Source: Candidatus Omnitrophota bacterium (GTDB lineage Bacteria; Omnitrophota; Gorgyraeia; Gygaellales; Profunditerraquicolaceae). Taken from it: a DNA stretch of 64,000 nt. The DNA lies in contig JBAZTA010000003.1 of NCBI GenBank assembly GCA_041662125.1, forward strand, positions 264,962-328,961, written 5' to 3'. Each line of letters starts with the position of its first letter. Positions within the stretch are counted from its first letter, which is position 1. The notes below the pieces were generated by a model, which worked only from the letters and a program-made list of their open reading frames with translations, was not told the origin of the DNA and did not search any database. Position numbers and translations under genes: made by a program. Shown one piece after another: positions 1 to 64,000 of this stretch.

Positions 1-28
1 GGGATCTTGGCTGGTGTTATTCATACGC

Positions 29-466
29 CTATTTCCAGGTGTAAGGAATTCTCTTATCGGAAGGCTCTGTCCTTATGATTTCATCCGGGTCGTGAGGAAT
101 ATCTGCGCAGTTGGCGATCAATGAAGGAATTTCTGCTGTGCCTTTAAATCCATACCATAATAGCGCGGGTATCTTAACTAAACAATAATTATCTTCCCCA
201 ATTTCCAGCTCCATACAAACCCCTTGACTGGAAGACTGCGCCCGGTCATCGTATATAACCAAGGCGATCTTTCCTACGGGGACCGCGAAATATTGTGTCA
301 TTTTTAAATGTTTTTTCCAGGCTTTTACTGCACCGCTGTTCACGGTAGAAAAATATATTTCTCCGAATTTGCTAAAATAAGGTGAATCACAACGCATCAT
401 ACGCATGACCTTGCCGCGTTCATCCTGAAGAATTTTTAGTTTTTCTACCAAGACACCATTAACCAT
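29..466 (-). CDS. Small cupin-fold sugar-nucleotide 3,5-epimerase / 3,4-ketoisomerase-like protein (RmlC/FdtA superfamily)
   Basis: 145 aa. 'LQDERGKV' resembles the DxRG substrate-binding motif of the RmlC family. Size and beta-rich pattern resemble FdtA/RmlC-like cupins. Lies directly downstream of CDP-glucose 4,6-dehydratase. Confidence 0.5.
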   Translation of the reverse strand: MVNGVLVEKLKILQDERGKVMRMMRCDSPYFSKFGEIYFSTVNSGAVKAWKKHLKMTQYFAVPVGKIALVIYDDRAQSSSQGVCMELEIGEDNYCLVKIPALLWYGFKGTAEIPSLIANCADIPHDPDEIIRTEPSDKRIPYTWK

Positions 467-469
467 AGG

Positions 470-1600
470 TCACTCTTTTGCCCAGGGAAGATTAACTCTC
501 TTTGCCACAGACACATAAAATTCAATTTGTTTAATGGTAAACTCCAGCATATTGGCATTATTATTCTTGTGTTTATAATATTCTTCATACCATTCAGCTG
601 CCATCTTAATAGTATCGGAAAAAGGAAGCAGCGCGTACCAATCTAAGTATTTAAGAGCTTTATCACTGGAGACTTTTAAAAAAATGCATTCTTTCGTAAC
701 TGGCTGCTGCTTGGAATACTTCCAATTATTAGTGCCACTAAAATATTTTGAGAATGTTTTAATCAGCTCGCCTACTGATTTGCTCATCTTATAGTCAGGC
801 CCGAAATTAAAAGATTCACCGCTTAATTTATTAGATTCCGCGCATTTAGCTCCCAGCCATAAATAACCGCTCAAAGGCTCAAGGACATGCTGCCAGGGCC
901 TGGTCGCCTTAGGATTGCGGACATAGACTGTCTTATTCTGGCTCCATGCCCGAACACAATCAGGCACCAAACGGTCAGTTGCCCAATCACCTCCCCCGAT
1001 AACGTTACCAGCACGGGCGGTAACCATTCTACCCCGTTTATCAAGCCTGTTAAAAAAAGATGAGTGATACGCAAAACTCACCAGCTCAGCACACGCTTTT
1101 GACGCGCTATACGGGTCTTTTCCGCCAAGTACGTCGCTCTCACGGTACCCCCAACTCCATTCCATATTCTTATAACATTTATCACTGGTAATGATCACGG
1201 CAACCGCATCGGATACGTATTTACGCATACATTCCAAAACATTAACCGTCCCTAAAACATTAGTCTCAAATGTCAATTTTGGGTCAGTAAACGCCTTACT
1301 GACGATCGGCTGGGCGGCAAGGTGAAAAATAAAATCCGGTTTATACTGAATAAAGACCTTCCGCAACGCTTCAAAGTTCCTCACATCGCCGTTAATATGC
1401 TTAATATGCTTGTCAATAGAACAGACCGAAAATAAACACGGGTTTGATGGCAGGTAGGCTGAATATCCAATGACCTCTGCCCCTAATAACTTCAGCCAAA
1501 TCGAAAGCCATGACCCTTTAAAGCCGGTATCACCGGTAACTAAAACCCGTTTACCTTGATACGCATTCTTAAATATAGATTTGTTATTTTTTTTCTTCAT
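470..1600 (-). CDS. rfbG: CDP-glucose 4,6-dehydratase
   Basis: 376 aa. N-terminal 'GKRVLVTGDTGFKGSWLSIWL' Rossmann motif is typical of CDP-glucose 4,6-dehydratases. Extended SDR with YxxxK ('YSASKACAEL'). Confidence 0.8.
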   Translation of the reverse strand: MKKKNNKSIFKNAYQGKRVLVTGDTGFKGSWLSIWLKLLGAEVIGYSAYLPSNPCLFSVCSIDKHIKHINGDVRNFEALRKVFIQYKPDFIFHLAAQPIVSKAFTDPKLTFETNVLGTVNVLECMRKYVSDAVAVIITSDKCYKNMEWSWGYRESDVLGGKDPYSASKACAELVSFAYHSSFFNRLDKRGRMVTARAGNVIGGGDWATDRLVPDCVRAWSQNKTVYVRNPKATRPWQHVLEPLSGYLWLGAKCAESNKLSGESFNFGPDYKMSKSVGELIKTFSKYFSGTNNWKYSKQQPVTKECIFLKVSSDKALKYLDWYALLPFSDTIKMAAEWYEEYYKHKNNNANMLEFTIKQIEFYVSVAKRVNLPWAKE

Positions 1601-1648
1601 ATTTTAGCTCCTGAATGCATTATATCGAGTAACGACGAAACCGACAAG

Positions 1649-2779
1649 TCATTTTTTACTAAAGAAATCCTTGATTTTCTTTATAATAAACGCTTGGGTA
1701 TTATTCTTTATATCCGGATGAAGCGGGATGCTCAGCAATTCCTCGTAAATTTCTTCGGTTACCGGTAAATGCTTTCCCTTTGAACCAAAATATGTAAGCA
1801 GATGATTCGGATAATAATGCACGCCGCATTCTATACCGCAACCAAGCAAATAACTCCTTAAATCGTTTCTCTTTCCTTCACGTACCCGGATAGAAAATAT
1901 ATGCGGGACAATTTTCTCATAATCATCAGGAAATAACGTTAATTCTTTTATTGCCGATAATGCCTGAAAATACCGTTTTGCCAGTTTTTGACGGCTTGGT
2001 TTAAATTCATTTTCAAACCTTTTGAATTGCGCAATGCCTATTGCCGCAAATAGATTGCTCATATGATACCGGTACCCCTGGTGAAAAACATCAAACTTCC
2101 AGCTGCGCTCTCCAGAATACCTTTTTTCAGTATCGTTATGCACTCCTAAAAGTCGGGCATCCTTGATTATTCTGATAACTTTTGCATCTTTAGTTACTAT
2201 CGCCCCCCCCTCACCGCAGGTAATATTTTTTATACCATCAAAACTAAAACAAACCACATCTCCAAAAGAACCAACCAGCCTGCCTTTGTAAAAAGTTCCA
2301 AACGCGTGAGCCGCGTCTTCAACAACTCTCAAGCCATGTTTACGGGCAAACGCGTATACCTCATCCAGATTCCCTGTCCTGCTGGCATAATGGACAGGCA
2401 TGATTGCTTTAGTCTTCTTGGTTAATCGACCAGCCGCATCCTTAAGGTCAATAGTCACAGTTGCGGGGAGGATTTCGCAGGGAACAGGCCGCGCGCCTAC
2501 CGCGCTGATAGCCTGAAAACAAGCAACAAAGGTAAGCGACTGCACCAAAACTTCATCTCCGGGCCCGATACCAATGCCCATGAGCGCCAGATGCAATGCC
2601 GCAGTGCCCGAATTAACACAGATGACCTCTCTGCCGCCAAAATACTCACCGAGTGTTTTCTCAAACTCACAGACGAACTTCCCCATACCCAGGTAAGATC
2701 CATCGATAACCTTACCGAGTGCTTTTTTCTCAGCTCTGCCAACGACCGATTTCGAAAGCCGGATCATTTTATTTTTCAT
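1649..2779 (-). CDS. DegT/DnrJ/EryC1/StrS-family PLP-dependent sugar aminotransferase
   Basis: Typical N-terminus 'MIRLSKSVVGRAEKKALGKVIDGSYLGMGKFVCEFEKTL'. Active-site lysine context 'FSFDGIKNITCGEGGAIVT' has Lys rather than His, so aminotransferase rather than E1 dehydrase. Start set at the ATGA-coupled Met; the alternative ATG at 2767 is equally possible. Confidence 0.75.
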   Translation of the reverse strand: MKNKMIRLSKSVVGRAEKKALGKVIDGSYLGMGKFVCEFEKTLGEYFGGREVICVNSGTAALHLALMGIGIGPGDEVLVQSLTFVACFQAISAVGARPVPCEILPATVTIDLKDAAGRLTKKTKAIMPVHYASRTGNLDEVYAFARKHGLRVVEDAAHAFGTFYKGRLVGSFGDVVCFSFDGIKNITCGEGGAIVTKDAKVIRIIKDARLLGVHNDTEKRYSGERSWKFDVFHQGYRYHMSNLFAAIGIAQFKRFENEFKPSRQKLAKRYFQALSAIKELTLFPDDYEKIVPHIFSIRVREGKRNDLRSYLLGCGIECGVHYYPNHLLTYFGSKGKHLPVTEEIYEELLSIPLHPDIKNNTQAFIIKKIKDFFSKK

Positions 2780-4275
2780 CGTACTTTTGACCAATCCTTC
2801 CTGCTGATAAAATTAAATATCTTTTTAAGGAAATACCCTGGATCTTTCAATAATTTTGATATAACCACCGCAATAAAACCAAGAGGATCCTTTTTTAGGA
2901 AAGTAAGTAAAAGAAACCGCTGTCCCTCAGCAAGGATTTTCTTGAGTTTTGTGCCATCCATCACTTCAGTTGAAATAGAGAAACTCCTGATATAAAGGTC
3001 ATCAAGTGAAAAATCAGGCCGCAGGAACCCTTTCTCTTTACATAATTTAAAAAGTTCCGAACCGGGATATGGAGTGGCTATCGATATATGCGGAGTAAAA
3101 ACCCCCAGGCTCGCGGAAAAACGAAAACTTTCCCATATTTGCTCTTGCGTTTCGTACGGCATGCCAACGACCAGAAAAATCCCGATACGCAGCCCTATCT
3201 TTTTCGCATACCTTACCAAGGGCGAGACTTTTTTAAGGTCAAGCGGCTTTTTGATGATCGTATTAAGGACTTTCTGGCTCCCGGACTCAAGAGCGAAATT
3301 AAGAGAATGGCAACCGCTTTGCTTCATTTTATTAATAAGGCTTTCATTTAATGTCCACGCGGCGATTCCATTAGGAGTATCCCAAACCAATCCCAATTTA
3401 TCCCTGCACATCCCCTCAAAAATATTATATGCGCGAGAAGGATCCAGGGTAAGGTTATCATCTTCAAACATAATTTCTTCTATCCCGTATTGAGTTTTCA
3501 AAAAGCTCAGTTCACGCAAAACATTTTCCGGTGAACGCGTGCGAAAAGCGCGCCCCCATACCGCGTAGGCAGAACAGAAAGTGCACTGCGCGGGGCATCC
3601 GCGCGAAGTTATAACAGGCGCGAATCTTTTTTTTCGCCTTTCACCGTGAGAAGACTTTAATCCAAAATACTTCTCCATGCTCAAAAGATGCCAGGCAGGA
3701 AACGGCAGAGCGTCAAGGTCTTCAATGAACCTCTTTTTCGGTATTACCTTGACAACACCCTTATCTTTATATCCGACGCCATCAAGCGTTGAAAAATCTT
3801 GATTTCCCTCAATACATGCTATCAAATCAAGGAGAGTTCTCTCACCTTCCCCCAGAACGACATAATCAACAAACTCATCTGCAAGGACCAACTCGGGCAT
3901 CACCGTAGGATGAGCGCCTCCCGCAAGGGTTATGGTTGCCTGGTCAATTTTCTTAGCAATTTCATAAATTTTATGCGCGCATTTTCGCTGTTTCGTAAAT
4001 AAATTGTTAACGCCAACAATATCCGGCTTGTAGTCGCTGGTAATTGCTTCTATCGTCTCAAAAGGCAAACCGATACGGATTGAGTCTTCCGACACACTGA
4101 CTCTGGTATCCCAACCTTCAATCAAAGCATCAATTATCTTTACTTCAATCCCTTTTTTTTCAAGAACCGCGGCTAAATACCCGAGTCCTAAAGGCGGCAT
4201 AGGATTAATATCGATCCTGTCTTTAAAGGTAATCGCAGGAGGATTAAATAAAAGGACTTTTTTGATCTTTTTCAT
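2776..4275 (-). CDS. B12-binding-domain radical SAM enzyme (class B, putative methyltransferase/other radical tailoring)
   Basis: 499 aa. N-terminal cobalamin-binding-like domain followed by radical SAM CxxxCxxC 'CPAQCTFC'. Confidence 0.75.
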   Translation of the reverse strand: MKKIKKVLLFNPPAITFKDRIDINPMPPLGLGYLAAVLEKKGIEVKIIDALIEGWDTRVSVSEDSIRIGLPFETIEAITSDYKPDIVGVNNLFTKQRKCAHKIYEIAKKIDQATITLAGGAHPTVMPELVLADEFVDYVVLGEGERTLLDLIACIEGNQDFSTLDGVGYKDKGVVKVIPKKRFIEDLDALPFPAWHLLSMEKYFGLKSSHGERRKKRFAPVITSRGCPAQCTFCSAYAVWGRAFRTRSPENVLRELSFLKTQYGIEEIMFEDDNLTLDPSRAYNIFEGMCRDKLGLVWDTPNGIAAWTLNESLINKMKQSGCHSLNFALESGSQKVLNTIIKKPLDLKKVSPLVRYAKKIGLRIGIFLVVGMPYETQEQIWESFRFSASLGVFTPHISIATPYPGSELFKLCKEKGFLRPDFSLDDLYIRSFSISTEVMDGTKLKKILAEGQRFLLLTFLKKDPLGFIAVVISKLLKDPGYFLKKIFNFISRKDWSKVR

Positions 4276-5486
4276 AACAAATTATAGTATTTTTCAGCCA
4301 TAACCCCTGCTTGAAACATATGATTCAACCGATCATAACCCTTTTCAACCATAGTATTGGATAGAGTAGCATTATTCAATATTTGTTTCATGGCGCAAGC
4401 TAATTGTTGAGAATTATTTGGTTCAACAATTAACCCTGCATCACCTAATACTTCAGGAATACCGCCAACGTCAGAAGCGATTACAGGTTTTTTATAAAGC
4501 ATTGCTTCAAGTAAAACCATTCCAAAACTCTCATAATTAATTGAGGGAAAAACAAACACATCAAAGCATTCAATGTATTCCCAGGCAGCATCGAGATACC
4601 CGGTTAAAAAAACCTTTTTTTCAAGGCGAAGCTCTTGGATAAGTTTATTTAAAGTAATTGCGTGCGCAAAAGCATCACTTCCTATAATAACTAGTTTTGA
4701 GTGCGGAAATTCATCCTGAATTTGATAAAACGCCCTGATAAGATATTCGTGGCCTTTTCTTTCCTCATAATCGCCAATGCAACCAATAATTTTGCCTGCT
4801 CCATCTAATTTCAGCGTATTCCTTTTATCTCTCAGGGATAAATGAGCGGTTCTCTCAGTAATAATGCCATTATATATATACGTTATTTTCTGGGCAGTCA
4901 GAAACCTTGTTTCTTTAAGCTGCTTGGCGCAAGAAGAAGAAACACAAATAATTTGCGAACAAGAATGATCAATCCACGCATCTATAATTCGGTCAAAAAT
5001 TCTAAAAGGCCACTGAGAGATCGTAGCGTTGTTGTGGATAACAAGAAATATCTTTTTTATCCTCGCCAATCGAGCGGCAACCACAAAAGAAAGACTTAAT
5101 TCAGCTGCCGGATAGCCGCCATTATGAGAAAATACAACTTCGAATTTATCTTTTTTTAATTTAAAATAGAATATGATTATTGAATATAAAAAAATAGGAA
5201 ATTTTAATACACTCGCTATTTTTCGCAGCTTCCAGCAAAATTGAGAGAAGCCAGAGGTTGCCCCTCTCTTAAGACTTGTGAAATTAATATCGCTCGTAGC
5301 CAATACATGAATTTGTTTTACCTTCAGGCCCCCGGCATCATAGACATACTTTCCTTTATGGCCTTTATTAAGCCACACCTCACAATGATCATTTTTAGCC
5401 GGCCATGCCTTAATCAAATTTACTAAAACGGTATCTACTCCTCCTATTTCCCGGCTCGAATAAAAGAAAACGATTTTTTTAGCCAT
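4272..5486 (-). CDS. Glycosyltransferase family 4 (GT-B, retaining)
   Basis: 404 aa. C-terminal EX7E-type motif region 'FPSINYESFGMVLLEAMLYKKPVIASDVGGIPEVL'. Confidence 0.75.
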   Translation of the reverse strand: MAKKIVFFYSSREIGGVDTVLVNLIKAWPAKNDHCEVWLNKGHKGKYVYDAGGLKVKQIHVLATSDINFTSLKRGATSGFSQFCWKLRKIASVLKFPIFLYSIIIFYFKLKKDKFEVVFSHNGGYPAAELSLSFVVAARLARIKKIFLVIHNNATISQWPFRIFDRIIDAWIDHSCSQIICVSSSCAKQLKETRFLTAQKITYIYNGIITERTAHLSLRDKRNTLKLDGAGKIIGCIGDYEERKGHEYLIRAFYQIQDEFPHSKLVIIGSDAFAHAITLNKLIQELRLEKKVFLTGYLDAAWEYIECFDVFVFPSINYESFGMVLLEAMLYKKPVIASDVGGIPEVLGDAGLIVEPNNSQQLACAMKQILNNATLSNTMVEKGYDRLNHMFQAGVMAEKYYNLL

Positions 5487-5498
5487 CTATGCTTTATA

Positions 5499-6383
5499 TT
5501 AACAAACCAAACATTGCCAACCCCATTGCTTAAATTCTGGAACGCTAAAAGAAGATTCTAAAGAAGCAAGATAATTAGGCGCTCCCGGATTGAGCGCTTC
5601 AAGTGTTTTAAGAGGGATCAATTTCACGCCTTTTATTCCCCAGGATATATAGAAAATAGTATACCCGAATCCCTCTAAATACTTATGCACAGAATCTCCG
5701 GCTCCAACAAGATTTTCATAGACGATATTTTTAATCATCTTTTGCCGTAACAAATTCTGCGCACCTTCCAACACTCTTAACTCATGCCCCTCGACATCAA
5801 TCTTTACCAATGATACGCTCTGCTTTGAAACAATTTCATCTAAGGTAGTTGTCATGGCAGGAATCCCTTGAGATTGATCATCTGAAAGATACGATGTACC
5901 CCAACTTTTCAAAATGTCGTCTTCATTAAAAGAAACAAGGCGTTGTTCTTTTCTTGCATTACTGAGCGCAGCATTAAATATCGTTATTTTTCCTGCTTTT
6001 TTGTTTTGCTTGAACAATTGAACATTATCCTTCAATACACTAAATACAAATTGATGCGGCTCAAAAGCTAAAACAGTCCCGGTTGTCCCACAGCGGCTTG
6101 CCATAATACTCGTCATATACCCGACATTGGCTCCTACATCAATAACCAGATCTCCCGGTTTGATAAGCCTCCACAACACTTCGCTCACCTCTAATTCAAA
6201 AATACACCGGTACCATAACGATAGCCCAACCGCTTCCCGGACATCAACCTTAATTTCCATGCCCCAGGGTAAAGCAAGTTTTCGCATTCTTGCTTTTTTA
6301 CAGAATGTTCCGCGCAACAATCGAATAAACAGTTGTTGCGGCCTGAATACGTAATAAGGTTGAAAAGGATTTCGAATTTTCAT
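5499..6383 (-). CDS. FkbM-family SAM-dependent methyltransferase
   Basis: 294 aa. 'LVIDVGANVGYMTSIMA' is characteristic of FkbM-family MTases. Confidence 0.7.
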   Translation of the reverse strand: MKIRNPFQPYYVFRPQQLFIRLLRGTFCKKARMRKLALPWGMEIKVDVREAVGLSLWYRCIFELEVSEVLWRLIKPGDLVIDVGANVGYMTSIMASRCGTTGTVLAFEPHQFVFSVLKDNVQLFKQNKKAGKITIFNAALSNARKEQRLVSFNEDDILKSWGTSYLSDDQSQGIPAMTTTLDEIVSKQSVSLVKIDVEGHELRVLEGAQNLLRQKMIKNIVYENLVGAGDSVHKYLEGFGYTIFYISWGIKGVKLIPLKTLEALNPGAPNYLASLESSFSVPEFKQWGWQCLVC

Positions 6384-6407
6384 ATAAAAGCAATGTAAGT
6401 ATTGCGG

Positions 6408-7148
6408 TTATTTTTTCAACATAGCTTGCCTTACTCCATACCGTATATCAAGCAACAGCTCCCAGGCATAACGCAAGAATACAGTTACAAGCCTTTTAAG
6501 CTTTTGCGCGATAACCTGTTTTCTTGACATCTTATCAATTGGGTTTTGCGGCTCATCAGAAGTTTGCTGTTGAGGAATTACAAATTTACCGATGCTTTTC
6601 AACTTCTTCGCAACGATCCAGATCACAATATCCTCTCCGCGGGCAGGATCCTTAATAATATTTCCATAAACCGTACTGAACTTTAAATATATGACCTGAA
6701 AATTATTTGATTCCAGCGCACCTCGTATCGCTACAGGATTTAACACATGCAATCCGTGTCCGAAAAATCCGTTTACCGCTGTAACCAACACGTAAGCGCC
6801 GCCAACTTTTACCATACGCAAGCAATTCTCAATGCACTGCCTTGTGTCAAAAACATGTTCTAAACATCCTATATCGAAAACGACATTATATTTCTCATTT
6901 TCTTCTCGGGGAACAGGCAAATTCATATCATATTTTAAATCTGCCCTCTCATCAAAATAATCCAATGTCGAAATCTCAGATACTCCTTTTGCAACCAGCA
7001 ACTCCTTAACATCTTTGTATTCAAATTCATTGGAAGCACCACTTGCGTCAAAAACCTGATACCCAAACATCAAAAAAGGCCCTTTTAAAATTCCCGGGAT
7101 ACTGAATATTTCGTTACAAATAGGCATAAGAGCTTTTGATAACGCCAC
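6408..7148 (-). CDS. Hypothetical protein, methyltransferase-like with degenerate motif I
   Basis: 246 aa. 'VVFDIGCLEHVFD' resembles class-I MTase motif III, but no clear GxGxG. GTG start preceded by strong SD 'AGGAGGAG'. Confidence 0.35.
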   Translation of the reverse strand: MALSKALMPICNEIFSIPGILKGPFLMFGYQVFDASGASNEFEYKDVKELLVAKGVSEISTLDYFDERADLKYDMNLPVPREENEKYNVVFDIGCLEHVFDTRQCIENCLRMVKVGGAYVLVTAVNGFFGHGLHVLNPVAIRGALESNNFQVIYLKFSTVYGNIIKDPARGEDIVIWIVAKKLKSIGKFVIPQQQTSDEPQNPIDKMSRKQVIAQKLKRLVTVFLRYAWELLLDIRYGVRQAMLKK

Positions 7149-7217
7149 AGTTCTCCTCCTGAAATTATTCCAAAACTTTTGTTTCTTAACTCGAGAACGA
7201 TCCCTTGTAAAAACGGC

Positions 7218-8150
7218 TTAATTTTTTTTCATAATAAGTGAAAATAACGCCCCCCCGTAAGGAGAATTGTTTTTAATTTTCCTTGAGAAAAACTTATTAA
7301 TTCCGTTACTACTCTCATTGACCCAAGCTCCTAAATGTTTATAGGTATTTACCGAAATTATCTTAAAATCAGGGAAAAATCTTTCATGCAATTTAAAAGG
7401 GTCAAAACCTTCACCCTTTTCATCAGGATCATGAATATCGACAATTGCGTTTATATCCTTAATAGTCAAATCTTGCCCAACAAGCTTCTTTTCCTTAACA
7501 GCCCAATAAACCTTCTGATTAAAATCCTTTCCTGGCCCAAGCCGTTTACGGAACATCCCCAAAAATATAAGGATATTGCGCGCGATTCTCTTTAATACCA
7601 TCCTTACTTTCACTAAATTTTGGTAAACAAACAAAATAAACGACCTGTTTTGAGAATGTAGTTTATTTCTCTCATGCATTATTATAAAAAGACCTCCCTT
7701 AGTAACATGTTTCCCCAGCCCTGACAAAACTTGCGGGTAATCAGGGATATGATGCAAAACTGAATTCATCGTAATACAATCAACTTTTAAGTCCATCTTG
7801 GAAATTTCAAGCGCGTCGGCTTTTATAAATTCTTTCTTAATCTTATTCAGCGATGCTAAATGTTCTTGTGTAATCTTAAGCATTTTCTCAGATAGATCCG
7901 TACAAATTATCTTGTCGTTTTCTTTCAAATACCCGGATACAAGCATAGGAACAAATCCGGTTCCGGTGCCGATATCAAGGATAGTAAGTTGCTTATCACT
8001 TTTTAAAAAGGTTTGCCCGATCTGTTCCCAGGCGGATTTTTCATCTACATATATTTCCGGATGCCTTTGCACATAATATTGGGCTTCCAGATCATGATAG
8101 ATCTCGTTAACTTCCTTAACTTGAGCGTCGTCTAAAATTATTTTAGCCAT
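7218..8150 (-). CDS. Class I SAM-dependent methyltransferase
   Basis: 310 aa. Motif I 'ILDIGTGTGFVPMLVSGYL'. Confidence 0.75.
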   Translation of the reverse strand: MAKIILDDAQVKEVNEIYHDLEAQYYVQRHPEIYVDEKSAWEQIGQTFLKSDKQLTILDIGTGTGFVPMLVSGYLKENDKIICTDLSEKMLKITQEHLASLNKIKKEFIKADALEISKMDLKVDCITMNSVLHHIPDYPQVLSGLGKHVTKGGLFIIMHERNKLHSQNRSFILFVYQNLVKVRMVLKRIARNILIFLGMFRKRLGPGKDFNQKVYWAVKEKKLVGQDLTIKDINAIVDIHDPDEKGEGFDPFKLHERFFPDFKIISVNTYKHLGAWVNESSNGINKFFSRKIKNNSPYGGALFSLIMKKN

Positions 8151-8181
8151 TATTCAACCCACTAAATCCACGTATCCCGTT

Positions 8182-9318
8182 TTAAGATTCTCTTAATGCC
8201 TGGACAACAATATCTTTTGAAAAACGATTTTCGCTTTCTTTCGAAGTAAGACAACTATACTTATATTTATCATACAAAACCGCATTAACAGCAGGGACCT
8301 GCAATGTTTTAATGCATTCTTCTGAGTCAATATTATACGCCTTTGACCCTAGTGACTTTGAAAGAAATTCCAGGGTCCTGAAGTTGGCCTTTCTCTTAAC
8401 CCGATATTCCTGAGTATAAACAAATATGATCGGTTTACGGTAAAGCACGGCGTATGAAGTAGATGTACTTGACTGCGAAATAACAAATCGGGAATCTTTG
8501 ACCAACTCGCATGTCTTTCCTTCATAACTTAAGCGACCCTTAAAAATATTTTTTTCATACGTAATGCCGGGATGCGCAGCAATGACAACCTTTACTTTAA
8601 AGCTTTTTTCGATAACACTAAAAAAATTATTCAATGATTCATAAAACTTTATAAAATCAAGTTGCTGCATGTTCAAAAGCGACACATCATCATTATACAC
8701 AGGCCCTTCATCTAAAAAAACACAATATTCACCGGCAACGACCCGTTGCGACATATTTTTAGTCAGTTGATAATAATCATAATCCTGATAATTAATATTG
8801 ACTACATGGAAATGATCCTTGAAAGCATCGCCGGTCAAGCGGCCGGCAACAAACACAAGGTCATATTTTCTTATTAAACCTGCCCTTTTGCATACATTCG
8901 CGATGAGGTTTAAAAAAGTTTGGAAAAAAACTGCCGGCCTGATCTTATCGATTATTTTCGTAGTCAAATCCTCTCTCGCATACGCCACCCAGGGAAAATA
9001 AACAGTCTTACACCTTAAACGCGTCATAAGTAAATAGAGAGATATGACCTGCCATCCAAAGTATACCTGCAAAACAAATACGGTACTTTTTAAATCCTCG
9101 TTCTTTAAACGCACTTTCAACTCGTCAAAAGAGTTAATTTCTTTGACATATTCCCGGGATAACGTGTTCTTAAAATGACGGCCTTTAAAATAAATACCTT
9201 TTAAATCCCAATACTCAACAGGTATGCCCGCATCAAGCACATCCTGAATTAACAGGTATCTTTCGATCTGGGGTGTTAAAGCAAAGATTGTGATATAAAT
9301 AACCTTTTTATGAGCCAT
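8182..9318 (-). CDS. Hypothetical GT-B-like transferase (TagF/KpsS/sialyltransferase-like pattern)
   Basis: 378 aa, no canonical motifs. C-terminal half 'KVKVVIAAHPGITYEK...FVISQSSTSTSYAVLYRKPIIFV' resembles the TagF/Capsule_synth family pattern. Confidence 0.3.
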   Translation of the reverse strand: MAHKKVIYITIFALTPQIERYLLIQDVLDAGIPVEYWDLKGIYFKGRHFKNTLSREYVKEINSFDELKVRLKNEDLKSTVFVLQVYFGWQVISLYLLMTRLRCKTVYFPWVAYAREDLTTKIIDKIRPAVFFQTFLNLIANVCKRAGLIRKYDLVFVAGRLTGDAFKDHFHVVNINYQDYDYYQLTKNMSQRVVAGEYCVFLDEGPVYNDDVSLLNMQQLDFIKFYESLNNFFSVIEKSFKVKVVIAAHPGITYEKNIFKGRLSYEGKTCELVKDSRFVISQSSTSTSYAVLYRKPIIFVYTQEYRVKRKANFRTLEFLSKSLGSKAYNIDSEECIKTLQVPAVNAVLYDKYKYSCLTSKESENRFSKDIVVQALRES

Positions 9319-9348
9319 TATGATTATGTGTTTTTTTCATAAAGAACC

Positions 9349-10737
9349 CTACGTTTGCCTAAAACCTCGAAAATCCCTGTTCTTTTTTAAATAGAGATTT
9401 TCAGCCTCTAAGATCATAGCCTTGCATTTTTTACTATAATAGTTTTTCAATAACACCGAATTAGCTTCAAGCAAACAACGATGAAAGTCATCAGCAGAAA
9501 GTTCGGTAAAATTTACGGTTAAAAGATCAGAATTAATATGTTTGTTTTCATAAAAATCCTCGCAATCTCTCAATAAACCTTTTCGGATCGCATAGTAATA
9601 CAGCGGAGACCCGGGATACGGAGTTACCGGCCGGATCGTGCGCATCTGTGAACAATCGTCATATTTCAGCAAGAATTCAACCCCTTTAAACAATGTTTCT
9701 TTGTTTTCTCCGATGTTTCCGAAAATAATGTTATAGCCTGGGCTTATTCCGGCTTTCAAAGTCGCTTCTATCCCCTTGATGATCTGTTGCGTCGTTAATG
9801 ATTTATTCATATTTTTGAGTATCCGGTTATCCATGGCTTCTATGCCATAATTAATAAAAACGCAACCGGATCTTTTCATCAGTTTCAAAACTTCTGGCAG
9901 GGCAAAATTGAGCCTGCCGCAACAAGACCATTTAATATGTAATTTGTTTTTAAGAAAATCGTTGCACAGGCTGGTTATTCGTGCGATCGAAGTCATCAAA
10001 AGTTCGTCAGTGAAAACAATATACTGTATACCGTAATCTTTCTTTAACAGCTTTATTTCTTCAATAATGCCGGCACTGGAGCGGATGCGCAGGCCTTCAT
10101 CCATCCGATAACAAAAATTACATTTAAAATTACACCCTCTGCCGGAAAGAACCGGCATCGCAAAATCACTATTCAATGCGTGAGGCATTCTTAAAAGCCT
10201 ATAATGGTCAATGGGAAACAGATTAAAAGCAGGAAATGGTATGCTGTCAATATTTTCTATAAGGGCACGCCTGGGGTTAATCACAACTTTCTGACCTTCC
10301 CTAAACGCTATTCCCAAAACATTCGAAAACGATGTTTTGTTCTTCAAAGCATTCAGCAATTCAATAACAGTGATCTCGCCTTCCCCCATCACCACAGCAT
10401 CCGCTTGTGTTTTTAAAAGAAAATATTCCGGTTCAGGGGTCGGCCCATGGCCGCCGATAACAAAAAAAGGCCGTTTACGAAGCTCGCGTATTACACGCGA
10501 TATCTTTAACAACTTTCTATATTGATAATACCCCGCGATCACACTAACCCCAACAACATCAAAATGATTCTTTTTCAAATATTCCTTAAGATGCTCTTCC
10601 GGATAATGGGATATGTCCTGATTATAAATTTCTACCTCATGCCCGTTTTGAGATAAAACCGCAGCAATATATGCAAGTCCTTGCGGGAAGAAATGAATAT
10701 AGGCTCCGTTATCATAAATAACCAATAAAATTTTCAT
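9349..10737 (-). CDS. B12-binding-domain radical SAM enzyme (class B)
   Basis: 462 aa. N-terminal B12-binding-like domain and radical SAM 'GCNFKCNFCY'. Paralogous architecture to 2776..4275. Confidence 0.75.
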   Translation of the reverse strand: MKILLVIYDNGAYIHFFPQGLAYIAAVLSQNGHEVEIYNQDISHYPEEHLKEYLKKNHFDVVGVSVIAGYYQYRKLLKISRVIRELRKRPFFVIGGHGPTPEPEYFLLKTQADAVVMGEGEITVIELLNALKNKTSFSNVLGIAFREGQKVVINPRRALIENIDSIPFPAFNLFPIDHYRLLRMPHALNSDFAMPVLSGRGCNFKCNFCYRMDEGLRIRSSAGIIEEIKLLKKDYGIQYIVFTDELLMTSIARITSLCNDFLKNKLHIKWSCCGRLNFALPEVLKLMKRSGCVFINYGIEAMDNRILKNMNKSLTTQQIIKGIEATLKAGISPGYNIIFGNIGENKETLFKGVEFLLKYDDCSQMRTIRPVTPYPGSPLYYYAIRKGLLRDCEDFYENKHINSDLLTVNFTELSADDFHRCLLEANSVLLKNYYSKKCKAMILEAENLYLKKNRDFRGFRQT

Positions 10738-10747
10738 AAAATATCCC

Positions 10748-12259
10748 TTAATGTATCGCAGGTTGCTTTAGAAATAATCTTTTTATATCCTGCCTATCTA
10801 ATTCACTCAAACTGGCATAATATAAACTTAACGAAACGCAATAGATAACAGACATCTCAATAAGTACTGCAAATATGTTCTGAGGGTACCAATACTTCAG
10901 CATAACGGCAGAAGCTAAATACACAAACACATATATCAGCAGATTACCGCGAATTGACCTTTTAAAGTACTCAACAAACTTAATTTTCAGATTTATGAGT
11001 GATATTCGCAGAGTAAAAGGGAAACCTATCAATATCATTGAAACTGTCAAGCCGGCTGCAGGCGCGATGATCCCCAATCTTTTTATAAAAGTAAGGGTCA
11101 AAACTATATTTGCGGCTACAACTCCCAATTGAATAAAAAGAGGTTTTTTCACAACTCCCTTAGCAGAAAGCATACTGCTTGCTAACTCCAAGGTCCCGTT
11201 AAAAAGCCAGAATACTATAATGATCTTTGCGGGCAGGATACTTTCGCGAAAAGTATCCCCCATCCAGTATATAATAAACGGCTCGGCAAAGACAAAGAGC
11301 ATAAGAATGACCGGTAAAAAGGCCGCAGACATATACTTGGTCCCTTTAAAGACAAGCTGCCGTTGTAATTCATGTTCTCCCCTTCCTTCCATTTCAGACG
11401 CTATTGTCCATGGCGGCGCACCGATCGTAGAATTAATTACCCTTAAGTACGATTGAATATTATAGGCAACCGCATAGGTAGATACCGCAGAAAGCGAGAT
11501 ATAATATCCAATAATGAGGTTATGGATTTGAAATAAAAAACTACTAAGCAATGCGCTGACAAAACAAAAAAAACTGAAATTAAATATGAATTTGAAAGTT
11601 TTAAGTTCTGTATAGGGGAAAGTTATCCTAAAATCATACCTTTTCTTGACAATACAATACAAAACCGTACTCCCCAATATGGTTAAAACCTGATTCACGA
11701 TGAATAATTGAACTATCCCGCACCCTGACATCAAGAGGGCATACGTACATATACCATTTAAAATTTGAACGGATATATTAACCGAAGCATCTAAATCCCA
11801 TAAATTTAATCCCTGGATGAAACCGCGGAATGTATTGATCGGCCAAACCAGCAATGCTGACAAAGCTGCTACTATAAAGAGGTCTCGAGCAACAGCAATA
11901 TTCGCAGGCAGAACTTTAAAGAATTTGACAAAGAATACTGAGAAAAAAAACAATAATAACGATACCGTGATGCCTATCAGCACATAAAAGGTGAACGATG
12001 CATTAACGATCTTATTGACACTCTCGTTGTCCTTTTTTCCGTTATACTCGGAAACATACTTAGTCAATGCCGACATTACGCCAAGATCTAAAAGCCCGAA
12101 ATATCCGGTAACAGTCATGGCAACCAAGTAAACTCCGTAAATTTCTTTTCCGACATATTTAACTATAAAAGGAAAAAGAAAGAAAGAGATCGCAACGCTG
12201 GCGATTCGGTTTGCCGCTAAAAAACTGATATTTTTTCCGATGAGGCGTATTTTCGACAT
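10748..12259 (-). CDS. Polysaccharide biosynthesis protein / Wzx-like oligosaccharide flippase (MOP superfamily)
   Basis: 503 aa, about 12-14 predicted TM helices, typical Wzx/MATE-like topology. No soluble domains. Confidence 0.6.
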   Translation of the reverse strand: MSKIRLIGKNISFLAANRIASVAISFFLFPFIVKYVGKEIYGVYLVAMTVTGYFGLLDLGVMSALTKYVSEYNGKKDNESVNKIVNASFTFYVLIGITVSLLLFFFSVFFVKFFKVLPANIAVARDLFIVAALSALLVWPINTFRGFIQGLNLWDLDASVNISVQILNGICTYALLMSGCGIVQLFIVNQVLTILGSTVLYCIVKKRYDFRITFPYTELKTFKFIFNFSFFCFVSALLSSFLFQIHNLIIGYYISLSAVSTYAVAYNIQSYLRVINSTIGAPPWTIASEMEGRGEHELQRQLVFKGTKYMSAAFLPVILMLFVFAEPFIIYWMGDTFRESILPAKIIIVFWLFNGTLELASSMLSAKGVVKKPLFIQLGVVAANIVLTLTFIKRLGIIAPAAGLTVSMILIGFPFTLRISLINLKIKFVEYFKRSIRGNLLIYVFVYLASAVMLKYWYPQNIFAVLIEMSVIYCVSLSLYYASLSELDRQDIKRLFLKQPAIH

Positions 12260-12282
12260 ATACGGGTAAACGTCTTTTAAGA

Positions 12283-13302
12283 TTATTGGTCAGCTCGATT
12301 AGCAGCTTTATTAGACAGAGAAATATTATGAGCGCATATCCGACACATAGGACTGAGATAATAATTCCCTGACTTGTGCTGACCGCGAAGCTCTTGTATC
12401 TTAGGGCAATTCCAGAGATCTTTCAAACTCGCAGTATTAACGTTGCCTATAGTAATATTGCCTGCTACATCAGTGGCACAAACACAAACCGTGCCATCGG
12501 TCATGACAACCAAACGTTGAAAAGGCTGTTTACAGCAATACTCATGGAGCGGAACATTGAACGGATTGTTTTTCTGAATTGACCCGAATTCCTGGCAGTA
12601 AGAAATAGTAATTTCATCTACCCTTTTATGCCAATACTCATAGAACTCTCTTGTCTCATGCCTGTTTATGCCGGATTCAGTATACTGCAATCGAATGAAC
12701 GGTTTTCTTGATTTTCCCCGTATATCGATCAAGTTTTTAATATTCTCAATGACCGCATCATAATCGGCGCCAATTCTGATCTTTTCATACGTCTGCTTGG
12801 TAAATCCATCGATTGAAATAATAAGTTGATCCAGCTTTGCTTCTACAATTTCACGGCCTATATTTTGATTCATCAGCGTCGCGTTCGTTAACGAGGTAAC
12901 TTCCAAAATACCTTTAGATTTCGCATAACGCACCATATCCATAAAGTTTTTATTCAGCATAGGCTCACCCCGCCAGCTTAATTTCAAAGCGGGGATCCTA
13001 TATTTTGCGCATTCATCGGCAATTTTTTTAAAAGTATCCATCGCCATAAGGGGAACTTTCGTAGTCTTTGCTACGGGGAGCGTTTCATCACTCTGAAAAC
13101 ACATAGAACACCGCAGGTTGCAAACATTGGAAGCTTCTGCGATGACATCCAAAGGGTATTTTCCAACTTTAAATTTACCCGGGTAAGCGTTAAAACGATA
13201 ACGATAGATATAAAATTGAGGATTGAATCCCCCTTTTTTGTAGAGGTTAGCTACCTTTGTAAAGAAACCTGCTTTAATCTTCCAGTTTTTCTTAAGTTTC
13301 AT
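12283..13302 (-). CDS. Radical SAM / SPASM-domain protein (paralog A)
   Basis: 339 aa. 'CNLRCSMCFQ' radical SAM motif. C-terminal cysteine-rich SPASM-like region 'CCKQPFQRLVVMTDGTVCVCATD...CRICAHN'. Confidence 0.75.
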   Translation of the reverse strand: MKLKKNWKIKAGFFTKVANLYKKGGFNPQFYIYRYRFNAYPGKFKVGKYPLDVIAEASNVCNLRCSMCFQSDETLPVAKTTKVPLMAMDTFKKIADECAKYRIPALKLSWRGEPMLNKNFMDMVRYAKSKGILEVTSLTNATLMNQNIGREIVEAKLDQLIISIDGFTKQTYEKIRIGADYDAVIENIKNLIDIRGKSRKPFIRLQYTESGINRHETREFYEYWHKRVDEITISYCQEFGSIQKNNPFNVPLHEYCCKQPFQRLVVMTDGTVCVCATDVAGNITIGNVNTASLKDLWNCPKIQELRGQHKSGNYYLSPMCRICAHNISLSNKAANRADQ

Positions 13303-14300
13303 TGCGTATCTCTTTTTGAATCAAAAGAATCGGGACAATCAGCGCATAGATGCATTTTTTTGAAACCTCCCTGCCGGTGAAGCTTTCTTACCTTCTGCAT
13401 TATTTCTCCCGTCCAGATATCGGGAACCGTTTGAGTCAAAACATCGCCGATAACATACCCCTTTTTCATATCCCGAGGACAAAGCGTTGCAGTACCATCA
13501 CTCAATATGGTCAGCCGCCGCCATAATTCCGCGCAACAAAAATTATCATCCTGTTTATAATTTTCCCTATGATAAAGCCTTTCTTCTCCCGTTTTACAGT
13601 CAAGATAACGTAAGATCGCTATACGGTTTAGTTTACCCGCCCAATAAGCTATAAACTTGTTTTTCTCGGATGGGTCATCTTCATCCATTTCAATAAAATT
13701 CGCCTTAATATGCAGCCTTGACTTAGGGTTCTGGTTACGCTGCCTGATCAAATCTTCAACCGCTTGCATGACCTTTTCAAATCTTGCCCCGATTCGTATT
13801 TTTTCGTATCTTTCTTTATCGGCGCTATCCAGAGAAATAATAAGCCTGTCAAGGCCGGATTCGATAAGTTTACGGTTAAAATCATGCCCCAGGAGAGTGC
13901 CATTGGTATGCATGTTCACATCAATAACTCCCTTTTCTTTCGCATATCTGATTACTTCAAAAAGTTGCGGGTACAGGGTCGGTTCTCCTAACCCGGTCAA
14001 ATTAAAAGCGCATAATCCATGCGTGCACGCTTGGTCTAATATTTTTTTTACCAAATTAAGATCCATATATCCTTTACCGGGGATATATGCCTGCCGGGGA
14101 CACATAGGGCATTTTAAGTTACAGACGTCAACCGCAAAAAGGTCTATCTGCAACGGAACCTTATCAACGATCCCGGCTTGCGGATACTGGTCCCATTTCC
14201 TTCGGTATTCGATCCACTTTTTATCATGGAATACCAAACCCGTTTTTTTGTCCGTGCCTAAAACCTCCGGAGAAATACTTTTTACCTTAACCCGTATCAT
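13299..14300 (-). CDS. Radical SAM / SPASM-domain protein (paralog B)
   Basis: 333 aa. 'CNLKCPMCPR'. C-terminal 'CCAELWRRLTILSDGTATLCPRD...CADCPD'. Shares 'YEKIRIGA', 'RYAK.KGV', 'DRLIISLD' with paralog A. ATGA overlap with paralog A. Confidence 0.75.
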   Translation of the reverse strand: MIRVKVKSISPEVLGTDKKTGLVFHDKKWIEYRRKWDQYPQAGIVDKVPLQIDLFAVDVCNLKCPMCPRQAYIPGKGYMDLNLVKKILDQACTHGLCAFNLTGLGEPTLYPQLFEVIRYAKEKGVIDVNMHTNGTLLGHDFNRKLIESGLDRLIISLDSADKERYEKIRIGARFEKVMQAVEDLIRQRNQNPKSRLHIKANFIEMDEDDPSEKNKFIAYWAGKLNRIAILRYLDCKTGEERLYHRENYKQDDNFCCAELWRRLTILSDGTATLCPRDMKKGYVIGDVLTQTVPDIWTGEIMQKVRKLHRQGGFKKMHLCADCPDSFDSKRDTQ

Positions 14301-14312
14301 GTATTAAACACC

Positions 14313-15374
14313 TCAAGGATTTAACGGCGAGCCTTCAATCATGTTCCACCCTAATGGTGTCCCTTTTTTTATATCCTTACGCGCTTTTTTTCCCAGGACC
14401 CTTTCCCAATAACGGGGATGTAAACCGTGCCCGGGCCTTATAGAGCGGATATTATCTTTCGAAAATTTTTCACCTTTAAAGATATCTTTCACTACAAAAA
14501 CAGACCTGCGAAAGACTCGATTTTCTTTTTGTTTTTCCGTGAGTTCATATGAAACCTTTCCTAAAGCTTTTTCTGCGGTTCGTATATCAGAGACCATTGT
14601 CCTGAATTCTGCCGGTTCAGTCGAGAATGAGCAGTCGGGGCCGGGATCTTTTCGGGAAAGCGTAAGATGCTTCTCTATGATACATGCACCCAGGGCTATT
14701 GAGGCTACGGCAACAGCACTGCCTAAGGAGTGGTCGGAAAGCCCAACAGGAAAGCCGTATACTTTTGAAAGATCAGGAATCGTATTCAAATTCATTTCTT
14801 TAGATGGTGCAGGATACGCGCTGGTACACTTAAGCAAAGCTATTTTCCTGTTTCCCTCATTAAGGACAGTTTGAACTGCCTCATCTATTTCTGGCCTAGA
14901 GGCCATGCCGGTTGAGATGATGATAGGCTTTCCGGTTGCAGCGACCTTCTTTAAAAAAGGAATATCTACCAGCTCAAATGAAGCGACCTTATATGCGGGC
15001 ACTTTCATTTTTTCCAAATAATCAACCGATGTAAAATCAAAAGGGGTTGAGAAAAAGTCAAGCCCAAGGCTGTCACAGGCCTTCTTTAATCGGGGATGCC
15101 ATTGCCAGGGCGTAAACGCTTCTTGATAAAGCCGGTAAAGATTTTTTCCCGCCCAAACTGTCCCTTTAATCTTAAAATATTTGTTTTCACAATCGATAGT
15201 CATAGTATCCGGAGTATATGTCTGGATCTTTACCGCATCCGCGCCCGAATCGGCAGCGGCCTTTATAATACGGAGGGCTTTATTAAAACTCATAGCATGA
15301 TTCGCTGACATCTCAGCAATGATATATACCGGCTTCCCTGGGCCTATAGTTTTCTTATTGATCTTTATGTTCAT
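14313..15374 (-). CDS. pseI: Pseudaminic acid synthase (NeuB/PseI family nonulosonate synthase)
   Basis: 'IIAEMSANHAMSFNKALRIIKAAADSGADAVKIQTY' NeuB-family TIM barrel. C-terminal SAF-like domain. Start trimmed to 'MNIKINKK' with an upstream SD-like AAAGG. Confidence 0.8.
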   Translation of the reverse strand: MNIKINKKTIGPGKPVYIIAEMSANHAMSFNKALRIIKAAADSGADAVKIQTYTPDTMTIDCENKYFKIKGTVWAGKNLYRLYQEAFTPWQWHPRLKKACDSLGLDFFSTPFDFTSVDYLEKMKVPAYKVASFELVDIPFLKKVAATGKPIIISTGMASRPEIDEAVQTVLNEGNRKIALLKCTSAYPAPSKEMNLNTIPDLSKVYGFPVGLSDHSLGSAVAVASIALGACIIEKHLTLSRKDPGPDCSFSTEPAEFRTMVSDIRTAEKALGKVSYELTEKQKENRVFRRSVFVVKDIFKGEKFSKDNIRSIRPGHGLHPRYWERVLGKKARKDIKKGTPLGWNMIEGSPLNP

Positions 15375-15390
15375 GAATTTTAACCTTTCA

Positions 15391-16089
15391 TCACCCAAAA
15401 ATACGCAGAGCCATAAATGCTTCGGCAAATAAATAGCCTGATTCTGAACCTCTAACCTTCGCCAGTGCCCTTAAAACTTCAGGCGACCGAGGATGAGGAT
15501 CCAGGCGCGCTTCACCTTTGTAAGTTTGCATTGAATTGATCTTTGCAGTAAGATCTGCTTCGGAAACCTCAACATAGACGTTTGGTTCCCATTGCGCTGG
15601 ACGCAGGTACCCGGTGCTGCTGGGGACTTCACCGCATAAAACAGAGATATGCGCATCGGCCGCCGGCCGCGCAGCAACAACGACCGCATTATGGCAATAT
15701 TGATGGTCAATATTCGTACAATAGCGATGATGGGTCAAGATCAAGTCGGGTTTTACGCGGGCAATAATTGCCTCCATCCAATGGACTATTTCTAACAATG
15801 AACTTTTATCCATTTCATTATCAGCGAATTTCCCAAGATAAATATGTTCCTTTGAAACACCTAAGACAGCACAAGCCTTCTGGCAATCTTTTCTTAATGC
15901 GGAGAGTGCGGCTTTCCTTGATTTTAATGATGCTGCGTTTCGACGGCCATGAATGCCTGTCGCGGGGATCGCGACATGAACCTCTGCGCCAAGACGGGTC
16001 AGTTTTTTGATAGTCGCACCTGCCGCTAATGTCTCATCGTCGGGATGCGCGAAAAGTGTCAAAATGGTAGAATAGTCCTTCAGGATCAT
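15391..16089 (-). CDS. PIG-L/LmbE-family N-acetylglucosaminyl deacetylase
   Basis: 232 aa. 'FAHPDDE' zinc-binding motif of the LmbE/PIG-L family. Confidence 0.75.
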   Translation of the reverse strand: MILKDYSTILTLFAHPDDETLAAGATIKKLTRLGAEVHVAIPATGIHGRRNAASLKSRKAALSALRKDCQKACAVLGVSKEHIYLGKFADNEMDKSSLLEIVHWMEAIIARVKPDLILTHHRYCTNIDHQYCHNAVVVAARPAADAHISVLCGEVPSSTGYLRPAQWEPNVYVEVSEADLTAKINSMQTYKGEARLDPHPRSPEVLRALAKVRGSESGYLFAEAFMALRIFG

Positions 16090-16787
16090 TTCCCTCTCCT
16101 TGATTTAGATTGAGTGATTTTAGCTCGGGCATAAAGCGCGCCTTCGCGCATTACAGGGTGAGAAAATTCATACCGTAAACCACCCTGTTCAATAAATGCC
16201 TTTGGATATTCGTCTGCGTCCAGCATGCGGATATGATCGTAGATCTTTCCCAAGGTTTTATGCTTGAGCGCTATCTTACTTTGATCAGGCCGGCGCCGTA
16301 AAAACATTACCGCTTTACCCTGCTGAGCAACTGGCTTTGGTTCCTGCATGATTATTTCCTTGATCATTTTCGCGATGATCTTTGAAGAACGGATATAAAT
16401 ATCCTGGGCCCTTCCTCGCAATGAAAGCTGCCGTTTAAAATAAACCGGCCCGGCATCTAAGACGCCGGTCATTCTTAATGCCGATATTTTAGTGTTTGTA
16501 AACCCGCGGACGATCAAATTCTGTAGAGGGCTGCCCCCCCGCCCAAACGGGACATCTGTCTCGTGAAAACAAACACATTCATAAGAATTCACGATCGAAG
16601 ATGGCACTCGCTTGCTCCAGTGGGGGAAAAAAATATAACGCGGTTTAAAGCGTTTTATTCTTTCAAGTGTTAAATCTTTTGCAGCGGTAATGAGATGCCA
16701 ATTACCTGGATATTTGCTAATACTATTCCTGTAAGCTTTAATATTCCACGGACGTATTGTTGCAATAATATATACTTTTTTACTCAT
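16086..16787 (-). CDS. Formyltransferase-family protein (putative sugar N-formyltransferase)
   Basis: 233 aa. 'HETDVPFGRGGSPLQN' matches the H-x-S/T-x-L-P-x-x-R-G formyl transferase motif. Lacks the Fmt C-terminal tRNA-binding domain. Confidence 0.65.
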   Translation of the reverse strand: MSKKVYIIATIRPWNIKAYRNSISKYPGNWHLITAAKDLTLERIKRFKPRYIFFPHWSKRVPSSIVNSYECVCFHETDVPFGRGGSPLQNLIVRGFTNTKISALRMTGVLDAGPVYFKRQLSLRGRAQDIYIRSSKIIAKMIKEIIMQEPKPVAQQGKAVMFLRRRPDQSKIALKHKTLGKIYDHIRMLDADEYPKAFIEQGGLRYEFSHPVMREGALYARAKITQSKSRRGK

Positions 16788-16799
16788 GGCATCATATTT

Positions 16800-17519
16800 C
16801 TATTGCTGTTTTTGTAAAGGCACATCATAGTCTAGGCGCCCGGAACGTATGATCGCAAGGCTTTTTGGCCCTTCATTGAAAAGAAGATCAATTGCCGACA
16901 TATGCGATATAAAACCTTCAAACATTTGCTTATATACCGGATGCTCATATCGATGATATACCAGGGTTATCCCTTCTTGAGCAAAGACATTATCTTGTTC
17001 TATATAGTCAGCTGCACGTACGGGAGAAAGATATATGTCAGCCTCCAGATAATGACAAATATTTGTCAACAACTTAACCTTTTCGCCGGAAACTGGGATT
17101 TCGGATGCTCTCATAAGCTTTGTTTTGACTCCAAGCTGTTTTTTTAAGAAATTGATCGTGGCTACGTTTAATGTTAAAAGATACTCCCATGATTGATCAT
17201 AGAGCGCTTTCAACTCATCACAATACTGTTTCCAGTACTCAGCACGTTTATAATACTGTTCAATGGTCCCCCAGTGTTTCCTGCACCACGGTGAAGAATT
17301 GCCGGTCTTTACCTCGTTCATTTTCTGTCCCAAGTTTTGAATAACCGGAACGGTTAACCATTTCGACTGATTTTCTGCCGTCTTAATTCTATTGCGTTGC
17401 TGCCACGCCTGTTTTTCGAACTGAACCGTATCCAATAGTACGAACACATCCGCCGTATCCATGAGGTCAAAATACCCTATCCAGGGCAGATATGTCGGCT
17501 GCATGATTACCGCTATCAT
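16800..17519 (-). CDS. WbqC-family protein (function unknown, O-antigen/nonulosonate clusters)
   Basis: 239 aa. N-terminus 'MQPTYLPWIGYFDLM' is the hallmark of the WbqC-like family. Confidence 0.6.
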   Translation of the reverse strand: MIAVIMQPTYLPWIGYFDLMDTADVFVLLDTVQFEKQAWQQRNRIKTAENQSKWLTVPVIQNLGQKMNEVKTGNSSPWCRKHWGTIEQYYKRAEYWKQYCDELKALYDQSWEYLLTLNVATINFLKKQLGVKTKLMRASEIPVSGEKVKLLTNICHYLEADIYLSPVRAADYIEQDNVFAQEGITLVYHRYEHPVYKQMFEGFISHMSAIDLLFNEGPKSLAIIRSGRLDYDVPLQKQQ

Positions 17520-18559
17520 CTGCGCGCCTCTCTCTTAAGATATGCCAGTAATCTTGAAGCAATACGCACAGTGCCGTTGGACGCAATAAGGTTTTTCCCT
17601 TTATAAGCCATATTTTTTCTCATAGGATAATTTTCTAATAACTCTTCTGCGGCATGTACTATTCTTTCGTCTGAAACATCGCTATGCATTCCCAGGCTTA
17701 CAACAGCACCTGCCGTATCAAAAATCCTCGCCTCTTTCTCCTGTTGCTCGTTTTGTGAAACAACCAGCGCAGGGACACCTAAACAACATGCTTCATACAA
17801 TAACGTACCTGCGCTCAGAAACGCAACGTCCGCTTGAGATAGCGCATCAGCAATGTGAGCTATATTACGGCTTATTATAAATCGGGCATCATTCTTCAGA
17901 ATTGAAGTAATTTTACCAACCTGCGCAACTGCAGCGCCAAGAATGACATGAAACTTGATCGAATGTTTAAGTTTTTTCAACAGAGGCACTACACGTAACA
18001 TTAAATTGCCGGAGTCGCTACCGCCAAAACAGACAAGGACCTTTTTGACTTTCGCGGATATTTTATTTTTTTTAAACGCCAGAGCCGCGAAATCAGGATG
18101 CATGATAATGTAGTCACGCCCGGTTAGATATTTATCTGACGGTATGCCTGGCGTTTTAGGTAAGCCAAGGAGATTAGGGCGAATCAGGTAATCCTGGCCG
18201 TTAAGACCGGGGCCTTCATCGTCAATACAAACGGTCATTCCTGATAATCCTTTTATATGTTTTGCTTCTTTTTGATCAATAGTAAGCAAATCGGCTATTG
18301 CCATATCAAAACGAGCTTCCTTTGGAGAATTCCGCCGGACATAGATATCGTAATCTATATCAGGGATAAACTTCCTGACAACATCTTTATTATTGGTCTC
18401 AATGGTAAAATGGCATTTCGTTAAATTTAAAAAACCCAACATCAATGACCGGCAACGGGACAGATGCCCCAACCCGGTTTTTTTATCAGCATCAACTCTG
18501 AAATATACAGAAACAACCCCTTGAGTGATATGCCCTTTCTTTTTTGTATCATTCACCAT
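17516..18559 (-). CDS. pseG: UDP-2,4-diacetamido-2,4,6-trideoxy-beta-L-altropyranose hydrolase (PseG/SpsG family)
   Basis: 347 aa. 'VYFRVDADKKTGLGHLSRCRSL' matches the GxGHxxRC motif of the PseG family. GT-B-like fold. Confidence 0.75.
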   Translation of the reverse strand: MVNDTKKKGHITQGVVSVYFRVDADKKTGLGHLSRCRSLMLGFLNLTKCHFTIETNNKDVVRKFIPDIDYDIYVRRNSPKEARFDMAIADLLTIDQKEAKHIKGLSGMTVCIDDEGPGLNGQDYLIRPNLLGLPKTPGIPSDKYLTGRDYIIMHPDFAALAFKKNKISAKVKKVLVCFGGSDSGNLMLRVVPLLKKLKHSIKFHVILGAAVAQVGKITSILKNDARFIISRNIAHIADALSQADVAFLSAGTLLYEACCLGVPALVVSQNEQQEKEARIFDTAGAVVSLGMHSDVSDERIVHAAEELLENYPMRKNMAYKGKNLIASNGTVRIASRLLAYLKREARR

Positions 18560-18568
18560 TTTATGGAC

Positions 18569-19342
18569 TCATTGAGCGCTTTTTTTTAAAAAAGACCTGT
18601 CTTTTTCCTTTGATTTCATCAATCCTTCATTCCTCAAAAAACCCTGATTTAATACAGAGAGCCCCGGATTCTTTTCAAGAAGCGCCAAAATATCGTTCAT
18701 ACCAAAACATGGATTGAGTGGATACAACTTTTCATATATGGTTTTTACAAATTCAAAATCTTCTGGTTCATCAACAGTCCAGCGTAAAGCGGAAAGATCC
18801 TTATTCGATGCAAGATTTACTATTTTAAAACGTTTGGGTTGTCCTTCAAAAAAAAGCGAGATGTGTTCTAATTGAGATGGCAATAAAGCCTCACTATGAG
18901 CCTCCTGAAGAGCTTTAAAAGCAAATATCTCTGCATCAAGACCATCGGGATATGTTGGCGGCATACAATTAGTGCCATAATCGCCTTTTTTATTCAGATA
19001 AATGCGCACCAACGCGTCAATAACGCTCATGTCGATCAAAGGGCAGTCTCCGGTAAGGCGGACGATGTGATCGGGTTTAAACTTGAGCGCTGCCTGATAA
19101 AACCGGTCAAGGACATTTTCCAGATTTCCGCAAAAAACGCTCACTTTAAGGCGTTTCCCTAAATCAACAATCTGTCTGTCCTCGGAAGAAGTACTCGTGA
19201 GAACAACTACGCGGTCAATTGTTTCGCAAAGTTTAACACGCTCAATTTCTAATTCTAACATCGGCCTTCCCAAGATCGGTTTGAGGACTTTATTAGGAAA
19301 ACGCTTTGATGACATTCTGGCTTGAATAAATGCTGCTATCAT
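18569..19342 (-). CDS. pseF: Acylneuraminate/pseudaminate cytidylyltransferase-family protein (PseF/SpsF-like)
   Basis: 257 aa. 'IQARMSSKRFPNKVLKPILGRPML' matches the CMP-NeuAc synthetase family N-terminus. Confidence 0.65.
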   Translation of the reverse strand: MIAAFIQARMSSKRFPNKVLKPILGRPMLELEIERVKLCETIDRVVVLTSTSSEDRQIVDLGKRLKVSVFCGNLENVLDRFYQAALKFKPDHIVRLTGDCPLIDMSVIDALVRIYLNKKGDYGTNCMPPTYPDGLDAEIFAFKALQEAHSEALLPSQLEHISLFFEGQPKRFKIVNLASNKDLSALRWTVDEPEDFEFVKTIYEKLYPLNPCFGMNDILALLEKNPGLSVLNQGFLRNEGLMKSKEKDRSFLKKSAQ

Positions 19343-19345
19343 TAC

Positions 19346-20248
19346 TTACCTCATCCAAAGGGTAGGGTTTAAAATCTTTTCATCTACTTGATCAAAATAC
19401 TGCGAGACTAAAGGGAGTAAATTGCGTGCCGGTTTTCTTCCCCAGCTTCCCAGATTCTCCTCTAGCTGTTCAGGTGTTTCTACCCCGATAACCAGTTTTG
19501 CCGTAGGAAATCTTTCTTTTAGATATCCCAATGCTAATTCATGTTTCGTGACATTAAGCTGTTGGGCAAGTGATTTTATTTTTTCAAGCACCGGCTTGGC
19601 AAAAGACATTTGCCCAGAAAGCTCGTTTGGATCCATAAGAATAAGACCCTGAAGAAAAACACTCCGGATATATATCTGCCGGCCCGCTTTCTCTGCCAGT
19701 TCAAAAACTCTCTGCTTCTCAAATCTGCTGTCCAGGATATTAGCAGGTAGTTGCACCATATCAAACCCGTTAATAAGCAACGCTTCTAAAGCTCTTTTGG
19801 GAGAATAAACCGAAACACCTACCTTTTTGATCTTTCCGGACTTAACAAAACTATGCAAAATCTCACCAAGGCCGTTTGGCAACTGACTCAAAAGGTCTTC
19901 TTTATGAAGCATCAATCCATACAAAGATGAAACCCCTAATCTTTCTAAAGACCTATTCAAGGCTTCAGACATGATCTGAGGATCGCAATGGTTGAGTTCA
20001 GGATTGATTTTACTGATAACTTGTGCCTCGTGCGAAATGCTCAGTTGAGAAAATGCCGTTCCCAGCATTTTCTCGCTTCCTCCATAGTCTTGTGCGGTAT
20101 CAAACTCTCTAATCCCATTTTCCCAAGCTGTCCGTATTATTTCAGTCACCCTCGCCTGGTCAGGTTGACCAGTTTTGTTGGCTACACCATACAAAAGTCC
20201 AAACTGTACGGTCCCTAACACAAAGGGATGAAAGTTTCCTGGATTCAT
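19346..20248 (-). CDS. Aldo/keto reductase
   Basis: 300 aa. 'EFDTAQDYGGSEKMLG' AKR signature region. Confidence 0.7.
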   Translation of the reverse strand: MNPGNFHPFVLGTVQFGLLYGVANKTGQPDQARVTEIIRTAWENGIREFDTAQDYGGSEKMLGTAFSQLSISHEAQVISKINPELNHCDPQIMSEALNRSLERLGVSSLYGLMLHKEDLLSQLPNGLGEILHSFVKSGKIKKVGVSVYSPKRALEALLINGFDMVQLPANILDSRFEKQRVFELAEKAGRQIYIRSVFLQGLILMDPNELSGQMSFAKPVLEKIKSLAQQLNVTKHELALGYLKERFPTAKLVIGVETPEQLEENLGSWGRKPARNLLPLVSQYFDQVDEKILNPTLWMR

Positions 20249-20263
20249 AATAAAGAATAATGC

Positions 20264-21580
20264 TTACGTCAGGCGTTTAAAGCCGGCAGTTGACGGTTTT
20301 CCTCTTAATTGAAGCTCAACATCCCCTGTTCTCAAAGCTTTTGAAATATGGGCAAATGTCTCATCGACTGCAATAAGATACCGCTTCACGTGAGACGGCT
20401 GATGTGCGTACATGGAATAAAACGATGTAGACGCCAAAAATCCTCTTTCGAGCATTAATTGTACAAATAACGCCTTTAAAACTAACGTAAAGTCGTATTC
20501 GAACATAAAATGGCTAAGCGGGGCAATCCCGGCAACATGGATCTTTATCCCATGTTTTTCAGCCAGCATCTTCCAGCCTTCCTGGACCTGCTTTCCTACC
20601 AATACCAGATGCTTTCCTACGTCGCATACCTGATGTTTCTTTATGGTCGCCAATGCAGCAGTAGGCCCAATGCGTTCTGTCCACATAGTACTGCTGATAA
20701 ATGTCTTTTGCGCAGCATCCATAAAGCGTTCTTTGCCTATAATCGCAGCTATTGGATAGCCATTGCCTAAAGCTTTTGAGAATACGGCTATATCTGGCTC
20801 AATATCATAAACTAAGTGTGCTCCGCCTGAATTCAGTCGAAACCCGGCAGAAATCTCATCTATCACAAAAACAGCTTTTGTCTTGTCTGCAAGAGAACGA
20901 ACCTCTTTAAAAAACCCCGGTTCAGGCTCATCATCCCGTATGGGCTCCATAACAATAGCAGCCAGATCTTTTCCATGCTGAGCTATAATAGTATTAAGCT
21001 CATCAATATGATTATATCGAAAAGGAATTGCTGTCCCGGTTAAACCTTTCGGGACTCCGCGTGGATCCAATCCTGATAAAAGATGCTCACCTAATGAATC
21101 TTTAGTTCCTAAATTCGCCGAAAGATACCAATCATGCCACCCATGATACCCGCAAAAAGCCACGACATCTTTACCCGTATACGCCCGGGCGATCCTAACA
21201 GCTATAGCCATTGATTCTCCACCAGTGCGGGCATAGCGCACTTTATCTGCCCACGGATGAATCTGACACAGCAAATCAGCAAGTTCAACTTCTTCCGGGC
21301 AATTTAAAGAAGAGCTCGATCCTTTTTTTATCGCTTTACACACAGCTTCATCAACATCATCATCGGCGTAGCCAAGCACATTTGCACCAATGCCGCTGAT
21401 GCTCATGTCAATATACTTATTCCCATCTAAATCCCAAACGTGCGCTCCTTTTGCCTTACTATAATAGCCGGGCCATACTCCGAGTGAAAACTGATCAGGC
21501 CGTTTTGAAAGAAGCTGGGTCATACCGGGTATACGCTGCTTTGCGCGCTGCTGCATTAATTGGCTTTTGCTGGTATTCAT
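20264..21580 (-). CDS. Class III (GSA-aminomutase-like) PLP-dependent aminotransferase
   Basis: 438 aa. 'GAHVWDLDGNKYIDMSISGIGANVLGY' is typical of the class III aminotransferase N-terminal region. No heme-pathway context. Confidence 0.7.
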   Translation of the reverse strand: MNTSKSQLMQQRAKQRIPGMTQLLSKRPDQFSLGVWPGYYSKAKGAHVWDLDGNKYIDMSISGIGANVLGYADDDVDEAVCKAIKKGSSSSLNCPEEVELADLLCQIHPWADKVRYARTGGESMAIAVRIARAYTGKDVVAFCGYHGWHDWYLSANLGTKDSLGEHLLSGLDPRGVPKGLTGTAIPFRYNHIDELNTIIAQHGKDLAAIVMEPIRDDEPEPGFFKEVRSLADKTKAVFVIDEISAGFRLNSGGAHLVYDIEPDIAVFSKALGNGYPIAAIIGKERFMDAAQKTFISSTMWTERIGPTAALATIKKHQVCDVGKHLVLVGKQVQEGWKMLAEKHGIKIHVAGIAPLSHFMFEYDFTLVLKALFVQLMLERGFLASTSFYSMYAHQPSHVKRYLIAVDETFAHISKALRTGDVELQLRGKPSTAGFKRLT

Positions 21581-21597
21581 AATTAACTCCGGGTATT

Positions 21598-22635
21598 TTA
21601 AAGCATACGATCTTTGATCACAGGCCCCTTGGGCAGAAATTCCACACGAGTTCTCATAGCTGTTTCCAAATATTCAGCTGGAGTATAGAGGCGCTCGCCT
21701 ATAAGATTACTCTTGTATTCTATTGGTTTGATGCCATCTTTACGAAAGAGAGAACAACGCAGAGAACCATTTTTACACGCCACATAGACGCCATTTTCAA
21801 AAAGGCGGTAAATAATACCGTATTGAAACGGGTGGAATGTTCCATCAAAAGTAACTGAAGTGGCGCTACGAACTCTGACCTGCTTTCCCATGAGAAACGT
21901 GCTTGCGCCCTTGTAGGGACGGCCAAATGCCTGAGCAAACCGCTCAATTTCTTGGCCAGACCACTTCCAATCAATAAAACCATGTACATCAGTAAGCAGC
22001 CGGGGCATATAAATACTCATATGCTCAGACTGTCCATTACGCTGCAACGGCTTTTTTAATTTTATATCTTGCAGGAGGCTTTTAAATACCCCGTACTCAT
22101 GGATTGATTTTTCATTAAGATAGTCTTCTGGGTATTGGCAACTTACCGGATATTCGAACTCTTTAAGAGCAAGTATATCTCCGTTATCGATCCCCTCATC
22201 AACCAAGTGCCATACTGCATAGCCGACGCGATTACCCTGCATGATCATCCAAGAATAACCTCCACCGCCTCTCTGCTGAGGAAGACGGGAGGAGTGGCCA
22301 TTAATTATCCTGTGGCCAAATCGTTCAATAATATCTTTGCTAAAGATATACGGAGAACCGCTTGAGATGCCGATAGTTTGATCAGTAATAAATTTAAAAA
22401 GGCCGGGGCATTTCTGAAGTGATTCGGCAAAAAAACATTTAATTTTCAGACGCTTAAGAAAAACTTCCCACGTCTCTCCCGTATGAGCAAGCATCTCTGC
22501 CTGACGAGGCCCTGTCAAAACGAGGATCTCATCAAAATGTTTTCCCATAATTATTCGGGACAGAGTTTGACTTGCCCCAAAGAGGACTGCTCGCGAGATA
22601 GTGCCGAAATCGAAATTGCGTTCTCTCATAATCAT
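21598..22635 (-). CDS. Formyltransferase-family protein with C-terminal extension (putative sugar N-formyl/acyl transferase)
   Basis: 345 aa. 'IINGHSSRLPQQRGGGGYSW' formyl transferase catalytic motif. C-terminal about 120 aa of unknown function. Confidence 0.6.
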   Translation of the reverse strand: MIMRERNFDFGTISRAVLFGASQTLSRIIMGKHFDEILVLTGPRQAEMLAHTGETWEVFLKRLKIKCFFAESLQKCPGLFKFITDQTIGISSGSPYIFSKDIIERFGHRIINGHSSRLPQQRGGGGYSWMIMQGNRVGYAVWHLVDEGIDNGDILALKEFEYPVSCQYPEDYLNEKSIHEYGVFKSLLQDIKLKKPLQRNGQSEHMSIYMPRLLTDVHGFIDWKWSGQEIERFAQAFGRPYKGASTFLMGKQVRVRSATSVTFDGTFHPFQYGIIYRLFENGVYVACKNGSLRCSLFRKDGIKPIEYKSNLIGERLYTPAEYLETAMRTRVEFLPKGPVIKDRML

Positions 22636-22667
22636 ACCTCAAATTTTAAATTAAAATTATTAAATAC

Positions 22668-23825
22668 CTATAGTAGTTTAAGGACCGCTAAAATAACCCG
22701 GGCAACATCATTATCTGTCATCGCGGGAAAAAGAGGCAAAGACAAACATTCTTTATAATACTTTTCAGCCTCGGGAAAATCCTTCCTGGAAAAATGAAAA
22801 TTCTTTTCATAAAAAGGTTGGCGGTACACAGGGATATAATGCACCTGGGTGCCGACACCTTCCCAAGTGAGCTTCTCAATAAACTCCTTCCGTGACAACT
22901 TTAGCTTCGCAAAATCGATACGCACGACATATAAATGGTACGCGCACAATGCATCATCCGTAGTAACCGGACGCAGGCAGGAATGTTTTTTGAACGCGGC
23001 ATTATAGAGTGAAACAATATGCCGGCGCCGGGCAATAAAACTCTCGATCTTCCTTAATTGGCTTATCCCCAGGGCAGCTTGAATATCCGTCAAACGATAA
23101 TTAAACCCCAGTTGGCGCATCTCATAGTACCAGGGCCCGGGGCTATTTTTTATTAAAAGAGGGCTTCTCGTAACTCCGTGCGACCGCAGGCAACAAAGAA
23201 AGTCATACAATTTTTTATTATTCGTCATGACCGCCCCCCCCTCACCGGTCGTAATCGTTTTAACCGGATGAAAAGAAAAAATAGTCATGTCTGAATATTT
23301 ACCATTACCGACTCGACTGCCGTCAAGATAGCGGCTGCCGATCGCATGAGCGGCATCTTCGATCACAAAACAATTCTTACGTTTGGCAAAAGCGGATATT
23401 TCTTTCATCAGAGCAGGACGTCCTGCAAAATGGACAGGGATAATGACCTTGGTATCCTTTCGAATAACGCCTTCCAGGGCCCCCAATGATACATTCACCG
23501 TTTCTGCATCGATATCCGCAAACAAGGGAATAATACCGTTATACACCAAAGCATTCACCGACGCCAAAAAAGTGATCGGCGATGTAACACCAGTCGCCCC
23601 CTTCTTCAGGCCAAGTGCAGCTACTGCCAAATGAAGGGCGGCTGTGCCGCTGGAGACAGCAACACAATACTTCGCGCCAGTATATGCGCACAACGCGCGT
23701 TCAAATTCAAAAACACGCGGGCCTTGCGTTAAAAATTGACTTTTAAGAACCTTCACTATTGATAGGACATCATCATCATCGATCAGTTGTCTTCCATAGG
23801 GCAGGCAGGAACGAATGCGTTTCAT
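22668..23825 (-). CDS. pseC: UDP-4-amino-4,6-dideoxy-N-acetyl-beta-L-altrosamine transaminase (DegT family)
   Basis: 'LPYGRQLIDDDDVLSIVKVLKSQFLTQGPRVFEFE' and Lys motif 'FSFHPVKTITTGEGGAVMT'. Immediately follows pseB. Alternative upstream Met at 23840. Confidence 0.8.
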   Translation of the reverse strand: MKRIRSCLPYGRQLIDDDDVLSIVKVLKSQFLTQGPRVFEFERALCAYTGAKYCVAVSSGTAALHLAVAALGLKKGATGVTSPITFLASVNALVYNGIIPLFADIDAETVNVSLGALEGVIRKDTKVIIPVHFAGRPALMKEISAFAKRKNCFVIEDAAHAIGSRYLDGSRVGNGKYSDMTIFSFHPVKTITTGEGGAVMTNNKKLYDFLCCLRSHGVTRSPLLIKNSPGPWYYEMRQLGFNYRLTDIQAALGISQLRKIESFIARRRHIVSLYNAAFKKHSCLRPVTTDDALCAYHLYVVRIDFAKLKLSRKEFIEKLTWEGVGTQVHYIPVYRQPFYEKNFHFSRKDFPEAEKYYKECLSLPLFPAMTDNDVARVILAVLKLL

Positions 23826-23826
23826 A

Positions 23827-24828
23827 TCAGTGTGCCTCATTTTTTAGATTTTTAACCATATCGGCAAGCTCATCAAGGCTGAGGCGCTCCCGATTCAAGT
23901 CACTGCGGTACTCAAAACCACCCGGTAAAGGTTTTCCGCGTTTATATTTCGAAAAGGCTTCATCTAAATACAAAAACTGCGGCAACACAACATAATATTC
24001 CTTAAGATCAAAAGCTATGCGCGCCTCGTCTTCAGAAATCAATGTTTCATGGATCTTTTCACCAGGACGGATACCGATCGGTTTTAATCGGCACTCCGGC
24101 TCAATAGCCTTTGCTAAATCCACTACCCGCATAGACGGGATCTTAGGAATAAAAATCTCACCGCCAACAGATTCGTCCAATGCTTTGAGCACCAAATCAA
24201 CGCCTTGATCAAGTGTTATCCAAAAACGCGTCATTCGTTCATCGGTAATTGGAAATTCTTTAATACCCCGATTCTTGAGCTCTAGGAAAAAAGGGATCAC
24301 ACTTCCCCTGGACCCGACAACATTTCCATAACGCACGACTGAAAATTTTACCCGGGCGCCGCCATACGCATTCGCCGCGACAAAGAGCTTCTCAGCAACA
24401 AGTTTGGTAGCGCCATAAAGATTAGCCGGGCTAACGGCCTTATCCGTTGACAAAGCGATAACTTTCTTAACTCCAGCGTCAATGGCCACATCAACGATAT
24501 TATTAGCGCCATCGACATTGGTTCTGACCGCTTCAGTGGGATTGTATTCCAAGGCAGGTACCTGTTTCAAAGCAGCAGCATGAATAATATAGTCAACTCC
24601 TTCAAAAGCGCGGTGCATACGATTTTTATCGCGGATATCTCCGATAAAATAACGCATAGATGGATACTGTTTATCCGAGAAAATCTTTTCCATCTCATGC
24701 TGTTTATATTCATCACGGCTGAAAATGATCAGTTTTGCCGGTTTATACCGTTTGAGCACTATTTCTGTGAATTTATGCCCAAAAGACCCTGTTCCCCCAG
24801 TAATTAAAATAGTCTTATTATTTAACAT
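23827..24828 (-). CDS. pseB: UDP-N-acetylglucosamine 4,6-dehydratase (inverting), PseB/FlaA1 family
   Basis: 333 aa. 'MLNNKTILITGGTGSFGHKFTEIVL' PseB/CapD-like N-terminus. Strong SD 'AAGAAGGGG' upstream. Confidence 0.85.
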   Translation of the reverse strand: MLNNKTILITGGTGSFGHKFTEIVLKRYKPAKLIIFSRDEYKQHEMEKIFSDKQYPSMRYFIGDIRDKNRMHRAFEGVDYIIHAAALKQVPALEYNPTEAVRTNVDGANNIVDVAIDAGVKKVIALSTDKAVSPANLYGATKLVAEKLFVAANAYGGARVKFSVVRYGNVVGSRGSVIPFFLELKNRGIKEFPITDERMTRFWITLDQGVDLVLKALDESVGGEIFIPKIPSMRVVDLAKAIEPECRLKPIGIRPGEKIHETLISEDEARIAFDLKEYYVVLPQFLYLDEAFSKYKRGKPLPGGFEYRSDLNRERLSLDELADMVKNLKNEAH

Positions 24829-24848
24829 AAACCCCTTCTTTTTTAGAT

Positions 24849-24866
24849 TTACTCAAAATTGAGTAA
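24849..24866. promoter_or_regulatory. Perfect 18-bp palindrome TTACTCAA-AA-TTGAGTAA in the pseB leader (candidate operator)
   Basis: Read directly: 8-bp arms are exact reverse complements. Located about 20-40 nt upstream of the pseB ATG and downstream of a TATAAT overlapping the upstream stop. Confidence 0.35.
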
Positions 24867-24916
24867 TACAAACTTAACCTCGCCCCGATTTATGGTTTAA
24901 TTATATCATATCTTCT

Positions 24917-26362
24917 CTATTCCTTGATCTCAGGCTTACCTAAACCTTTTTTTTCAAAAACAAAATAGAGAATAATGCCCAAGAAAATAGGCAAAATCTG
25001 CATGCGGTAACGGCAAACGGTACCCAAATTATAACCGACAAACCCATAAGCAATTGACCAAACCACAATTAAAGAAATTGCCCATATGAAAAAGGGGGTA
25101 AATAATTCACGCCAGCGAACCTTAAAAACAGCAATAATAAATAAAATCAGTAAGACAGTGTCTTCAAGGCCAGCCATGAGCCCGAAAATATTTTTAACCT
25201 CTCCCGGCAAAGGCCTGAATAAAACCGTAAATACCCCGCGAGGGACAAAAAGAGCCAAATCTTTGAGTCCTCGGTATTTAATCTTTACAGTCACCCCTGA
25301 ATTTTCATCAATTGCAGTCTCATACGCCGGCTTATTTTCACCCACAGGATCCTTAGGATCACGAGCCAAAGCGTTATCACCGGAATCTGCTTTTTTAAAC
25401 ATTTTACCATCAGGTTTTGCTTCAAGCAGACTACCCCCGATTGAAAATGTTGTGAATCTTTTATTAGCAAAAATTGAAAGATCCTTGAACGATTTAAGAT
25501 AAAATATCTTCGTGACCCCATGAGTTGAAAACACCAATATTATGATTGAAGAAACAAAAACTAACACATAACCTATTTTTTTAAAACTATTTCTATTCAA
25601 ACACATCATACGGACTACCATTAACAAAACGGGCAAGCCTAAAATAATTCCCAGCCATAAGCGGATATATACCGAAGTGATCAACCCCAAAATTATAAAC
25701 ACGGAAGAAGAAAACGATTCAGTTCTTATTAACTTGACGACGCCATAGCTATAGACGGCTATGGCGATAAGGAGAATCGGTTCTTTGCCGATAACAGAAG
25801 ACCAAAAAAGTATCGATGGGAATAATGCAAAGACGTATAAAAGGCGCACGATATCTCTTCGCAAAAACTCAGCCGCAGCAAGATAAAAAACATAGCAGGC
25901 AAAAAGGCCGATCATTCCAAAACTTGCCTTTATAGCATGAAACGAGTCAAGGAAACTGTTACGCAGGACCTGAATAAGTAATATCACCGGATTGGATGGC
26001 CCCAGGACCTCCATCCTTCTCCATTCGCGGATATGATGCGTAGCAGCGTTAAAATACCCATATGAATCAACCTGATAATGGTGCTCGTAAAAAAGCATCA
26101 AACCAAGCATGACAAAACACTTCACCATCCAAATATAGCCGAGAGCTTTCTTATGAGCTGATGGCACAGGCCAAAAATATATCGTAACTCCCAAAAAAGC
26201 CGCCCATGCTACCCCGATCACATAATCTAAACGGATATTCTTTTGCGGTATACGTTTACCCAAAATCTCAACCAGCTTTAAAAAATGCGGCAGCGTATAA
26301 ACAAAAACTAAAAACCCGACCACTATTAACAAAATTAAAAAAAGATTATTCTTTTTCAACAC
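24917..26362 (-). CDS. Polytopic membrane protein with large soluble loop (possible Wzy-like polymerase/ligase or membrane glycosyl/acyl transferase)
   Basis: About 480 aa with at least 10 hydrophobic segments and a roughly 130-aa hydrophilic loop. No ATG near the 5' end, so GTG/TTG start at about 26362/26359 was inferred just after the upstream stop. Confidence 0.35.
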   Translation of the reverse strand: MLKKNNLFLILLIVVGFLVFVYTLPHFLKLVEILGKRIPQKNIRLDYVIGVAWAAFLGVTIYFWPVPSAHKKALGYIWMVKCFVMLGLMLFYEHHYQVDSYGYFNAATHHIREWRRMEVLGPSNPVILLIQVLRNSFLDSFHAIKASFGMIGLFACYVFYLAAAEFLRRDIVRLLYVFALFPSILFWSSVIGKEPILLIAIAVYSYGVVKLIRTESFSSSVFIILGLITSVYIRLWLGIILGLPVLLMVVRMMCLNRNSFKKIGYVLVFVSSIIILVFSTHGVTKIFYLKSFKDLSIFANKRFTTFSIGGSLLEAKPDGKMFKKADSGDNALARDPKDPVGENKPAYETAIDENSGVTVKIKYRGLKDLALFVPRGVFTVLFRPLPGEVKNIFGLMAGLEDTVLLILFIIAVFKVRWRELFTPFFIWAISLIVVWSIAYGFVGYNLGTVCRYRMQILPIFLGIILYFVFEKKGLGKPEIKE

Positions 26363-26372
26363 AACACCTTTT

Positions 26373-27413
26373 TTAGTTGTCCTTGCATAAAAAATGCCAA
26401 TATGGCAGTGTATCAGAAATAACCACACTTTTAAATGAATCCTGCAACGCGGCAATATCTTTCTTACTAAACCGTTGTTCTATACGCGTAAAAAACCGGT
26501 CATAAACATCTTGACGGATCCGCGCAAGCGTTTTTCCTCTATAGCCTTCATACAGCGGGACAGAACAACGCAAATTCATTTTATGCAACAAAGCTCCGAG
26601 TGAAATTAACGGAAGATACACGGTAATTGCGACAACACTGGTAAATACTGACCGGAAAAATTCATTTCTAACATGCGATACCGCTAAACGGACCATGGTT
26701 ACCAGGGAAAGTAAAACTTGGAAAAATCTCGGCCGGTTATCAAGTGAATAATACAAATATATCAAAAGAGCAGGTGAATAACTTTTAAGTTTTCTGACGG
26801 TTGCCAAAGCGTTAACCGGCATATGGTGCAAAACACCAAGACAAAACAGGAAATCAGCGAACGGGGTTGCAAAGGGGAGACAATTGATATCAGCCATAAA
26901 AAAAATAGCATTATCGCGGCGGCGCAGGTTCCTGCGGGCCACAAAGATCGCTTCTGAAAAATCAACAAGCACCAATTCACGGCAGGCATCCCCAAGGAAA
27001 TAACTCCAGCGGCCGATACCGCAACCTAAATCGCAGACACGCGCATGCTTCAAATCGTCAATATTGACGAGGTCAAAATATTGTGAAAACTCTTCTCTAT
27101 GCTCAGGTAAAATATCGGGAAACTGCTGCCATTCTGACCCAAAGGTAAATTGGATATCTTCCGCGAAATCAGCTGAAACAGCAGTTTTTTTAATACTGCC
27201 GGCCAGCCTTTTTTGAAGCGCAGGCGGATATTGATCAGGCTCAAGCAAGATAATAACATCATCAACAATCGGATACCTGCGATTGTTGACAATAAGTAAA
27301 TCACCTTTAAGCTCGATATTGCGGGTTCCAAAAATATCTTTCAGGCTAGCGATCTTATTGTCATAAAATAGAGTTTTTCCGGGCTTTACACTATTTTGTT
27401 TAAGCTCGTTCAT
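26373..27413 (-). CDS. Class I SAM-dependent methyltransferase with hydrophobic C-terminal extension
   Basis: 346 aa. Motif I 'VCDLGCGIGRWSYFL'. C-terminal about 100 aa hydrophobic. Confidence 0.65.
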   Translation of the reverse strand: MNELKQNSVKPGKTLFYDNKIASLKDIFGTRNIELKGDLLIVNNRRYPIVDDVIILLEPDQYPPALQKRLAGSIKKTAVSADFAEDIQFTFGSEWQQFPDILPEHREEFSQYFDLVNIDDLKHARVCDLGCGIGRWSYFLGDACRELVLVDFSEAIFVARRNLRRRDNAIFFMADINCLPFATPFADFLFCLGVLHHMPVNALATVRKLKSYSPALLIYLYYSLDNRPRFFQVLLSLVTMVRLAVSHVRNEFFRSVFTSVVAITVYLPLISLGALLHKMNLRCSVPLYEGYRGKTLARIRQDVYDRFFTRIEQRFSKKDIAALQDSFKSVVISDTLPYWHFLCKDN

Positions 27414-28329
27414 GCAATTCCTTTATGGTGCGTTTAATGCCATCTCTCAGAGAAAGCGACGGCGACCAATGAATAAGGTTTTTTAAGTGAGTTACGTCAG
27501 CATAGCTTTGCGGTTGAGCAGGTTCATCACTGCGCATAGGCCGGGCGCCAAATTTTAACTTCTCTCTATCGCCACCAAGCAACTTCCAAAAAAGCAAAAC
27601 AAAATCTTTAACTTTAATAACAGTGCCGCGGCCTAAGTTGACTACGGTTGATCCTTCTACAGAATTGCTTATCTTCAGGAGGCCTTCTCCTGCTTCTGAA
27701 ACATGGATATAATCACGATAGTGTTCACAGGGGCTTAATTGCACATCCTTATTCAGAAGAAACGACTGATATAATTCATTGATGAGAGATCCTGGCCTCT
27801 GCCCTGCTCCGTACACATAAAACGTCCTCACATGAACATATGTTTTTCCATACGCAGAAGCACTTTTTAATCCAAACTTTGCAACTTCAATCTTGGCCTT
27901 TGCGTAATTAGTAAGGCGTCCTTGAGGGAGAGAATCTTCGCACAAAAGGCCGGTGCGTGAACCATACTCATTCATGGAACCGATGAACACAAATTTCTTC
28001 AGGCCAAGCCGGAAGAGCGTTTCTATCAAGGTCTTTGACGCCTGAAGATTCTCACCTAAATGCATAGCAGATTCGGGCAAAGCCATATCTCCCCAGCCCG
28101 AATGGATAAAACAATCCGGCAGGCCAATTCGTTCAACCTTTGATTTAATATCACGCTCGCTTAAATAATCAAGGGTGTGACACAAAAATTCTTTCGCTGG
28201 CGCCTCACTCTTTCCCGGGAGCTGATTTGAAAAACAACTGACTTCTCTACCGGCATTTTTAAGCAGGCGAGCCAAAACACTGCCGATGAAACCTCGAGAA
28301 CCGGTTAACCAAATTTTATGTATTGGCAT
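27400..28329 (-). CDS. NAD(P)-dependent epimerase/dehydratase-family (SDR) sugar-nucleotide reductase/epimerase
   Basis: 'IWLTGSRGFIGSVLARLL' Rossmann motif. 'YAKAKIEV' YxxxK. Confidence 0.7.
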   Translation of the reverse strand: MPIHKIWLTGSRGFIGSVLARLLKNAGREVSCFSNQLPGKSEAPAKEFLCHTLDYLSERDIKSKVERIGLPDCFIHSGWGDMALPESAMHLGENLQASKTLIETLFRLGLKKFVFIGSMNEYGSRTGLLCEDSLPQGRLTNYAKAKIEVAKFGLKSASAYGKTYVHVRTFYVYGAGQRPGSLINELYQSFLLNKDVQLSPCEHYRDYIHVSEAGEGLLKISNSVEGSTVVNLGRGTVIKVKDFVLLFWKLLGGDREKLKFGARPMRSDEPAQPQSYADVTHLKNLIHWSPSLSLRDGIKRTIKELHERA

Positions 28330-28341
28330 ATCTTTTGTGCT

Positions 28342-29280
28342 TCACCCCAGCCCTAACTGACGCATCACCTTCGGATGGTCGATTTCAAACTGATCGGCAT
28401 GAGGACGTAAACACGCATCATCTTTTGTGCGAGTCACTAGTACGACATTACCAGGATTGATTACCTGTTGGGCCTCAACCGCCAGATGCAGCCAGGAACC
28501 GTTCACACTTTTTGAATCATCAAGCACCAGAAGTTTCTTGGTACGCCGGACGTTGTTTAAAATCGTACTCCAATTGACCGGAAGCATGGCATTGACAGAA
28601 AAAAGCGTTGCGTCAAGACCATGTTTTTTTAGGTCATGGTAAAGCAAGAGCCCCTGCGGAAAGGAAAAGTTAAAACAGGCAATCGTCAGGCCACTGCCAT
28701 GGGAATATTGGAATATTTCGGCGTTTTCATCACAGGAAACACCCTCAGTTGTTTCCAAAACCTCCTGGCGGCATAGGCGCTGACTGATACCGATAATACG
28801 AAAACCGGGAGCAATGAGATGTTTACTCAAAATGAATTCCGCGTCAGCTTTATTCGTGATCGCATACCCGGGAATACGGGCAATGGAACAAAAATCAGCA
28901 AAATTATTCAAAGAGGATTGCGGCCCTTCATAGCCGCTATCAACAACGACATTGACTATAGTAAAAGAACTTCGAGCCTTCCTGCCCCTGACCAAGTTAT
29001 AGGTATTCACAAGCTGGTCGATACCCAGGAGCAGGAAATCCTGCTGTTTCATGAAAAATATTGATGAAACCCCGTTCAGCATTAAACCAAACCCCGTCCC
29101 CACAAGGGTATTTTCGCAATTAGGGGTATTCAAAACAAACTGGCCGTCTTGATTTTTGAGGCCTTTGGTCAGGCCTCCGATACAGCTTCCGGCGGCGATA
29201 TTTTGCCCAAACATGACTAATGGCTTAATTTCAGAAACTCGCTGCCGGATCAATCCATTGATGTGCGTAATATAATTCAT
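28342..29280 (-). CDS. Thiamin-diphosphate-dependent E1 component beta-subunit-like protein (transketolase-like Pyr/C-terminal domains)
   Basis: 312 aa. N-terminal region aligns in pattern with pyruvate/acetoin dehydrogenase E1-beta ('...FGQNIAAGSCIGGLTKGL...NTPNCENTLVGTGFGLMLNG'). ATGA-coupled to the E1-alpha-like gene. Confidence 0.65.
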   Translation of the reverse strand: MNYITHINGLIRQRVSEIKPLVMFGQNIAAGSCIGGLTKGLKNQDGQFVLNTPNCENTLVGTGFGLMLNGVSSIFFMKQQDFLLLGIDQLVNTYNLVRGRKARSSFTIVNVVVDSGYEGPQSSLNNFADFCSIARIPGYAITNKADAEFILSKHLIAPGFRIIGISQRLCRQEVLETTEGVSCDENAEIFQYSHGSGLTIACFNFSFPQGLLLYHDLKKHGLDATLFSVNAMLPVNWSTILNNVRRTKKLLVLDDSKSVNGSWLHLAVEAQQVINPGNVVLVTRTKDDACLRPHADQFEIDHPKVMRQLGLG

Positions 29281-30206
29281 CCAAGCTCCTTGCGTACGTC
29301 CGCCAGGACGTTTTTCGCCAGCGTCTTTAGAAAATCATTTTCAAAATGTTTAGTCAAAACATATACGGGATCTCCCTCTGTCTCCTCAATGACCGGCCAA
29401 TCAGATAATTCTACCGTGGGAGCTGCCCCCGCATGATAATTAATATATTTTCCTTCAGGATACTCATCGGTCTTCATACGCCAGTCACCAAGGGTGCGAA
29501 GGGAAACTTCAATGATTACCGGAGTTTTTTCAGCCAGTGCTTTTGCGCGCGCTTTCTCCAGCAGCGGGATATATTCAAAAACGTCATTTCCTTTAATTAA
29601 TTCATATGGTATTTTAAAAGCAGAGGCAAAACGATCGAGCGCTATATCGCATCTGCGCTCATGGATCTCTGTTGCCAAGGACCAATTATTGTTCTCGACA
29701 ATAATCAATGCCGCAGTAGCATATGTCTTCATCATCAGTAAGCTCTCTTGGAAAACCCCTTCTTCAATAGCCCCATCACCGATGACAACGATAGCCACAC
29801 CTTTTGTTTTCTTAACGGTGTTTCCTAAGGCTACACCGGTAGCAACAGCCATTTGGTTCCCCAGGATACTTGAGGTATACAAAACTCTTTTCTCCTCATT
29901 GTAAAGGTTCATGCATCCCAATTGGCCGCCAGCCTCTCCTGAATCAAGGCATAAGTATTCAGCGATCTTTTGTTTTAATGAAGGGCTGAGCGCCAAATTA
30001 TAATGGATATTCCGGTGCGTCAATAATAACCAGTCGTTTTCTTTCATTATAGAAGCCAGCGCTACCGCTATAGCCTCATGCCCTAATGCCAAGTGAACCG
30101 GGATTTTAAATTGTTTTTGTTTATTTCCCTGGTTTACCAGCATCTGGCAGAACCGAAGACGCAAGACTTCCCGAGCATTTTTTTTATTATCTTTTTTAGT
30201 AGGCAT
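29277..30206 (-). CDS. Thiamin-diphosphate-dependent E1 component alpha-subunit-like protein
   Basis: 309 aa. 'GHEAIAVALASI' (GQEA-like). ThDP-binding 'GDGAIEEGVFQESL...ENNNWS'. Confidence 0.7.
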   Translation of the reverse strand: MPTKKDNKKNAREVLRLRFCQMLVNQGNKQKQFKIPVHLALGHEAIAVALASIMKENDWLLLTHRNIHYNLALSPSLKQKIAEYLCLDSGEAGGQLGCMNLYNEEKRVLYTSSILGNQMAVATGVALGNTVKKTKGVAIVVIGDGAIEEGVFQESLLMMKTYATAALIIVENNNWSLATEIHERRCDIALDRFASAFKIPYELIKGNDVFEYIPLLEKARAKALAEKTPVIIEVSLRTLGDWRMKTDEYPEGKYINYHAGAAPTVELSDWPVIEETEGDPVYVLTKHFENDFLKTLAKNVLADVRKELG

Positions 30207-30213
30207 AGGTTTT

Positions 30214-31110
30214 TTATTTTTTATTACGTTTTAACCCTAAAAAATCGCTCACTGATTGAAGGCCAACCGTAAGCCCAATTGAAGGAGAAAACTTAAGCAG
30301 GCGTTTTGCTTTTTCATCGCTGACAATCCGCACGCTTACCTGTTGCGGAGTTTTTTCTACAACACGGGGGTTGCGAGCAAGCAACTTTTTTGCTGTTTCG
30401 ATACAATCACCAAGGCTAACTAGTTCCTGCCCCTGAACATTAATGATCTCAAAGCCCTTCAGGCCGATCGAAGCGATTACCGCAGCCGCAATATCCGTTA
30501 CATGAATAAAACGCCGCCCTGTTTTCAGAGATCCGACTGACACCTCATCTTGAGTCGCAACCGTATTTAAAAGTGATTCGACAGCTGACCAGTTATCTTT
30601 TCGCGGCCCATAGACAATACCAAAACGTAATATCGTAACCGGGCAGAATCCACGCAGATACTTCTGGCGAAGGTTAGCTTCGCTGACTAACTTCGAGAGA
30701 GCGTATTCAGAGCTCAAACGCGCGATATCAATCACATCATCTTCTTTTTTTGCCACACCATCTTCAAAACGGTCATAGACCCATTCAGAAGAAGCAAAAA
30801 TAAATTGTTTAGCTCCTTTTGCCTTTGCCGCATCCATAAGATTAAGCGTGCCCATGACATTAACATCAAAACAGGTATACGCCTTATCCTTACAATCCGC
30901 GTCGCGCGATATTGCTGCTAAATGCACTACAGCATCAACGCCCTCAGGTATGTTTTCCGCGATTTTTCCCGAACGGATATCCGCGACAGAACATCCTGCT
31001 TGAGCTGTATCAACTAAATCTACTCCAACGATCTCAATACCTTGAGCGCGCGCAAGACGTAAAACTTCTTTCCCGATAAAACTTCCACAACCAGTTACAA
31101 AGATTTTCAT
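30214..31110 (-). CDS. NAD-dependent epimerase/dehydratase-family protein
   Basis: 298 aa. 'IFVTGCGSFIGKEVLRLA'. 'YALSKLVSE' YxxxK. Confidence 0.7.
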   Translation of the reverse strand: MKIFVTGCGSFIGKEVLRLARAQGIEIVGVDLVDTAQAGCSVADIRSGKIAENIPEGVDAVVHLAAISRDADCKDKAYTCFDVNVMGTLNLMDAAKAKGAKQFIFASSEWVYDRFEDGVAKKEDDVIDIARLSSEYALSKLVSEANLRQKYLRGFCPVTILRFGIVYGPRKDNWSAVESLLNTVATQDEVSVGSLKTGRRFIHVTDIAAAVIASIGLKGFEIINVQGQELVSLGDCIETAKKLLARNPRVVEKTPQQVSVRIVSDEKAKRLLKFSPSIGLTVGLQSVSDFLGLKRNKK

Positions 31111-31139
31111 TCCAAACTCCCCTTTTCAATAAGACAAGC

Positions 31140-32231
31140 CTACTTTTTAACGCTTTCAAATAATCGATCCCACTGCAAAAGATACTGTTCTTGGCTATAC
31201 TCGGTTTCTGCGATTTTAAGGCCGGCAAGGCCTGCAGCCTTTCTTGCATCCGCGCCAAGGATCAACTTTTCCAATTTTTCATACCAGTCCTGGTTATTCT
31301 TGCAATATAACGGCATCCCGATTTTCTCCATGATGCGCGTGTACGTTGGTATAGCAGAAACAACGCAGGGCATACCCATTCTCCAGAAAAACAATAATTT
31401 GTTTTCCGGTTTACCGCGCATAAGCGGATCAGCGGTGTCCAGAGGAATAACAGCAATATCGCATCCGGTTATCAGGCGGGAAACGTCTTGCTTATTCCAC
31501 TGATAGAGATACACCAAAGAATCATTACCGCTTACCGTATTGGCATGATACTCTGAGCCAAAAATGCGCTGCAGCTGTTTAACCATGGAGACCTTTTTAA
31601 AACGATTCATGTATCGGCCATATTCCAGGTCGGTAATGACATATAAAGACAACGGGTATTTCGCCTTGAGTTGTATCAATACATCTTTTATCCCCGCCAA
31701 TGCTGCCGCATTCTCAGGCCGGCCTTCCCAAACAAGTTTTATCTTTTCCGGTTGCGCGTAATCATTTTTAACGCGGCTTGCGATCTTTTGATGGAATTCC
31801 AAGATAACATGGACATTCCGGCAATATTCCTGAATATCGTGCTTCTGTTCGAGAGTAGAACACATAACCGCGTCGGCGCGCCTGCACATGTCTTTAATGG
31901 CATCAGCGTAATTCAGCCGTAACGACCGGTGTTCTCCGACGCAGAATTTGGCAAAACCCCGCAAAGCTCCTTTGAGGTCAAAGCCGGATACCGCTAAATA
32001 GGAATCTACAAGCATATAAATAAGCTTGGTTTTTCTCCTTGGGAAACGGTTCCAAAAGCTTAAATCGACCTGAGGAGTCAAGACCACAATATCATATTCT
32101 TTATTCGGGTCAGCTATTTCAAATGGAATATTTCGTTTACGCGCGTAATAAACGAAATTCCTCAAGTCAAAAGGATGTAACGATGGGCTTCTGAATGGCA
32201 CATAACCAATGCTAAAACCGGATAAATCCAT
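31140..32231 (-). CDS. Hypothetical protein, possible GT-B-fold glycosyltransferase
   Basis: About 363 aa. C-terminal 'CDIAVIPLDTADPLMRGKPENKLLFFWRMGMPCVVSAIP' resembles the GT1/GT4 donor-binding region. Start uncertain; the ORF-track Met at 32309 would overlap hddA by 50 nt. Confidence 0.35.
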   Translation of the reverse strand: MDLSGFSIGYVPFRSPSLHPFDLRNFVYYARKRNIPFEIADPNKEYDIVVLTPQVDLSFWNRFPRRKTKLIYMLVDSYLAVSGFDLKGALRGFAKFCVGEHRSLRLNYADAIKDMCRRADAVMCSTLEQKHDIQEYCRNVHVILEFHQKIASRVKNDYAQPEKIKLVWEGRPENAAALAGIKDVLIQLKAKYPLSLYVITDLEYGRYMNRFKKVSMVKQLQRIFGSEYHANTVSGNDSLVYLYQWNKQDVSRLITGCDIAVIPLDTADPLMRGKPENKLLFFWRMGMPCVVSAIPTYTRIMEKIGMPLYCKNNQDWYEKLEKLILGADARKAAGLAGLKIAETEYSQEQYLLQWDRLFESVKK

Positions 32232-32259
32232 AGGTATTTTATCGCAGCAAGACTGCGCT

Positions 32260-33252
32260 TTAAACCGCCGATTGATCGTAATAGGTGATCCGCGTTCCTG
32301 CGTTCTCAAATTTAAAAGGAAGGCGATAGAGATTATTCAGGGCATGCGCAACTGCCGGCTGTTTTTTCGGTTCTACAAAAAACAGCAGAAATCCGCCTCC
32401 GCCTGCTCCAAGCAGTTTACCTCCCAGCGCCCCTGCCGATAAAGCACGGTTATAATACCCATCGATTTCCGAAGAAGAAATTTCATCGGTTATACTCTTT
32501 TTTAAAAGCCACCCTTTATGCAATAAACGCCCAAATTCGCGTATATCAGCGCCGCTGGAAAGGATCTCACGCAAAGGAGCGACTAAATCCCTCATTGCAA
32601 CAAGCACATGCCGCTTCTCTTGGGTCTTGGTGTTTTGAACAGATAAAATATCGTGCGCATCGCGCTTTATCGCGGTATAAAACAACATCAGATGATTTTC
32701 AATAGTTTCTTTTATTTCAGGGCGGTAAAAAACCGGGTCGACCGAAACAGTGCCGTCAGTATGAAAGGTAAAGACATTAAGGCTCCCATACGCGGCAGCG
32801 TAATGGTCTTGCTTGCCGATAGTGCGCTTCAAAACATCGATCTCAAGGCGTGAAGCCATTCCGGCTAAGACGCCTTTGGTTACCATTTTCCCTTTTAATG
32901 CAAAAAGCGCATGCAAGAGTCCTACGGCGAAAGAACTCGAAGACCCTAAGCCGGTATTAGCAGGTATATCGGCAAACGTGGAAACTTCAAGCGGAATATC
33001 TAAATCCATCATCTTCAAGGCTTCACGTACGATCGGATGTTCGATATCTTCAATCTTATCCTTAAACTCGACCTTACTCCAATTGATACGGAACTTATAT
33101 TCTGAAATAGCAGTCTGGCGTTTTACCGCCACATAAATATACTTATCAATACCGGTGCTGATGACCTGCCCTTCTTCTTTTAAATAAAACTCCGGCAAAT
33201 CGGTGCCACCGCCGGCAAAACTGATTCGAAAAGGAGTCCTTGATAGTATCAT
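32260..33252 (-). CDS. hddA: D-glycero-alpha-D-manno-heptose 7-phosphate kinase (GHMP kinase, HddA type)
   Basis: 330 aa. N-terminus 'MILSRTPFRISFAGGGTDLPEFY' matches the HddA/fucokinase-type GHMP kinases. ATP-binding 'NTGLGSSSSF'. Confidence 0.75.
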   Translation of the reverse strand: MILSRTPFRISFAGGGTDLPEFYLKEEGQVISTGIDKYIYVAVKRQTAISEYKFRINWSKVEFKDKIEDIEHPIVREALKMMDLDIPLEVSTFADIPANTGLGSSSSFAVGLLHALFALKGKMVTKGVLAGMASRLEIDVLKRTIGKQDHYAAAYGSLNVFTFHTDGTVSVDPVFYRPEIKETIENHLMLFYTAIKRDAHDILSVQNTKTQEKRHVLVAMRDLVAPLREILSSGADIREFGRLLHKGWLLKKSITDEISSSEIDGYYNRALSAGALGGKLLGAGGGGFLLFFVEPKKQPAVAHALNNLYRLPFKFENAGTRITYYDQSAV

Positions 33253-34469
33253 GCGCTCACCAAATTATCAAATGCTTCAGATACATTTTTAAATACATAC
33301 CGCGGCCTTTCATCCGGTTGGAGTTTTTTTAATTCATCGACTGGCCCCGTATAAACACAGGCGCATCCGGCCTGATACGCTGCCTGGCAGTCCCGGGAAT
33401 CATCTCCAATAAAAAAAGTTTTATCTAACCGAAAGAGCCATTTACGGGAGGCCTCAAAGAAAAGCCCTGGTTGGGGCTTACGGCAAAAACATTTCTCTTC
33501 CCAGTGGTGCGGGCAAACAAAAATATCTATAATAGGGATCCCTTGATCTTCAAGAGCCCGCTTCATTCGTTTATGAATATCATCAACTGCTTCCCGCGTT
33601 ACCAACCCTCGGGCTATGCCTGCCTGGTTAGAAATGACAATAAACGAATAACCGGCTAAACTGAGCTTTTTCATTCCTTCGACATTTTCCCGCATGAATG
33701 AAAAAGCATCCCATGAAGACACATATTCACCGCGCAAAGCCTTATTATTTATGACTCCATCACGGTCAATCAGCAGGATTTTCTTTGGGCATAAATACTT
33801 TTGGGCCACCTTCAAACGATCCATGTCTGAGATACTGTAATACGCATCCAAAACGAGCATCCCAGCCACTTCTCCCGCCGATACCAACTTGTTTATTATA
33901 TCAGAAAAACTTACCTTTGAACAAGTATAATATTTGAATATTTTCTTACTGACAACCATATACCCCAGCTCAACCAAATCCAATCCTTGAGCCTGGCGGG
34001 ACGTATCATAAGCTTCTACAATCCCGCATTCTCCCAATCGAATATTGCCGTTTTCTTTAGGCGTAACTATAAAACTAAGCAGCTTTTTGTGCTGATTGTA
34101 AAACGATACGCTTTTTTTTAAGCTAAAGACGAGGAAATTATCACTATACAAAAGTAAAAAATGTTCCTGGAGCATATCCCGGGCTTCAAAAAGCCTTCTG
34201 CCGGTCTCCCATTCTGCCGGCCCATGAGAATAGAGTATCCTCAATCCCAGTTTTTCTCCATCTCCGAAATAATTACGGATCTGCTCTCCCAAATACCCTG
34301 TCATCAAAAGAATTTCGCTAATACCGTTATCTTTAAGCTGCTCCAGAAGATACTGTAAAAAAGGAACGCCGTTAATCATGACCATCGGCTTAGGCATCGT
34401 GTCTGTTATCGGGCGTAACCGTACCCCTAATCCGCCGCAAAATATAGCCGCCTGCTTAGGAGAAACCAT
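33249..34469 (-). CDS. Bifunctional heptose-1-phosphate nucleotidyltransferase (HddC-like) / D,D-heptose 1,7-bisphosphate phosphatase (GmhB-like HAD) fusion
   Basis: 406 aa. N-terminal 'AAIFCGGLGVRLRPITDTMPKPMVMINGVPFLQYL' sugar-1-P nucleotidyltransferase. C-terminal 'ILLIDRDGVINN' HAD motif I. Confidence 0.7.
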   Translation of the reverse strand: MVSPKQAAIFCGGLGVRLRPITDTMPKPMVMINGVPFLQYLLEQLKDNGISEILLMTGYLGEQIRNYFGDGEKLGLRILYSHGPAEWETGRRLFEARDMLQEHFLLLYSDNFLVFSLKKSVSFYNQHKKLLSFIVTPKENGNIRLGECGIVEAYDTSRQAQGLDLVELGYMVVSKKIFKYYTCSKVSFSDIINKLVSAGEVAGMLVLDAYYSISDMDRLKVAQKYLCPKKILLIDRDGVINNKALRGEYVSSWDAFSFMRENVEGMKKLSLAGYSFIVISNQAGIARGLVTREAVDDIHKRMKRALEDQGIPIIDIFVCPHHWEEKCFCRKPQPGLFFEASRKWLFRLDKTFFIGDDSRDCQAAYQAGCACVYTGPVDELKKLQPDERPRYVFKNVSEAFDNLVSA

Positions 34470-35343
34470 GTTTTTTCCTTAATTCCTTGATTGTTTCTTT
34501 AATACCTTTTTCAAGCGGCATCAAAGGTTTCCAACTTGTTTTACCGCGCAAGCGTGAAACATCCGCCCAAAACCCGTCTTTACCATTACCATTTGTTTTC
34601 TCCGGTAATTCACCTTTGTAGCCTGCGGCCTGGGCAACATACTGGCAAACTCGGACAACCGGCGTTTGGACGCCTGAACCTATATTAAAAACACCGTTTA
34701 TGCCTTCAGCCTCAATCAAAGCCTTTATTGCCAGAGCTACATCAGAAACATGAATAAAATCACACACAGTGTTTGGATTCTTAACTACCGGTTCCTTCCC
34801 TTTTGCAAAAGCCGCATAACATAGGGGTATCAATGAAGTTTCTCTTTGTCCGGGGCCATAAACAAAAAACATCCTTCCCCAGATAAAATTAACATTCCGC
34901 TGACGTGATAAACTCTCCCCTACCATTCTTACACTTGTTTTAAAAGAAGCAAAGAGGCTTACTTCCTCAGGAATTTGATCCTCTTTTACAGGGCCGTTGA
35001 GATTTCCATACTCCCAACACGTACCCGCCGAGAAAATCTTTTTACACCCGTTTAAGGTGAGGTATTCAAACAACAAAGCGCTTATAGTAAAGTTTTCCAA
35101 ACAGCGTGCGAAAGAATAGTCAGGCAACCCTTTCCAGGCCAAATGACAACAAGCTTCAGGAGCAAAATCCAAAACAGATTTTCCCCAAGCCGAGATATCG
35201 GCCAAATCCGCCTTAAGAGAGGTGACTTTTCTATTGGGGATAGAGACTTCATTTGTGTCCAGCAAAAGCAGTTCATGGCGTGATAAAAGAGGGACAAGGT
35301 GTTTTCCGATAAATCCCGTTGCTCCCGTGATTAAAATACGCAT
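34456..35343 (-). CDS. NAD-dependent epimerase/dehydratase-family reductase (RmlD/GDP-fucose-synthase-like)
   Basis: 295 aa. 'ILITGATGFIGKHLVPLL'. Paralogous to 41669..42580 ('LAW...GTCxEYG'). Confidence 0.65.
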   Translation of the reverse strand: MRILITGATGFIGKHLVPLLSRHELLLLDTNEVSIPNRKVTSLKADLADISAWGKSVLDFAPEACCHLAWKGLPDYSFARCLENFTISALLFEYLTLNGCKKIFSAGTCWEYGNLNGPVKEDQIPEEVSLFASFKTSVRMVGESLSRQRNVNFIWGRMFFVYGPGQRETSLIPLCYAAFAKGKEPVVKNPNTVCDFIHVSDVALAIKALIEAEGINGVFNIGSGVQTPVVRVCQYVAQAAGYKGELPEKTNGNGKDGFWADVSRLRGKTSWKPLMPLEKGIKETIKELRKKHGFS

Positions 35344-35354
35344 AGATTATTCTC

Positions 35355-35915
35355 TTAAAAAGTATTTTTCGCTTTCGAAACTATCTGTGGGTCAAAATCA
35401 GGATAACTGCGGTCTTTTTCAGAAATAACACGGGGTTCCACAGGCCATGTAAACTTGAACATAGGATCATTATAACGCAATCCTTTATAGGCTTCTGGAA
35501 CATAATATTCAGACATGTAATACAAAATCGAGGTATCGTCTTTAAGCGTTAGATAACCATTCGCGCAGCCTGCAGGAAGGTGCAGGCTCACAGGCTCCTC
35601 TGCATTCAGCTCAACCGATATCCATTTTAGAAAGGTAGCCGAATCTGGCCTTAGGTCGACAATAATATCATAGATAGCGCCGGAAATGCAGAGCATGGTT
35701 TTATGCTCAGAATAGGGTTTAAGCTGATAATGCATGCCCCGCAAGGTATGCGACTTGCTGTTCTGGGAAACATTGGTCTGCAGGATCCTTGCTTCCAATC
35801 CGTTGCTCTCAAATTCTTTCTTGCAGAAATGCCTGAAGAACATACCCCGGCTATCTTTAAACGGCTCTGCTTCGATAAGAAAAACTCCCGGGATTTTTTG
35901 TTTATAAAATTTCAT
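35355..35915 (-). CDS. NDP-4-keto-6-deoxy-sugar 3,5-epimerase (RmlC family cupin)
   Basis: 186 aa. 'GVFLIEAEPFKDSRGMFFRHF' RmlC signature region. Confidence 0.75.
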   Translation of the reverse strand: MKFYKQKIPGVFLIEAEPFKDSRGMFFRHFCKKEFESNGLEARILQTNVSQNSKSHTLRGMHYQLKPYSEHKTMLCISGAIYDIIVDLRPDSATFLKWISVELNAEEPVSLHLPAGCANGYLTLKDDTSILYYMSEYYVPEAYKGLRYNDPMFKFTWPVEPRVISEKDRSYPDFDPQIVSKAKNTF

Positions 35916-35917
35916 AT

Positions 35918-37165
35918 TTAGAGTGAAATAGTGTACGGCTCATGAGGCAACGGTATAATGATCTTACCGTGAAAATGATACTTGTTCTTTAACAGTGCTA
36001 AAATTTCAGATTTAAAGTTCCATGCCAACAAAACAATTGTATCGGGCTTTAAAGCAAAGGCTTCTTGCGGGGAGACGATCAGAATATTTGTCCCTGCCGT
36101 ATAGGTATTATGCTTCAAGGGGTTCTGGTCAGCGATACAAACCAAATATTCATTATTGATCGCGCAATAATTAAGCAGTGTTGAGCTGCGTGCTGAAGCG
36201 CCATATCCAATGATAGTTTTTCCTGTTTTGAATTCTGCATCCAGCAATTTGGTTAATTTCTTACGATGTGCCAAGCAATCGCGCGCAAACGCCTTCCACA
36301 GTGTCAATGTATTTAACCCTATTTCTTTCTCACAGAGGATCTTTTGTTTCAAACCCTTTGAATGGGCTTTTTTCTTGTCGTCATGGGTAAAATAGACCAC
36401 CAAAGAACCGCCGCTGATCGGACTTTTCATGAGGTCATAAACCGCTAAACCATGCTGCCTGAGCAAAAACATAATGCTCTTGAGCGAAAAATAGAACAAA
36501 TGTTCATGATAAATAGAATCATACTGCAGGCCGTTTACAATCTCTTGAGCATAATGAAACTCTATCGCACCAACCCCCTCGCAGCCCAGGCAGCATTTTA
36601 TCCCTGCAATAACTTCATGGATTAAAGCAACATGAGGGATAACATTACGGGCAAAAACAAAATCTGCCGCGCCTTGGGTTGCAACAATCTTATGAGCGAC
36701 CGTTTCATTAAAGAATTCTGCCTGCGTCGGTATGCCCTGCTTTCGAGCAAGAGATGCGATATTCTCGGCAGGATCTATACCTTGAACCTTACAACCCTGT
36801 TCCCGGAATGCTTTTAAGAAGGTACCGTCATTACTGGCAATTTCCACAACAAAAGGTTTGTGTGATTTTAAGTGTTTTTTCGCCGCTTGGAAGAAAATAC
36901 CTGCATACTCCTTTGCAGTGGCAGATGTGCCGGTCACCCAAACATAGTGTTTAAACAAGAGCTCTGGATTAACGGTCTGGGTCAACTGAATAGTAGTACA
37001 ATGAGCGCATCGGCAAAGCGCAAGCGCAAATTTTGGCAGTTCTCTAGAAAGGTTCTTGCGAAGGGTGTTCGCAGGAGGCTGCGCGCCTAAATCAAGAAAT
37101 GTTTTGATCAAACCACTTTTACAGATACGGCAGCGCGTGATCGATTCCGATAACTTTTTTGGCAT
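35918..37165 (-). CDS. NDP-hexose C-methyltransferase (TylC3/NovU-type, zinc-ribbon + class I MTase + C-terminal domain)
   Basis: N-terminal 'CRICKSGLIKTFLDLGAQPPAN' matches the CxxC...LDLG.QP.AN start of the C-methyltransferase family. Start trimmed to 'MPKKLSE' to avoid overlap. Confidence 0.65.
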   Translation of the reverse strand: MPKKLSESITRCRICKSGLIKTFLDLGAQPPANTLRKNLSRELPKFALALCRCAHCTTIQLTQTVNPELLFKHYVWVTGTSATAKEYAGIFFQAAKKHLKSHKPFVVEIASNDGTFLKAFREQGCKVQGIDPAENIASLARKQGIPTQAEFFNETVAHKIVATQGAADFVFARNVIPHVALIHEVIAGIKCCLGCEGVGAIEFHYAQEIVNGLQYDSIYHEHLFYFSLKSIMFLLRQHGLAVYDLMKSPISGGSLVVYFTHDDKKKAHSKGLKQKILCEKEIGLNTLTLWKAFARDCLAHRKKLTKLLDAEFKTGKTIIGYGASARSSTLLNYCAINNEYLVCIADQNPLKHNTYTAGTNILIVSPQEAFALKPDTIVLLAWNFKSEILALLKNKYHFHGKIIIPLPHEPYTISL

Positions 37166-37169
37166 GCTT

Positions 37170-38222
37170 TTAGGCTTCTTCCTGATCTTCAATGCTATAT
37201 CGCAGCTCGTTATCAAGCTGGCGCGACTGAAGCATATACTCCAGCTGTTTTAAACGGTTAGTCATTCTACCCCTGAATTGATCTTCATTGAATTTAACTT
37301 TCTTGAAAAACTCAACCAGCTCTTCTCCGCCTCTGATTAAATCCCATTCAGGCTTAAAATAATCTTTCAAAACTGTCAATATCTTCTTAAAACTGACACG
37401 GTATGTCCGGGAATCTTTCCCGTGCTCGCCGGTAAAAATAAGTTTACTCCCCTTTACGGCCTTCTGCGCTGCTTCCCCAAGGTCTCTGACCGTAAAATTG
37501 CCGTTAGGGATACCGACATTAAATGATTGATTCGCAACCAGGTCTTTTGGCGCTTCTAACCCCGCGATAAAAGCACTTGAAACATCCCTGATATGCACCA
37601 CCGGCCTCCAGGGTGTTCCGTCGCTTTTAATCTCAATCTTACCCGTCGTGTAAGCACACCCTACCAGGCTGTTATAAACAATATCGCAGCGCAGCCGCGG
37701 GCTTGCCCCAAAGACAGTTGATGGACGAAAAGCAACAACTACAAAATCCCGGGTTCCCAGCTCCCGCAGCTTCAATTCAGCAAGCCATTTTGTTTTCGCA
37801 TAGACCGTAATAGGATTCTTTTCACTTGTATCTTCATCCAGCTCGCCTTCTACATTTGAGACCCCATACATACTCTGGGATGATGAATATATAAAGCGTT
37901 TAACTCCCGCCTTTTTTGCTAAAGCAGCTAAGGAAACCGTCGCATGAAAATTTATTTCTTCAGTCAAACGCGGTTCCAACGCGCCTAAGGGGTCGTTAGA
38001 AAGCCCGGCTAAATGGATAACAGCATCAAAACCTTCAACATCCCCCAACACAATATCCCGAATATCTTTCCTGATCATGGTATATGCATGCTTTGCCGGA
38101 AACAGGCTGTTTTGGGCGTAATAATCAACATCATACCCAACAATGTCGTAGCCCTTCTCGATCAACATTCCTGTTAATACACTCCCAATATATCCTCGGT
38201 CACCCGTAACCAGAATTTTCAC
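37170..38222 (-). CDS. NAD-dependent epimerase/dehydratase-family protein (GalE/WcaG-like)
   Basis: 350 aa. GTG start with SD 'GAGGT'. 'ILVTGDRGYIGSVLTGML'. 'YAKTKWLAE'. Paralog of 53447..54454. Confidence 0.7.
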   Translation of the reverse strand: MKILVTGDRGYIGSVLTGMLIEKGYDIVGYDVDYYAQNSLFPAKHAYTMIRKDIRDIVLGDVEGFDAVIHLAGLSNDPLGALEPRLTEEINFHATVSLAALAKKAGVKRFIYSSSQSMYGVSNVEGELDEDTSEKNPITVYAKTKWLAELKLRELGTRDFVVVAFRPSTVFGASPRLRCDIVYNSLVGCAYTTGKIEIKSDGTPWRPVVHIRDVSSAFIAGLEAPKDLVANQSFNVGIPNGNFTVRDLGEAAQKAVKGSKLIFTGEHGKDSRTYRVSFKKILTVLKDYFKPEWDLIRGGEELVEFFKKVKFNEDQFRGRMTNRLKQLEYMLQSRQLDNELRYSIEDQEEA

Positions 38223-38278
38223 GTAATTACCTCGATTTGCTAAAAATCTTTTAACGCTTTCTTTAGTACAAGAATAAA

Positions 38279-38307
38279 ATTATATACCTGCCTTCCGGTA
38301 AAGTCAA
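38279..38307 (-). promoter_or_regulatory. Near-consensus sigma70-type promoter TTGACT-N17-TATAAT (minus strand)
   Basis: Read from the reverse complement of the 129-bp gap: 'ggTTGACTttaccggaaggcaggtaTATAATttt'. The -10 element sits about 57 nt upstream of the GTG of the epimerase at 38222. Confidence 0.5.
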
Positions 38308-38351
38308 CCCCGTTTCAAATATTGGCAGAATGATTTTTCAAGAAAATATTT

Positions 38352-39506
38352 TTATACTGATTCTTTTACGTTTTGCTTATTGATCCAGTCGGCGAATTCT
38401 TTTATATTCGAAATATCTTTCAAAAGGATCGCCCCCTGCCAGAGGCTTTGCACTTTAGACTTCTTTGCGCCTGCCAAGAGAAGAAATAAGCGCTGCCAAC
38501 TCTGCGTATCAAAAAATATCGTCAATACGCACAACCAGTCAAAAAAAGACAATTTTCCCATCCAGCGGATAATATCACCCCCAGAAGCAGCCCGGGAACG
38601 ATACTGCAGATACCAGGAATAAACCTGCCGACGCACGTAATTTGCCCGGCTGATCTCAACAGCACTCAAAAGCTCAGGATAATTAGTCTTGAGAAGTTGC
38701 AGCCACACATACATGCAATTATTAAGCTCAATCCCCGCAAGCCTGCCTTTGAAATCAGAATTTATCCCTAAATATTTCTTGCCTTCATCCTGTTTGTCGC
38801 TATACACGTAATGGCCAAAGGATTTAGGAGAAACCCCGACTACCAGCATTTTTTCAGGAAGAAATACCCAGGAATTAACGGTCAACAATAAAGAATTTAA
38901 CGCGTAATGGTCAGGAAATGGCGGTTGAAAAGCCCCACCCTTGATCGTATTCATTGCTTTGCGCGACATTAATGTCGTCTGCATATTCAGAGGGATACGA
39001 TTACGGAAAGAGAACATGTCACGGACAATTGAAAGCCTTTTTTCCGTTAAAATTAATCCTTCTCTTGTGAAATCCGGCCCAAAATTAAAAAAAGGATCTT
39101 TATAAAAACTATTGGCGTTTCCGCTAATTGAATGAGGCGCTACATAACTATACGCGTTATAGGTGACACAGTCAGGATCATGATACGCATGTAAGACTTC
39201 TGCCATGCGGGAAAAATATCCCGGAAGCAGGCAATCATCATCACCCATCATCAATACATAATCGCCGCGGCTCGACTGGAGCGCACGATTCCAATTCTCG
39301 GTCACACACACCGGTTCTTCTAACGTCACCACTTTCAGGCGCTTATCAGAGATAAAAGAATGAATAACTTTTTTAGTTTCATCGGTATTGGCATTATCAG
39401 AAACGACTAACTCCATATCCTGGTACGGCTCATCTAAGATAGAATGCATGCAATGCGAGAGGAAACGCCCTCCGTTACGAGTAGGCAGCAGCACAGAAAA
39501 TTTCAC
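38352..39506 (-). CDS. Glycosyltransferase family 2
   Basis: 384 aa. 'SVLLPTRNGGRFLSHCMHSIL' and 'VVSDNANTDETKKV' (DxD region) of the GT2 family. Confidence 0.75.
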   Translation of the reverse strand: MKFSVLLPTRNGGRFLSHCMHSILDEPYQDMELVVSDNANTDETKKVIHSFISDKRLKVVTLEEPVCVTENWNRALQSSRGDYVLMMGDDDCLLPGYFSRMAEVLHAYHDPDCVTYNAYSYVAPHSISGNANSFYKDPFFNFGPDFTREGLILTEKRLSIVRDMFSFRNRIPLNMQTTLMSRKAMNTIKGGAFQPPFPDHYALNSLLLTVNSWVFLPEKMLVVGVSPKSFGHYVYSDKQDEGKKYLGINSDFKGRLAGIELNNCMYVWLQLLKTNYPELLSAVEISRANYVRRQVYSWYLQYRSRAASGGDIIRWMGKLSFFDWLCVLTIFFDTQSWQRLFLLLAGAKKSKVQSLWQGAILLKDISNIKEFADWINKQNVKESV

Positions 39507-40756
39507 TTCTTATTCTCCTTATCTTTAAGATTCAGATATATTTCTTCAACATAACCGCTCCTGACCCATGAAGCATTTCTCCCAAGGCGTTTAAAACCCC
39601 CTACCTGAGCAACAACTTCAGGCACCCATACCTGCGGTTTTCCATGCACGATACTATAAGCTTCATGATTATAACTGAAAAATATGCCGCGCAGGCGCTT
39701 TTTCGCAAACGAGATATACGCGCTTACGATTTCTTCCGACATCTCCGGCATGCTGTTTTCATTCACCAACACATCGATATCCTGCTTTATTGCCGGCTCA
39801 AAAGCAACATTCGGCAGGATAGATATACAAGCGCTTGATTGGTCAATTTCTCCGTATAACTTCACCTGCCTTACGGTGAACGCCTGCGATAAAAAATATC
39901 CCTGCAACACGTTTATTAACGGCAAATCAATAATAGTATACGTTCTGATCTTAAGGTCCTTAAGTTTCAACAACCAATACGCTAATCCTCCAAAACCAGC
40001 GCCAATTTCCAGCAGATTGAGCTCATTGCCTGCTGTAACATTCAAATGATCCCGGGCAGCCTGACTGATACGCAGTGCGACATAAAGATGTTCAGGATGT
40101 TCCATAGTTATTAACGAACTATTCGCTTTAACGCCGTAGGGACTGCCTATATCAGGGAATCCTATTGAGATGCCCAAACAGGCTTCGATTTGAGAGACAA
40201 CTGCTGTAATCCCGTCCTTTAAACCATACGCTCTAAGCCCTTGTTGAGTAGATTCAGCGCGTACCAAACCCAAGTATTCCGCCAATGAAACCACATTGTC
40301 TTGATATTTCAATGACCAGATTTTACTTCCTATCCGGCTCTTGGAATGTTCCACTAAACTCCCCGAAGCTAAACCATACACAAAATCCTCCCGGAACATC
40401 CTGGATAAAAGCAAAGCTAATTCGTGCGCGTTTCCTCTCTCAACAACAGTCATAAGCTTCCCGGAATAACGCTTAAGGCCTTCTGACCAGATCAGGCTCG
40501 TATTGTTTTCTGGCGTTGATCTCTCAGCGGTAGCTTTACGATACGCGGCGATCAAACGTTCACATAAAACCACGTCTTCTTGAGATACCTCTTTAGCCTT
40601 ATTGTATATGATTTTCAACGTAGGGACCTTTTTTAAATTAAAAACCCAAAGATAGTGCTTCAAATATTTAAGCAGATCATAATTTATAAGCGAAACCCCC
40701 ATCGCCCGGGAGAGCCTGCTGTTGAGGATTTTTTTTATACTGTTCTTTAAAAACAT
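39503..40756 (-). CDS. Putative SAM-dependent (sugar O-)methyltransferase, large LIC12133-like type
   Basis: 417 aa. Motif I 'LLEIGAGFGGLAYWLL' in the C-terminal half. Long N-terminal domain of unknown function. Confidence 0.45.
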   Translation of the reverse strand: MFLKNSIKKILNSRLSRAMGVSLINYDLLKYLKHYLWVFNLKKVPTLKIIYNKAKEVSQEDVVLCERLIAAYRKATAERSTPENNTSLIWSEGLKRYSGKLMTVVERGNAHELALLLSRMFREDFVYGLASGSLVEHSKSRIGSKIWSLKYQDNVVSLAEYLGLVRAESTQQGLRAYGLKDGITAVVSQIEACLGISIGFPDIGSPYGVKANSSLITMEHPEHLYVALRISQAARDHLNVTAGNELNLLEIGAGFGGLAYWLLKLKDLKIRTYTIIDLPLINVLQGYFLSQAFTVRQVKLYGEIDQSSACISILPNVAFEPAIKQDIDVLVNENSMPEMSEEIVSAYISFAKKRLRGIFFSYNHEAYSIVHGKPQVWVPEVVAQVGGFKRLGRNASWVRSGYVEEIYLNLKDKENKK

Positions 40757-40770
40757 TTTTGTATCTCTGA

Positions 40771-41658
40771 TTAAGGTTTGATTTTTTGAAAAACAACCGT
40801 ATAGGCGCTGCTTTTACCTTTCAGGCGGTCAAACACATTCATGGGCAGGGCAACAAGATACCCCAAACAAAAAGCTAACTTCTGAAACAAACGGCTGGAG
40901 CATCGATTCATCAGATACCGCTGCCAGCCAAATCTATTCCAACTTCGTGCGCCTTTATCATTAAAACTAACCAGCATCGGTTCTAATCCTAAAGGCTTCA
41001 TGTGTTTTATCAAAAGCTCAAGCGGGATCAAACAAAGGTGCCGAGGCGCATCCACATGAGGCCAGCATGCTCCCTGAAACCGGAATTGCGCTGCAGCAGG
41101 ATTCGGCGTTGCTATTAAAAAGACCCCTTTATCATTAAGCTTTTGCGCTGCCTTGGAAATAAATTCCCACGGAAACGGCAAATGTTCGATCACATGCCAT
41201 AAGGCGATCACATCATAGTTTTTTGCCGAGTCAAGGGCTGTATGCGGCGAATTACTTTGTACGGTTTTAACGCCAATGGTGTTACGTAAAAACTCGCAGC
41301 ACTTCTTTTCCTTCTCAATTACTTCCACATCAAAACCTGCAGTTTTTGCCTGATACGCGAAAATTCCAAATCCCGGGCCAACTTCAAGCAGGCGTCCGGT
41401 TTTGACAAAAGCAGTGACCATTGCAAGCTGATACGCCTCTTTACGGGCGACTGATCTTACTTTTTCTACTGTCGGCGGACAATAATACTCATCCCCATAA
41501 TACGCATCAAGGTCAACAGGGATATTTGACAAAAAGATCAATTGGCACTCAAAACACAACCGATAGTCAAAAATTTCGCCGGAAACTTTCCTGTTCACAT
41601 CTTTGGTTTTAAACACGATGCCAGAATCTTTTTTACAGCGGGGACAGGTTTCCTGCAT
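40771..41658 (-). CDS. Class I SAM-dependent methyltransferase with N-terminal zinc-ribbon
   Basis: 'CPRCKK...CFECQ' and motif I 'LLEVGPGFGIFAYQA'. Start uncertain; the track Met at 41724 overlaps the upstream gene by 56 nt. Confidence 0.6.
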   Translation of the reverse strand: MQETCPRCKKDSGIVFKTKDVNRKVSGEIFDYRLCFECQLIFLSNIPVDLDAYYGDEYYCPPTVEKVRSVARKEAYQLAMVTAFVKTGRLLEVGPGFGIFAYQAKTAGFDVEVIEKEKKCCEFLRNTIGVKTVQSNSPHTALDSAKNYDVIALWHVIEHLPFPWEFISKAAQKLNDKGVFLIATPNPAAAQFRFQGACWPHVDAPRHLCLIPLELLIKHMKPLGLEPMLVSFNDKGARSWNRFGWQRYLMNRCSSRLFQKLAFCLGYLVALPMNVFDRLKGKSSAYTVVFQKIKP

Positions 41659-41668
41659 AAACTTTATT

Positions 41669-42580
41669 TTATCCTTTCGGCACCGTAAGCTTCCACCAGG
41701 CAATGGTCTTATCAAGGGCTTCATTCATACTGAATTTAGGTGACCAATTGACTTGGTCTTTTAATCTCTTAACAGAGGCGATCAAAACCGATGGCTCATC
41801 AGGTGAAACCTTAAGTAACCCAAATTTCACTAAAGCAGGCCGGCCGACCTTTCCGGCAATAAGGCCAATGATATCTTTTATTGAAACAGCTTCACCTGAG
41901 CCGATATTAACTGCCCCTTCGATAGTGCTTTCCAGGATGGATACAAACGCTCCAGCGACATCTTCGACGTATAAAAAATCGCGTTTTTGGCTGCCTGACG
42001 AACAAGCCACCTCTTTACCCTGCAAAAGAGAACAAATAACCGACGGCACTAACCGGGCGGGATGTTCTCCCGGCCCGTAAACGAAAAAAATCCTTCCCCA
42101 GGCCCAGCTCAAATGAGTTTCCAGAGAAAATTCTTCCAACTTCCGACGAAACTCATTTTTACACCTACCATATACAGTCGCTGGCGCTAAAGGAGTCGCT
42201 GTCTCATCGCAGCATTCTTTTGTCCAATCATACTCAGCGCAGGTACCCGCCGCAACAACGCGTATTCCACCGTACTTTTGAAAAGTACGGGCTAAAAACA
42301 GGCTTGCCTGGACCCAATCATAATTCTCTTGAGCAGTCCAATATTTTTTATGCTCTGTATACCAGGCTAAATGCAATAAATGAGTCGGTTTTACCTTCTG
42401 CATCAACGCTTCTATATCAGAAGTGTTAAGTAAATCCGCCTGGTGCCATACAATCTCATTCTTTGGAGATTGATCATTGAGAAGCGAAACAGCATGGACT
42501 TCATAGCCTTTTTCAATAAGTAATGGTAACAGGTGTCTTCCAATAAAACCTTGAGATCCGGTAACCAGGATTTTCTTCAT
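41669..42580 (-). CDS. NAD-dependent epimerase/dehydratase-family reductase
   Basis: 303 aa. 'ILVTGSQGFIGRHLLPLL'. Paralog of 34456..35343. Confidence 0.65.
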   Translation of the reverse strand: MKKILVTGSQGFIGRHLLPLLIEKGYEVHAVSLLNDQSPKNEIVWHQADLLNTSDIEALMQKVKPTHLLHLAWYTEHKKYWTAQENYDWVQASLFLARTFQKYGGIRVVAAGTCAEYDWTKECCDETATPLAPATVYGRCKNEFRRKLEEFSLETHLSWAWGRIFFVYGPGEHPARLVPSVICSLLQGKEVACSSGSQKRDFLYVEDVAGAFVSILESTIEGAVNIGSGEAVSIKDIIGLIAGKVGRPALVKFGLLKVSPDEPSVLIASVKRLKDQVNWSPKFSMNEALDKTIAWWKLTVPKG

Positions 42581-42615
42581 ATTCTTTTAAAGCGGCACGC
42601 GCCTGTGATCACGTA

Positions 42616-45270
42616 TCAATCGGCGTCATCGTTTAACAAAAAAGCATATTTTCTTAAAAAATCCCTGCCGATCCTTGATAGCGAACCATATGAATAATGC
42701 GTAGGATTCATCAACGCTTTAAAACGGCTCTGCAGCAGTTCATCTTCTTTTCCATAGGTAAGCAAACCGTCTTTTTTATCTAACATTTCCAAGGCCAATT
42801 CACGGATATCAGCCGGAGTATTTTCGTGAGGGCTGGCCCCGGCCCGGACAAATAAATGGTCAAACAAAAAATGGCCAAGGGGTGATTGAAGAACCTCTTT
42901 GAAACGTAAATAGCGTTTTTCTTTTTCTGACCATATAAGTTTCGGGATTCCGATATCATCGGCCCCGTACGGCAGGGATCCGCAGAGATGCGCGTAATTA
43001 GCGATTGCCGCAGAAACACCAAAAATACTGGCAACGTGGTATAAACCGGAATCACTTCCCAGAAAAAATTTACAACTGGCGCAAAGAAAAACATCAAGCT
43101 GTTGGCTTTTATTTTTTGAATGCGCATAATCGATAACATGTTCCTGGTAAGGCAGCGGCTTCATGGTCGCATCACCCATACGCACAACCCATCCTCCCCT
43201 CTTCACAATAGCCTCAACCGCTAAAAGATAATTATTGATATCGGCGTTACGCAGCGACTGGTTAACCTGGCCAAGATACCCATCTTCCCGGCAATGCAGG
43301 CAGACAAACCATGCACCCTGCGGCATACCTTGTTCCTCAAGAAAGGCCTGCCCGCGTTTACGGTCAGTTTCGCTTAATTTCAGAAGCGGCGGACGGCTAG
43401 CGAATTTCTTTTGAATTTCAGGAAAATACGCTGCCCCTTCAGAAAAAGCAAAACGATACGTTGCATACCCGGTCAGTTGATTACGGGCCAGCGGCTCCAA
43501 TAACGAACAAAGCCAGGCAGAACGAATAATGCGAAGATATTTTTCCCAATATCCTAAAAGATGAGCGTTAGAAACCTTACCAGGATGCGCAAGAAGGATC
43601 GTATTGTATTGAGGCCTCATACCCAGTATACCCTCTTTCAGATAACCATCGATCTCAATACAAAGATGCCCAATCGCCCGCTCAGACAAATAAATAAATC
43701 TTACATTAAACAGCCTGCAGATCGGATAGCAAACGATACCTGCAGCCTGACAAAATACTTTATAAATAATCTGCTGCGCGGCTTTTCCCACACAATATAA
43801 AATCCCTTTTTCTTTTAATCTACGGATAAAATATTCATTCCGCAGCGATAATTCCAGCTGTTCAAGGTTATCCTTATGCCACAACCTTCGGCAGCGCTGC
43901 CAGGTCAATACGACAAAAGGAAAAACAAGCAGATTAACTGCTAAAAAACTCCAGGACATCCCCTCTACCCCATAACGACGCCCTAAAACAACCGTGCAGA
44001 AACCGGTAACAATACCAAAAGTTAATGATATCCATAAAAGCGGTTCTCTCTTATGCGCTCTTAAATAGGCGGAAAGCGGCAAGGTCAATGTTGAGATACC
44101 TTGTGCAGCCAGAAAAACAGCTACAGGTAACGGAGATAAAATACGCGATGAGAATGGGTGGCCCGCCTGGTAAAGCATAAATACCAAGAACCACACCATT
44201 ACAGAAACACCCGCGGTTATAACCGTAAAGATCCTCGTTGTCCTCCAAAAAAGCTCATCAAGTTTTTTATAATCTTTTCGGGCGATCAAAATCCCGAATT
44301 GGGGGACCCGGGGAGATAACCACGCTGCCGCGATACCGGCAATAGCGCCGATAACACTCCAGGTCATGCCAAATTGTCCAGCAATAACCGGCCCGTGATA
44401 CCGAAAAAGTATTGGAGTAAAAAGAGAAAAAACAAAATATCCGCTGATCCAACTCAGCGCTATCCTCCATTGCATAGGAAGGATCTCTTTGCGCCAGTCA
44501 ATACGGCATGCGGATGGCTTGGTAAAAAGAAGTGTTTTAATAAATCCGCTGTATCGATATTTAAAGAATATAACGGAACATATAATAATTGAAGCGACAG
44601 AAAGCGAAGCTGCCCACAATCGCGCGCCGGCAAGTATAGCGATCCAAACAGTTAAACTTGAAACTATTCCCTGCAGGAACCGGTATGTGTAAACCGAGGC
44701 AACTTGATTACAGCCCTCCAAGATTGACCACAGAGGGATGAAACAAACAATAATGCCGGTAAGAAAACACAGCGTAAACCAAGGTAATGGCCAATCCACA
44801 CTGGAAATTGCTGAATGCGAGAAAAAAACATATCCTCCCAGGCCTAAACCAAAAGCAATGATACATCCGCCAACCAGATACCAGCGGCTCGTAATATGCG
44901 CTAAACTGATTAACCGTGATAAAGCAGCACTATCTCCCGTAATACCCCGGTCTTTATCTAAACGTAATTTCGACCACTCGTGACTGGCGAATTGGATAAT
45001 AACGGTCCCCAGCCCTAATTCCACAAAAATTTGCAACGCTAACAAACTGCTGAAAGTATAATAATATCCCTGGTATTCAGGAGAAAAGCGAAGCGTTATT
45101 AATAACGCCGTCAACGGACCGGCAATAATACTCCACCCTCTGCTTAAAATTCCAAAAAAAACAGGGCGGTCAACCTCAAACTTTGACAAAAGATTGATTA
45201 TCCGGTCTTTAAACAAAACTGCGATCGATTTCTTTTTATAGAGGGCCGATTCCATCAGTTTAGATTTCAT
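42616..45270 (-). CDS. Fusion protein: N-terminal Wzx/MOP-like polytopic membrane domain + C-terminal soluble transferase-like domain
   Basis: 884 aa. Residues about 1-480 contain at least 12 hydrophobic helices. Residues about 480-884 are hydrophilic with conserved Cys/His and no canonical motif ('...GAWFVCLHCREDGYLG...FLGSDSGLYHV...'). Confidence 0.5.
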   Translation of the reverse strand: MKSKLMESALYKKKSIAVLFKDRIINLLSKFEVDRPVFFGILSRGWSIIAGPLTALLITLRFSPEYQGYYYTFSSLLALQIFVELGLGTVIIQFASHEWSKLRLDKDRGITGDSAALSRLISLAHITSRWYLVGGCIIAFGLGLGGYVFFSHSAISSVDWPLPWFTLCFLTGIIVCFIPLWSILEGCNQVASVYTYRFLQGIVSSLTVWIAILAGARLWAASLSVASIIICSVIFFKYRYSGFIKTLLFTKPSACRIDWRKEILPMQWRIALSWISGYFVFSLFTPILFRYHGPVIAGQFGMTWSVIGAIAGIAAAWLSPRVPQFGILIARKDYKKLDELFWRTTRIFTVITAGVSVMVWFLVFMLYQAGHPFSSRILSPLPVAVFLAAQGISTLTLPLSAYLRAHKREPLLWISLTFGIVTGFCTVVLGRRYGVEGMSWSFLAVNLLVFPFVVLTWQRCRRLWHKDNLEQLELSLRNEYFIRRLKEKGILYCVGKAAQQIIYKVFCQAAGIVCYPICRLFNVRFIYLSERAIGHLCIEIDGYLKEGILGMRPQYNTILLAHPGKVSNAHLLGYWEKYLRIIRSAWLCSLLEPLARNQLTGYATYRFAFSEGAAYFPEIQKKFASRPPLLKLSETDRKRGQAFLEEQGMPQGAWFVCLHCREDGYLGQVNQSLRNADINNYLLAVEAIVKRGGWVVRMGDATMKPLPYQEHVIDYAHSKNKSQQLDVFLCASCKFFLGSDSGLYHVASIFGVSAAIANYAHLCGSLPYGADDIGIPKLIWSEKEKRYLRFKEVLQSPLGHFLFDHLFVRAGASPHENTPADIRELALEMLDKKDGLLTYGKEDELLQSRFKALMNPTHYSYGSLSRIGRDFLRKYAFLLNDDAD

Positions 45271-46303
45271 TCATTCTAACCAGTACGCGCCCGGCGGCTG
45301 TATGCTCCATGAATCTCAGAGCTTCATTAATATCTTCTAACTCGTAAACGCGGCAAATCAATTTCCCCAGGTTAAGTTTACCTGCAATGGCGAATTTTGC
45401 GAACTTCGGGATATCCCTGTCCGGCTGTGTTTCTCCTCCCCAGCTACCAATGATCCGTTTACCTTTAATAAAATCAAACGGGTCTATGTGGATCTTTTGG
45501 CCTTCACTGAGATTACCAGCAATAACACATAAGCCTCCCTTATCCTTCACTGATTTAAAAGCAAATTCCATCGATTCTTTTTTTCCCGCACATTCAAACG
45601 AAAAGTCAGCTCCGCGAGGCAAAATTAAGCCGAGAGCTGCCAAAACATCTTCTTTTTGAGCATGTATGGTATGCGTGGCGCCAAAAGATCTTGCCAAAGT
45701 AAGCCGCTCATCAGAAATATCAACTGCAATAATAATTTCAGCTTCATTCAAGCAGGCAGCCAGAAGGGCGCTTAAGCCGATCCCCCCCATCCCAAAAATA
45801 ACCACACTGCTTCCTTTTTTAACCTGAGCAGTATTTATTACAATGCCGGCGCCTGTAGGGATCGCACAACCCAACAATGCTGCTTGGTCAAGGGCCAGCT
45901 CATTTGGTATTTTGACTAAGCGGTTTTCAGAAACAACCGCTTTGGTCAAAAACGTAGAGATCGCGCCGGAATTGATCAGCCTTCCGTCAAGCGCCTTATA
46001 CGCAGCCGAGGGAATATCTAACCCATTGCCTTTGATCCAGGTCAAAACAACGCGGTCTTTCGGCTTAACCTTAGTTACGCCCTCTCCAATAGCTTCGACT
46101 ACCCCGGAACCTTCATGCCCCAAGGTATGCGGAAGAAACTTATCTTCTCCTTTTAAACCATGGATCTCATTTAACTGGGAATGACAGATCCCGCTGTAAG
46201 CGACATTGACAAGCACCTGGCCGTGTTTGAGAGGCGGAACATTAAGTTTTTCAAGAATCAAAGGCCTGTTTATTTGAGTTAATACTGCCGCGGTAGTTTC
46301 CAT
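45260..46303 (-). CDS. Zinc-dependent medium-chain alcohol/polyol dehydrogenase
   Basis: 'GICHSQLNEIHG' and 'GHEGSGVVEAIGEGV' Zn-ADH signatures. 'GMGGIGLSAL' Rossmann. Start trimmed to 'METTAAVL' with SD AGGAG. Confidence 0.7.
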   Translation of the reverse strand: METTAAVLTQINRPLILEKLNVPPLKHGQVLVNVAYSGICHSQLNEIHGLKGEDKFLPHTLGHEGSGVVEAIGEGVTKVKPKDRVVLTWIKGNGLDIPSAAYKALDGRLINSGAISTFLTKAVVSENRLVKIPNELALDQAALLGCAIPTGAGIVINTAQVKKGSSVVIFGMGGIGLSALLAACLNEAEIIIAVDISDERLTLARSFGATHTIHAQKEDVLAALGLILPRGADFSFECAGKKESMEFAFKSVKDKGGLCVIAGNLSEGQKIHIDPFDFIKGKRIIGSWGGETQPDRDIPKFAKFAIAGKLNLGKLICRVYELEDINEALRFMEHTAAGRVLVRMNEI

Positions 46304-46334
46304 AGAGTATTCTCCTGCATAAATTAGAGAGTGT

Positions 46335-47006
46335 TTAATCAGCAATAAACCACCAGTAATCACCGTTAAAACCTACTTCTGAAAACAGCTTTTTCCAATC
46401 ATCAACATGCATCATCGTCTCGGCAGTAAGCACCCATTTAAAAAGATTCTCACGTTCCAGGTCATTGCGCCAGGCATCAACAGTAATATAGCTGTGGCCG
46501 CGCGAAACCCGTTCTATTTCACGCAGAGAATTTTTAAGGCGTTCAAGCGGAAGGTTATGTATCGAATTTATGGAAATAACCAGGTCAAAACTTTTATCGG
46601 GAAAGGGCAGTATTTCAGCGCTTGCTATCTTAAGATATGGTTTAACATCTTCCAGGGCATTTTCAATCGCGTAGCGGCTGACATCGACACCGGCGATTGC
46701 AGCTTTCGGCAACGCTACTTTAAAATCATAAAGGAGGAAGCCTTTCGCGCATCCAATATCCAAGACCGCGGCATTATCGGGTAAATGATAATATTCTATC
46801 AAGCGTTTCACGACCAGTTTCCAACGTCCGTCATACTTGTAACCGCCGTACCCGCACTTTCTATCACCGTCAAAAAAATCTTTACCGAACTCTTTAGCGA
46901 GTTTAATAATATCCTTTGTTTTCTCTTGCGCGCGCCGATCATAATCTCGCGCGGTCTTTGGATGTGAATCTAATAAATTGATCTCTTTTCCCATATTCAG
47001 TATCAA
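46335..47006 (-). CDS. Class I SAM-dependent methyltransferase
   Basis: 223 aa. 'VLDIGCAKGFLLYDF'. Confidence 0.7.
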   Translation of the reverse strand: MILNMGKEINLLDSHPKTARDYDRRAQEKTKDIIKLAKEFGKDFFDGDRKCGYGGYKYDGRWKLVVKRLIEYYHLPDNAAVLDIGCAKGFLLYDFKVALPKAAIAGVDVSRYAIENALEDVKPYLKIASAEILPFPDKSFDLVISINSIHNLPLERLKNSLREIERVSRGHSYITVDAWRNDLERENLFKWVLTAETMMHVDDWKKLFSEVGFNGDYWWFIAD

Positions 47007-47027
47007 CGCCTCCCTATCGTTTATCCA

Positions 47028-48812
47028 TTATGTATTAACAGACGATTCGTGGGAGGCAACGATCATAGCTTCCCTGAACTCCCCACGATCCAAAAGCGGT
47101 TCAGAATCTTCTAACGCCCTGCCAAACTTCACTTGAGGCAATACCTTTTCATCAGTATGGATCTCAACATTACAAAAGGCCGGACAGTCTGTTTCAAGGG
47201 TATCGACTATTCCGGCGTTGAGATCCTTTTGAGCAGTGATCTGAGTTGTTTTATAACCATAAGCTTTCGCTACTTTAATAAAATCAGGAAATGCTAAGCC
47301 ACTTTCTACTGTAGAAGCAACATATCGGCTGGAAAACCATTGATCCTGCGTCTGTTTGATCATGCTGTACCCATGATTATTGATCAAGAATATCTTTATC
47401 GGTAGATCATGCCGTATAACAGTAGCAAGCTCCTGGATATTCATCTGTAAGCCCCCGTCACCGGTAACACATATTATACGTTTTTTCCCCAGTGCAAAAC
47501 AAGCCCCGATACTGGCCGGCAAAGCATACCCCATAGGAGTATTATTGAAAGCGCTGAAAAGCTTTTGTTTTTTCTTAAACTCAAAGCCTTGCGACATCCA
47601 CGCCACACTACAGCCGGTATCGAGAAATACAACATCACCTTCTTTAAGTTTTTCTGAGAGTCGTTTAACAAACACATAAGGATTAACTTTCTTTTCTTTC
47701 AACGCCTGCTGGCTGCACACCGGATATTTCTTCTTCCACAGGCCGATCTTTTTTACCCAGTCATGAATATCTTCCGGCACTGCCTGTTGAATTCTTTTAT
47801 GCATAGCCAAAAGGAATTCTTTGGCATCTTGATTGATCAAGAGTTCAACATCAAGGCCTAAAACTTTAAATTTCTTGAGTTCATGGATATCAACATCAAC
47901 AACGATCTTCTTGGCTTCCCGCGCGAATGTTGACAACGGAGAACCGGCTTCACGGGTATCCAGGCGTGCTCCGATAGAAAGGACCAGGTCAGCGTTTTGA
48001 ACAGCAAAGTTGCCATAGCGGCTCCCGTGTGTCCCAAAAGATCCGACTAAGAAAGGATGATGTTCAGGAAATAAATAACGCATAGCCCAGGTAGGAACAA
48101 CCGGGACCCTTACATCTTCGACAAAACGCAACGCTTCTTTTTCCGCGTTGGCAAGATAAACGCCCCACCCCAGAATTATAACAGGCCGTTCTGCTTTATG
48201 GAGCATACCGGCACAGGCATCGATCTGTTTTTGAAAAGCTGCAGTAGCAGTTCTTATTTTCGGAGGGATAAAAGATACTAAGCTATCCGGATCGATTTCC
48301 TGCCTTTGCAGGTTATCGGGAACATCGACCAAAACCGGCCCCGGCCTGCCGGACTTGGCAAGATATACGGCTTTTTCAAGTTCATAACGGATACGTTTAG
48401 CATCACGCACTTTAACCGCATATTTAGTGACCGGTTTAAAGATTTCAACCACATCAGTCTCCTGAAAGCCCAACTGCCGTATCCCTAAATTCCCTTTACA
48501 ACGAAAAGTCGCGACCTGGCCGGTTATAAAAAGCGTAGGAATAGAATCATAATACGAACAACAGACGCCCGTGAGCATATTCGTTGCTCCCGGCCCACTA
48601 GTCGAAATAGCGGCTCCCAAGTTCCCCGTAGCCCGGGAATATCCATCAGCAGCCATAGCGCACGCCTGTTCATGCTGCATGCATATATAGTCGATCCCTT
48701 TGGCCTTGGCAATTGAATCGATCAGATGAGCGGCAGCTCCGCCGGTTACGGCAAAAACATGCCTCATGCCCTGTTTCTTTAAAAAATATGCTATATAGTC
48801 AGACAGCTTCAT
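47028..48812 (-). CDS. Thiamin-diphosphate enzyme of the acetolactate-synthase-large-subunit family (YerE-like branched-sugar synthase candidate)
   Basis: 594 aa. N-terminal 'HVFAVTGGAAAHLIDSI...GPGATNMLTGV' Pyr domain. C-terminal ThDP motif 'GDGGLQMNIQELATV'. No ilvN/ilvC neighbours. Confidence 0.65.
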   Translation of the reverse strand: MKLSDYIAYFLKKQGMRHVFAVTGGAAAHLIDSIAKAKGIDYICMQHEQACAMAADGYSRATGNLGAAISTSGPGATNMLTGVCCSYYDSIPTLFITGQVATFRCKGNLGIRQLGFQETDVVEIFKPVTKYAVKVRDAKRIRYELEKAVYLAKSGRPGPVLVDVPDNLQRQEIDPDSLVSFIPPKIRTATAAFQKQIDACAGMLHKAERPVIILGWGVYLANAEKEALRFVEDVRVPVVPTWAMRYLFPEHHPFLVGSFGTHGSRYGNFAVQNADLVLSIGARLDTREAGSPLSTFAREAKKIVVDVDIHELKKFKVLGLDVELLINQDAKEFLLAMHKRIQQAVPEDIHDWVKKIGLWKKKYPVCSQQALKEKKVNPYVFVKRLSEKLKEGDVVFLDTGCSVAWMSQGFEFKKKQKLFSAFNNTPMGYALPASIGACFALGKKRIICVTGDGGLQMNIQELATVIRHDLPIKIFLINNHGYSMIKQTQDQWFSSRYVASTVESGLAFPDFIKVAKAYGYKTTQITAQKDLNAGIVDTLETDCPAFCNVEIHTDEKVLPQVKFGRALEDSEPLLDRGEFREAMIVASHESSVNT

Positions 48813-49510
48813 CGTTTAATTGCATTATTACGCATACCTGCTCCTAGCGCCCAAATATAATGACACATCGGGGCATAACCGGTATGCACAACTTCATCAT
48901 TCATGCCGAACATAAAAACATTTTTACAATATTTCTCAATAAGGTTCTTCAAAGCGCTCATACTTTTTAAATTTATATGTTGGACTTGGCTGCGGGGAGT
49001 TGCGTACGCAGAAGCAGTAATATTCGGTGTTCCCACGATCAATACGCCATCCGGATTCAAACATCGCACGAGGTTACGCATAAATGCTTTTTCTTTTCGA
49101 GGTTCAAGATGCTCGATCACATCGATCATAAATATGGCATCAACTTTTAAGCGTGGCGAATTTTTATTAAGATCCACGTGCACATACTCTACATTCTTTA
49201 AATGAGCGAGCCTCTGGCGATTGCCGTCTAAGAGGCGCATATCCCAATCAGCCGCGTAAACCTTTTTGACTGCCGCAGATATGATCGAGAGCCCAAAACC
49301 ATCTCCTGAGCCGATCTCCATGACCGTATCTTTACCTTCAAGCATCTTCGCGCAAAATTTATAGCGCGCAAGCACAAAACTCATATGTTTAGGGTCGTGC
49401 ACCAGGCTGTATGATGTCCAAGGCCCAAGCGTGATCTCAGGAGTGTTAAATTGATACTCAGTCCCTTCTGTATACGCCTGTTCTGCTGATTGTATTGATC
49501 TCTTCTTCAT
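48809..49510 (-). CDS. Class I SAM-dependent methyltransferase
   Basis: 233 aa. 'VMEIGSGDGFGLSIIS'. Confidence 0.7.
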   Translation of the reverse strand: MKKRSIQSAEQAYTEGTEYQFNTPEITLGPWTSYSLVHDPKHMSFVLARYKFCAKMLEGKDTVMEIGSGDGFGLSIISAAVKKVYAADWDMRLLDGNRQRLAHLKNVEYVHVDLNKNSPRLKVDAIFMIDVIEHLEPRKEKAFMRNLVRCLNPDGVLIVGTPNITASAYATPRSQVQHINLKSMSALKNLIEKYCKNVFMFGMNDEVVHTGYAPMCHYIWALGAGMRNNAIKR

Positions 49511-49540
49511 ATAAGCCCCTCTTTTGGTAAAGAAATACTC

Positions 49541-50359
49541 TTAAGAATTCTTAAACCGCCTTAACTTAAATTTATTTGGGTCACGCCGTAATTGTTGGAT
49601 CAACGTTTTCCCGCCATTCCTCCAGGCGTCATGCACTACAGAAATATTGCGCCCGCCCATCACAGCCCTGCCTTGTTTTATGCACCAATTAATACACTCG
49701 AAAATATCATCATGAGAAGTCCCCGGGTCAGCCGAACTTAAGAAGTTAATTGTCCGCCCGTAACTTTTACCTGCAGCCTTAGGGTTCTTTAACGTCTGAT
49801 TCAATATCTTAGTCCTGACCCATCCCGGGCCCACAATAAAAACATTTAAACCGGTGTTTTCGTCATCTAAAAGTTCACAGGCTTTCATTAAGAATATCTT
49901 GGAAGCGCAATAGGCGGAATAATGCGTCATCGCACTATTGGTGCCGCCTCCGGTGAAAAAAACAACATGAGCAGTTGCCCTTTTTTTACGGTACTGGTAG
50001 ATACTGTGCAAAAAACGCAGCTGTCCCAGGCAATTGACAGTAACTGATTTCTCCCAGGCATCAAAATCAGTTTTAAAGAAATCGCCAACCGGCTCAAGCG
50101 TGCCGGCACATGATATAAAAATATCCCACCCCTTTTGTAAACGCCCATAAGCGGCAGCGGCCATTTTTATATCCGCCTGAGAAGATATGTCGCATCGAAA
50201 AAGTTTTAAGTTTTTGCCCATGGACAAATCTGCGACAGAAGATTTCCTGCGGTATGTGCCAGCGACATAAAAATTCTCATGCGCCAGATAGCGCTTCGCT
50301 AATTCTTTGCCGATATCGCTTCCAACGCCAAGAATGAAAATATTTTTTTTCTCCATCAA
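49541..50359 (-). CDS. Short-chain dehydrogenase/reductase (classical SDR)
   Basis: 272 aa. 'IFILGVGSDIGKELAKRY' TGxxxGxG-like. 'YCASK' YxxxK. Confidence 0.65.
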   Translation of the reverse strand: MMEKKNIFILGVGSDIGKELAKRYLAHENFYVAGTYRRKSSVADLSMGKNLKLFRCDISSQADIKMAAAAYGRLQKGWDIFISCAGTLEPVGDFFKTDFDAWEKSVTVNCLGQLRFLHSIYQYRKKRATAHVVFFTGGGTNSAMTHYSAYCASKIFLMKACELLDDENTGLNVFIVGPGWVRTKILNQTLKNPKAAGKSYGRTINFLSSADPGTSHDDIFECINWCIKQGRAVMGGRNISVVHDAWRNGGKTLIQQLRRDPNKFKLRRFKNS

Positions 50360-50380
50360 AAACGGTTTTTAGTTTAACTG

Positions 50381-51379
50381 CTATGGTTTATGGATATACT
50401 CTAACGGCTCTTTTATAATATCATTCCAGCTGCCCGTTACCCAATTTACGACTTCTTCGAGGCCATCGTTTAAGGCGATAGTTGGCCTCCAGCCAAGCTC
50501 TTTCCTGGCCTTACTCGAATCAATAACATAGGCGGCATCCTGGCCAAGGCGCTCCTCAACAGATTTTGCCGCTTTTTCAAACGGAACCTTTAATTTTTCA
50601 CACATAGTCTTAACCACATCGCTAACCGCCACCCCTTCATCAGGTGAAAGATGATAGATTTCGCCGGTTTTTCCTTTTTCCATAGCCAAAAGCTCTCCGC
50701 GCGATATATCGCGGATATGGATATATGATTTAACGGCTTTACCGCCGCCATGCAATTCTATCAGCCTGCCTGATTTTATATAAATAGCGGAACGCGGGAT
50801 AATTTTAAATAACTGCTGATGCGCCCCGTAAACGTTGGTGGACCGGATCATGACCAGTGGAAACTTAAAATTCTTTACAAAAGTAAATAATGAAAGGTCA
50901 CCCGCTGCTTTTGAGGCGGCATATGGGGTACTCGGGTTAAGGGGTGCATCTTCCTTAATTGTCCCGCTGCAGGTCCCGTAAACTTCCGGAGAAGAGATAT
51001 GGACATACTTCTTAAGGAAGGAACAGTTTTTAAGGAAATCAGCCAACTCAGTGATAGCAACAGCATTGGTTTGAAACCATTGACCTGGATTTTTCCAGCT
51101 GGGAGCAACTTCACTTTGAGCTGCGAAATTAACCACATACTCAGGCTCAAAATCCGCTAGAGTCTTACGCACGCCGGCCATATCTTTATTGAGATCAAGC
51201 TGCATAAATCTAAAGTCAGGCTGCGCATGCCTTTTATACGCCAGGAACAACGCGCTTTTCTCAGGGGAACGGCTGATACCGACGACCGAATATTGTTTTT
51301 TTTCCAATAACAAGTCGACAAAATCGCTTCCTGAGAATGAATTACTGCCTATCACGACTACTTTAACTTTATTCGCCAT
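50381..51379 (-). CDS. NDP-sugar 4,6-dehydratase-like extended SDR (RmlB/GMD family)
   Basis: 332 aa. 'VVVIGSNSFSGSDFVDLLL'. 'ISSPEVYG'. 'YAASKAAGDL'. 'STNVYGAHQ' parallels the RmlB 'SNNYGPYQ'. Confidence 0.6.
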   Translation of the reverse strand: MANKVKVVVIGSNSFSGSDFVDLLLEKKQYSVVGISRSPEKSALFLAYKRHAQPDFRFMQLDLNKDMAGVRKTLADFEPEYVVNFAAQSEVAPSWKNPGQWFQTNAVAITELADFLKNCSFLKKYVHISSPEVYGTCSGTIKEDAPLNPSTPYAASKAAGDLSLFTFVKNFKFPLVMIRSTNVYGAHQQLFKIIPRSAIYIKSGRLIELHGGGKAVKSYIHIRDISRGELLAMEKGKTGEIYHLSPDEGVAVSDVVKTMCEKLKVPFEKAAKSVEERLGQDAAYVIDSSKARKELGWRPTIALNDGLEEVVNWVTGSWNDIIKEPLEYIHKP

Positions 51380-51390
51380 GCTCTCTCCTC

Positions 51391-52455
51391 TTAAAAAGGG
51401 CCGGTAAAATTCTTATCCGGCACATCAAGGGGCGTTTCAGGATCAATACCCAGCGCTGATTCTGTCAGTTGAGACTTATTCAAAAGGCAGCGCACTTCAT
51501 TAACGATATCGATGGTCCGCGGATAATAATGGTTAGCCAATGCCCAGCTCGTTGGCGTAGGCACGTCAGGAAAAGCCAGGCGGCGCGGCGCTGCCTTAAG
51601 AGCAGCAAAACTCTTTTCTGACGCCAAAGCAATAATCTCAGCAGAAACGCCAAAACTTTTCCATGCCCCATCTACGACCAATAACCGTCCGGTCTTCTCC
51701 AGAGAGGCCGCTATCGCCTCTTCGTCAAGCGGCTTTATGGTCCGCAGATCAACTATTTCGATATCAATGCCATCTTCAGAGAGTAAACGAGCGGCTTTCA
51801 TCACTTCTAACGTCGTGTAGGATGAAGTCACCACCGTCACATCGCGGCCTATCTTCATAATACGCGCTTTTCCGATAGGAACCGTAAACATCTCTTTCGG
51901 GACATCGCCGAATGTTCCATGGAGCCAACGATGTTCAATATAGATTACCGGATTATCATCCTGGATAGCTGATATTAACAATCCTTTAGCATCCGAAGGA
52001 GTCGTGGGCATAACTACTTTAAGCCCGGGGATGTGCGCAAAAAGCGCTTGCAAGCTTTGAGAATGCTGCGGCCCCTGGCCCCATCCTCTGCCGACAAGCA
52101 GGCGTATCACTAAAGGCACGCTCATTTTTGAACCAAACATGTAATGCCATTTCGCGGCATTATTGATTATCTGGTCCAAAGATAAAAGCATAAAATCGAT
52201 CCGCTGGTGCGTCATGATCGGACGCATACCAACCAACGCAGAACCGATAGCTATACCAGTCATTGCGTTTTCTGCTACCGGCATATCTAAGACGCGCACT
52301 CGGCCAAACTTTTCCTGCAGGCCTAAGGTCGTCCCAAAAACACCTTTAGGGTCGGGAACACCTAATCCAATAATATAAACAGACGCATCAGACTCCATAC
52401 ATTGCGTAGTTGCTTCAAGCACTGCATTCGCGTATGTTATTTCTCTCGCCATCAA
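51391..52455 (-). CDS. Thiamin-diphosphate-dependent E1 beta-subunit-like protein (second copy)
   Basis: 354 aa. 'VYIIGLGVPDPKGVFGTTLGLQEKFG..RVLDMPVAENAMTGIAIG' is a typical E1-beta N-terminus. Confidence 0.7.
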   Translation of the reverse strand: MMAREITYANAVLEATTQCMESDASVYIIGLGVPDPKGVFGTTLGLQEKFGRVRVLDMPVAENAMTGIAIGSALVGMRPIMTHQRIDFMLLSLDQIINNAAKWHYMFGSKMSVPLVIRLLVGRGWGQGPQHSQSLQALFAHIPGLKVVMPTTPSDAKGLLISAIQDDNPVIYIEHRWLHGTFGDVPKEMFTVPIGKARIMKIGRDVTVVTSSYTTLEVMKAARLLSEDGIDIEIVDLRTIKPLDEEAIAASLEKTGRLLVVDGAWKSFGVSAEIIALASEKSFAALKAAPRRLAFPDVPTPTSWALANHYYPRTIDIVNEVRCLLNKSQLTESALGIDPETPLDVPDKNFTGPF

Positions 52456-52470
52456 ATATATTCCTCTTGG

Positions 52471-53436
52471 TTACGCATAAACACCGGTAAAAGCTTCACC
52501 CGGCTTCGGGAACGGGCTTTTTTGGGCAAAGCTAACGGCTTCATTGATCTCTAATTGGATACCAGTTTTATATTCATTAATGATCTTAGCAGTGATACTC
52601 CCCTTATGAAGCAACTTTCTCTGGTAGGTTTCCAGCGGACAACGCTTACACCAGCGGGAAAATTCAATTTCTGTCCGATAACCCAGTTCATTATCAAAGT
52701 TTGGGCCACAATGTTCCCTGAAACGATAGGTATCAAACTGCAAATAATACGGGCCCCTGAGGCTACGCGCGTACATAACAGCTTTTTTTGCAGCTTTAAA
52801 AACATATTCGACATCATTGCCGTCACCTTCTTCACCCTCAACACCAAAACCACGCGCAATCGAAAGATTATTACGTTTTTTAGGCTGACGCACGGAAAGC
52901 GGAGAATATACCGAAAAATAGTTATTTTCACAGACAAAGATCACAGGAAGTTTCTTAAGCGCGGCAAAATTCAAGCTTTCCGCGAACACCCCTTCTTCAG
53001 TAGCAGCATCGCCGAAAAATGCAACGCTGATAGAATGCTCTTTTTTCATCTGTATCCCAAAAGCGACACCCGCGGCAACAGGAATAATACCTGCGACAAT
53101 AGGAGTAGACCCCAGTATTCCGGCATCAAGATCAACCAAATGCATGGAACCGCCCTTGCCGCCTGAACACCCATTCTCTTTACCGTAAATCTCAGAGAAC
53201 ATAGCCTTAAGGCTTCCTCCCTTAGCAAGGTAATGGCCATGAGAACGATGATTGCTTAACACATAATCTTTTTTCAACAGATTCGCGCAGAGGCCAGCGG
53301 CAACTGCTTCCTGGCCGATACACAGATGCACCGGGCAGCGCATCTGCCACTGAGTATACACTCTGGCAATTGCCTCTTCAACCATGCGGATACGCAGCAT
53401 TTGGTAATACAAAGAAAGGGCGCTATCTTTTCTCAT
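52471..53436 (-). CDS. Thiamin-diphosphate-dependent E1 alpha-subunit-like protein (second copy)
   Basis: 321 aa. 'GQEAVAAGL'. ThDP motif 'FFGDAATEEGVFAESLN...CENNYFS'. Confidence 0.7.
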   Translation of the reverse strand: MRKDSALSLYYQMLRIRMVEEAIARVYTQWQMRCPVHLCIGQEAVAAGLCANLLKKDYVLSNHRSHGHYLAKGGSLKAMFSEIYGKENGCSGGKGGSMHLVDLDAGILGSTPIVAGIIPVAAGVAFGIQMKKEHSISVAFFGDAATEEGVFAESLNFAALKKLPVIFVCENNYFSVYSPLSVRQPKKRNNLSIARGFGVEGEEGDGNDVEYVFKAAKKAVMYARSLRGPYYLQFDTYRFREHCGPNFDNELGYRTEIEFSRWCKRCPLETYQRKLLHKGSITAKIINEYKTGIQLEINEAVSFAQKSPFPKPGEAFTGVYA

Positions 53437-53446
53437 GAGTGATTAA

Positions 53447-54454
53447 TTATTTTAGTTTTATTGCCTGCATCGTCTTGATATTATAGTATCGCTTATCAAC
53501 GAGGGGATTCGGTATTTTTCCTGCCTTAAAGGCACTGCAGAGATCTTCTACTGCTTCCTGGACTGATCTTTTAGCAACAAACCCAAGCTCTTTTTTTATC
53601 TTTTCAGAGGATACATGGTAGGAACGGTTATCGTCGCTCGGGGTGACCTCGATCTTTAAATCTTTTTTCCCAAGCGTTTTTGATACTACCCGATAGACGA
53701 CATCGGCGATCTCTTTCATCTTCATATTATGGTATCCGGCATTAAATATCTTTCCGTTAATCTGCTCGTCACTATACTCAAGAGTTAAAACATAGAGGTC
53801 AGTCATATCTTCAATATGAATATTAGGCCGCTTCTGTTCTCCTCCATAAACCGGAATATTGCCAAGATTTACTGCTTTATTGGTAAGGATATTGACAGAC
53901 AGGTCAAGGCGCAGCCGCGGCGAATATCCGCAGACCGTTGCCGGGCGCAGGATCAATACCACAAAACCTTTTGTTCGCTCTTTTAAAAGGTAATCTTCAC
54001 AGAGAGCTTTATATTTCGAATAATCAGTCAAAGGCTGGAGCGGCAAGTCCTCAGTGACATTATCTTCTTCTTTGATCCCGTAAACGCTGGAACTTGAAGC
54101 ATAAATAAATCGTTTGACCCCTGCTTTTTTAGAAAGATCCACAAGCGTAACAAAAGCGTCATAATTGATCGATTTGCCGAGCGCCGGGTCTAATTCATAA
54201 CTGGGGTCATTGGAAATACAGGCAAGATGGATCACCGCGTCAATATTTACGAGTTCCCGCTTTAATAGATCTTTATCCCGGATATCTCCTTTAACCTGTT
54301 TGAGCTGCGGATGTCCCTTTACCGAGTCCAAAACATCATCCCCGTAAATATACAGGTCAAGGACACTGACGGAATATCCTTTTTTAAGCAGTTTCGGCAC
54401 TAATACGGCACCCACATAACCGGCTCCTCCGGTAACTAAAATATTCTTAAGCAT
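53447..54454 (-). CDS. NAD-dependent epimerase/dehydratase-family protein
   Basis: 335 aa. 'ILVTGGAGYVGAVLVPKLL'. 'YSKYKALCE'. Paralog of 37170..38222. Confidence 0.7.
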   Translation of the reverse strand: MLKNILVTGGAGYVGAVLVPKLLKKGYSVSVLDLYIYGDDVLDSVKGHPQLKQVKGDIRDKDLLKRELVNIDAVIHLACISNDPSYELDPALGKSINYDAFVTLVDLSKKAGVKRFIYASSSSVYGIKEEDNVTEDLPLQPLTDYSKYKALCEDYLLKERTKGFVVLILRPATVCGYSPRLRLDLSVNILTNKAVNLGNIPVYGGEQKRPNIHIEDMTDLYVLTLEYSDEQINGKIFNAGYHNMKMKEIADVVYRVVSKTLGKKDLKIEVTPSDDNRSYHVSSEKIKKELGFVAKRSVQEAVEDLCSAFKAGKIPNPLVDKRYYNIKTMQAIKLK

Positions 54455-54460
54455 TGGCTT

Positions 54461-55039
54461 TTACTCCTTCTTAGTATCGGCAATACTATCCAGCACATAA
54501 TGTAATAGAGAATGATGCATGATCTCTACATGGCTATATGCCTTTGCAGGCACATAAAAATTCAGGTCACCTGATGCGCGCAGCGGGTTCTCAGGAAGGA
54601 ATCCCGAAAAACTCACTACCAAGACTCCTTTCCTTCTGGCCGCTCTCACCGCAGCTAAAATATTGGGAGATTTCCCTGAGCTGCTGATCGCAACCAGGAT
54701 ATCGCCCTTATCCGCGAAAAGCTCAAGCGGTTTTTCAAACACATGGTCATAACCAAAATCGTTTGAGATACAGGTCAAAAGCGACGAATCATTAAAAGCT
54801 ATACCGCGGATACCCGCGTGCTTGGAAAAATCAACCGCCATGTGGCTGGAAATAGCCGCGCTGGCTCCGTTACCGATAAAGATAAGTTTTTTATTCCTGA
54901 GAGCGCAAGCCATAAACAAATCGGCAATTTTCTCAAAGCCTTTTTGCGTAGTAATTACCTTGCCGGTTTTATCCGTAATTATAATATTGTGCGTCAGCCC
55001 CCGTAAAACTTCATAGTAAGACTCGATTTTCTTATGCAT
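54461..55039 (-). CDS. gmhA: Sedoheptulose-7-phosphate isomerase (SIS domain, GmhA)
   Basis: 192 aa. 'LIFIGNGASAAISSHMAVDF' SIS phosphosugar-binding motif. 'SSSGKSPN'. Confidence 0.8.
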   Translation of the reverse strand: MHKKIESYYEVLRGLTHNIIITDKTGKVITTQKGFEKIADLFMACALRNKKLIFIGNGASAAISSHMAVDFSKHAGIRGIAFNDSSLLTCISNDFGYDHVFEKPLELFADKGDILVAISSSGKSPNILAAVRAARRKGVLVVSFSGFLPENPLRASGDLNFYVPAKAYSHVEIMHHSLLHYVLDSIADTKKE

Positions 55040-55044
55040 ATGAT

Positions 55045-56571
55045 TTATTTTAGTATAGTGGTAATAAATTTCTTAAGATCGATCGGGTCAACCGGGTCAC
55101 GGTTACAAATGATCTGCACCGCCAGCGCCCCGACCGCGTTCCCGATAAAAACGACTAAATCCTGAGGCACCCCCAATGCTACTAACGGCGCGGTAAAAGC
55201 AAAAAAAGCATCTCCCGCTCCGATCGGATCAACGACACTGGTAGCCAAAGCAGGAGCATTTAAAAACTCCTTTTTGTTATTAATGCTCAAAGCCCCAAAA
55301 CTTCCTCTGGTAATGATCAAATTATCACAATGGATCTTACGGGAGACCTTTTTCATGATTCCACCCAGCTCACCAGCCTTATCGTGGGCAGCATAGCGGA
55401 TCTCCAGTTCATCCAATGCCGCGTAATCAACATTAGAATAGCGGGTAATAAAATTAAAGCCCATATTCGCGCCGTTAGTCTGAGTATTCACCGCCAGAAA
55501 CTTTGCCTTTTTGCAGATGGACCGCGCCAGGTTATCAGACAAGAAGCCGTGCCCGAAATCAGAAACAACGACTAAATCATAATCCGAGACCATATGTTTT
55601 AATTTCGCCTGTATCTTCTTTTCCACGTCGTTGGGAAGCGGGGAATCATTCAAATAGCATATTTCAAAAAGTTTTTGGTTAGCGTTCACGAAACGGCGTT
55701 TTACGATCGTCTTACTATCAGGCCTTTCGAAATTAACCAGTTTAACGTTGGCCTTCATTTTCTCGCTCAAAAACCCGGCAAACGCTTTATTGTCGTTGCC
55801 TGAGAGCGTAACCAGCGTCACATCTTTTGCCAATCCCGCGATATGATTGGAAACAGCAAGAGATCCTCCGGCGAACGATTCTTCAGAGGCATACTTATAA
55901 ACAACGACATTGCTCTTGCGCGACTTATCAAGAGCTTCACAATAATGGTATTGATCAATAATAGCTTCCCCGATGACCAGGACTTTGAGTTTCTTGATCT
56001 TTTCCAGCGTTTCAAATATATAATCAAGTGGATACTGAGCTGCTATCCCTTTTAAATAAGCCCTGGTTTCTTCAGGAAAAACCTGCATATGCTCATTGAT
56101 CAATTTTGAAGAGCTAAAGGTTATATCATGGGTAAAAGCGATCCTGCCTCCGACAGAAACAATCGCTTCCTCTTCTTCTGAGATCTTGCCGGTAACATCT
56201 TTGCTCTTATTAACATAATCCTGGCCTTTCACATAGACATGGGGTTTAAGCATTTTTATGCATTCTGTGGCTGTGGGAGCAGGATTAATAGCGACATAAT
56301 CAACCGTACTAAACGCTGCCAAGGTCTCAGCGCGCAGGTTCTCATTAAAGATAGGCCTTCCCGGGCCTTTTCTGACAAACGGGTCAGAGGTTACGGTAAC
56401 GATCAAAACATCGCCTTCTTTTTTCGCGGAAGCAAGGTGACGGATATGGCCCGGATGGATCAGGTCAAAAACACCGTGGCAATGGACAACCGTCTTATTT
56501 TGTTTCTTTAAACCGGCGATAATGGTTTTGAGTTCCTGCAATTTCTTGATCTTCTTGTATATCTTTTCCAT
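55045..56571 (-). CDS. Bifunctional heptose-1-phosphate nucleotidyltransferase / heptose-7-phosphate kinase (HldE-like, inverted domain order)
   Basis: 508 aa. N-terminal cytidylyltransferase-like 'HCHGVFDLIHPGHIRHL' (RfaE domain-II type). C-terminal PfkB carbohydrate-kinase motif 'DPIGAGDAFFA'. Confidence 0.7.
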   Translation of the reverse strand: MEKIYKKIKKLQELKTIIAGLKKQNKTVVHCHGVFDLIHPGHIRHLASAKKEGDVLIVTVTSDPFVRKGPGRPIFNENLRAETLAAFSTVDYVAINPAPTATECIKMLKPHVYVKGQDYVNKSKDVTGKISEEEEAIVSVGGRIAFTHDITFSSSKLINEHMQVFPEETRAYLKGIAAQYPLDYIFETLEKIKKLKVLVIGEAIIDQYHYCEALDKSRKSNVVVYKYASEESFAGGSLAVSNHIAGLAKDVTLVTLSGNDNKAFAGFLSEKMKANVKLVNFERPDSKTIVKRRFVNANQKLFEICYLNDSPLPNDVEKKIQAKLKHMVSDYDLVVVSDFGHGFLSDNLARSICKKAKFLAVNTQTNGANMGFNFITRYSNVDYAALDELEIRYAAHDKAGELGGIMKKVSRKIHCDNLIITRGSFGALSINNKKEFLNAPALATSVVDPIGAGDAFFAFTAPLVALGVPQDLVVFIGNAVGALAVQIICNRDPVDPIDLKKFITTILK

Positions 56572-56575
56572 AACC

Positions 56576-57574
56576 TTATTCCTTACTTAAGAAATGAAAC
56601 CAATCTTTGGTGGCTTCGTTAATGGATTCAGGCGTCCATACCGGCGCCCTTTTCCAATAATCAATATTTTTCAGTAAAATCGAGACGCCTTTTTCCAAAG
56701 AAACTTCAGGCGACCATTTAAGTTTTGCCCTGATCTTTGCAATATCAGCAAACGTGCAATCAGGTTCACCCGGCCTTTTGGGAATATACGTAACCGGCCC
56801 CGCTAAAAGCTCAACCAGCCGCTTGACGCTATAGGTATTGCCGCTGCCAACATTGAATATTTCATTCCTACAATCTGACTCTGCCGCAGCAAGAAACGCA
56901 GATGCAACGTCTCCGGCATACGTAAAATCACGGGTTTGCAAACCATCCCCTACCACCGTAAAAGGTTTACCCGCCAATTTCTGAGCGAGAAATACGCCAA
57001 AAACTGCTCCATAGGTTCCCGAAGTACGAGACCGCGGGCCATACACATTAAACAACCGTAACGATACAACCGGCAATTTATATACCTGGCCCCAATGCAA
57101 CGCAATCGACTCTCCTAAATATTTAGTAAGCGCGTAAGGATACTGCGGCCGGATATCCGCAGTCTCAGGGGTGGGAAACGTATCAGGGATGCCATAACAA
57201 GATGATGAAGCGGTATACACAAACTTTGTAAGCTTGGGGCAAACTTGCCGGACAACTTCCAGGACACTTATTGTCCCATCAACATTAGCACGGTGATACG
57301 TCAGCGGATTAACGATCGAAGGGACAATATCTGCCAAAGCAGCCAAATGGAACACACAAGAAACATCTTTAAAATACGGCTTTATTTTCTTCATATCGTT
57401 TACATCTGACTCTACCAGAGTCAGCGCCGGATTACCTTTCAAAAAGTCAAGGTTATCAGGCCTACCCGTTGAGAAATTATCAATGACGCAAACCCGGTAC
57501 CCTTTTTCCAGCAATACTTCAGTTACGTGGCTGCCGATAAACCCGGCGCCGCCGGTAACAACCGCATTTTTCAT
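56576..57574 (-). CDS. NAD-dependent epimerase/dehydratase (GalE/UXS-like extended SDR)
   Basis: 332 aa. 'AVVTGGAGFIGSHVTEVLL'. 'DNFSTGRPDNL'. 'YALTKYLGE'. Confidence 0.7.
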   Translation of the reverse strand: MKNAVVTGGAGFIGSHVTEVLLEKGYRVCVIDNFSTGRPDNLDFLKGNPALTLVESDVNDMKKIKPYFKDVSCVFHLAALADIVPSIVNPLTYHRANVDGTISVLEVVRQVCPKLTKFVYTASSSCYGIPDTFPTPETADIRPQYPYALTKYLGESIALHWGQVYKLPVVSLRLFNVYGPRSRTSGTYGAVFGVFLAQKLAGKPFTVVGDGLQTRDFTYAGDVASAFLAAAESDCRNEIFNVGSGNTYSVKRLVELLAGPVTYIPKRPGEPDCTFADIAKIRAKLKWSPEVSLEKGVSILLKNIDYWKRAPVWTPESINEATKDWFHFLSKE

Positions 57575-58821
57575 ACTTTCTCCAGCACTTCTTTTGAATG
57601 AATTTTTAATTGAGGAATAGCGGTCACAAATTCACCTCCCCATTCCCGGATAAACGACATTTGTTCCATGATCTCTTCTTTAATGTTCCAGGGCAAGATC
57701 AAGACATAATCAGGCTTGGTTTCTTTTATTTTCTCCGGATTTTCAATAGGGATATGGCTTCCGGGGAGAAAACTCCCTTGTTTATGCGGATTTTTATCTA
57801 CCGTATAGGGAATATCAGCCGTACCTATACCGCAATAATTTAAAAATGTGTTTCCTTTCGCAGGGGCACCGTATCCAACAATAGTCTTTCGCTGGCGTTT
57901 AAGACCGGCGAGAAAATCAATGGTGTCTTGTTTAATCCTTTGCACGTTATTTTGGAATGCTCTATACGCATGAATACTGCCAAAACCGCCAGCCAATTCT
58001 TTAGCCTTGAGAGCAGATACCCTGTTTGAAACTCCTTTTTCCTGATCAGAGGAATGGCGAGCATAGATCCGTAACGACCCTCCATGAGTCGGCAGCTCTT
58101 CGACGTCAAATATCGTTAGCGCCTGTCGCGTAAATATTTTTTCTACGGTAATAAAAGAAAGGTAGGAAAAATGCTCATGATAAATAGTATCAAATTGATT
58201 ACCCTGGACCAGCTGCATCAAATGTGGGAATTCCATCGTAATAACTCCCGCCGGCTTTAAAAGGATCTTCAGGCCTTTGACGAAATCATTGATATCCGGG
58301 ACATGCGCCAGGACATTATTGCCTACCAGCAGGTCGGCAGCAAACCCTTCCTCTTTTAACCGTTTGGCAGTGGCTTCGCTAAAAAAAATCACTTGCGTAG
58401 GAACGCCGCTGCGATTAGCAACTAAAGCGACATTAGCCGCCGGTTCGATCCCCAGGACAGGGATCCCCTTATCGATAAAATTCTTCAACAGGCAACCATC
58501 ATTGCTGGCTATTTCAACAACTCGCGAGGTCCCGGAAAGAGAAAACATGCTCGCCATTTGATCAGCGTAAGCTTTTGTGTGTTTAAGCCAGGTATCTGAA
58601 TAAGAAGAAAAATAAGCATAATCGCTGAAGATCTTCTCCGGGCTTTCATATTCAGGAAGCTGCACCAGGAAACAATCCCCGCAGACATAAACATCCAACG
58701 GGAAACGAAGCTCTTTACGCTGCACATCTTGCTTACGCAAAAAGGCATTTGATAACGCAGACTCCCCCAGAGAGACAAAAAGAGTTTCTAATCTGCTGCT
58801 ACAAAACCTGCACTGCATCAA
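57571..58821 (-). CDS. NDP-hexose C-methyltransferase (TylC3-type), second copy
   Basis: 416 aa. 'CRFCSSRLETLFVSLGESALSNAF' N-terminal zinc-ribbon/substrate region of the C-methyltransferase family. Confidence 0.65.
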   Translation of the reverse strand: MMQCRFCSSRLETLFVSLGESALSNAFLRKQDVQRKELRFPLDVYVCGDCFLVQLPEYESPEKIFSDYAYFSSYSDTWLKHTKAYADQMASMFSLSGTSRVVEIASNDGCLLKNFIDKGIPVLGIEPAANVALVANRSGVPTQVIFFSEATAKRLKEEGFAADLLVGNNVLAHVPDINDFVKGLKILLKPAGVITMEFPHLMQLVQGNQFDTIYHEHFSYLSFITVEKIFTRQALTIFDVEELPTHGGSLRIYARHSSDQEKGVSNRVSALKAKELAGGFGSIHAYRAFQNNVQRIKQDTIDFLAGLKRQRKTIVGYGAPAKGNTFLNYCGIGTADIPYTVDKNPHKQGSFLPGSHIPIENPEKIKETKPDYVLILPWNIKEEIMEQMSFIREWGGEFVTAIPQLKIHSKEVLEKV

Positions 58822-58836
58822 TATATAAAGTAGGAT

Positions 58837-59610
58837 TTATTTCCATATTTTCCAAGGCGCCTCATCAGATCTCCAGAGCCTATCTAACTCAACCTTGTCG
58901 CGCAACGTATCCATGCATTTCCAAAACCCGCCGTGCTTGTAAGCGTTAAGTTGTTTACGCGTCGATAATTGTTCCAAAGACTCTTTCTCCCAAATACTCT
59001 CATCATTCTTGATATAATCAAATACTCCCGGTTCCAATACAAAAAACCCGCCATTAACCCAGTCACCATCTCCTTGGGGCTTTTCCCGAAACGAAAGGAC
59101 ATTATGCTTATCATCTAAAGCCAGCGCTCCAAAACGGGCATACGGTTTGACCGCGGTAACGGTCGCGAGTTTTCCTTTCTTTTTATGAAACTCCACAAGT
59201 TTCTTTATGTTAACGTTGCTGACGCCGTCGCCGTAAGTCAACATGAACGTATTATCCGCGATGTAATTTTTGATACGTTTGATCCTGCCTCCTGTCATCG
59301 TATTTAAGCCCGTATCAATCAGCGTAACTTTCCATGGCTCTGCTTTTGACCCCAAAACTTTAATTTTATTCTTCTCTAAATCAATGGTCACATCGCTGGA
59401 ATGTAAAAAGATATTCGCGAAATATTCTTTGATCATAAACCCCTTATATCCAAGGCATATAATAAAATCGTTAAAACCATAACTTGAAAAAATCTTCATA
59501 ATGTGCCACAGGATCGGCTTCTCTCCAATTTCTACCATTGGCTTGGGCTTTAAATCGGTTTCTTCGCTTAAACGAGACCCGATCCCACCAGCTAAAATAA
59601 CCACTTTCAT
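58837..59610 (-). CDS. rfbF: Glucose-1-phosphate cytidylyltransferase
   Basis: 257 aa. 'VVILAGGIGSRLSEETDLKPKPMVEIGEKPILWHIM' is highly characteristic of the RfbF/DdhA family. Confidence 0.8.
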   Translation of the reverse strand: MKVVILAGGIGSRLSEETDLKPKPMVEIGEKPILWHIMKIFSSYGFNDFIICLGYKGFMIKEYFANIFLHSSDVTIDLEKNKIKVLGSKAEPWKVTLIDTGLNTMTGGRIKRIKNYIADNTFMLTYGDGVSNVNIKKLVEFHKKKGKLATVTAVKPYARFGALALDDKHNVLSFREKPQGDGDWVNGGFFVLEPGVFDYIKNDESIWEKESLEQLSTRKQLNAYKHGGFWKCMDTLRDKVELDRLWRSDEAPWKIWK

Positions 59611-59770
59611 TCTTATGCTCCTTTTAAGATCACAACCTTCTGCACCTCAAAAGATTACAACAAAATTCTCTCCACCGCTTTATATGCTTATTAAATGCAG
59701 CTTAATTTATGCAAGAAAATATCCCTTTTTTTGTTTAGAAACTAACGAGTTTCGAGACAAATATCGTTAT

Positions 59771-59798
59771 ATTATACCGCTCCAAGCAAACAAATCAA
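59771..59798 (-). promoter_or_regulatory. Candidate sigma70-type promoter TTGATT-N16-TATAAT (minus strand) upstream of rfbF
   Basis: Reverse complement of the gap reads 'cTTGATTtgtttgcttggagcggTATAATataac'. Located about 160 nt upstream of the rfbF start. A GAAACT-aacg-AGTTTC hairpin lies in the leader. Confidence 0.35.
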
Positions 59799-59811
59799 GC
59801 TTTTTAGATAT

Positions 59812-59970
59812 TTAGAACAAAGTATAAATAAACGGGGCAACGCTAGAAGACTCAAAGAAAATAATGAGGAATCCAAGCAATAACAACATGATAACAATAG
59901 GGGTAAGCCACCAGCGTTTCCTTACTTTTAAGAAATCCCACAATTCTTTAACTAACGCTATCTTTCCCAT
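59812..59970 (-). CDS. Small single-TM protein, SxtK/DUF5989-like (conserved carbamoyltransferase-associated ORF; absent from the ORF track)
   Basis: Hand-translated 52 aa: MGKIALVKELWDFLKVRKRWWLTPIVIMLLLLGFLIIFFESSSVAPFIYTLF. Conserved '...WxFLKxRKxWWLxPI...APFIYTLF' pattern. Confidence 0.6.
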   Translation of the reverse strand: MGKIALVKELWDFLKVRKRWWLTPIVIMLLLLGFLIIFFESSSVAPFIYTLF

Positions 59971-59981
59971 AAAAACTCCTT

Positions 59982-60383
59982 TTAATACTGTTTTTCAAAA
60001 TTTCCCTCTTCCCCATTTTCAGGATTACTCACCCAGTATGAAGATCCCGGTTTGGCTGTCTTTACATCCAGAAACTCTTTGCGCAGTGCCTTCATCACAA
60101 AACTAAGAGGAAACAATATACCATAAAAAATGCCAAAAAGTATGATCCGAATATTAAGCCAGCTAAGAACAGTACCAATCTTGACTGCCAGGAAATAATC
60201 AAAACGCATGTATCGGGGCAAGAAAACCGCGCAAATCAAAACAACAAGAGCGCAAACATTAAAACAAAAAGACAAAAGCATATTTCCTTGCAGAAATTTA
60301 AGTATACCCCACAATAACAGTAAAACGGCCGTTGATAGACCAAATCTCTTTACTTTAGAAAGTTCAATCCGGTTCAAATTCAT
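59982..60383 (-). CDS. SxtJ-like small membrane protein (carbamoyltransferase-associated)
   Basis: 133 aa, 3-4 TM segments. 'KRFGLSTAVLLLLWGIL'. Overlaps the carbamoyltransferase stop by 20 nt. Sits between the carbamoyltransferase and the SxtK-like ORF. Confidence 0.5.
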   Translation of the reverse strand: MNLNRIELSKVKRFGLSTAVLLLLWGILKFLQGNMLLSFCFNVCALVVLICAVFLPRYMRFDYFLAVKIGTVLSWLNIRIILFGIFYGILFPLSFVMKALRKEFLDVKTAKPGSSYWVSNPENGEEGNFEKQY

Positions 60384-62193
60384 TACTCTTTCCTCTCTTA
60401 TTCAAAGGTTTTTGCTGTTGAGCCTTATCTACCAGAAAACTACCCATCATAAGATAATCCATATCAGTGCGCATAAAACACTCATAGGCTTCTTGAGGTG
60501 AACAAACAATTGGCTCTCCCCGCACATTAAATGAAGTATTGATCACCATAGGGCAAGCCGTCAAAGAATAAAACTCGTTAATCAGATCGTAAAACAACCA
60601 ATTAGATTCTAACGTGACAGTTTGCAGGCGCGCCGAATAATCGACGTGAGTAACCGCCGGGATCTCTGATCTTTTAATCTTCAACTTATTTATTCCCGAG
60701 AGCCTGTTTTGCTCTTCACGGATAGGAAGGCGCAATCTTTCCTTAAGAGGGACCGTCATAAGCATATAGGGGCTATCGCCGTCAAAATCAAAGTAGTCCC
60801 TCGCTTTATCAGCTAATACCGCCGGCGCGAAAGGACGAAACGATTCCCTGAATTTGATCTTAACGTTAAGCATTGACTGCATGGTAAGGCTGCGAGGATC
60901 CGCTACAATAGACCGGTTGCCTAAAGCGCGCGGGCCAAATTCCATTCGCCCCTGAAACCAACCCAAAACTTTTTGCTCGGCAATGATCCGGGCAGCTACC
61001 TTTGCTTGCTGCACCCTTTCTATAGCCTCATAAACAACCCCCTGTTCTTTGAGGAAAACCTCGATCTTGGCATTACTGAACTCAGGCCCCAGTAACGACG
61101 AACGCATCGCGTCATGGACGCCATCAGCAAGCCTTTCTTTTCTTAAATACCCATACCATGCCGCAAACGCTGCCCCCAGAGCGCCTCCTGCGTCTGTCGC
61201 AGCAGGCTGCACCCATATTTTCTTAAAAGGGCCGTCTTTGGCGATCAAACCGTTAGCCACGCAATTTAAGGCGACACCTCCTGCCAGGCACAAATATTTC
61301 TGGCCTGTTTGTCTATAGACATGCCGCGCGATTTTAAGCATTATTTCTTCAGTCACGGCCTGTATTGAACGGGCAATATCCATATGGCGCTGTTCCAGAA
61401 CGTCTTTATCCGGCCTGCGGGGTTTTCCGCCGAATAAAACGTGGAATTTATTATTGGTCATGGTTAAACCAACACAATAATTAAAATATTTCATATTTAA
61501 CTGAAACGAGCCATCTTCTTTTATATCCACCAATTCTTTTTTAATTACGTCAACATAGGCTGGTTCTCCGTAAGGCGCTAACCCCATAAGCTTATATTCG
61601 CCGGAATTCACGCGAAACCCGACATAGTAAGTAAATGCTGAATAAAGCAGCCCTAACGAATGAGGGAATTTGATCTGTTCAACAAGCGATATACGATTCC
61701 CTTTTCCAATTCCAAAACTGGCAGTCACCCATTCACCCACCCCATCCATAGTTAAAATCGCTGCTTCCTCGAATGGGCTGGGATAAAAGGCGCTTGCCGC
61801 GTGAGATTCATGGTGGCCGTTAAACAATATCCGGGGATGGTGTGAAACTTTTTCTTCAATGAGGCTTTTTATGAATAGTTTTTGCTTAGCCCATACGGGC
61901 ATCGATTTTGAAAAAGAAAGAAAACCGCGGGGGGCATACTGAAAATACGTCGCAAGAAGCCTTTCAAATTTTATAAAAGGCTTTTCGTAAAAACTAATAT
62001 AGTTTATTTCTTGGGGACTGATACCTACTTCACGCAGGCAATAGGAGATCGCCTGTTCAGGAAAATCCGCGTCATGCTTTTTACGGGTAAACCGCTCTTC
62101 CTGGGCTGCGGCAATGATCACACCGTTTTTCAAGAGGGCGGCGGCAGAATCATGATAAAAGGCAGATATTCCCAGGATATAAATATCGCGCAT
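60364..62193 (-). CDS. O-carbamoyltransferase, NodU/CmcH family
   Basis: 'ILGISAFYHDSAAALLKNGVIIAAAQEERFTRKKHD' is the canonical N-terminus of the NodU/CmcH/TobZ family. About 609 aa. Start trimmed to 'MRDIYILG'. Confidence 0.8.
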   Translation of the reverse strand: MRDIYILGISAFYHDSAAALLKNGVIIAAAQEERFTRKKHDADFPEQAISYCLREVGISPQEINYISFYEKPFIKFERLLATYFQYAPRGFLSFSKSMPVWAKQKLFIKSLIEEKVSHHPRILFNGHHESHAASAFYPSPFEEAAILTMDGVGEWVTASFGIGKGNRISLVEQIKFPHSLGLLYSAFTYYVGFRVNSGEYKLMGLAPYGEPAYVDVIKKELVDIKEDGSFQLNMKYFNYCVGLTMTNNKFHVLFGGKPRRPDKDVLEQRHMDIARSIQAVTEEIMLKIARHVYRQTGQKYLCLAGGVALNCVANGLIAKDGPFKKIWVQPAATDAGGALGAAFAAWYGYLRKERLADGVHDAMRSSLLGPEFSNAKIEVFLKEQGVVYEAIERVQQAKVAARIIAEQKVLGWFQGRMEFGPRALGNRSIVADPRSLTMQSMLNVKIKFRESFRPFAPAVLADKARDYFDFDGDSPYMLMTVPLKERLRLPIREEQNRLSGINKLKIKRSEIPAVTHVDYSARLQTVTLESNWLFYDLINEFYSLTACPMVINTSFNVRGEPIVCSPQEAYECFMRTDMDYLMMGSFLVDKAQQQKPLNKRGKSNEFEPD

Positions 62194-62198
62194 AAGTT

Positions 62199-63296
62199 TT
62201 ACTTCTTTCGTTTCATACGCTCTTTCCAAGCGGCATAGATCTCTCGCACGGAATCTTCAAGGGTATAGGTATGCTTCCATGCAGGATACTGTTCTTTAAA
62301 CTTGGAAACATCACTGATCCACCAAATATGGTCACCTTGACGAGGTACAGCGGCATAGTGGCAGCTCATTTTATCCCCCGAAACCTTTTCGCAAAGCGCA
62401 CGTGCCTCCCGGATTGAAACATGAGCAAAGCGCCCGCCTCCGATGTTATAAACTTCGCCCTGCCGCGGTTTTTTATAAAACTGATAAAAGGCAGAAACCA
62501 GATCGTAGGCGTGTATAGTATCACGGACCTGTTTACCTTGGTAACCGTTGATCACGTAGGTGCGTTTTGAAATACAGCATTGAACCATATATGACAAAAA
62601 CCCATGCATTTTGACTCCGGACTGAGCAGGGCCACTCACACATCCAAGCCTAAAAACGCCTGTTTTAAGGCCGAAATATTTTCCATATTCCTGAGTCATC
62701 ATATCAGCTGAAAGCTTAGATACTCCCATTAAACTATGCATACATTGATCAACGGGCATTGTTTCATTAATGCCTTTATAATAGGCATGCCTTTTCGACA
62801 GGTCATAACGACTCTCTGATTCTTCAAAAGGCAGATCATTTGGCCTGTCGCCATAAACTTTATTGGTAGAAGTAAGGATAAATACTGCGCGGGGACAATG
62901 TCGCCTCAGCGCCTCTAGTATACCTACTGTCGAACGGGCATTAATATCAAAATCAACCAGCGGCGCTGATGCAGCCCAATCATGAGACGGTTGAGCTGCC
63001 GTGTGAACGACTAATTGTATAGAACTTTTATACTTCTTAAAAAGTGAATTGATCTTATTTTGGTCGCGGATATCAAACCAAGCCTGGCGGTACCGGGGAA
63101 GATCCTTCACAAGCATATCGCGGGTTTTGAGTATACTGCCGCCCTTGCCAAAAAAGGTTTGACGCATGTTATTATCGATCCCAATTACATCAAAGCCTTT
63201 TTCACAAAAAAAACGGGCTGTCTGGGAACCGATGAGCCCGCAAGAGCCAGTAACTATTACGATTGGCACGATTTCAAGTCTCCAGTCTCTGAGCAA
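62199..63296 (-). CDS. CDP-paratose/tyvelose 2-epimerase-family (RfbE-like) extended SDR
   Basis: 365 aa. 'STNKVYGD' and 'NGYQGKQVRDTIHAYDLV...YNIGGG' match RfbE signature stretches. Confidence 0.65.
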   Translation of the reverse strand: MLRDWRLEIVPIVIVTGSCGLIGSQTARFFCEKGFDVIGIDNNMRQTFFGKGGSILKTRDMLVKDLPRYRQAWFDIRDQNKINSLFKKYKSSIQLVVHTAAQPSHDWAASAPLVDFDINARSTVGILEALRRHCPRAVFILTSTNKVYGDRPNDLPFEESESRYDLSKRHAYYKGINETMPVDQCMHSLMGVSKLSADMMTQEYGKYFGLKTGVFRLGCVSGPAQSGVKMHGFLSYMVQCCISKRTYVINGYQGKQVRDTIHAYDLVSAFYQFYKKPRQGEVYNIGGGRFAHVSIREARALCEKVSGDKMSCHYAAVPRQGDHIWWISDVSKFKEQYPAWKHTYTLEDSVREIYAAWKERMKRKK

Positions 63297-63306
63297 ACCT
63301 GAAAAT

Positions 63307-64000
63307 TTAACGGTTCTTGTAAAAAGCTGAAATATCTTCGCGTTTACTCGATAACCACTCTTGATGCTTGCGGCACCAGATGATAGTCGAACGTAATCCG
63401 GCAGGCAAATTAACCCTGGCTTTCCAGGCGATCTGGCGTTTCAGTTTCGATGAATCAAGGCGATAACGTATATCGTGGCCAGGCCTGTCTTTGACAAATT
63501 CTATCCTGCTCTGAGGAAGCGTTAAAATCGATAAGATCATTTTTGCTACTTCAATATTTTGTTTTTCGATACCGCTTCCCAGATTATAAACTTCGCCAAC
63601 GGTACCTTTCTTCATAATAGTAAGGATACCCAAAGCGCAATCTTCAACATAAAGCCATTCACGGACGTTTTTACCGTCCGCGTAAAGCGGCATTTTCTCA
63701 TTATGGAATAATTTCATGACCGAAAGGGGGATAAATTTCTCCGGATACTGCCAGGGCCCATAATTATTGCTGGGCCGAATGATGATCGCAGGAAAACGAT
63801 AGGTGCGCACATATGATTTTATCAGCAGGTCGGCAGCTGCCTTGGAAGCCGCATAGGGGCTGCTCGGATTAAGGGGGTCATTTTCAACAAATTTACCGCG
63901 CGCAATATCGCCATAGACCTCATCAGTTGAAATATGCACAAAACGTTTTACCCCAAACATGCGGGAAACAGCCAAAAGGACTTCTGTCCCGAGAATATTT
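63307..64000 (-). CDS. rmlB: dTDP-glucose 4,6-dehydratase (partial; N-terminus beyond window edge)
   Basis: 'HISTDEVYGD', 'SPYAASKAAADLL', 'SNNYGPWQYPEKFIP' RmlB motifs. The reading frame stays open to position 64000 ('NILGTEVLLAVSRMFG...'), so the gene is 5'-truncated. Confidence 0.8.
   Translation of the reverse strand, partial: NILGTEVLLAVSRMFGVKRFVHISTDEVYGDIARGKFVENDPLNPSSPYAASKAAADLLIKSYVRTYRFPAIIIRPSNNYGPWQYPEKFIPLSVMKLFHNEKMPLYADGKNVREWLYVEDCALGILTIMKKGTVGEVYNLGSGIEKQNIEVAKMILSILTLPQSRIEFVKDRPGHDIRYRLDSSKLKRQIAWKARVNLPAGLRSTIIWCRKHQEWLSSKREDISAFYKNR

Follow-up and report, generated by a model that had tools for sequence, protein, structure and literature searches.

The O-carbamoyltransferases GdmN, NovN and TobZ are soluble enzymes which act on soluble antibiotics and have been solved as single molecules. 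Another arrangement has been known since 2008 from the saxitoxin gene clusters, in which the carbamoyltransferase (CT) gene sxtI (1839 bp) is followed by sxtJ (405 bp) and sxtK (165 bp), and these in turn by sxtL, which encodes a GDSL protein. For SxtI, in which GPRALGRS is the putative catalytic site, the presumed acceptor is a soluble alkaloid, decarbamoyl-saxitoxin having been proposed. That sxtI, sxtJ and sxtK are adjacent and that the latter two have no known function was stated in an earlier reading of the present DNA made from its letters alone (hereafter the sequence-only reading), and both statements are indeed found in the saxitoxin literature, where SxtJ and SxtK are presumed to act with the CT and a complex of the three is put forward as a hypothesis. 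A further precedent comes from Pseudomonas aeruginosa, in which WapO (PA5005) is a putative NodU-type carbamoyltransferase of the LPS core that depends on carbamoyl phosphate supplied by CarB. Here, we describe a CT gene with two small companions in the genome of a Candidatus Omnitrophota bacterium, and compare it with these systems and with related loci across the bacteria.

Results

In the window, by which we mean the whole 64-kb stretch of DNA that was analysed, a CT gene is followed by genes for an SxtJ-family membrane protein and a DUF5989 microprotein (Table 1). The sequence-only reading had located the same three minus-strand ORFs, with a 52-aa sequence identical to that found here, and had described the 133-aa membrane protein as overlapping the CT stop. 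This is correct: the ATG of the SxtJ-like gene sits within the 3′ end of the CT gene, giving an overlap of 20 nt. The SxtJ stop codon (TAA, 59982-59984) in turn overlaps the consensus Shine-Dalgarno sequence of the DUF5989 gene, and the sequence before the micro-ORF reads TAAAAGGAGTTTTTATG. An alternative TTG start for the CT lies at 62229 and would yield a protein of 621 aa; homologues begin at the ATG position. At the other end of the triad, only 5 nt separate the stop of an epimerase/dehydratase gene from the CT start, and it is this gene which connects the triad to a sugar island in this genome. The same gene order (RmlD-like, dehydratase, epimerase, CT, SxtJ, DUF5989) is seen again in an independent assembly, on which the 52-aa and 133-aa proteins are both gene-called. 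NCBI also contains identical proteins from a Candidatus Omnitrophota bacterium MAG, the shorter under the name 'DUF5989 family protein' and the longer as 'SxtJ family membrane protein'. The sequence-only reading was therefore right that the 52-aa ORF was absent from its own ORF track, but not that the protein is unannotated. The sigma-70-like promoter match falls in the 201-nt gap between the DUF5989 stop and a glucose-1-phosphate cytidylyltransferase-like gene (58837-59610), and weakly suggests that the triad closes a transcription unit. A terminator scan found none after the micro-ORF, and an Rfam search of 58700-64000 returned no match.

Table 1. Features of the carbamoyltransferase locus, numbered by position in the window.
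Feature	Position	Strand	Description
CT, NodU/CmcH/TobZ/GdmN-family O-carbamoyltransferase	60364..62193	minus	609 aa from ATG (MRDIYILG...)
SxtJ-family small membrane protein	59982..60383	minus	133 aa; purine-rich Shine-Dalgarno-like GAGAGGAAAGAG upstream
DUF5989 microprotein	59812..59970	minus	52 aa; amphipathic N-terminal helix, RKRWW, one predicted TM helix, C-terminal APFIYTLF
Shine-Dalgarno AAGGAG	59976..59981	minus	5 nt upstream of DUF5989 ATG; read from sequence
NAD-dependent epimerase/dehydratase gene	62199..63296	minus	Pfam Epimerase, E 1.9e-34; in the CT transcription unit
Sigma-70-like promoter match TTGATT-16-TATAAT	59771..59798	minus	consensus scan only, 10/12 matches

The family assignments made in the sequence-only reading were borne out, since all three proteins score above their Pfam gathering cut-offs. 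The CT is of the NodU/CmcH type, with an N-terminal (Kae1/ASKHA-like) domain and a C-terminal (YrdC-like) domain that are both full length (Carbam_trans_N, PF02543, E 1.3e-101, 341 bits, profile positions 2-345 of 346; Carbam_trans_C, PF16861, E 3.5e-71, 238.7 bits, profile positions 1-170 of 170). It matches the solved GdmN (7vyj) over its full length with an E-value of 4.8e-94, and NovN and TobZ likewise (range to 2e-75), and it shares with these enzymes both the two-domain architecture and the conserved HHxxH and GPRALG motifs. The metal-binding motif is intact (HHESHAAS, aligned with HHEAHAYS of GdmN), as is the GPRALG motif (EFGPRALGNRS, aligned with EFGPRALGHRS). Whereas GdmN, NovN and TobZ appear as single molecules, the clade of the window CT travels with two membrane proteins, and DUF5989-adjacent CTs of other phyla are 51-64% identical to it. 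Orthology to NodU was ruled out by the NCBIfam equivalog NF041651, which gave a partial match of 150.6 bits against a cut-off of 1000. A basic insertion of ~21 aa (SPYML to THVD), which GdmN lacks, is present in 130 of 137 members of the CT clade. It was considered as a docking marker for SxtJ and DUF5989 and then dropped, because it does not co-vary with the partners: six of the seven insertion-less CTs keep both.

The microprotein matches DUF5989 (PF19451) at 81.6 bits, where 27 would suffice, over profile positions 2-49 of 49, and displays the traits of that family, namely a length of ~50 aa, the motif E-x-W-x-F...R-K-x-W-W-L-x-P-I, one predicted TM helix and a C-terminal A-P-F-I-Y-T-L-F. 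Conservation of the small ORF at related loci, on which the sequence-only reading had staked its case, is evident from 706 homologues at E<=1e-3 (the nearest 85% identical) and from an alignment in which 22 of 52 columns are invariant, all 22 being retained in the window protein. Across 80 loci, differences at codon positions 1, 2 and 3 amount to 0.36, 0.14 and 0.62 and, judged from this pattern, the micro-ORF evolves under purifying selection. We found no match to DUF5989 in 50,697 phage records, no NCBIfam model for either small protein, and no paper that mentions DUF5989 in a literature search.

The SxtJ-like protein is a marginal member of its family by profile, scoring 26.5 bits against a gathering cut-off of 24.4 (PF19588, E 1.1e-5). 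A word-indexed search returned only the protein itself, and it is an exhaustive search that yields 1109 cluster representatives, all of about the same length and the best of them 34% identical. The traits of the family are a length of ~130 aa, three hydrophobic helices, P56, G-W-x-N-T-R, T-P, S-Y-W, a C-terminal Y-E-[KR]-Q-[FY], and CT and DUF5989 genes as neighbours. The window protein has such neighbours and carries P56, FP, SSYW and FEKQY-COOH, while its SWLNIR fits G-W-x-N-T-R less well. Identity among SxtJ proteins across phyla is ~30%, as against 51-64% for the CT and up to 85% for the microprotein.

For each of the two small proteins, the prediction is of a helical membrane protein. The AF2 model of the SxtJ-like protein (pLDDT 88.9) places confident helices at residues 8-31, 35-54 and 56-100, while the C-terminal tail, which carries SYW...EKQY, is conserved but modelled with low confidence. 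For the microprotein, AF2 predicts helices at residues 2-16, 23-41 and 45-51. Under the positive-inside rule, net charge would favour an N-in/C-out arrangement of SxtJ with three spans; its termini and tail are K/R-rich. The SSxVAPFIYTLF tail of DUF5989 and the SYW...YE[KR]QF tail of SxtJ are conserved motifs predicted to be periplasmic, and as such they count against a simple cytoplasmic tether.

At least 567 species-representative genomes, from many phyla, carry the triad, and among its locations is pSymB of Sinorhizobium meliloti 1021, at about 483.2-486.4 kb. Genome loci seeded with DUF5989, drawn from >10 phyla, contain a CT in ~64 of 80 cases and SxtJ in 65 of 80. Metagenome loci seeded with the CT contain both partners in 57 of 80 cases, and just one evaluable locus has neither. 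The expectation that DUF5989 proteins ending in APFIYTLF accompany carbamoyltransferases thus holds for most loci of this clade. Two gene orders are found, CT-J-K and J-K-CT (where J is SxtJ and K is DUF5989), such that the trio is kept through rearrangement, with median spacers of 9 nt from J to K, -7 nt from CT to J and ~0 nt from K to CT. The partnership is not obligatory, because in ~12 of 80 loci DUF5989 stands beside SGNH or GT2 genes with neither a CT nor SxtJ inside 10 kb, and because ~6 CT-SxtJ loci are without DUF5989. The genes flanking the module are variable, often housekeeping and mostly unrelated to glycans, and the unit is therefore portable; the one enriched neighbour is an SGNH/GDSL protein.

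The locus closely resembles sxtI-sxtJ-sxtK, with a CT and proteins equivalent to the ~134-aa and ~54-aa products of the saxitoxin clusters in the same order, encoded here by 1830, 402 and 159 bp. SxtK, a putative DUF5989 member, agrees with the microprotein in size and in its position after sxtJ. The setting differs, however, in that the host is a Candidatus Omnitrophota MAG rather than a cyanobacterium and the triad is surrounded by genes for sugar nucleotides and glycans. When almost every window ORF of >=120-150 aa was scanned against Pfam, the only genes identified were of the sugar-nucleotide, methyltransferase, radical-SAM, glycosyltransferase and nonulosonic-acid kinds, and no core sxt gene was among them, whether for an SxtA-type PKS-like enzyme, the SxtG amidinotransferase, SxtB/D/S/T/H or others. 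An alkaloid acceptor for the window CT is unlikely.

Discussion

The reading that we favour, with a probability of about 0.42, is that the triad is a conserved and portable three-gene carbamoylation module in which the two small proteins would hold the CT at the membrane, near a lipid-linked or envelope acceptor. By homology to TobZ and GdmN, the cytoplasmic CT would use carbamoyl phosphate and ATP to form carbamoyl-adenylate and would then transfer the carbamoyl group to a hydroxyl. SxtJ and DUF5989 would be made in fixed proportion with the CT, from genes that overlap or nearly abut. From the identities, conservation, linkage and coupling of the three genes we infer that the two proteins most likely form a small inner-membrane complex of ~four transmembrane helices, which would keep an otherwise soluble CT at the membrane to serve a membrane-associated acceptor. 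The single-molecule structures of GdmN, NovN and TobZ indicate that enzymes of this family need neither J nor K for catalysis, and this suggests that the two proteins serve in targeting or coupling. The acceptor would most probably be a sugar linked to a lipid or an intermediate of an envelope glycan, and in this genome it may be a sugar from the surrounding 64-kb glycan island. That the glycan of the island is O-carbamoylated, as the sequence-only reading proposed, is, on the strength of gene position, plausible but unproven. Its further suggestion that the conserved membrane duo may target or couple carbamoylation at the membrane agrees with all that was observed. The 51-64% identity of the CT across phyla would fit a constraint imposed by a conserved acceptor or partner better than the tailoring of one variable glycan.

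The best precedent for carbamoylation of a glycan at the inner membrane is WapO, a carbamoyltransferase likewise assigned to a membrane-anchored envelope glycan, the likeness being one of role; accounts of its operon, wapO-wapH-mig14-dnpA, mention neither SxtJ nor DUF5989 partners. Several observations count against the membrane-tether reading, namely the presumed soluble alkaloid acceptor of SxtI, flanking genes that are mostly non-glycan, the non-obligatory partnership and the ambiguous topology of SxtJ.

The small proteins could instead couple the reaction across the membrane, as a conduit or flippase-like unit that hands over a lipid-linked sugar bearing the carbamoyl group, or else just the carbamoyl group, at the periplasmic face, where an SGNH/AlgX-like enzyme would complete the process in those genomes that have one. 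The argument is one of analogy with the MBOAT/AT3 plus periplasmic SGNH/AlgX-type O-acetylation systems and with the small flippases ArnE/ArnF and GtrA, and we regard this possibility as unlikely. What systems of the MBOAT/AT3-SGNH kind have in common with the triad is an acyl-type donor in the cytoplasm, membrane partners that are small or multi-pass, and a membrane-anchored SGNH/AlgX-like protein that is often co-encoded. Such a protein, with its GDS and DxxH motifs intact, is the sole enriched neighbour of the module (33/80 DUF5989 loci, 25/80 CT loci and 14/105 nearest flanking genes); its gene adjoins the module divergently on S. meliloti pSymB, and in the saxitoxin clusters sxtL comes after sxtK. 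SGNH genes also occur in three CT-less DUF5989 loci, and polyprenyl-phosphate-type GT2 genes in others. Moreover, the best-conserved parts of SxtJ and DUF5989 are their C-terminal tails, which are probably periplasmic by charge distribution, and three SxtJ helices plus one from DUF5989 would make a four-helix unit of the sort seen in SMR/GtrA-type proteins. On the other hand, the topology is a prediction, no known chemistry moves carbamoyl across a membrane, and neither SxtJ nor DUF5989 was found to resemble MBOAT, AT3, SMR or GtrA in sequence or fold. Most loci have no SGNH gene nearby and, unlike in the O-acetylation systems, the partner is missing here, with no homologue anywhere in the 64-kb window.

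If SxtJ and DUF5989 were instead stabilising or regulatory subunits of the CT (assembly factors) with no part in the choice of a membrane substrate, the acceptor might be soluble, as proposed for SxtI, and the duo might perhaps link synthesis to export. The uniformity of the CT clade, whatever its genomic context, and the tight translational coupling of the genes would both suit such a role, but a purely soluble reaction has no need of two membrane-localised proteins, and DUF5989 also occurs without a CT; we consider the idea rather improbable. That the small ORFs are functionally unrelated to the CT, their adjacency being inherited by chance or the 52-aa ORF being no real gene, might be argued from the few loci with only CT and SxtJ, or with DUF5989 alone, and from the SxtJ Pfam score, which is barely over threshold. 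This explanation has a very small chance of being right and is effectively refuted by the conservation data: invariant columns make up over two-fifths of the microprotein, position 3 differences far exceed those at position 2, the micro-ORF has a consensus Shine-Dalgarno sequence and SxtJ has its many same-length relatives. That the genes occur together whether the search is seeded with DUF5989 or with the CT, in many phyla and in spite of a rearranged gene order, likewise speaks against chance.

The window copy is an ordinary and already annotated member of a very widespread unit, and in itself adds little that is new. What is new here is the contrast in conservation between the CT and microprotein on one side and SxtJ on the other, the frequent SGNH/AlgX-like fourth partner, the CT-less DUF5989 loci, and the portability of the module. 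There is a small chance that CT, SxtJ and DUF5989, often with the SGNH/AlgX-like protein, constitute an unrecognised trans-envelope carbamoylation system in which the small proteins, beyond anchoring the CT, would offer a lipid-linked acceptor at the periplasmic face or move it there, or else pass carbamoyl on to that face. If true, such a system would be for carbamoyl groups what the MBOAT/AT3-SGNH machines are for O-acetylation, and in hundreds of bacterial species, S. meliloti included, it would act on an envelope component that is conserved. Literature searches yielded no functional data on SxtJ/SxtK, on DUF5989 or on the genes of S. meliloti. The roles of SxtJ and of the ultra-conserved DUF5989, and the target of this CT clade, form a wider question that spans many phyla. 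Because the module is present on pSymB of the genetically tractable S. meliloti 1021, the role of SxtJ and SxtK is directly testable in that organism, which is preferable for this purpose to uncultured Omnitrophota or to slow-growing, toxic cyanobacteria.

Results

The carbamoyltransferase triad and its glycan island

The triad consists of a NodU/CmcH-type O-carbamoyltransferase (CT), a 133-aa SxtJ-like protein and a 52-aa DUF5989 microprotein, all encoded on the minus strand like every gene of this region (see table). The sequence-only reading had described these three genes, and all were recovered from the ORF list and the sequence, the 52-aa protein matching residue for residue. Starting CT at an alternative TTG (62229) would lengthen it by 12 residues, but homologue starts coincide with the ATG. 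Directly upstream of the 52-aa ORF lies TAAAAGGAGTTTTTATG; a consensus AAGGAG ribosome-binding site stands 5 nt ahead of its ATG and is overlapped by the SxtJ-like gene's stop codon. The microprotein gene had been called unannotated, which holds for that reading's own ORF track only: NCBI already has identical proteins of a Candidatus Omnitrophota MAG (395,841-bp contig), named "DUF5989 family protein" (52 aa) and "SxtJ family membrane protein" (133 aa). Gene calls in an independent assembly follow the identical order (RmlD-like, dehydratase, epimerase, then the triad), and the trio belongs to a known, already annotated kind of gene unit.

The triad is situated near the upstream end of a single, very large glycan island that takes up the whole 64-kb window (470-63975), with minus-strand genes and negative GC skew throughout. 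A 201-nt gap after the microprotein gene holds a promoter-like match. Downstream of it are glucose-1-P cytidylyltransferase-like, sugar C-methyltransferase and HldE-like and GmhA-like genes, the last two (54461-56571) therefore placing heptose synthesis genes about 4 kb from CT, as well as E1 alpha/beta components, a TPP enzyme, methyltransferases, glycosyltransferases, a Wzx-like flippase, nonulosonic-acid genes and several radical-SAM enzymes. Seven sizeable island ORFs, one of 884 aa, gave no hit in Pfam at a cut-off of E≤1e-5 (or 1e-3).

Features of the island and of loci used for comparison (window coordinates unless a locus or record is named)
Feature	Position	Strand	Remark
Epimerase/dehydratase gene	62199-63296	-	CT starts 5 nt after it; follows dTDP-glucose-dehydratase-like gene
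CT	ATG 62193 to stop 60364	-	609-aa ORF
SxtJ-like gene	60383-59982	-	133-aa ORF; ATG 20 nt inside CT 3' end
DUF5989 microprotein gene	59970-59812	-	52-aa ORF
Sugar C-methyltransferases, two	57571-58821, 35918-37216	-
HldE-like bifunctional protein	55045-56571	-	reversed domains: cytidylyltransferase-like N-terminal, PfkB kinase C-terminal
GmhA-like SIS protein	54461-55039	-	adjoins HldE-like gene
E1 alpha/beta genes	52471-53436, 51391-52455, 29277-30206	-
YerE-like TPP enzyme	47028-48812	-
PseB-like	23827-24828	-	nonulosonic-acid gene
DegT	22668-23840	-	nonulosonic-acid gene
CMP-transferase	18569-19342	-	nonulosonic-acid gene
WbqC	16800-17519	-	nonulosonic-acid gene
NeuB	14313-15428	-	nonulosonic-acid gene
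SPASM radical-SAM genes, two	13299-14300, 12283-13302	-
Wzx-like flippase	10748-12259	-
B12-radical-SAM genes, two	9349-10737, 2776-4275	-
ORFs without Pfam match	42616-45270, 39503-40756, 31140-32309, 28342-29280, 24917-26455, 17516-18559, 8182-9318	-
S. meliloti 1021 pSymB module (L082, NC_003078.1)	6788-10990		SGNH/GDSL divergent upstream of SxtJ-like, DUF5989, CT
Second record of the module (L083, CP073680.1)	7788-11990		SGNH/GDSL divergent upstream
Metagenome CT ORF (L113)	3986-5971		661 aa

The three protein families

CT matches Carbam_trans_N (E 1.3e-101) and Carbam_trans_C (E 3.5e-71) in Pfam. Because the solved antibiotic O-carbamoyltransferases GdmN, NovN and TobZ match it across its full length (E 4.8e-94 to 2e-75) and it keeps their HHxxH metal motif and GPRALG motif, CT is very probably active. 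Orthology to NodU is ruled out by a score of 150.6 bits against an NCBIfam equivalog cut-off of 1000. Module CTs from other phyla are 51-64% identical to it. Relative to GdmN, the CT clade carries a basic insertion of ~21 aa (the KERLRLPIREEQNRLSGINKLKIKRS region; CT residues about 478-518), and in 115 of 137 members SPYML and THVD stand a constant 41 residues apart; the insertion is lacking in seven, six of which retain SxtJ and DUF5989. In one metagenome locus (L113) the CT ORF continues in frame into the last SxtJ hydrophobic helix and conserved tail (..KTYW..YEKQF), and neither a downstream DUF5989 nor the insertion is present; the locus either encodes a natural fusion of CT with SxtJ or is in decay.

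The family assignments proposed for the two small proteins were right, both profiles scoring above the Pfam cut-off; NCBIfam has no model for either. The SxtJ score is marginal (26.5 bits, cut-off 24.4) but is backed by 1109 cluster representatives at E≤1e-3 in an exhaustive HMMER search, essentially all 115-149 aa long with alignments covering their full length, and at best 34% identical. In the family profile, positions 14-31, 38-55 and 80-97 are hydrophobic, whereas 57-79 form an amphipathic stretch in which P, Y, W and G-W-x-N-T-R are conserved; the charged tail has a near-invariant S-Y-W and ends in Y-E-[KR]-Q-[FY].

The microprotein scores 81.6 bits against DUF5989 (cut-off 27) and is well conserved, as the sequence-only proposal needed it to be. 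Its homologues at E≤1e-3 number 706 (nearest 85% identical), and 22 of 52 columns are invariant, including E9, W11, F13, R17-K18, W20-W21-L22, P24-I25 and the terminal P-F-x-Y-T-L-F. Its pairwise differences per codon position across 80 loci from many phyla (0.36/0.14/0.62) bear the signature of purifying selection at the protein level. The AF2 model places helices at residues 2-16 (N-terminal), 23-41 (transmembrane) and 45-51 (short, C-terminal), with a break at RKRWW between the first two. Given these homologues, invariant columns, codon pattern and fold, the micro-ORF is a real gene.

The positive-inside rule would place the microprotein's K/R-rich N-terminus in the cytoplasm and point its invariant tail outward; net charge favours N-in/C-out for SxtJ, which would make the conserved tails of both proteins periplasmic. 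Both C-termini are conserved and aromatic (SxtJ Y-E-[KR]-Q-F/Y-COOH, DUF5989 A-P-F-I-Y-T-L-F-COOH). Conservation is very unequal: module SxtJ proteins are only about 30% identical to the window protein, module microproteins 50-85%.

Linkage and neighbours

With DUF5989 as seed and each species represented by one genome, at least 567 loci were confirmed. The 80 kept for analysis cover Omnitrophota, Planctomycetota, Acidobacteriota, Nitrospirota, Nitrospinota, Gemmatimonadota, several proteobacterial classes, Elusimicrobia, Bacteroidota, Acidimicrobiia and Patescibacteria. CT stands beside the microprotein in ~64/80, bearing out the claim that such microproteins accompany many carbamoyltransferases, and SxtJ in 65/80. 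Among 80 loci kept from 599 confirmed in a CT-seeded metagenome search, both partners are present in 57, SxtJ without a downstream DUF5989 (demonstrably absent) in 6 and CT alone in 1; the flanks of 8 others are too short for judgement, and a contig end truncates 4. The trio is unbroken in both gene orders, CT-SxtJ-DUF5989 (the window and sxt clusters) and SxtJ-DUF5989-CT, with median spacers of 9 nt from SxtJ to DUF5989 (n=102), -7 nt from CT to SxtJ (n=65) and about 0 nt from DUF5989 to CT (n=43).

The microprotein also exists outside the triad. About 12 adequately flanked DUF5989 loci have neither CT nor SxtJ within 10 kb (among them L023, L025, L026, L034, L050, L052, L060, L062, L063, L069 and L073). 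It adjoins SGNH genes at L050, L060 and L062 and GT2/GT9/O-antigen-ligase-like genes at L023, L034 and L069; some of these copies (Nitrospina, Omnitrophota) lie directly beside small polyprenyl-phosphate-type GT2, GT9 heptosyltransferase-like or O-antigen-ligase-like genes.

Neighbour clustering, a purpose-built HMM and Pfam assignments for the 105 genes flanking the module most closely agree on a sole enriched neighbour, an SGNH/GDSL, AlgX-like protein (~320-450 aa) that is membrane-anchored and retains its GDS and DxxH motifs (33/80 DUF5989 loci, 25/80 CT loci, 14/105 flanking genes; for example L010, L020, L043, L044, L048, L050, L060, L062, L066, L070, L074, L077, L080 and others). Since glycosyltransferases, the next commonest neighbours, make up only 5/105 and many flanks are housekeeping genes (e.g. 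SecG, adenylate kinase, AdoHcy hydrolase), the module is portable and often lies outside any glycan cluster. It occurs on pSymB of Sinorhizobium meliloti, strain 1021 included, with an SGNH/GDSL protein of 442 aa, SxtJ-like of 143 aa, DUF5989 of 49 aa and CT of 610 aa; one S. meliloti record annotates the two small genes merely as 'hypothetical protein'. DUF5989 is found on 43 plasmids, mostly of Sinorhizobium and Ensifer.

Discussion

In the saxitoxin literature, sxtJ and sxtK are short ORFs that adjoin sxtI, are presumed to act with it and have no assigned function, in agreement with the triad that the sequence-only reading named. Gene sizes are almost identical to those of the window trio and the order is shared, but the window has no sxt core genes. 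The GDSL gene sxtL, which follows sxtK, mirrors the SGNH neighbour of the module elsewhere, whereas the purpose-built HMM found no SGNH homologue anywhere in the 64-kb window. Our literature search found no experiment on SxtJ or SxtK and no paper mentioning DUF5989.

From homology, the CT reaction chemistry should be that of TobZ and GdmN. Both of these work as soluble enzymes, and it is therefore unlikely that SxtJ and DUF5989 are catalytic. The best-supported reading, to which we give a probability of about 0.4, is that the three proteins would assemble in fixed stoichiometry at the inner membrane, in a complex positioning CT at an acceptor that is associated with the membrane and probably lipid-linked. 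WapO of P. aeruginosa, a putative LPS-core carbamoyltransferase, offers a precedent for a carbamoyl acceptor that is a glycan anchored in the membrane. The main rival, which we consider unlikely, is coupling across the membrane toward a periplasmic step; in its favour, both small proteins have conserved tails that are probably periplasmic, an SGNH partner recurs, and some DUF5989 loci have no CT. A purely stabilising or regulatory role for the small proteins, with a soluble acceptor, seems a still slimmer prospect, and that they are functionally unlinked to CT, with which they recur in unbroken trios, is highly improbable.

Operon structure makes it reasonable to propose, with the sequence-only reading, that the glycan of the island may be O-carbamoylated, a reading weakened by the portability of the module and the strong conservation of CT. 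The main interest lies in what the two small membrane proteins, both very widespread, do in the cell, a question now approachable in S. meliloti.
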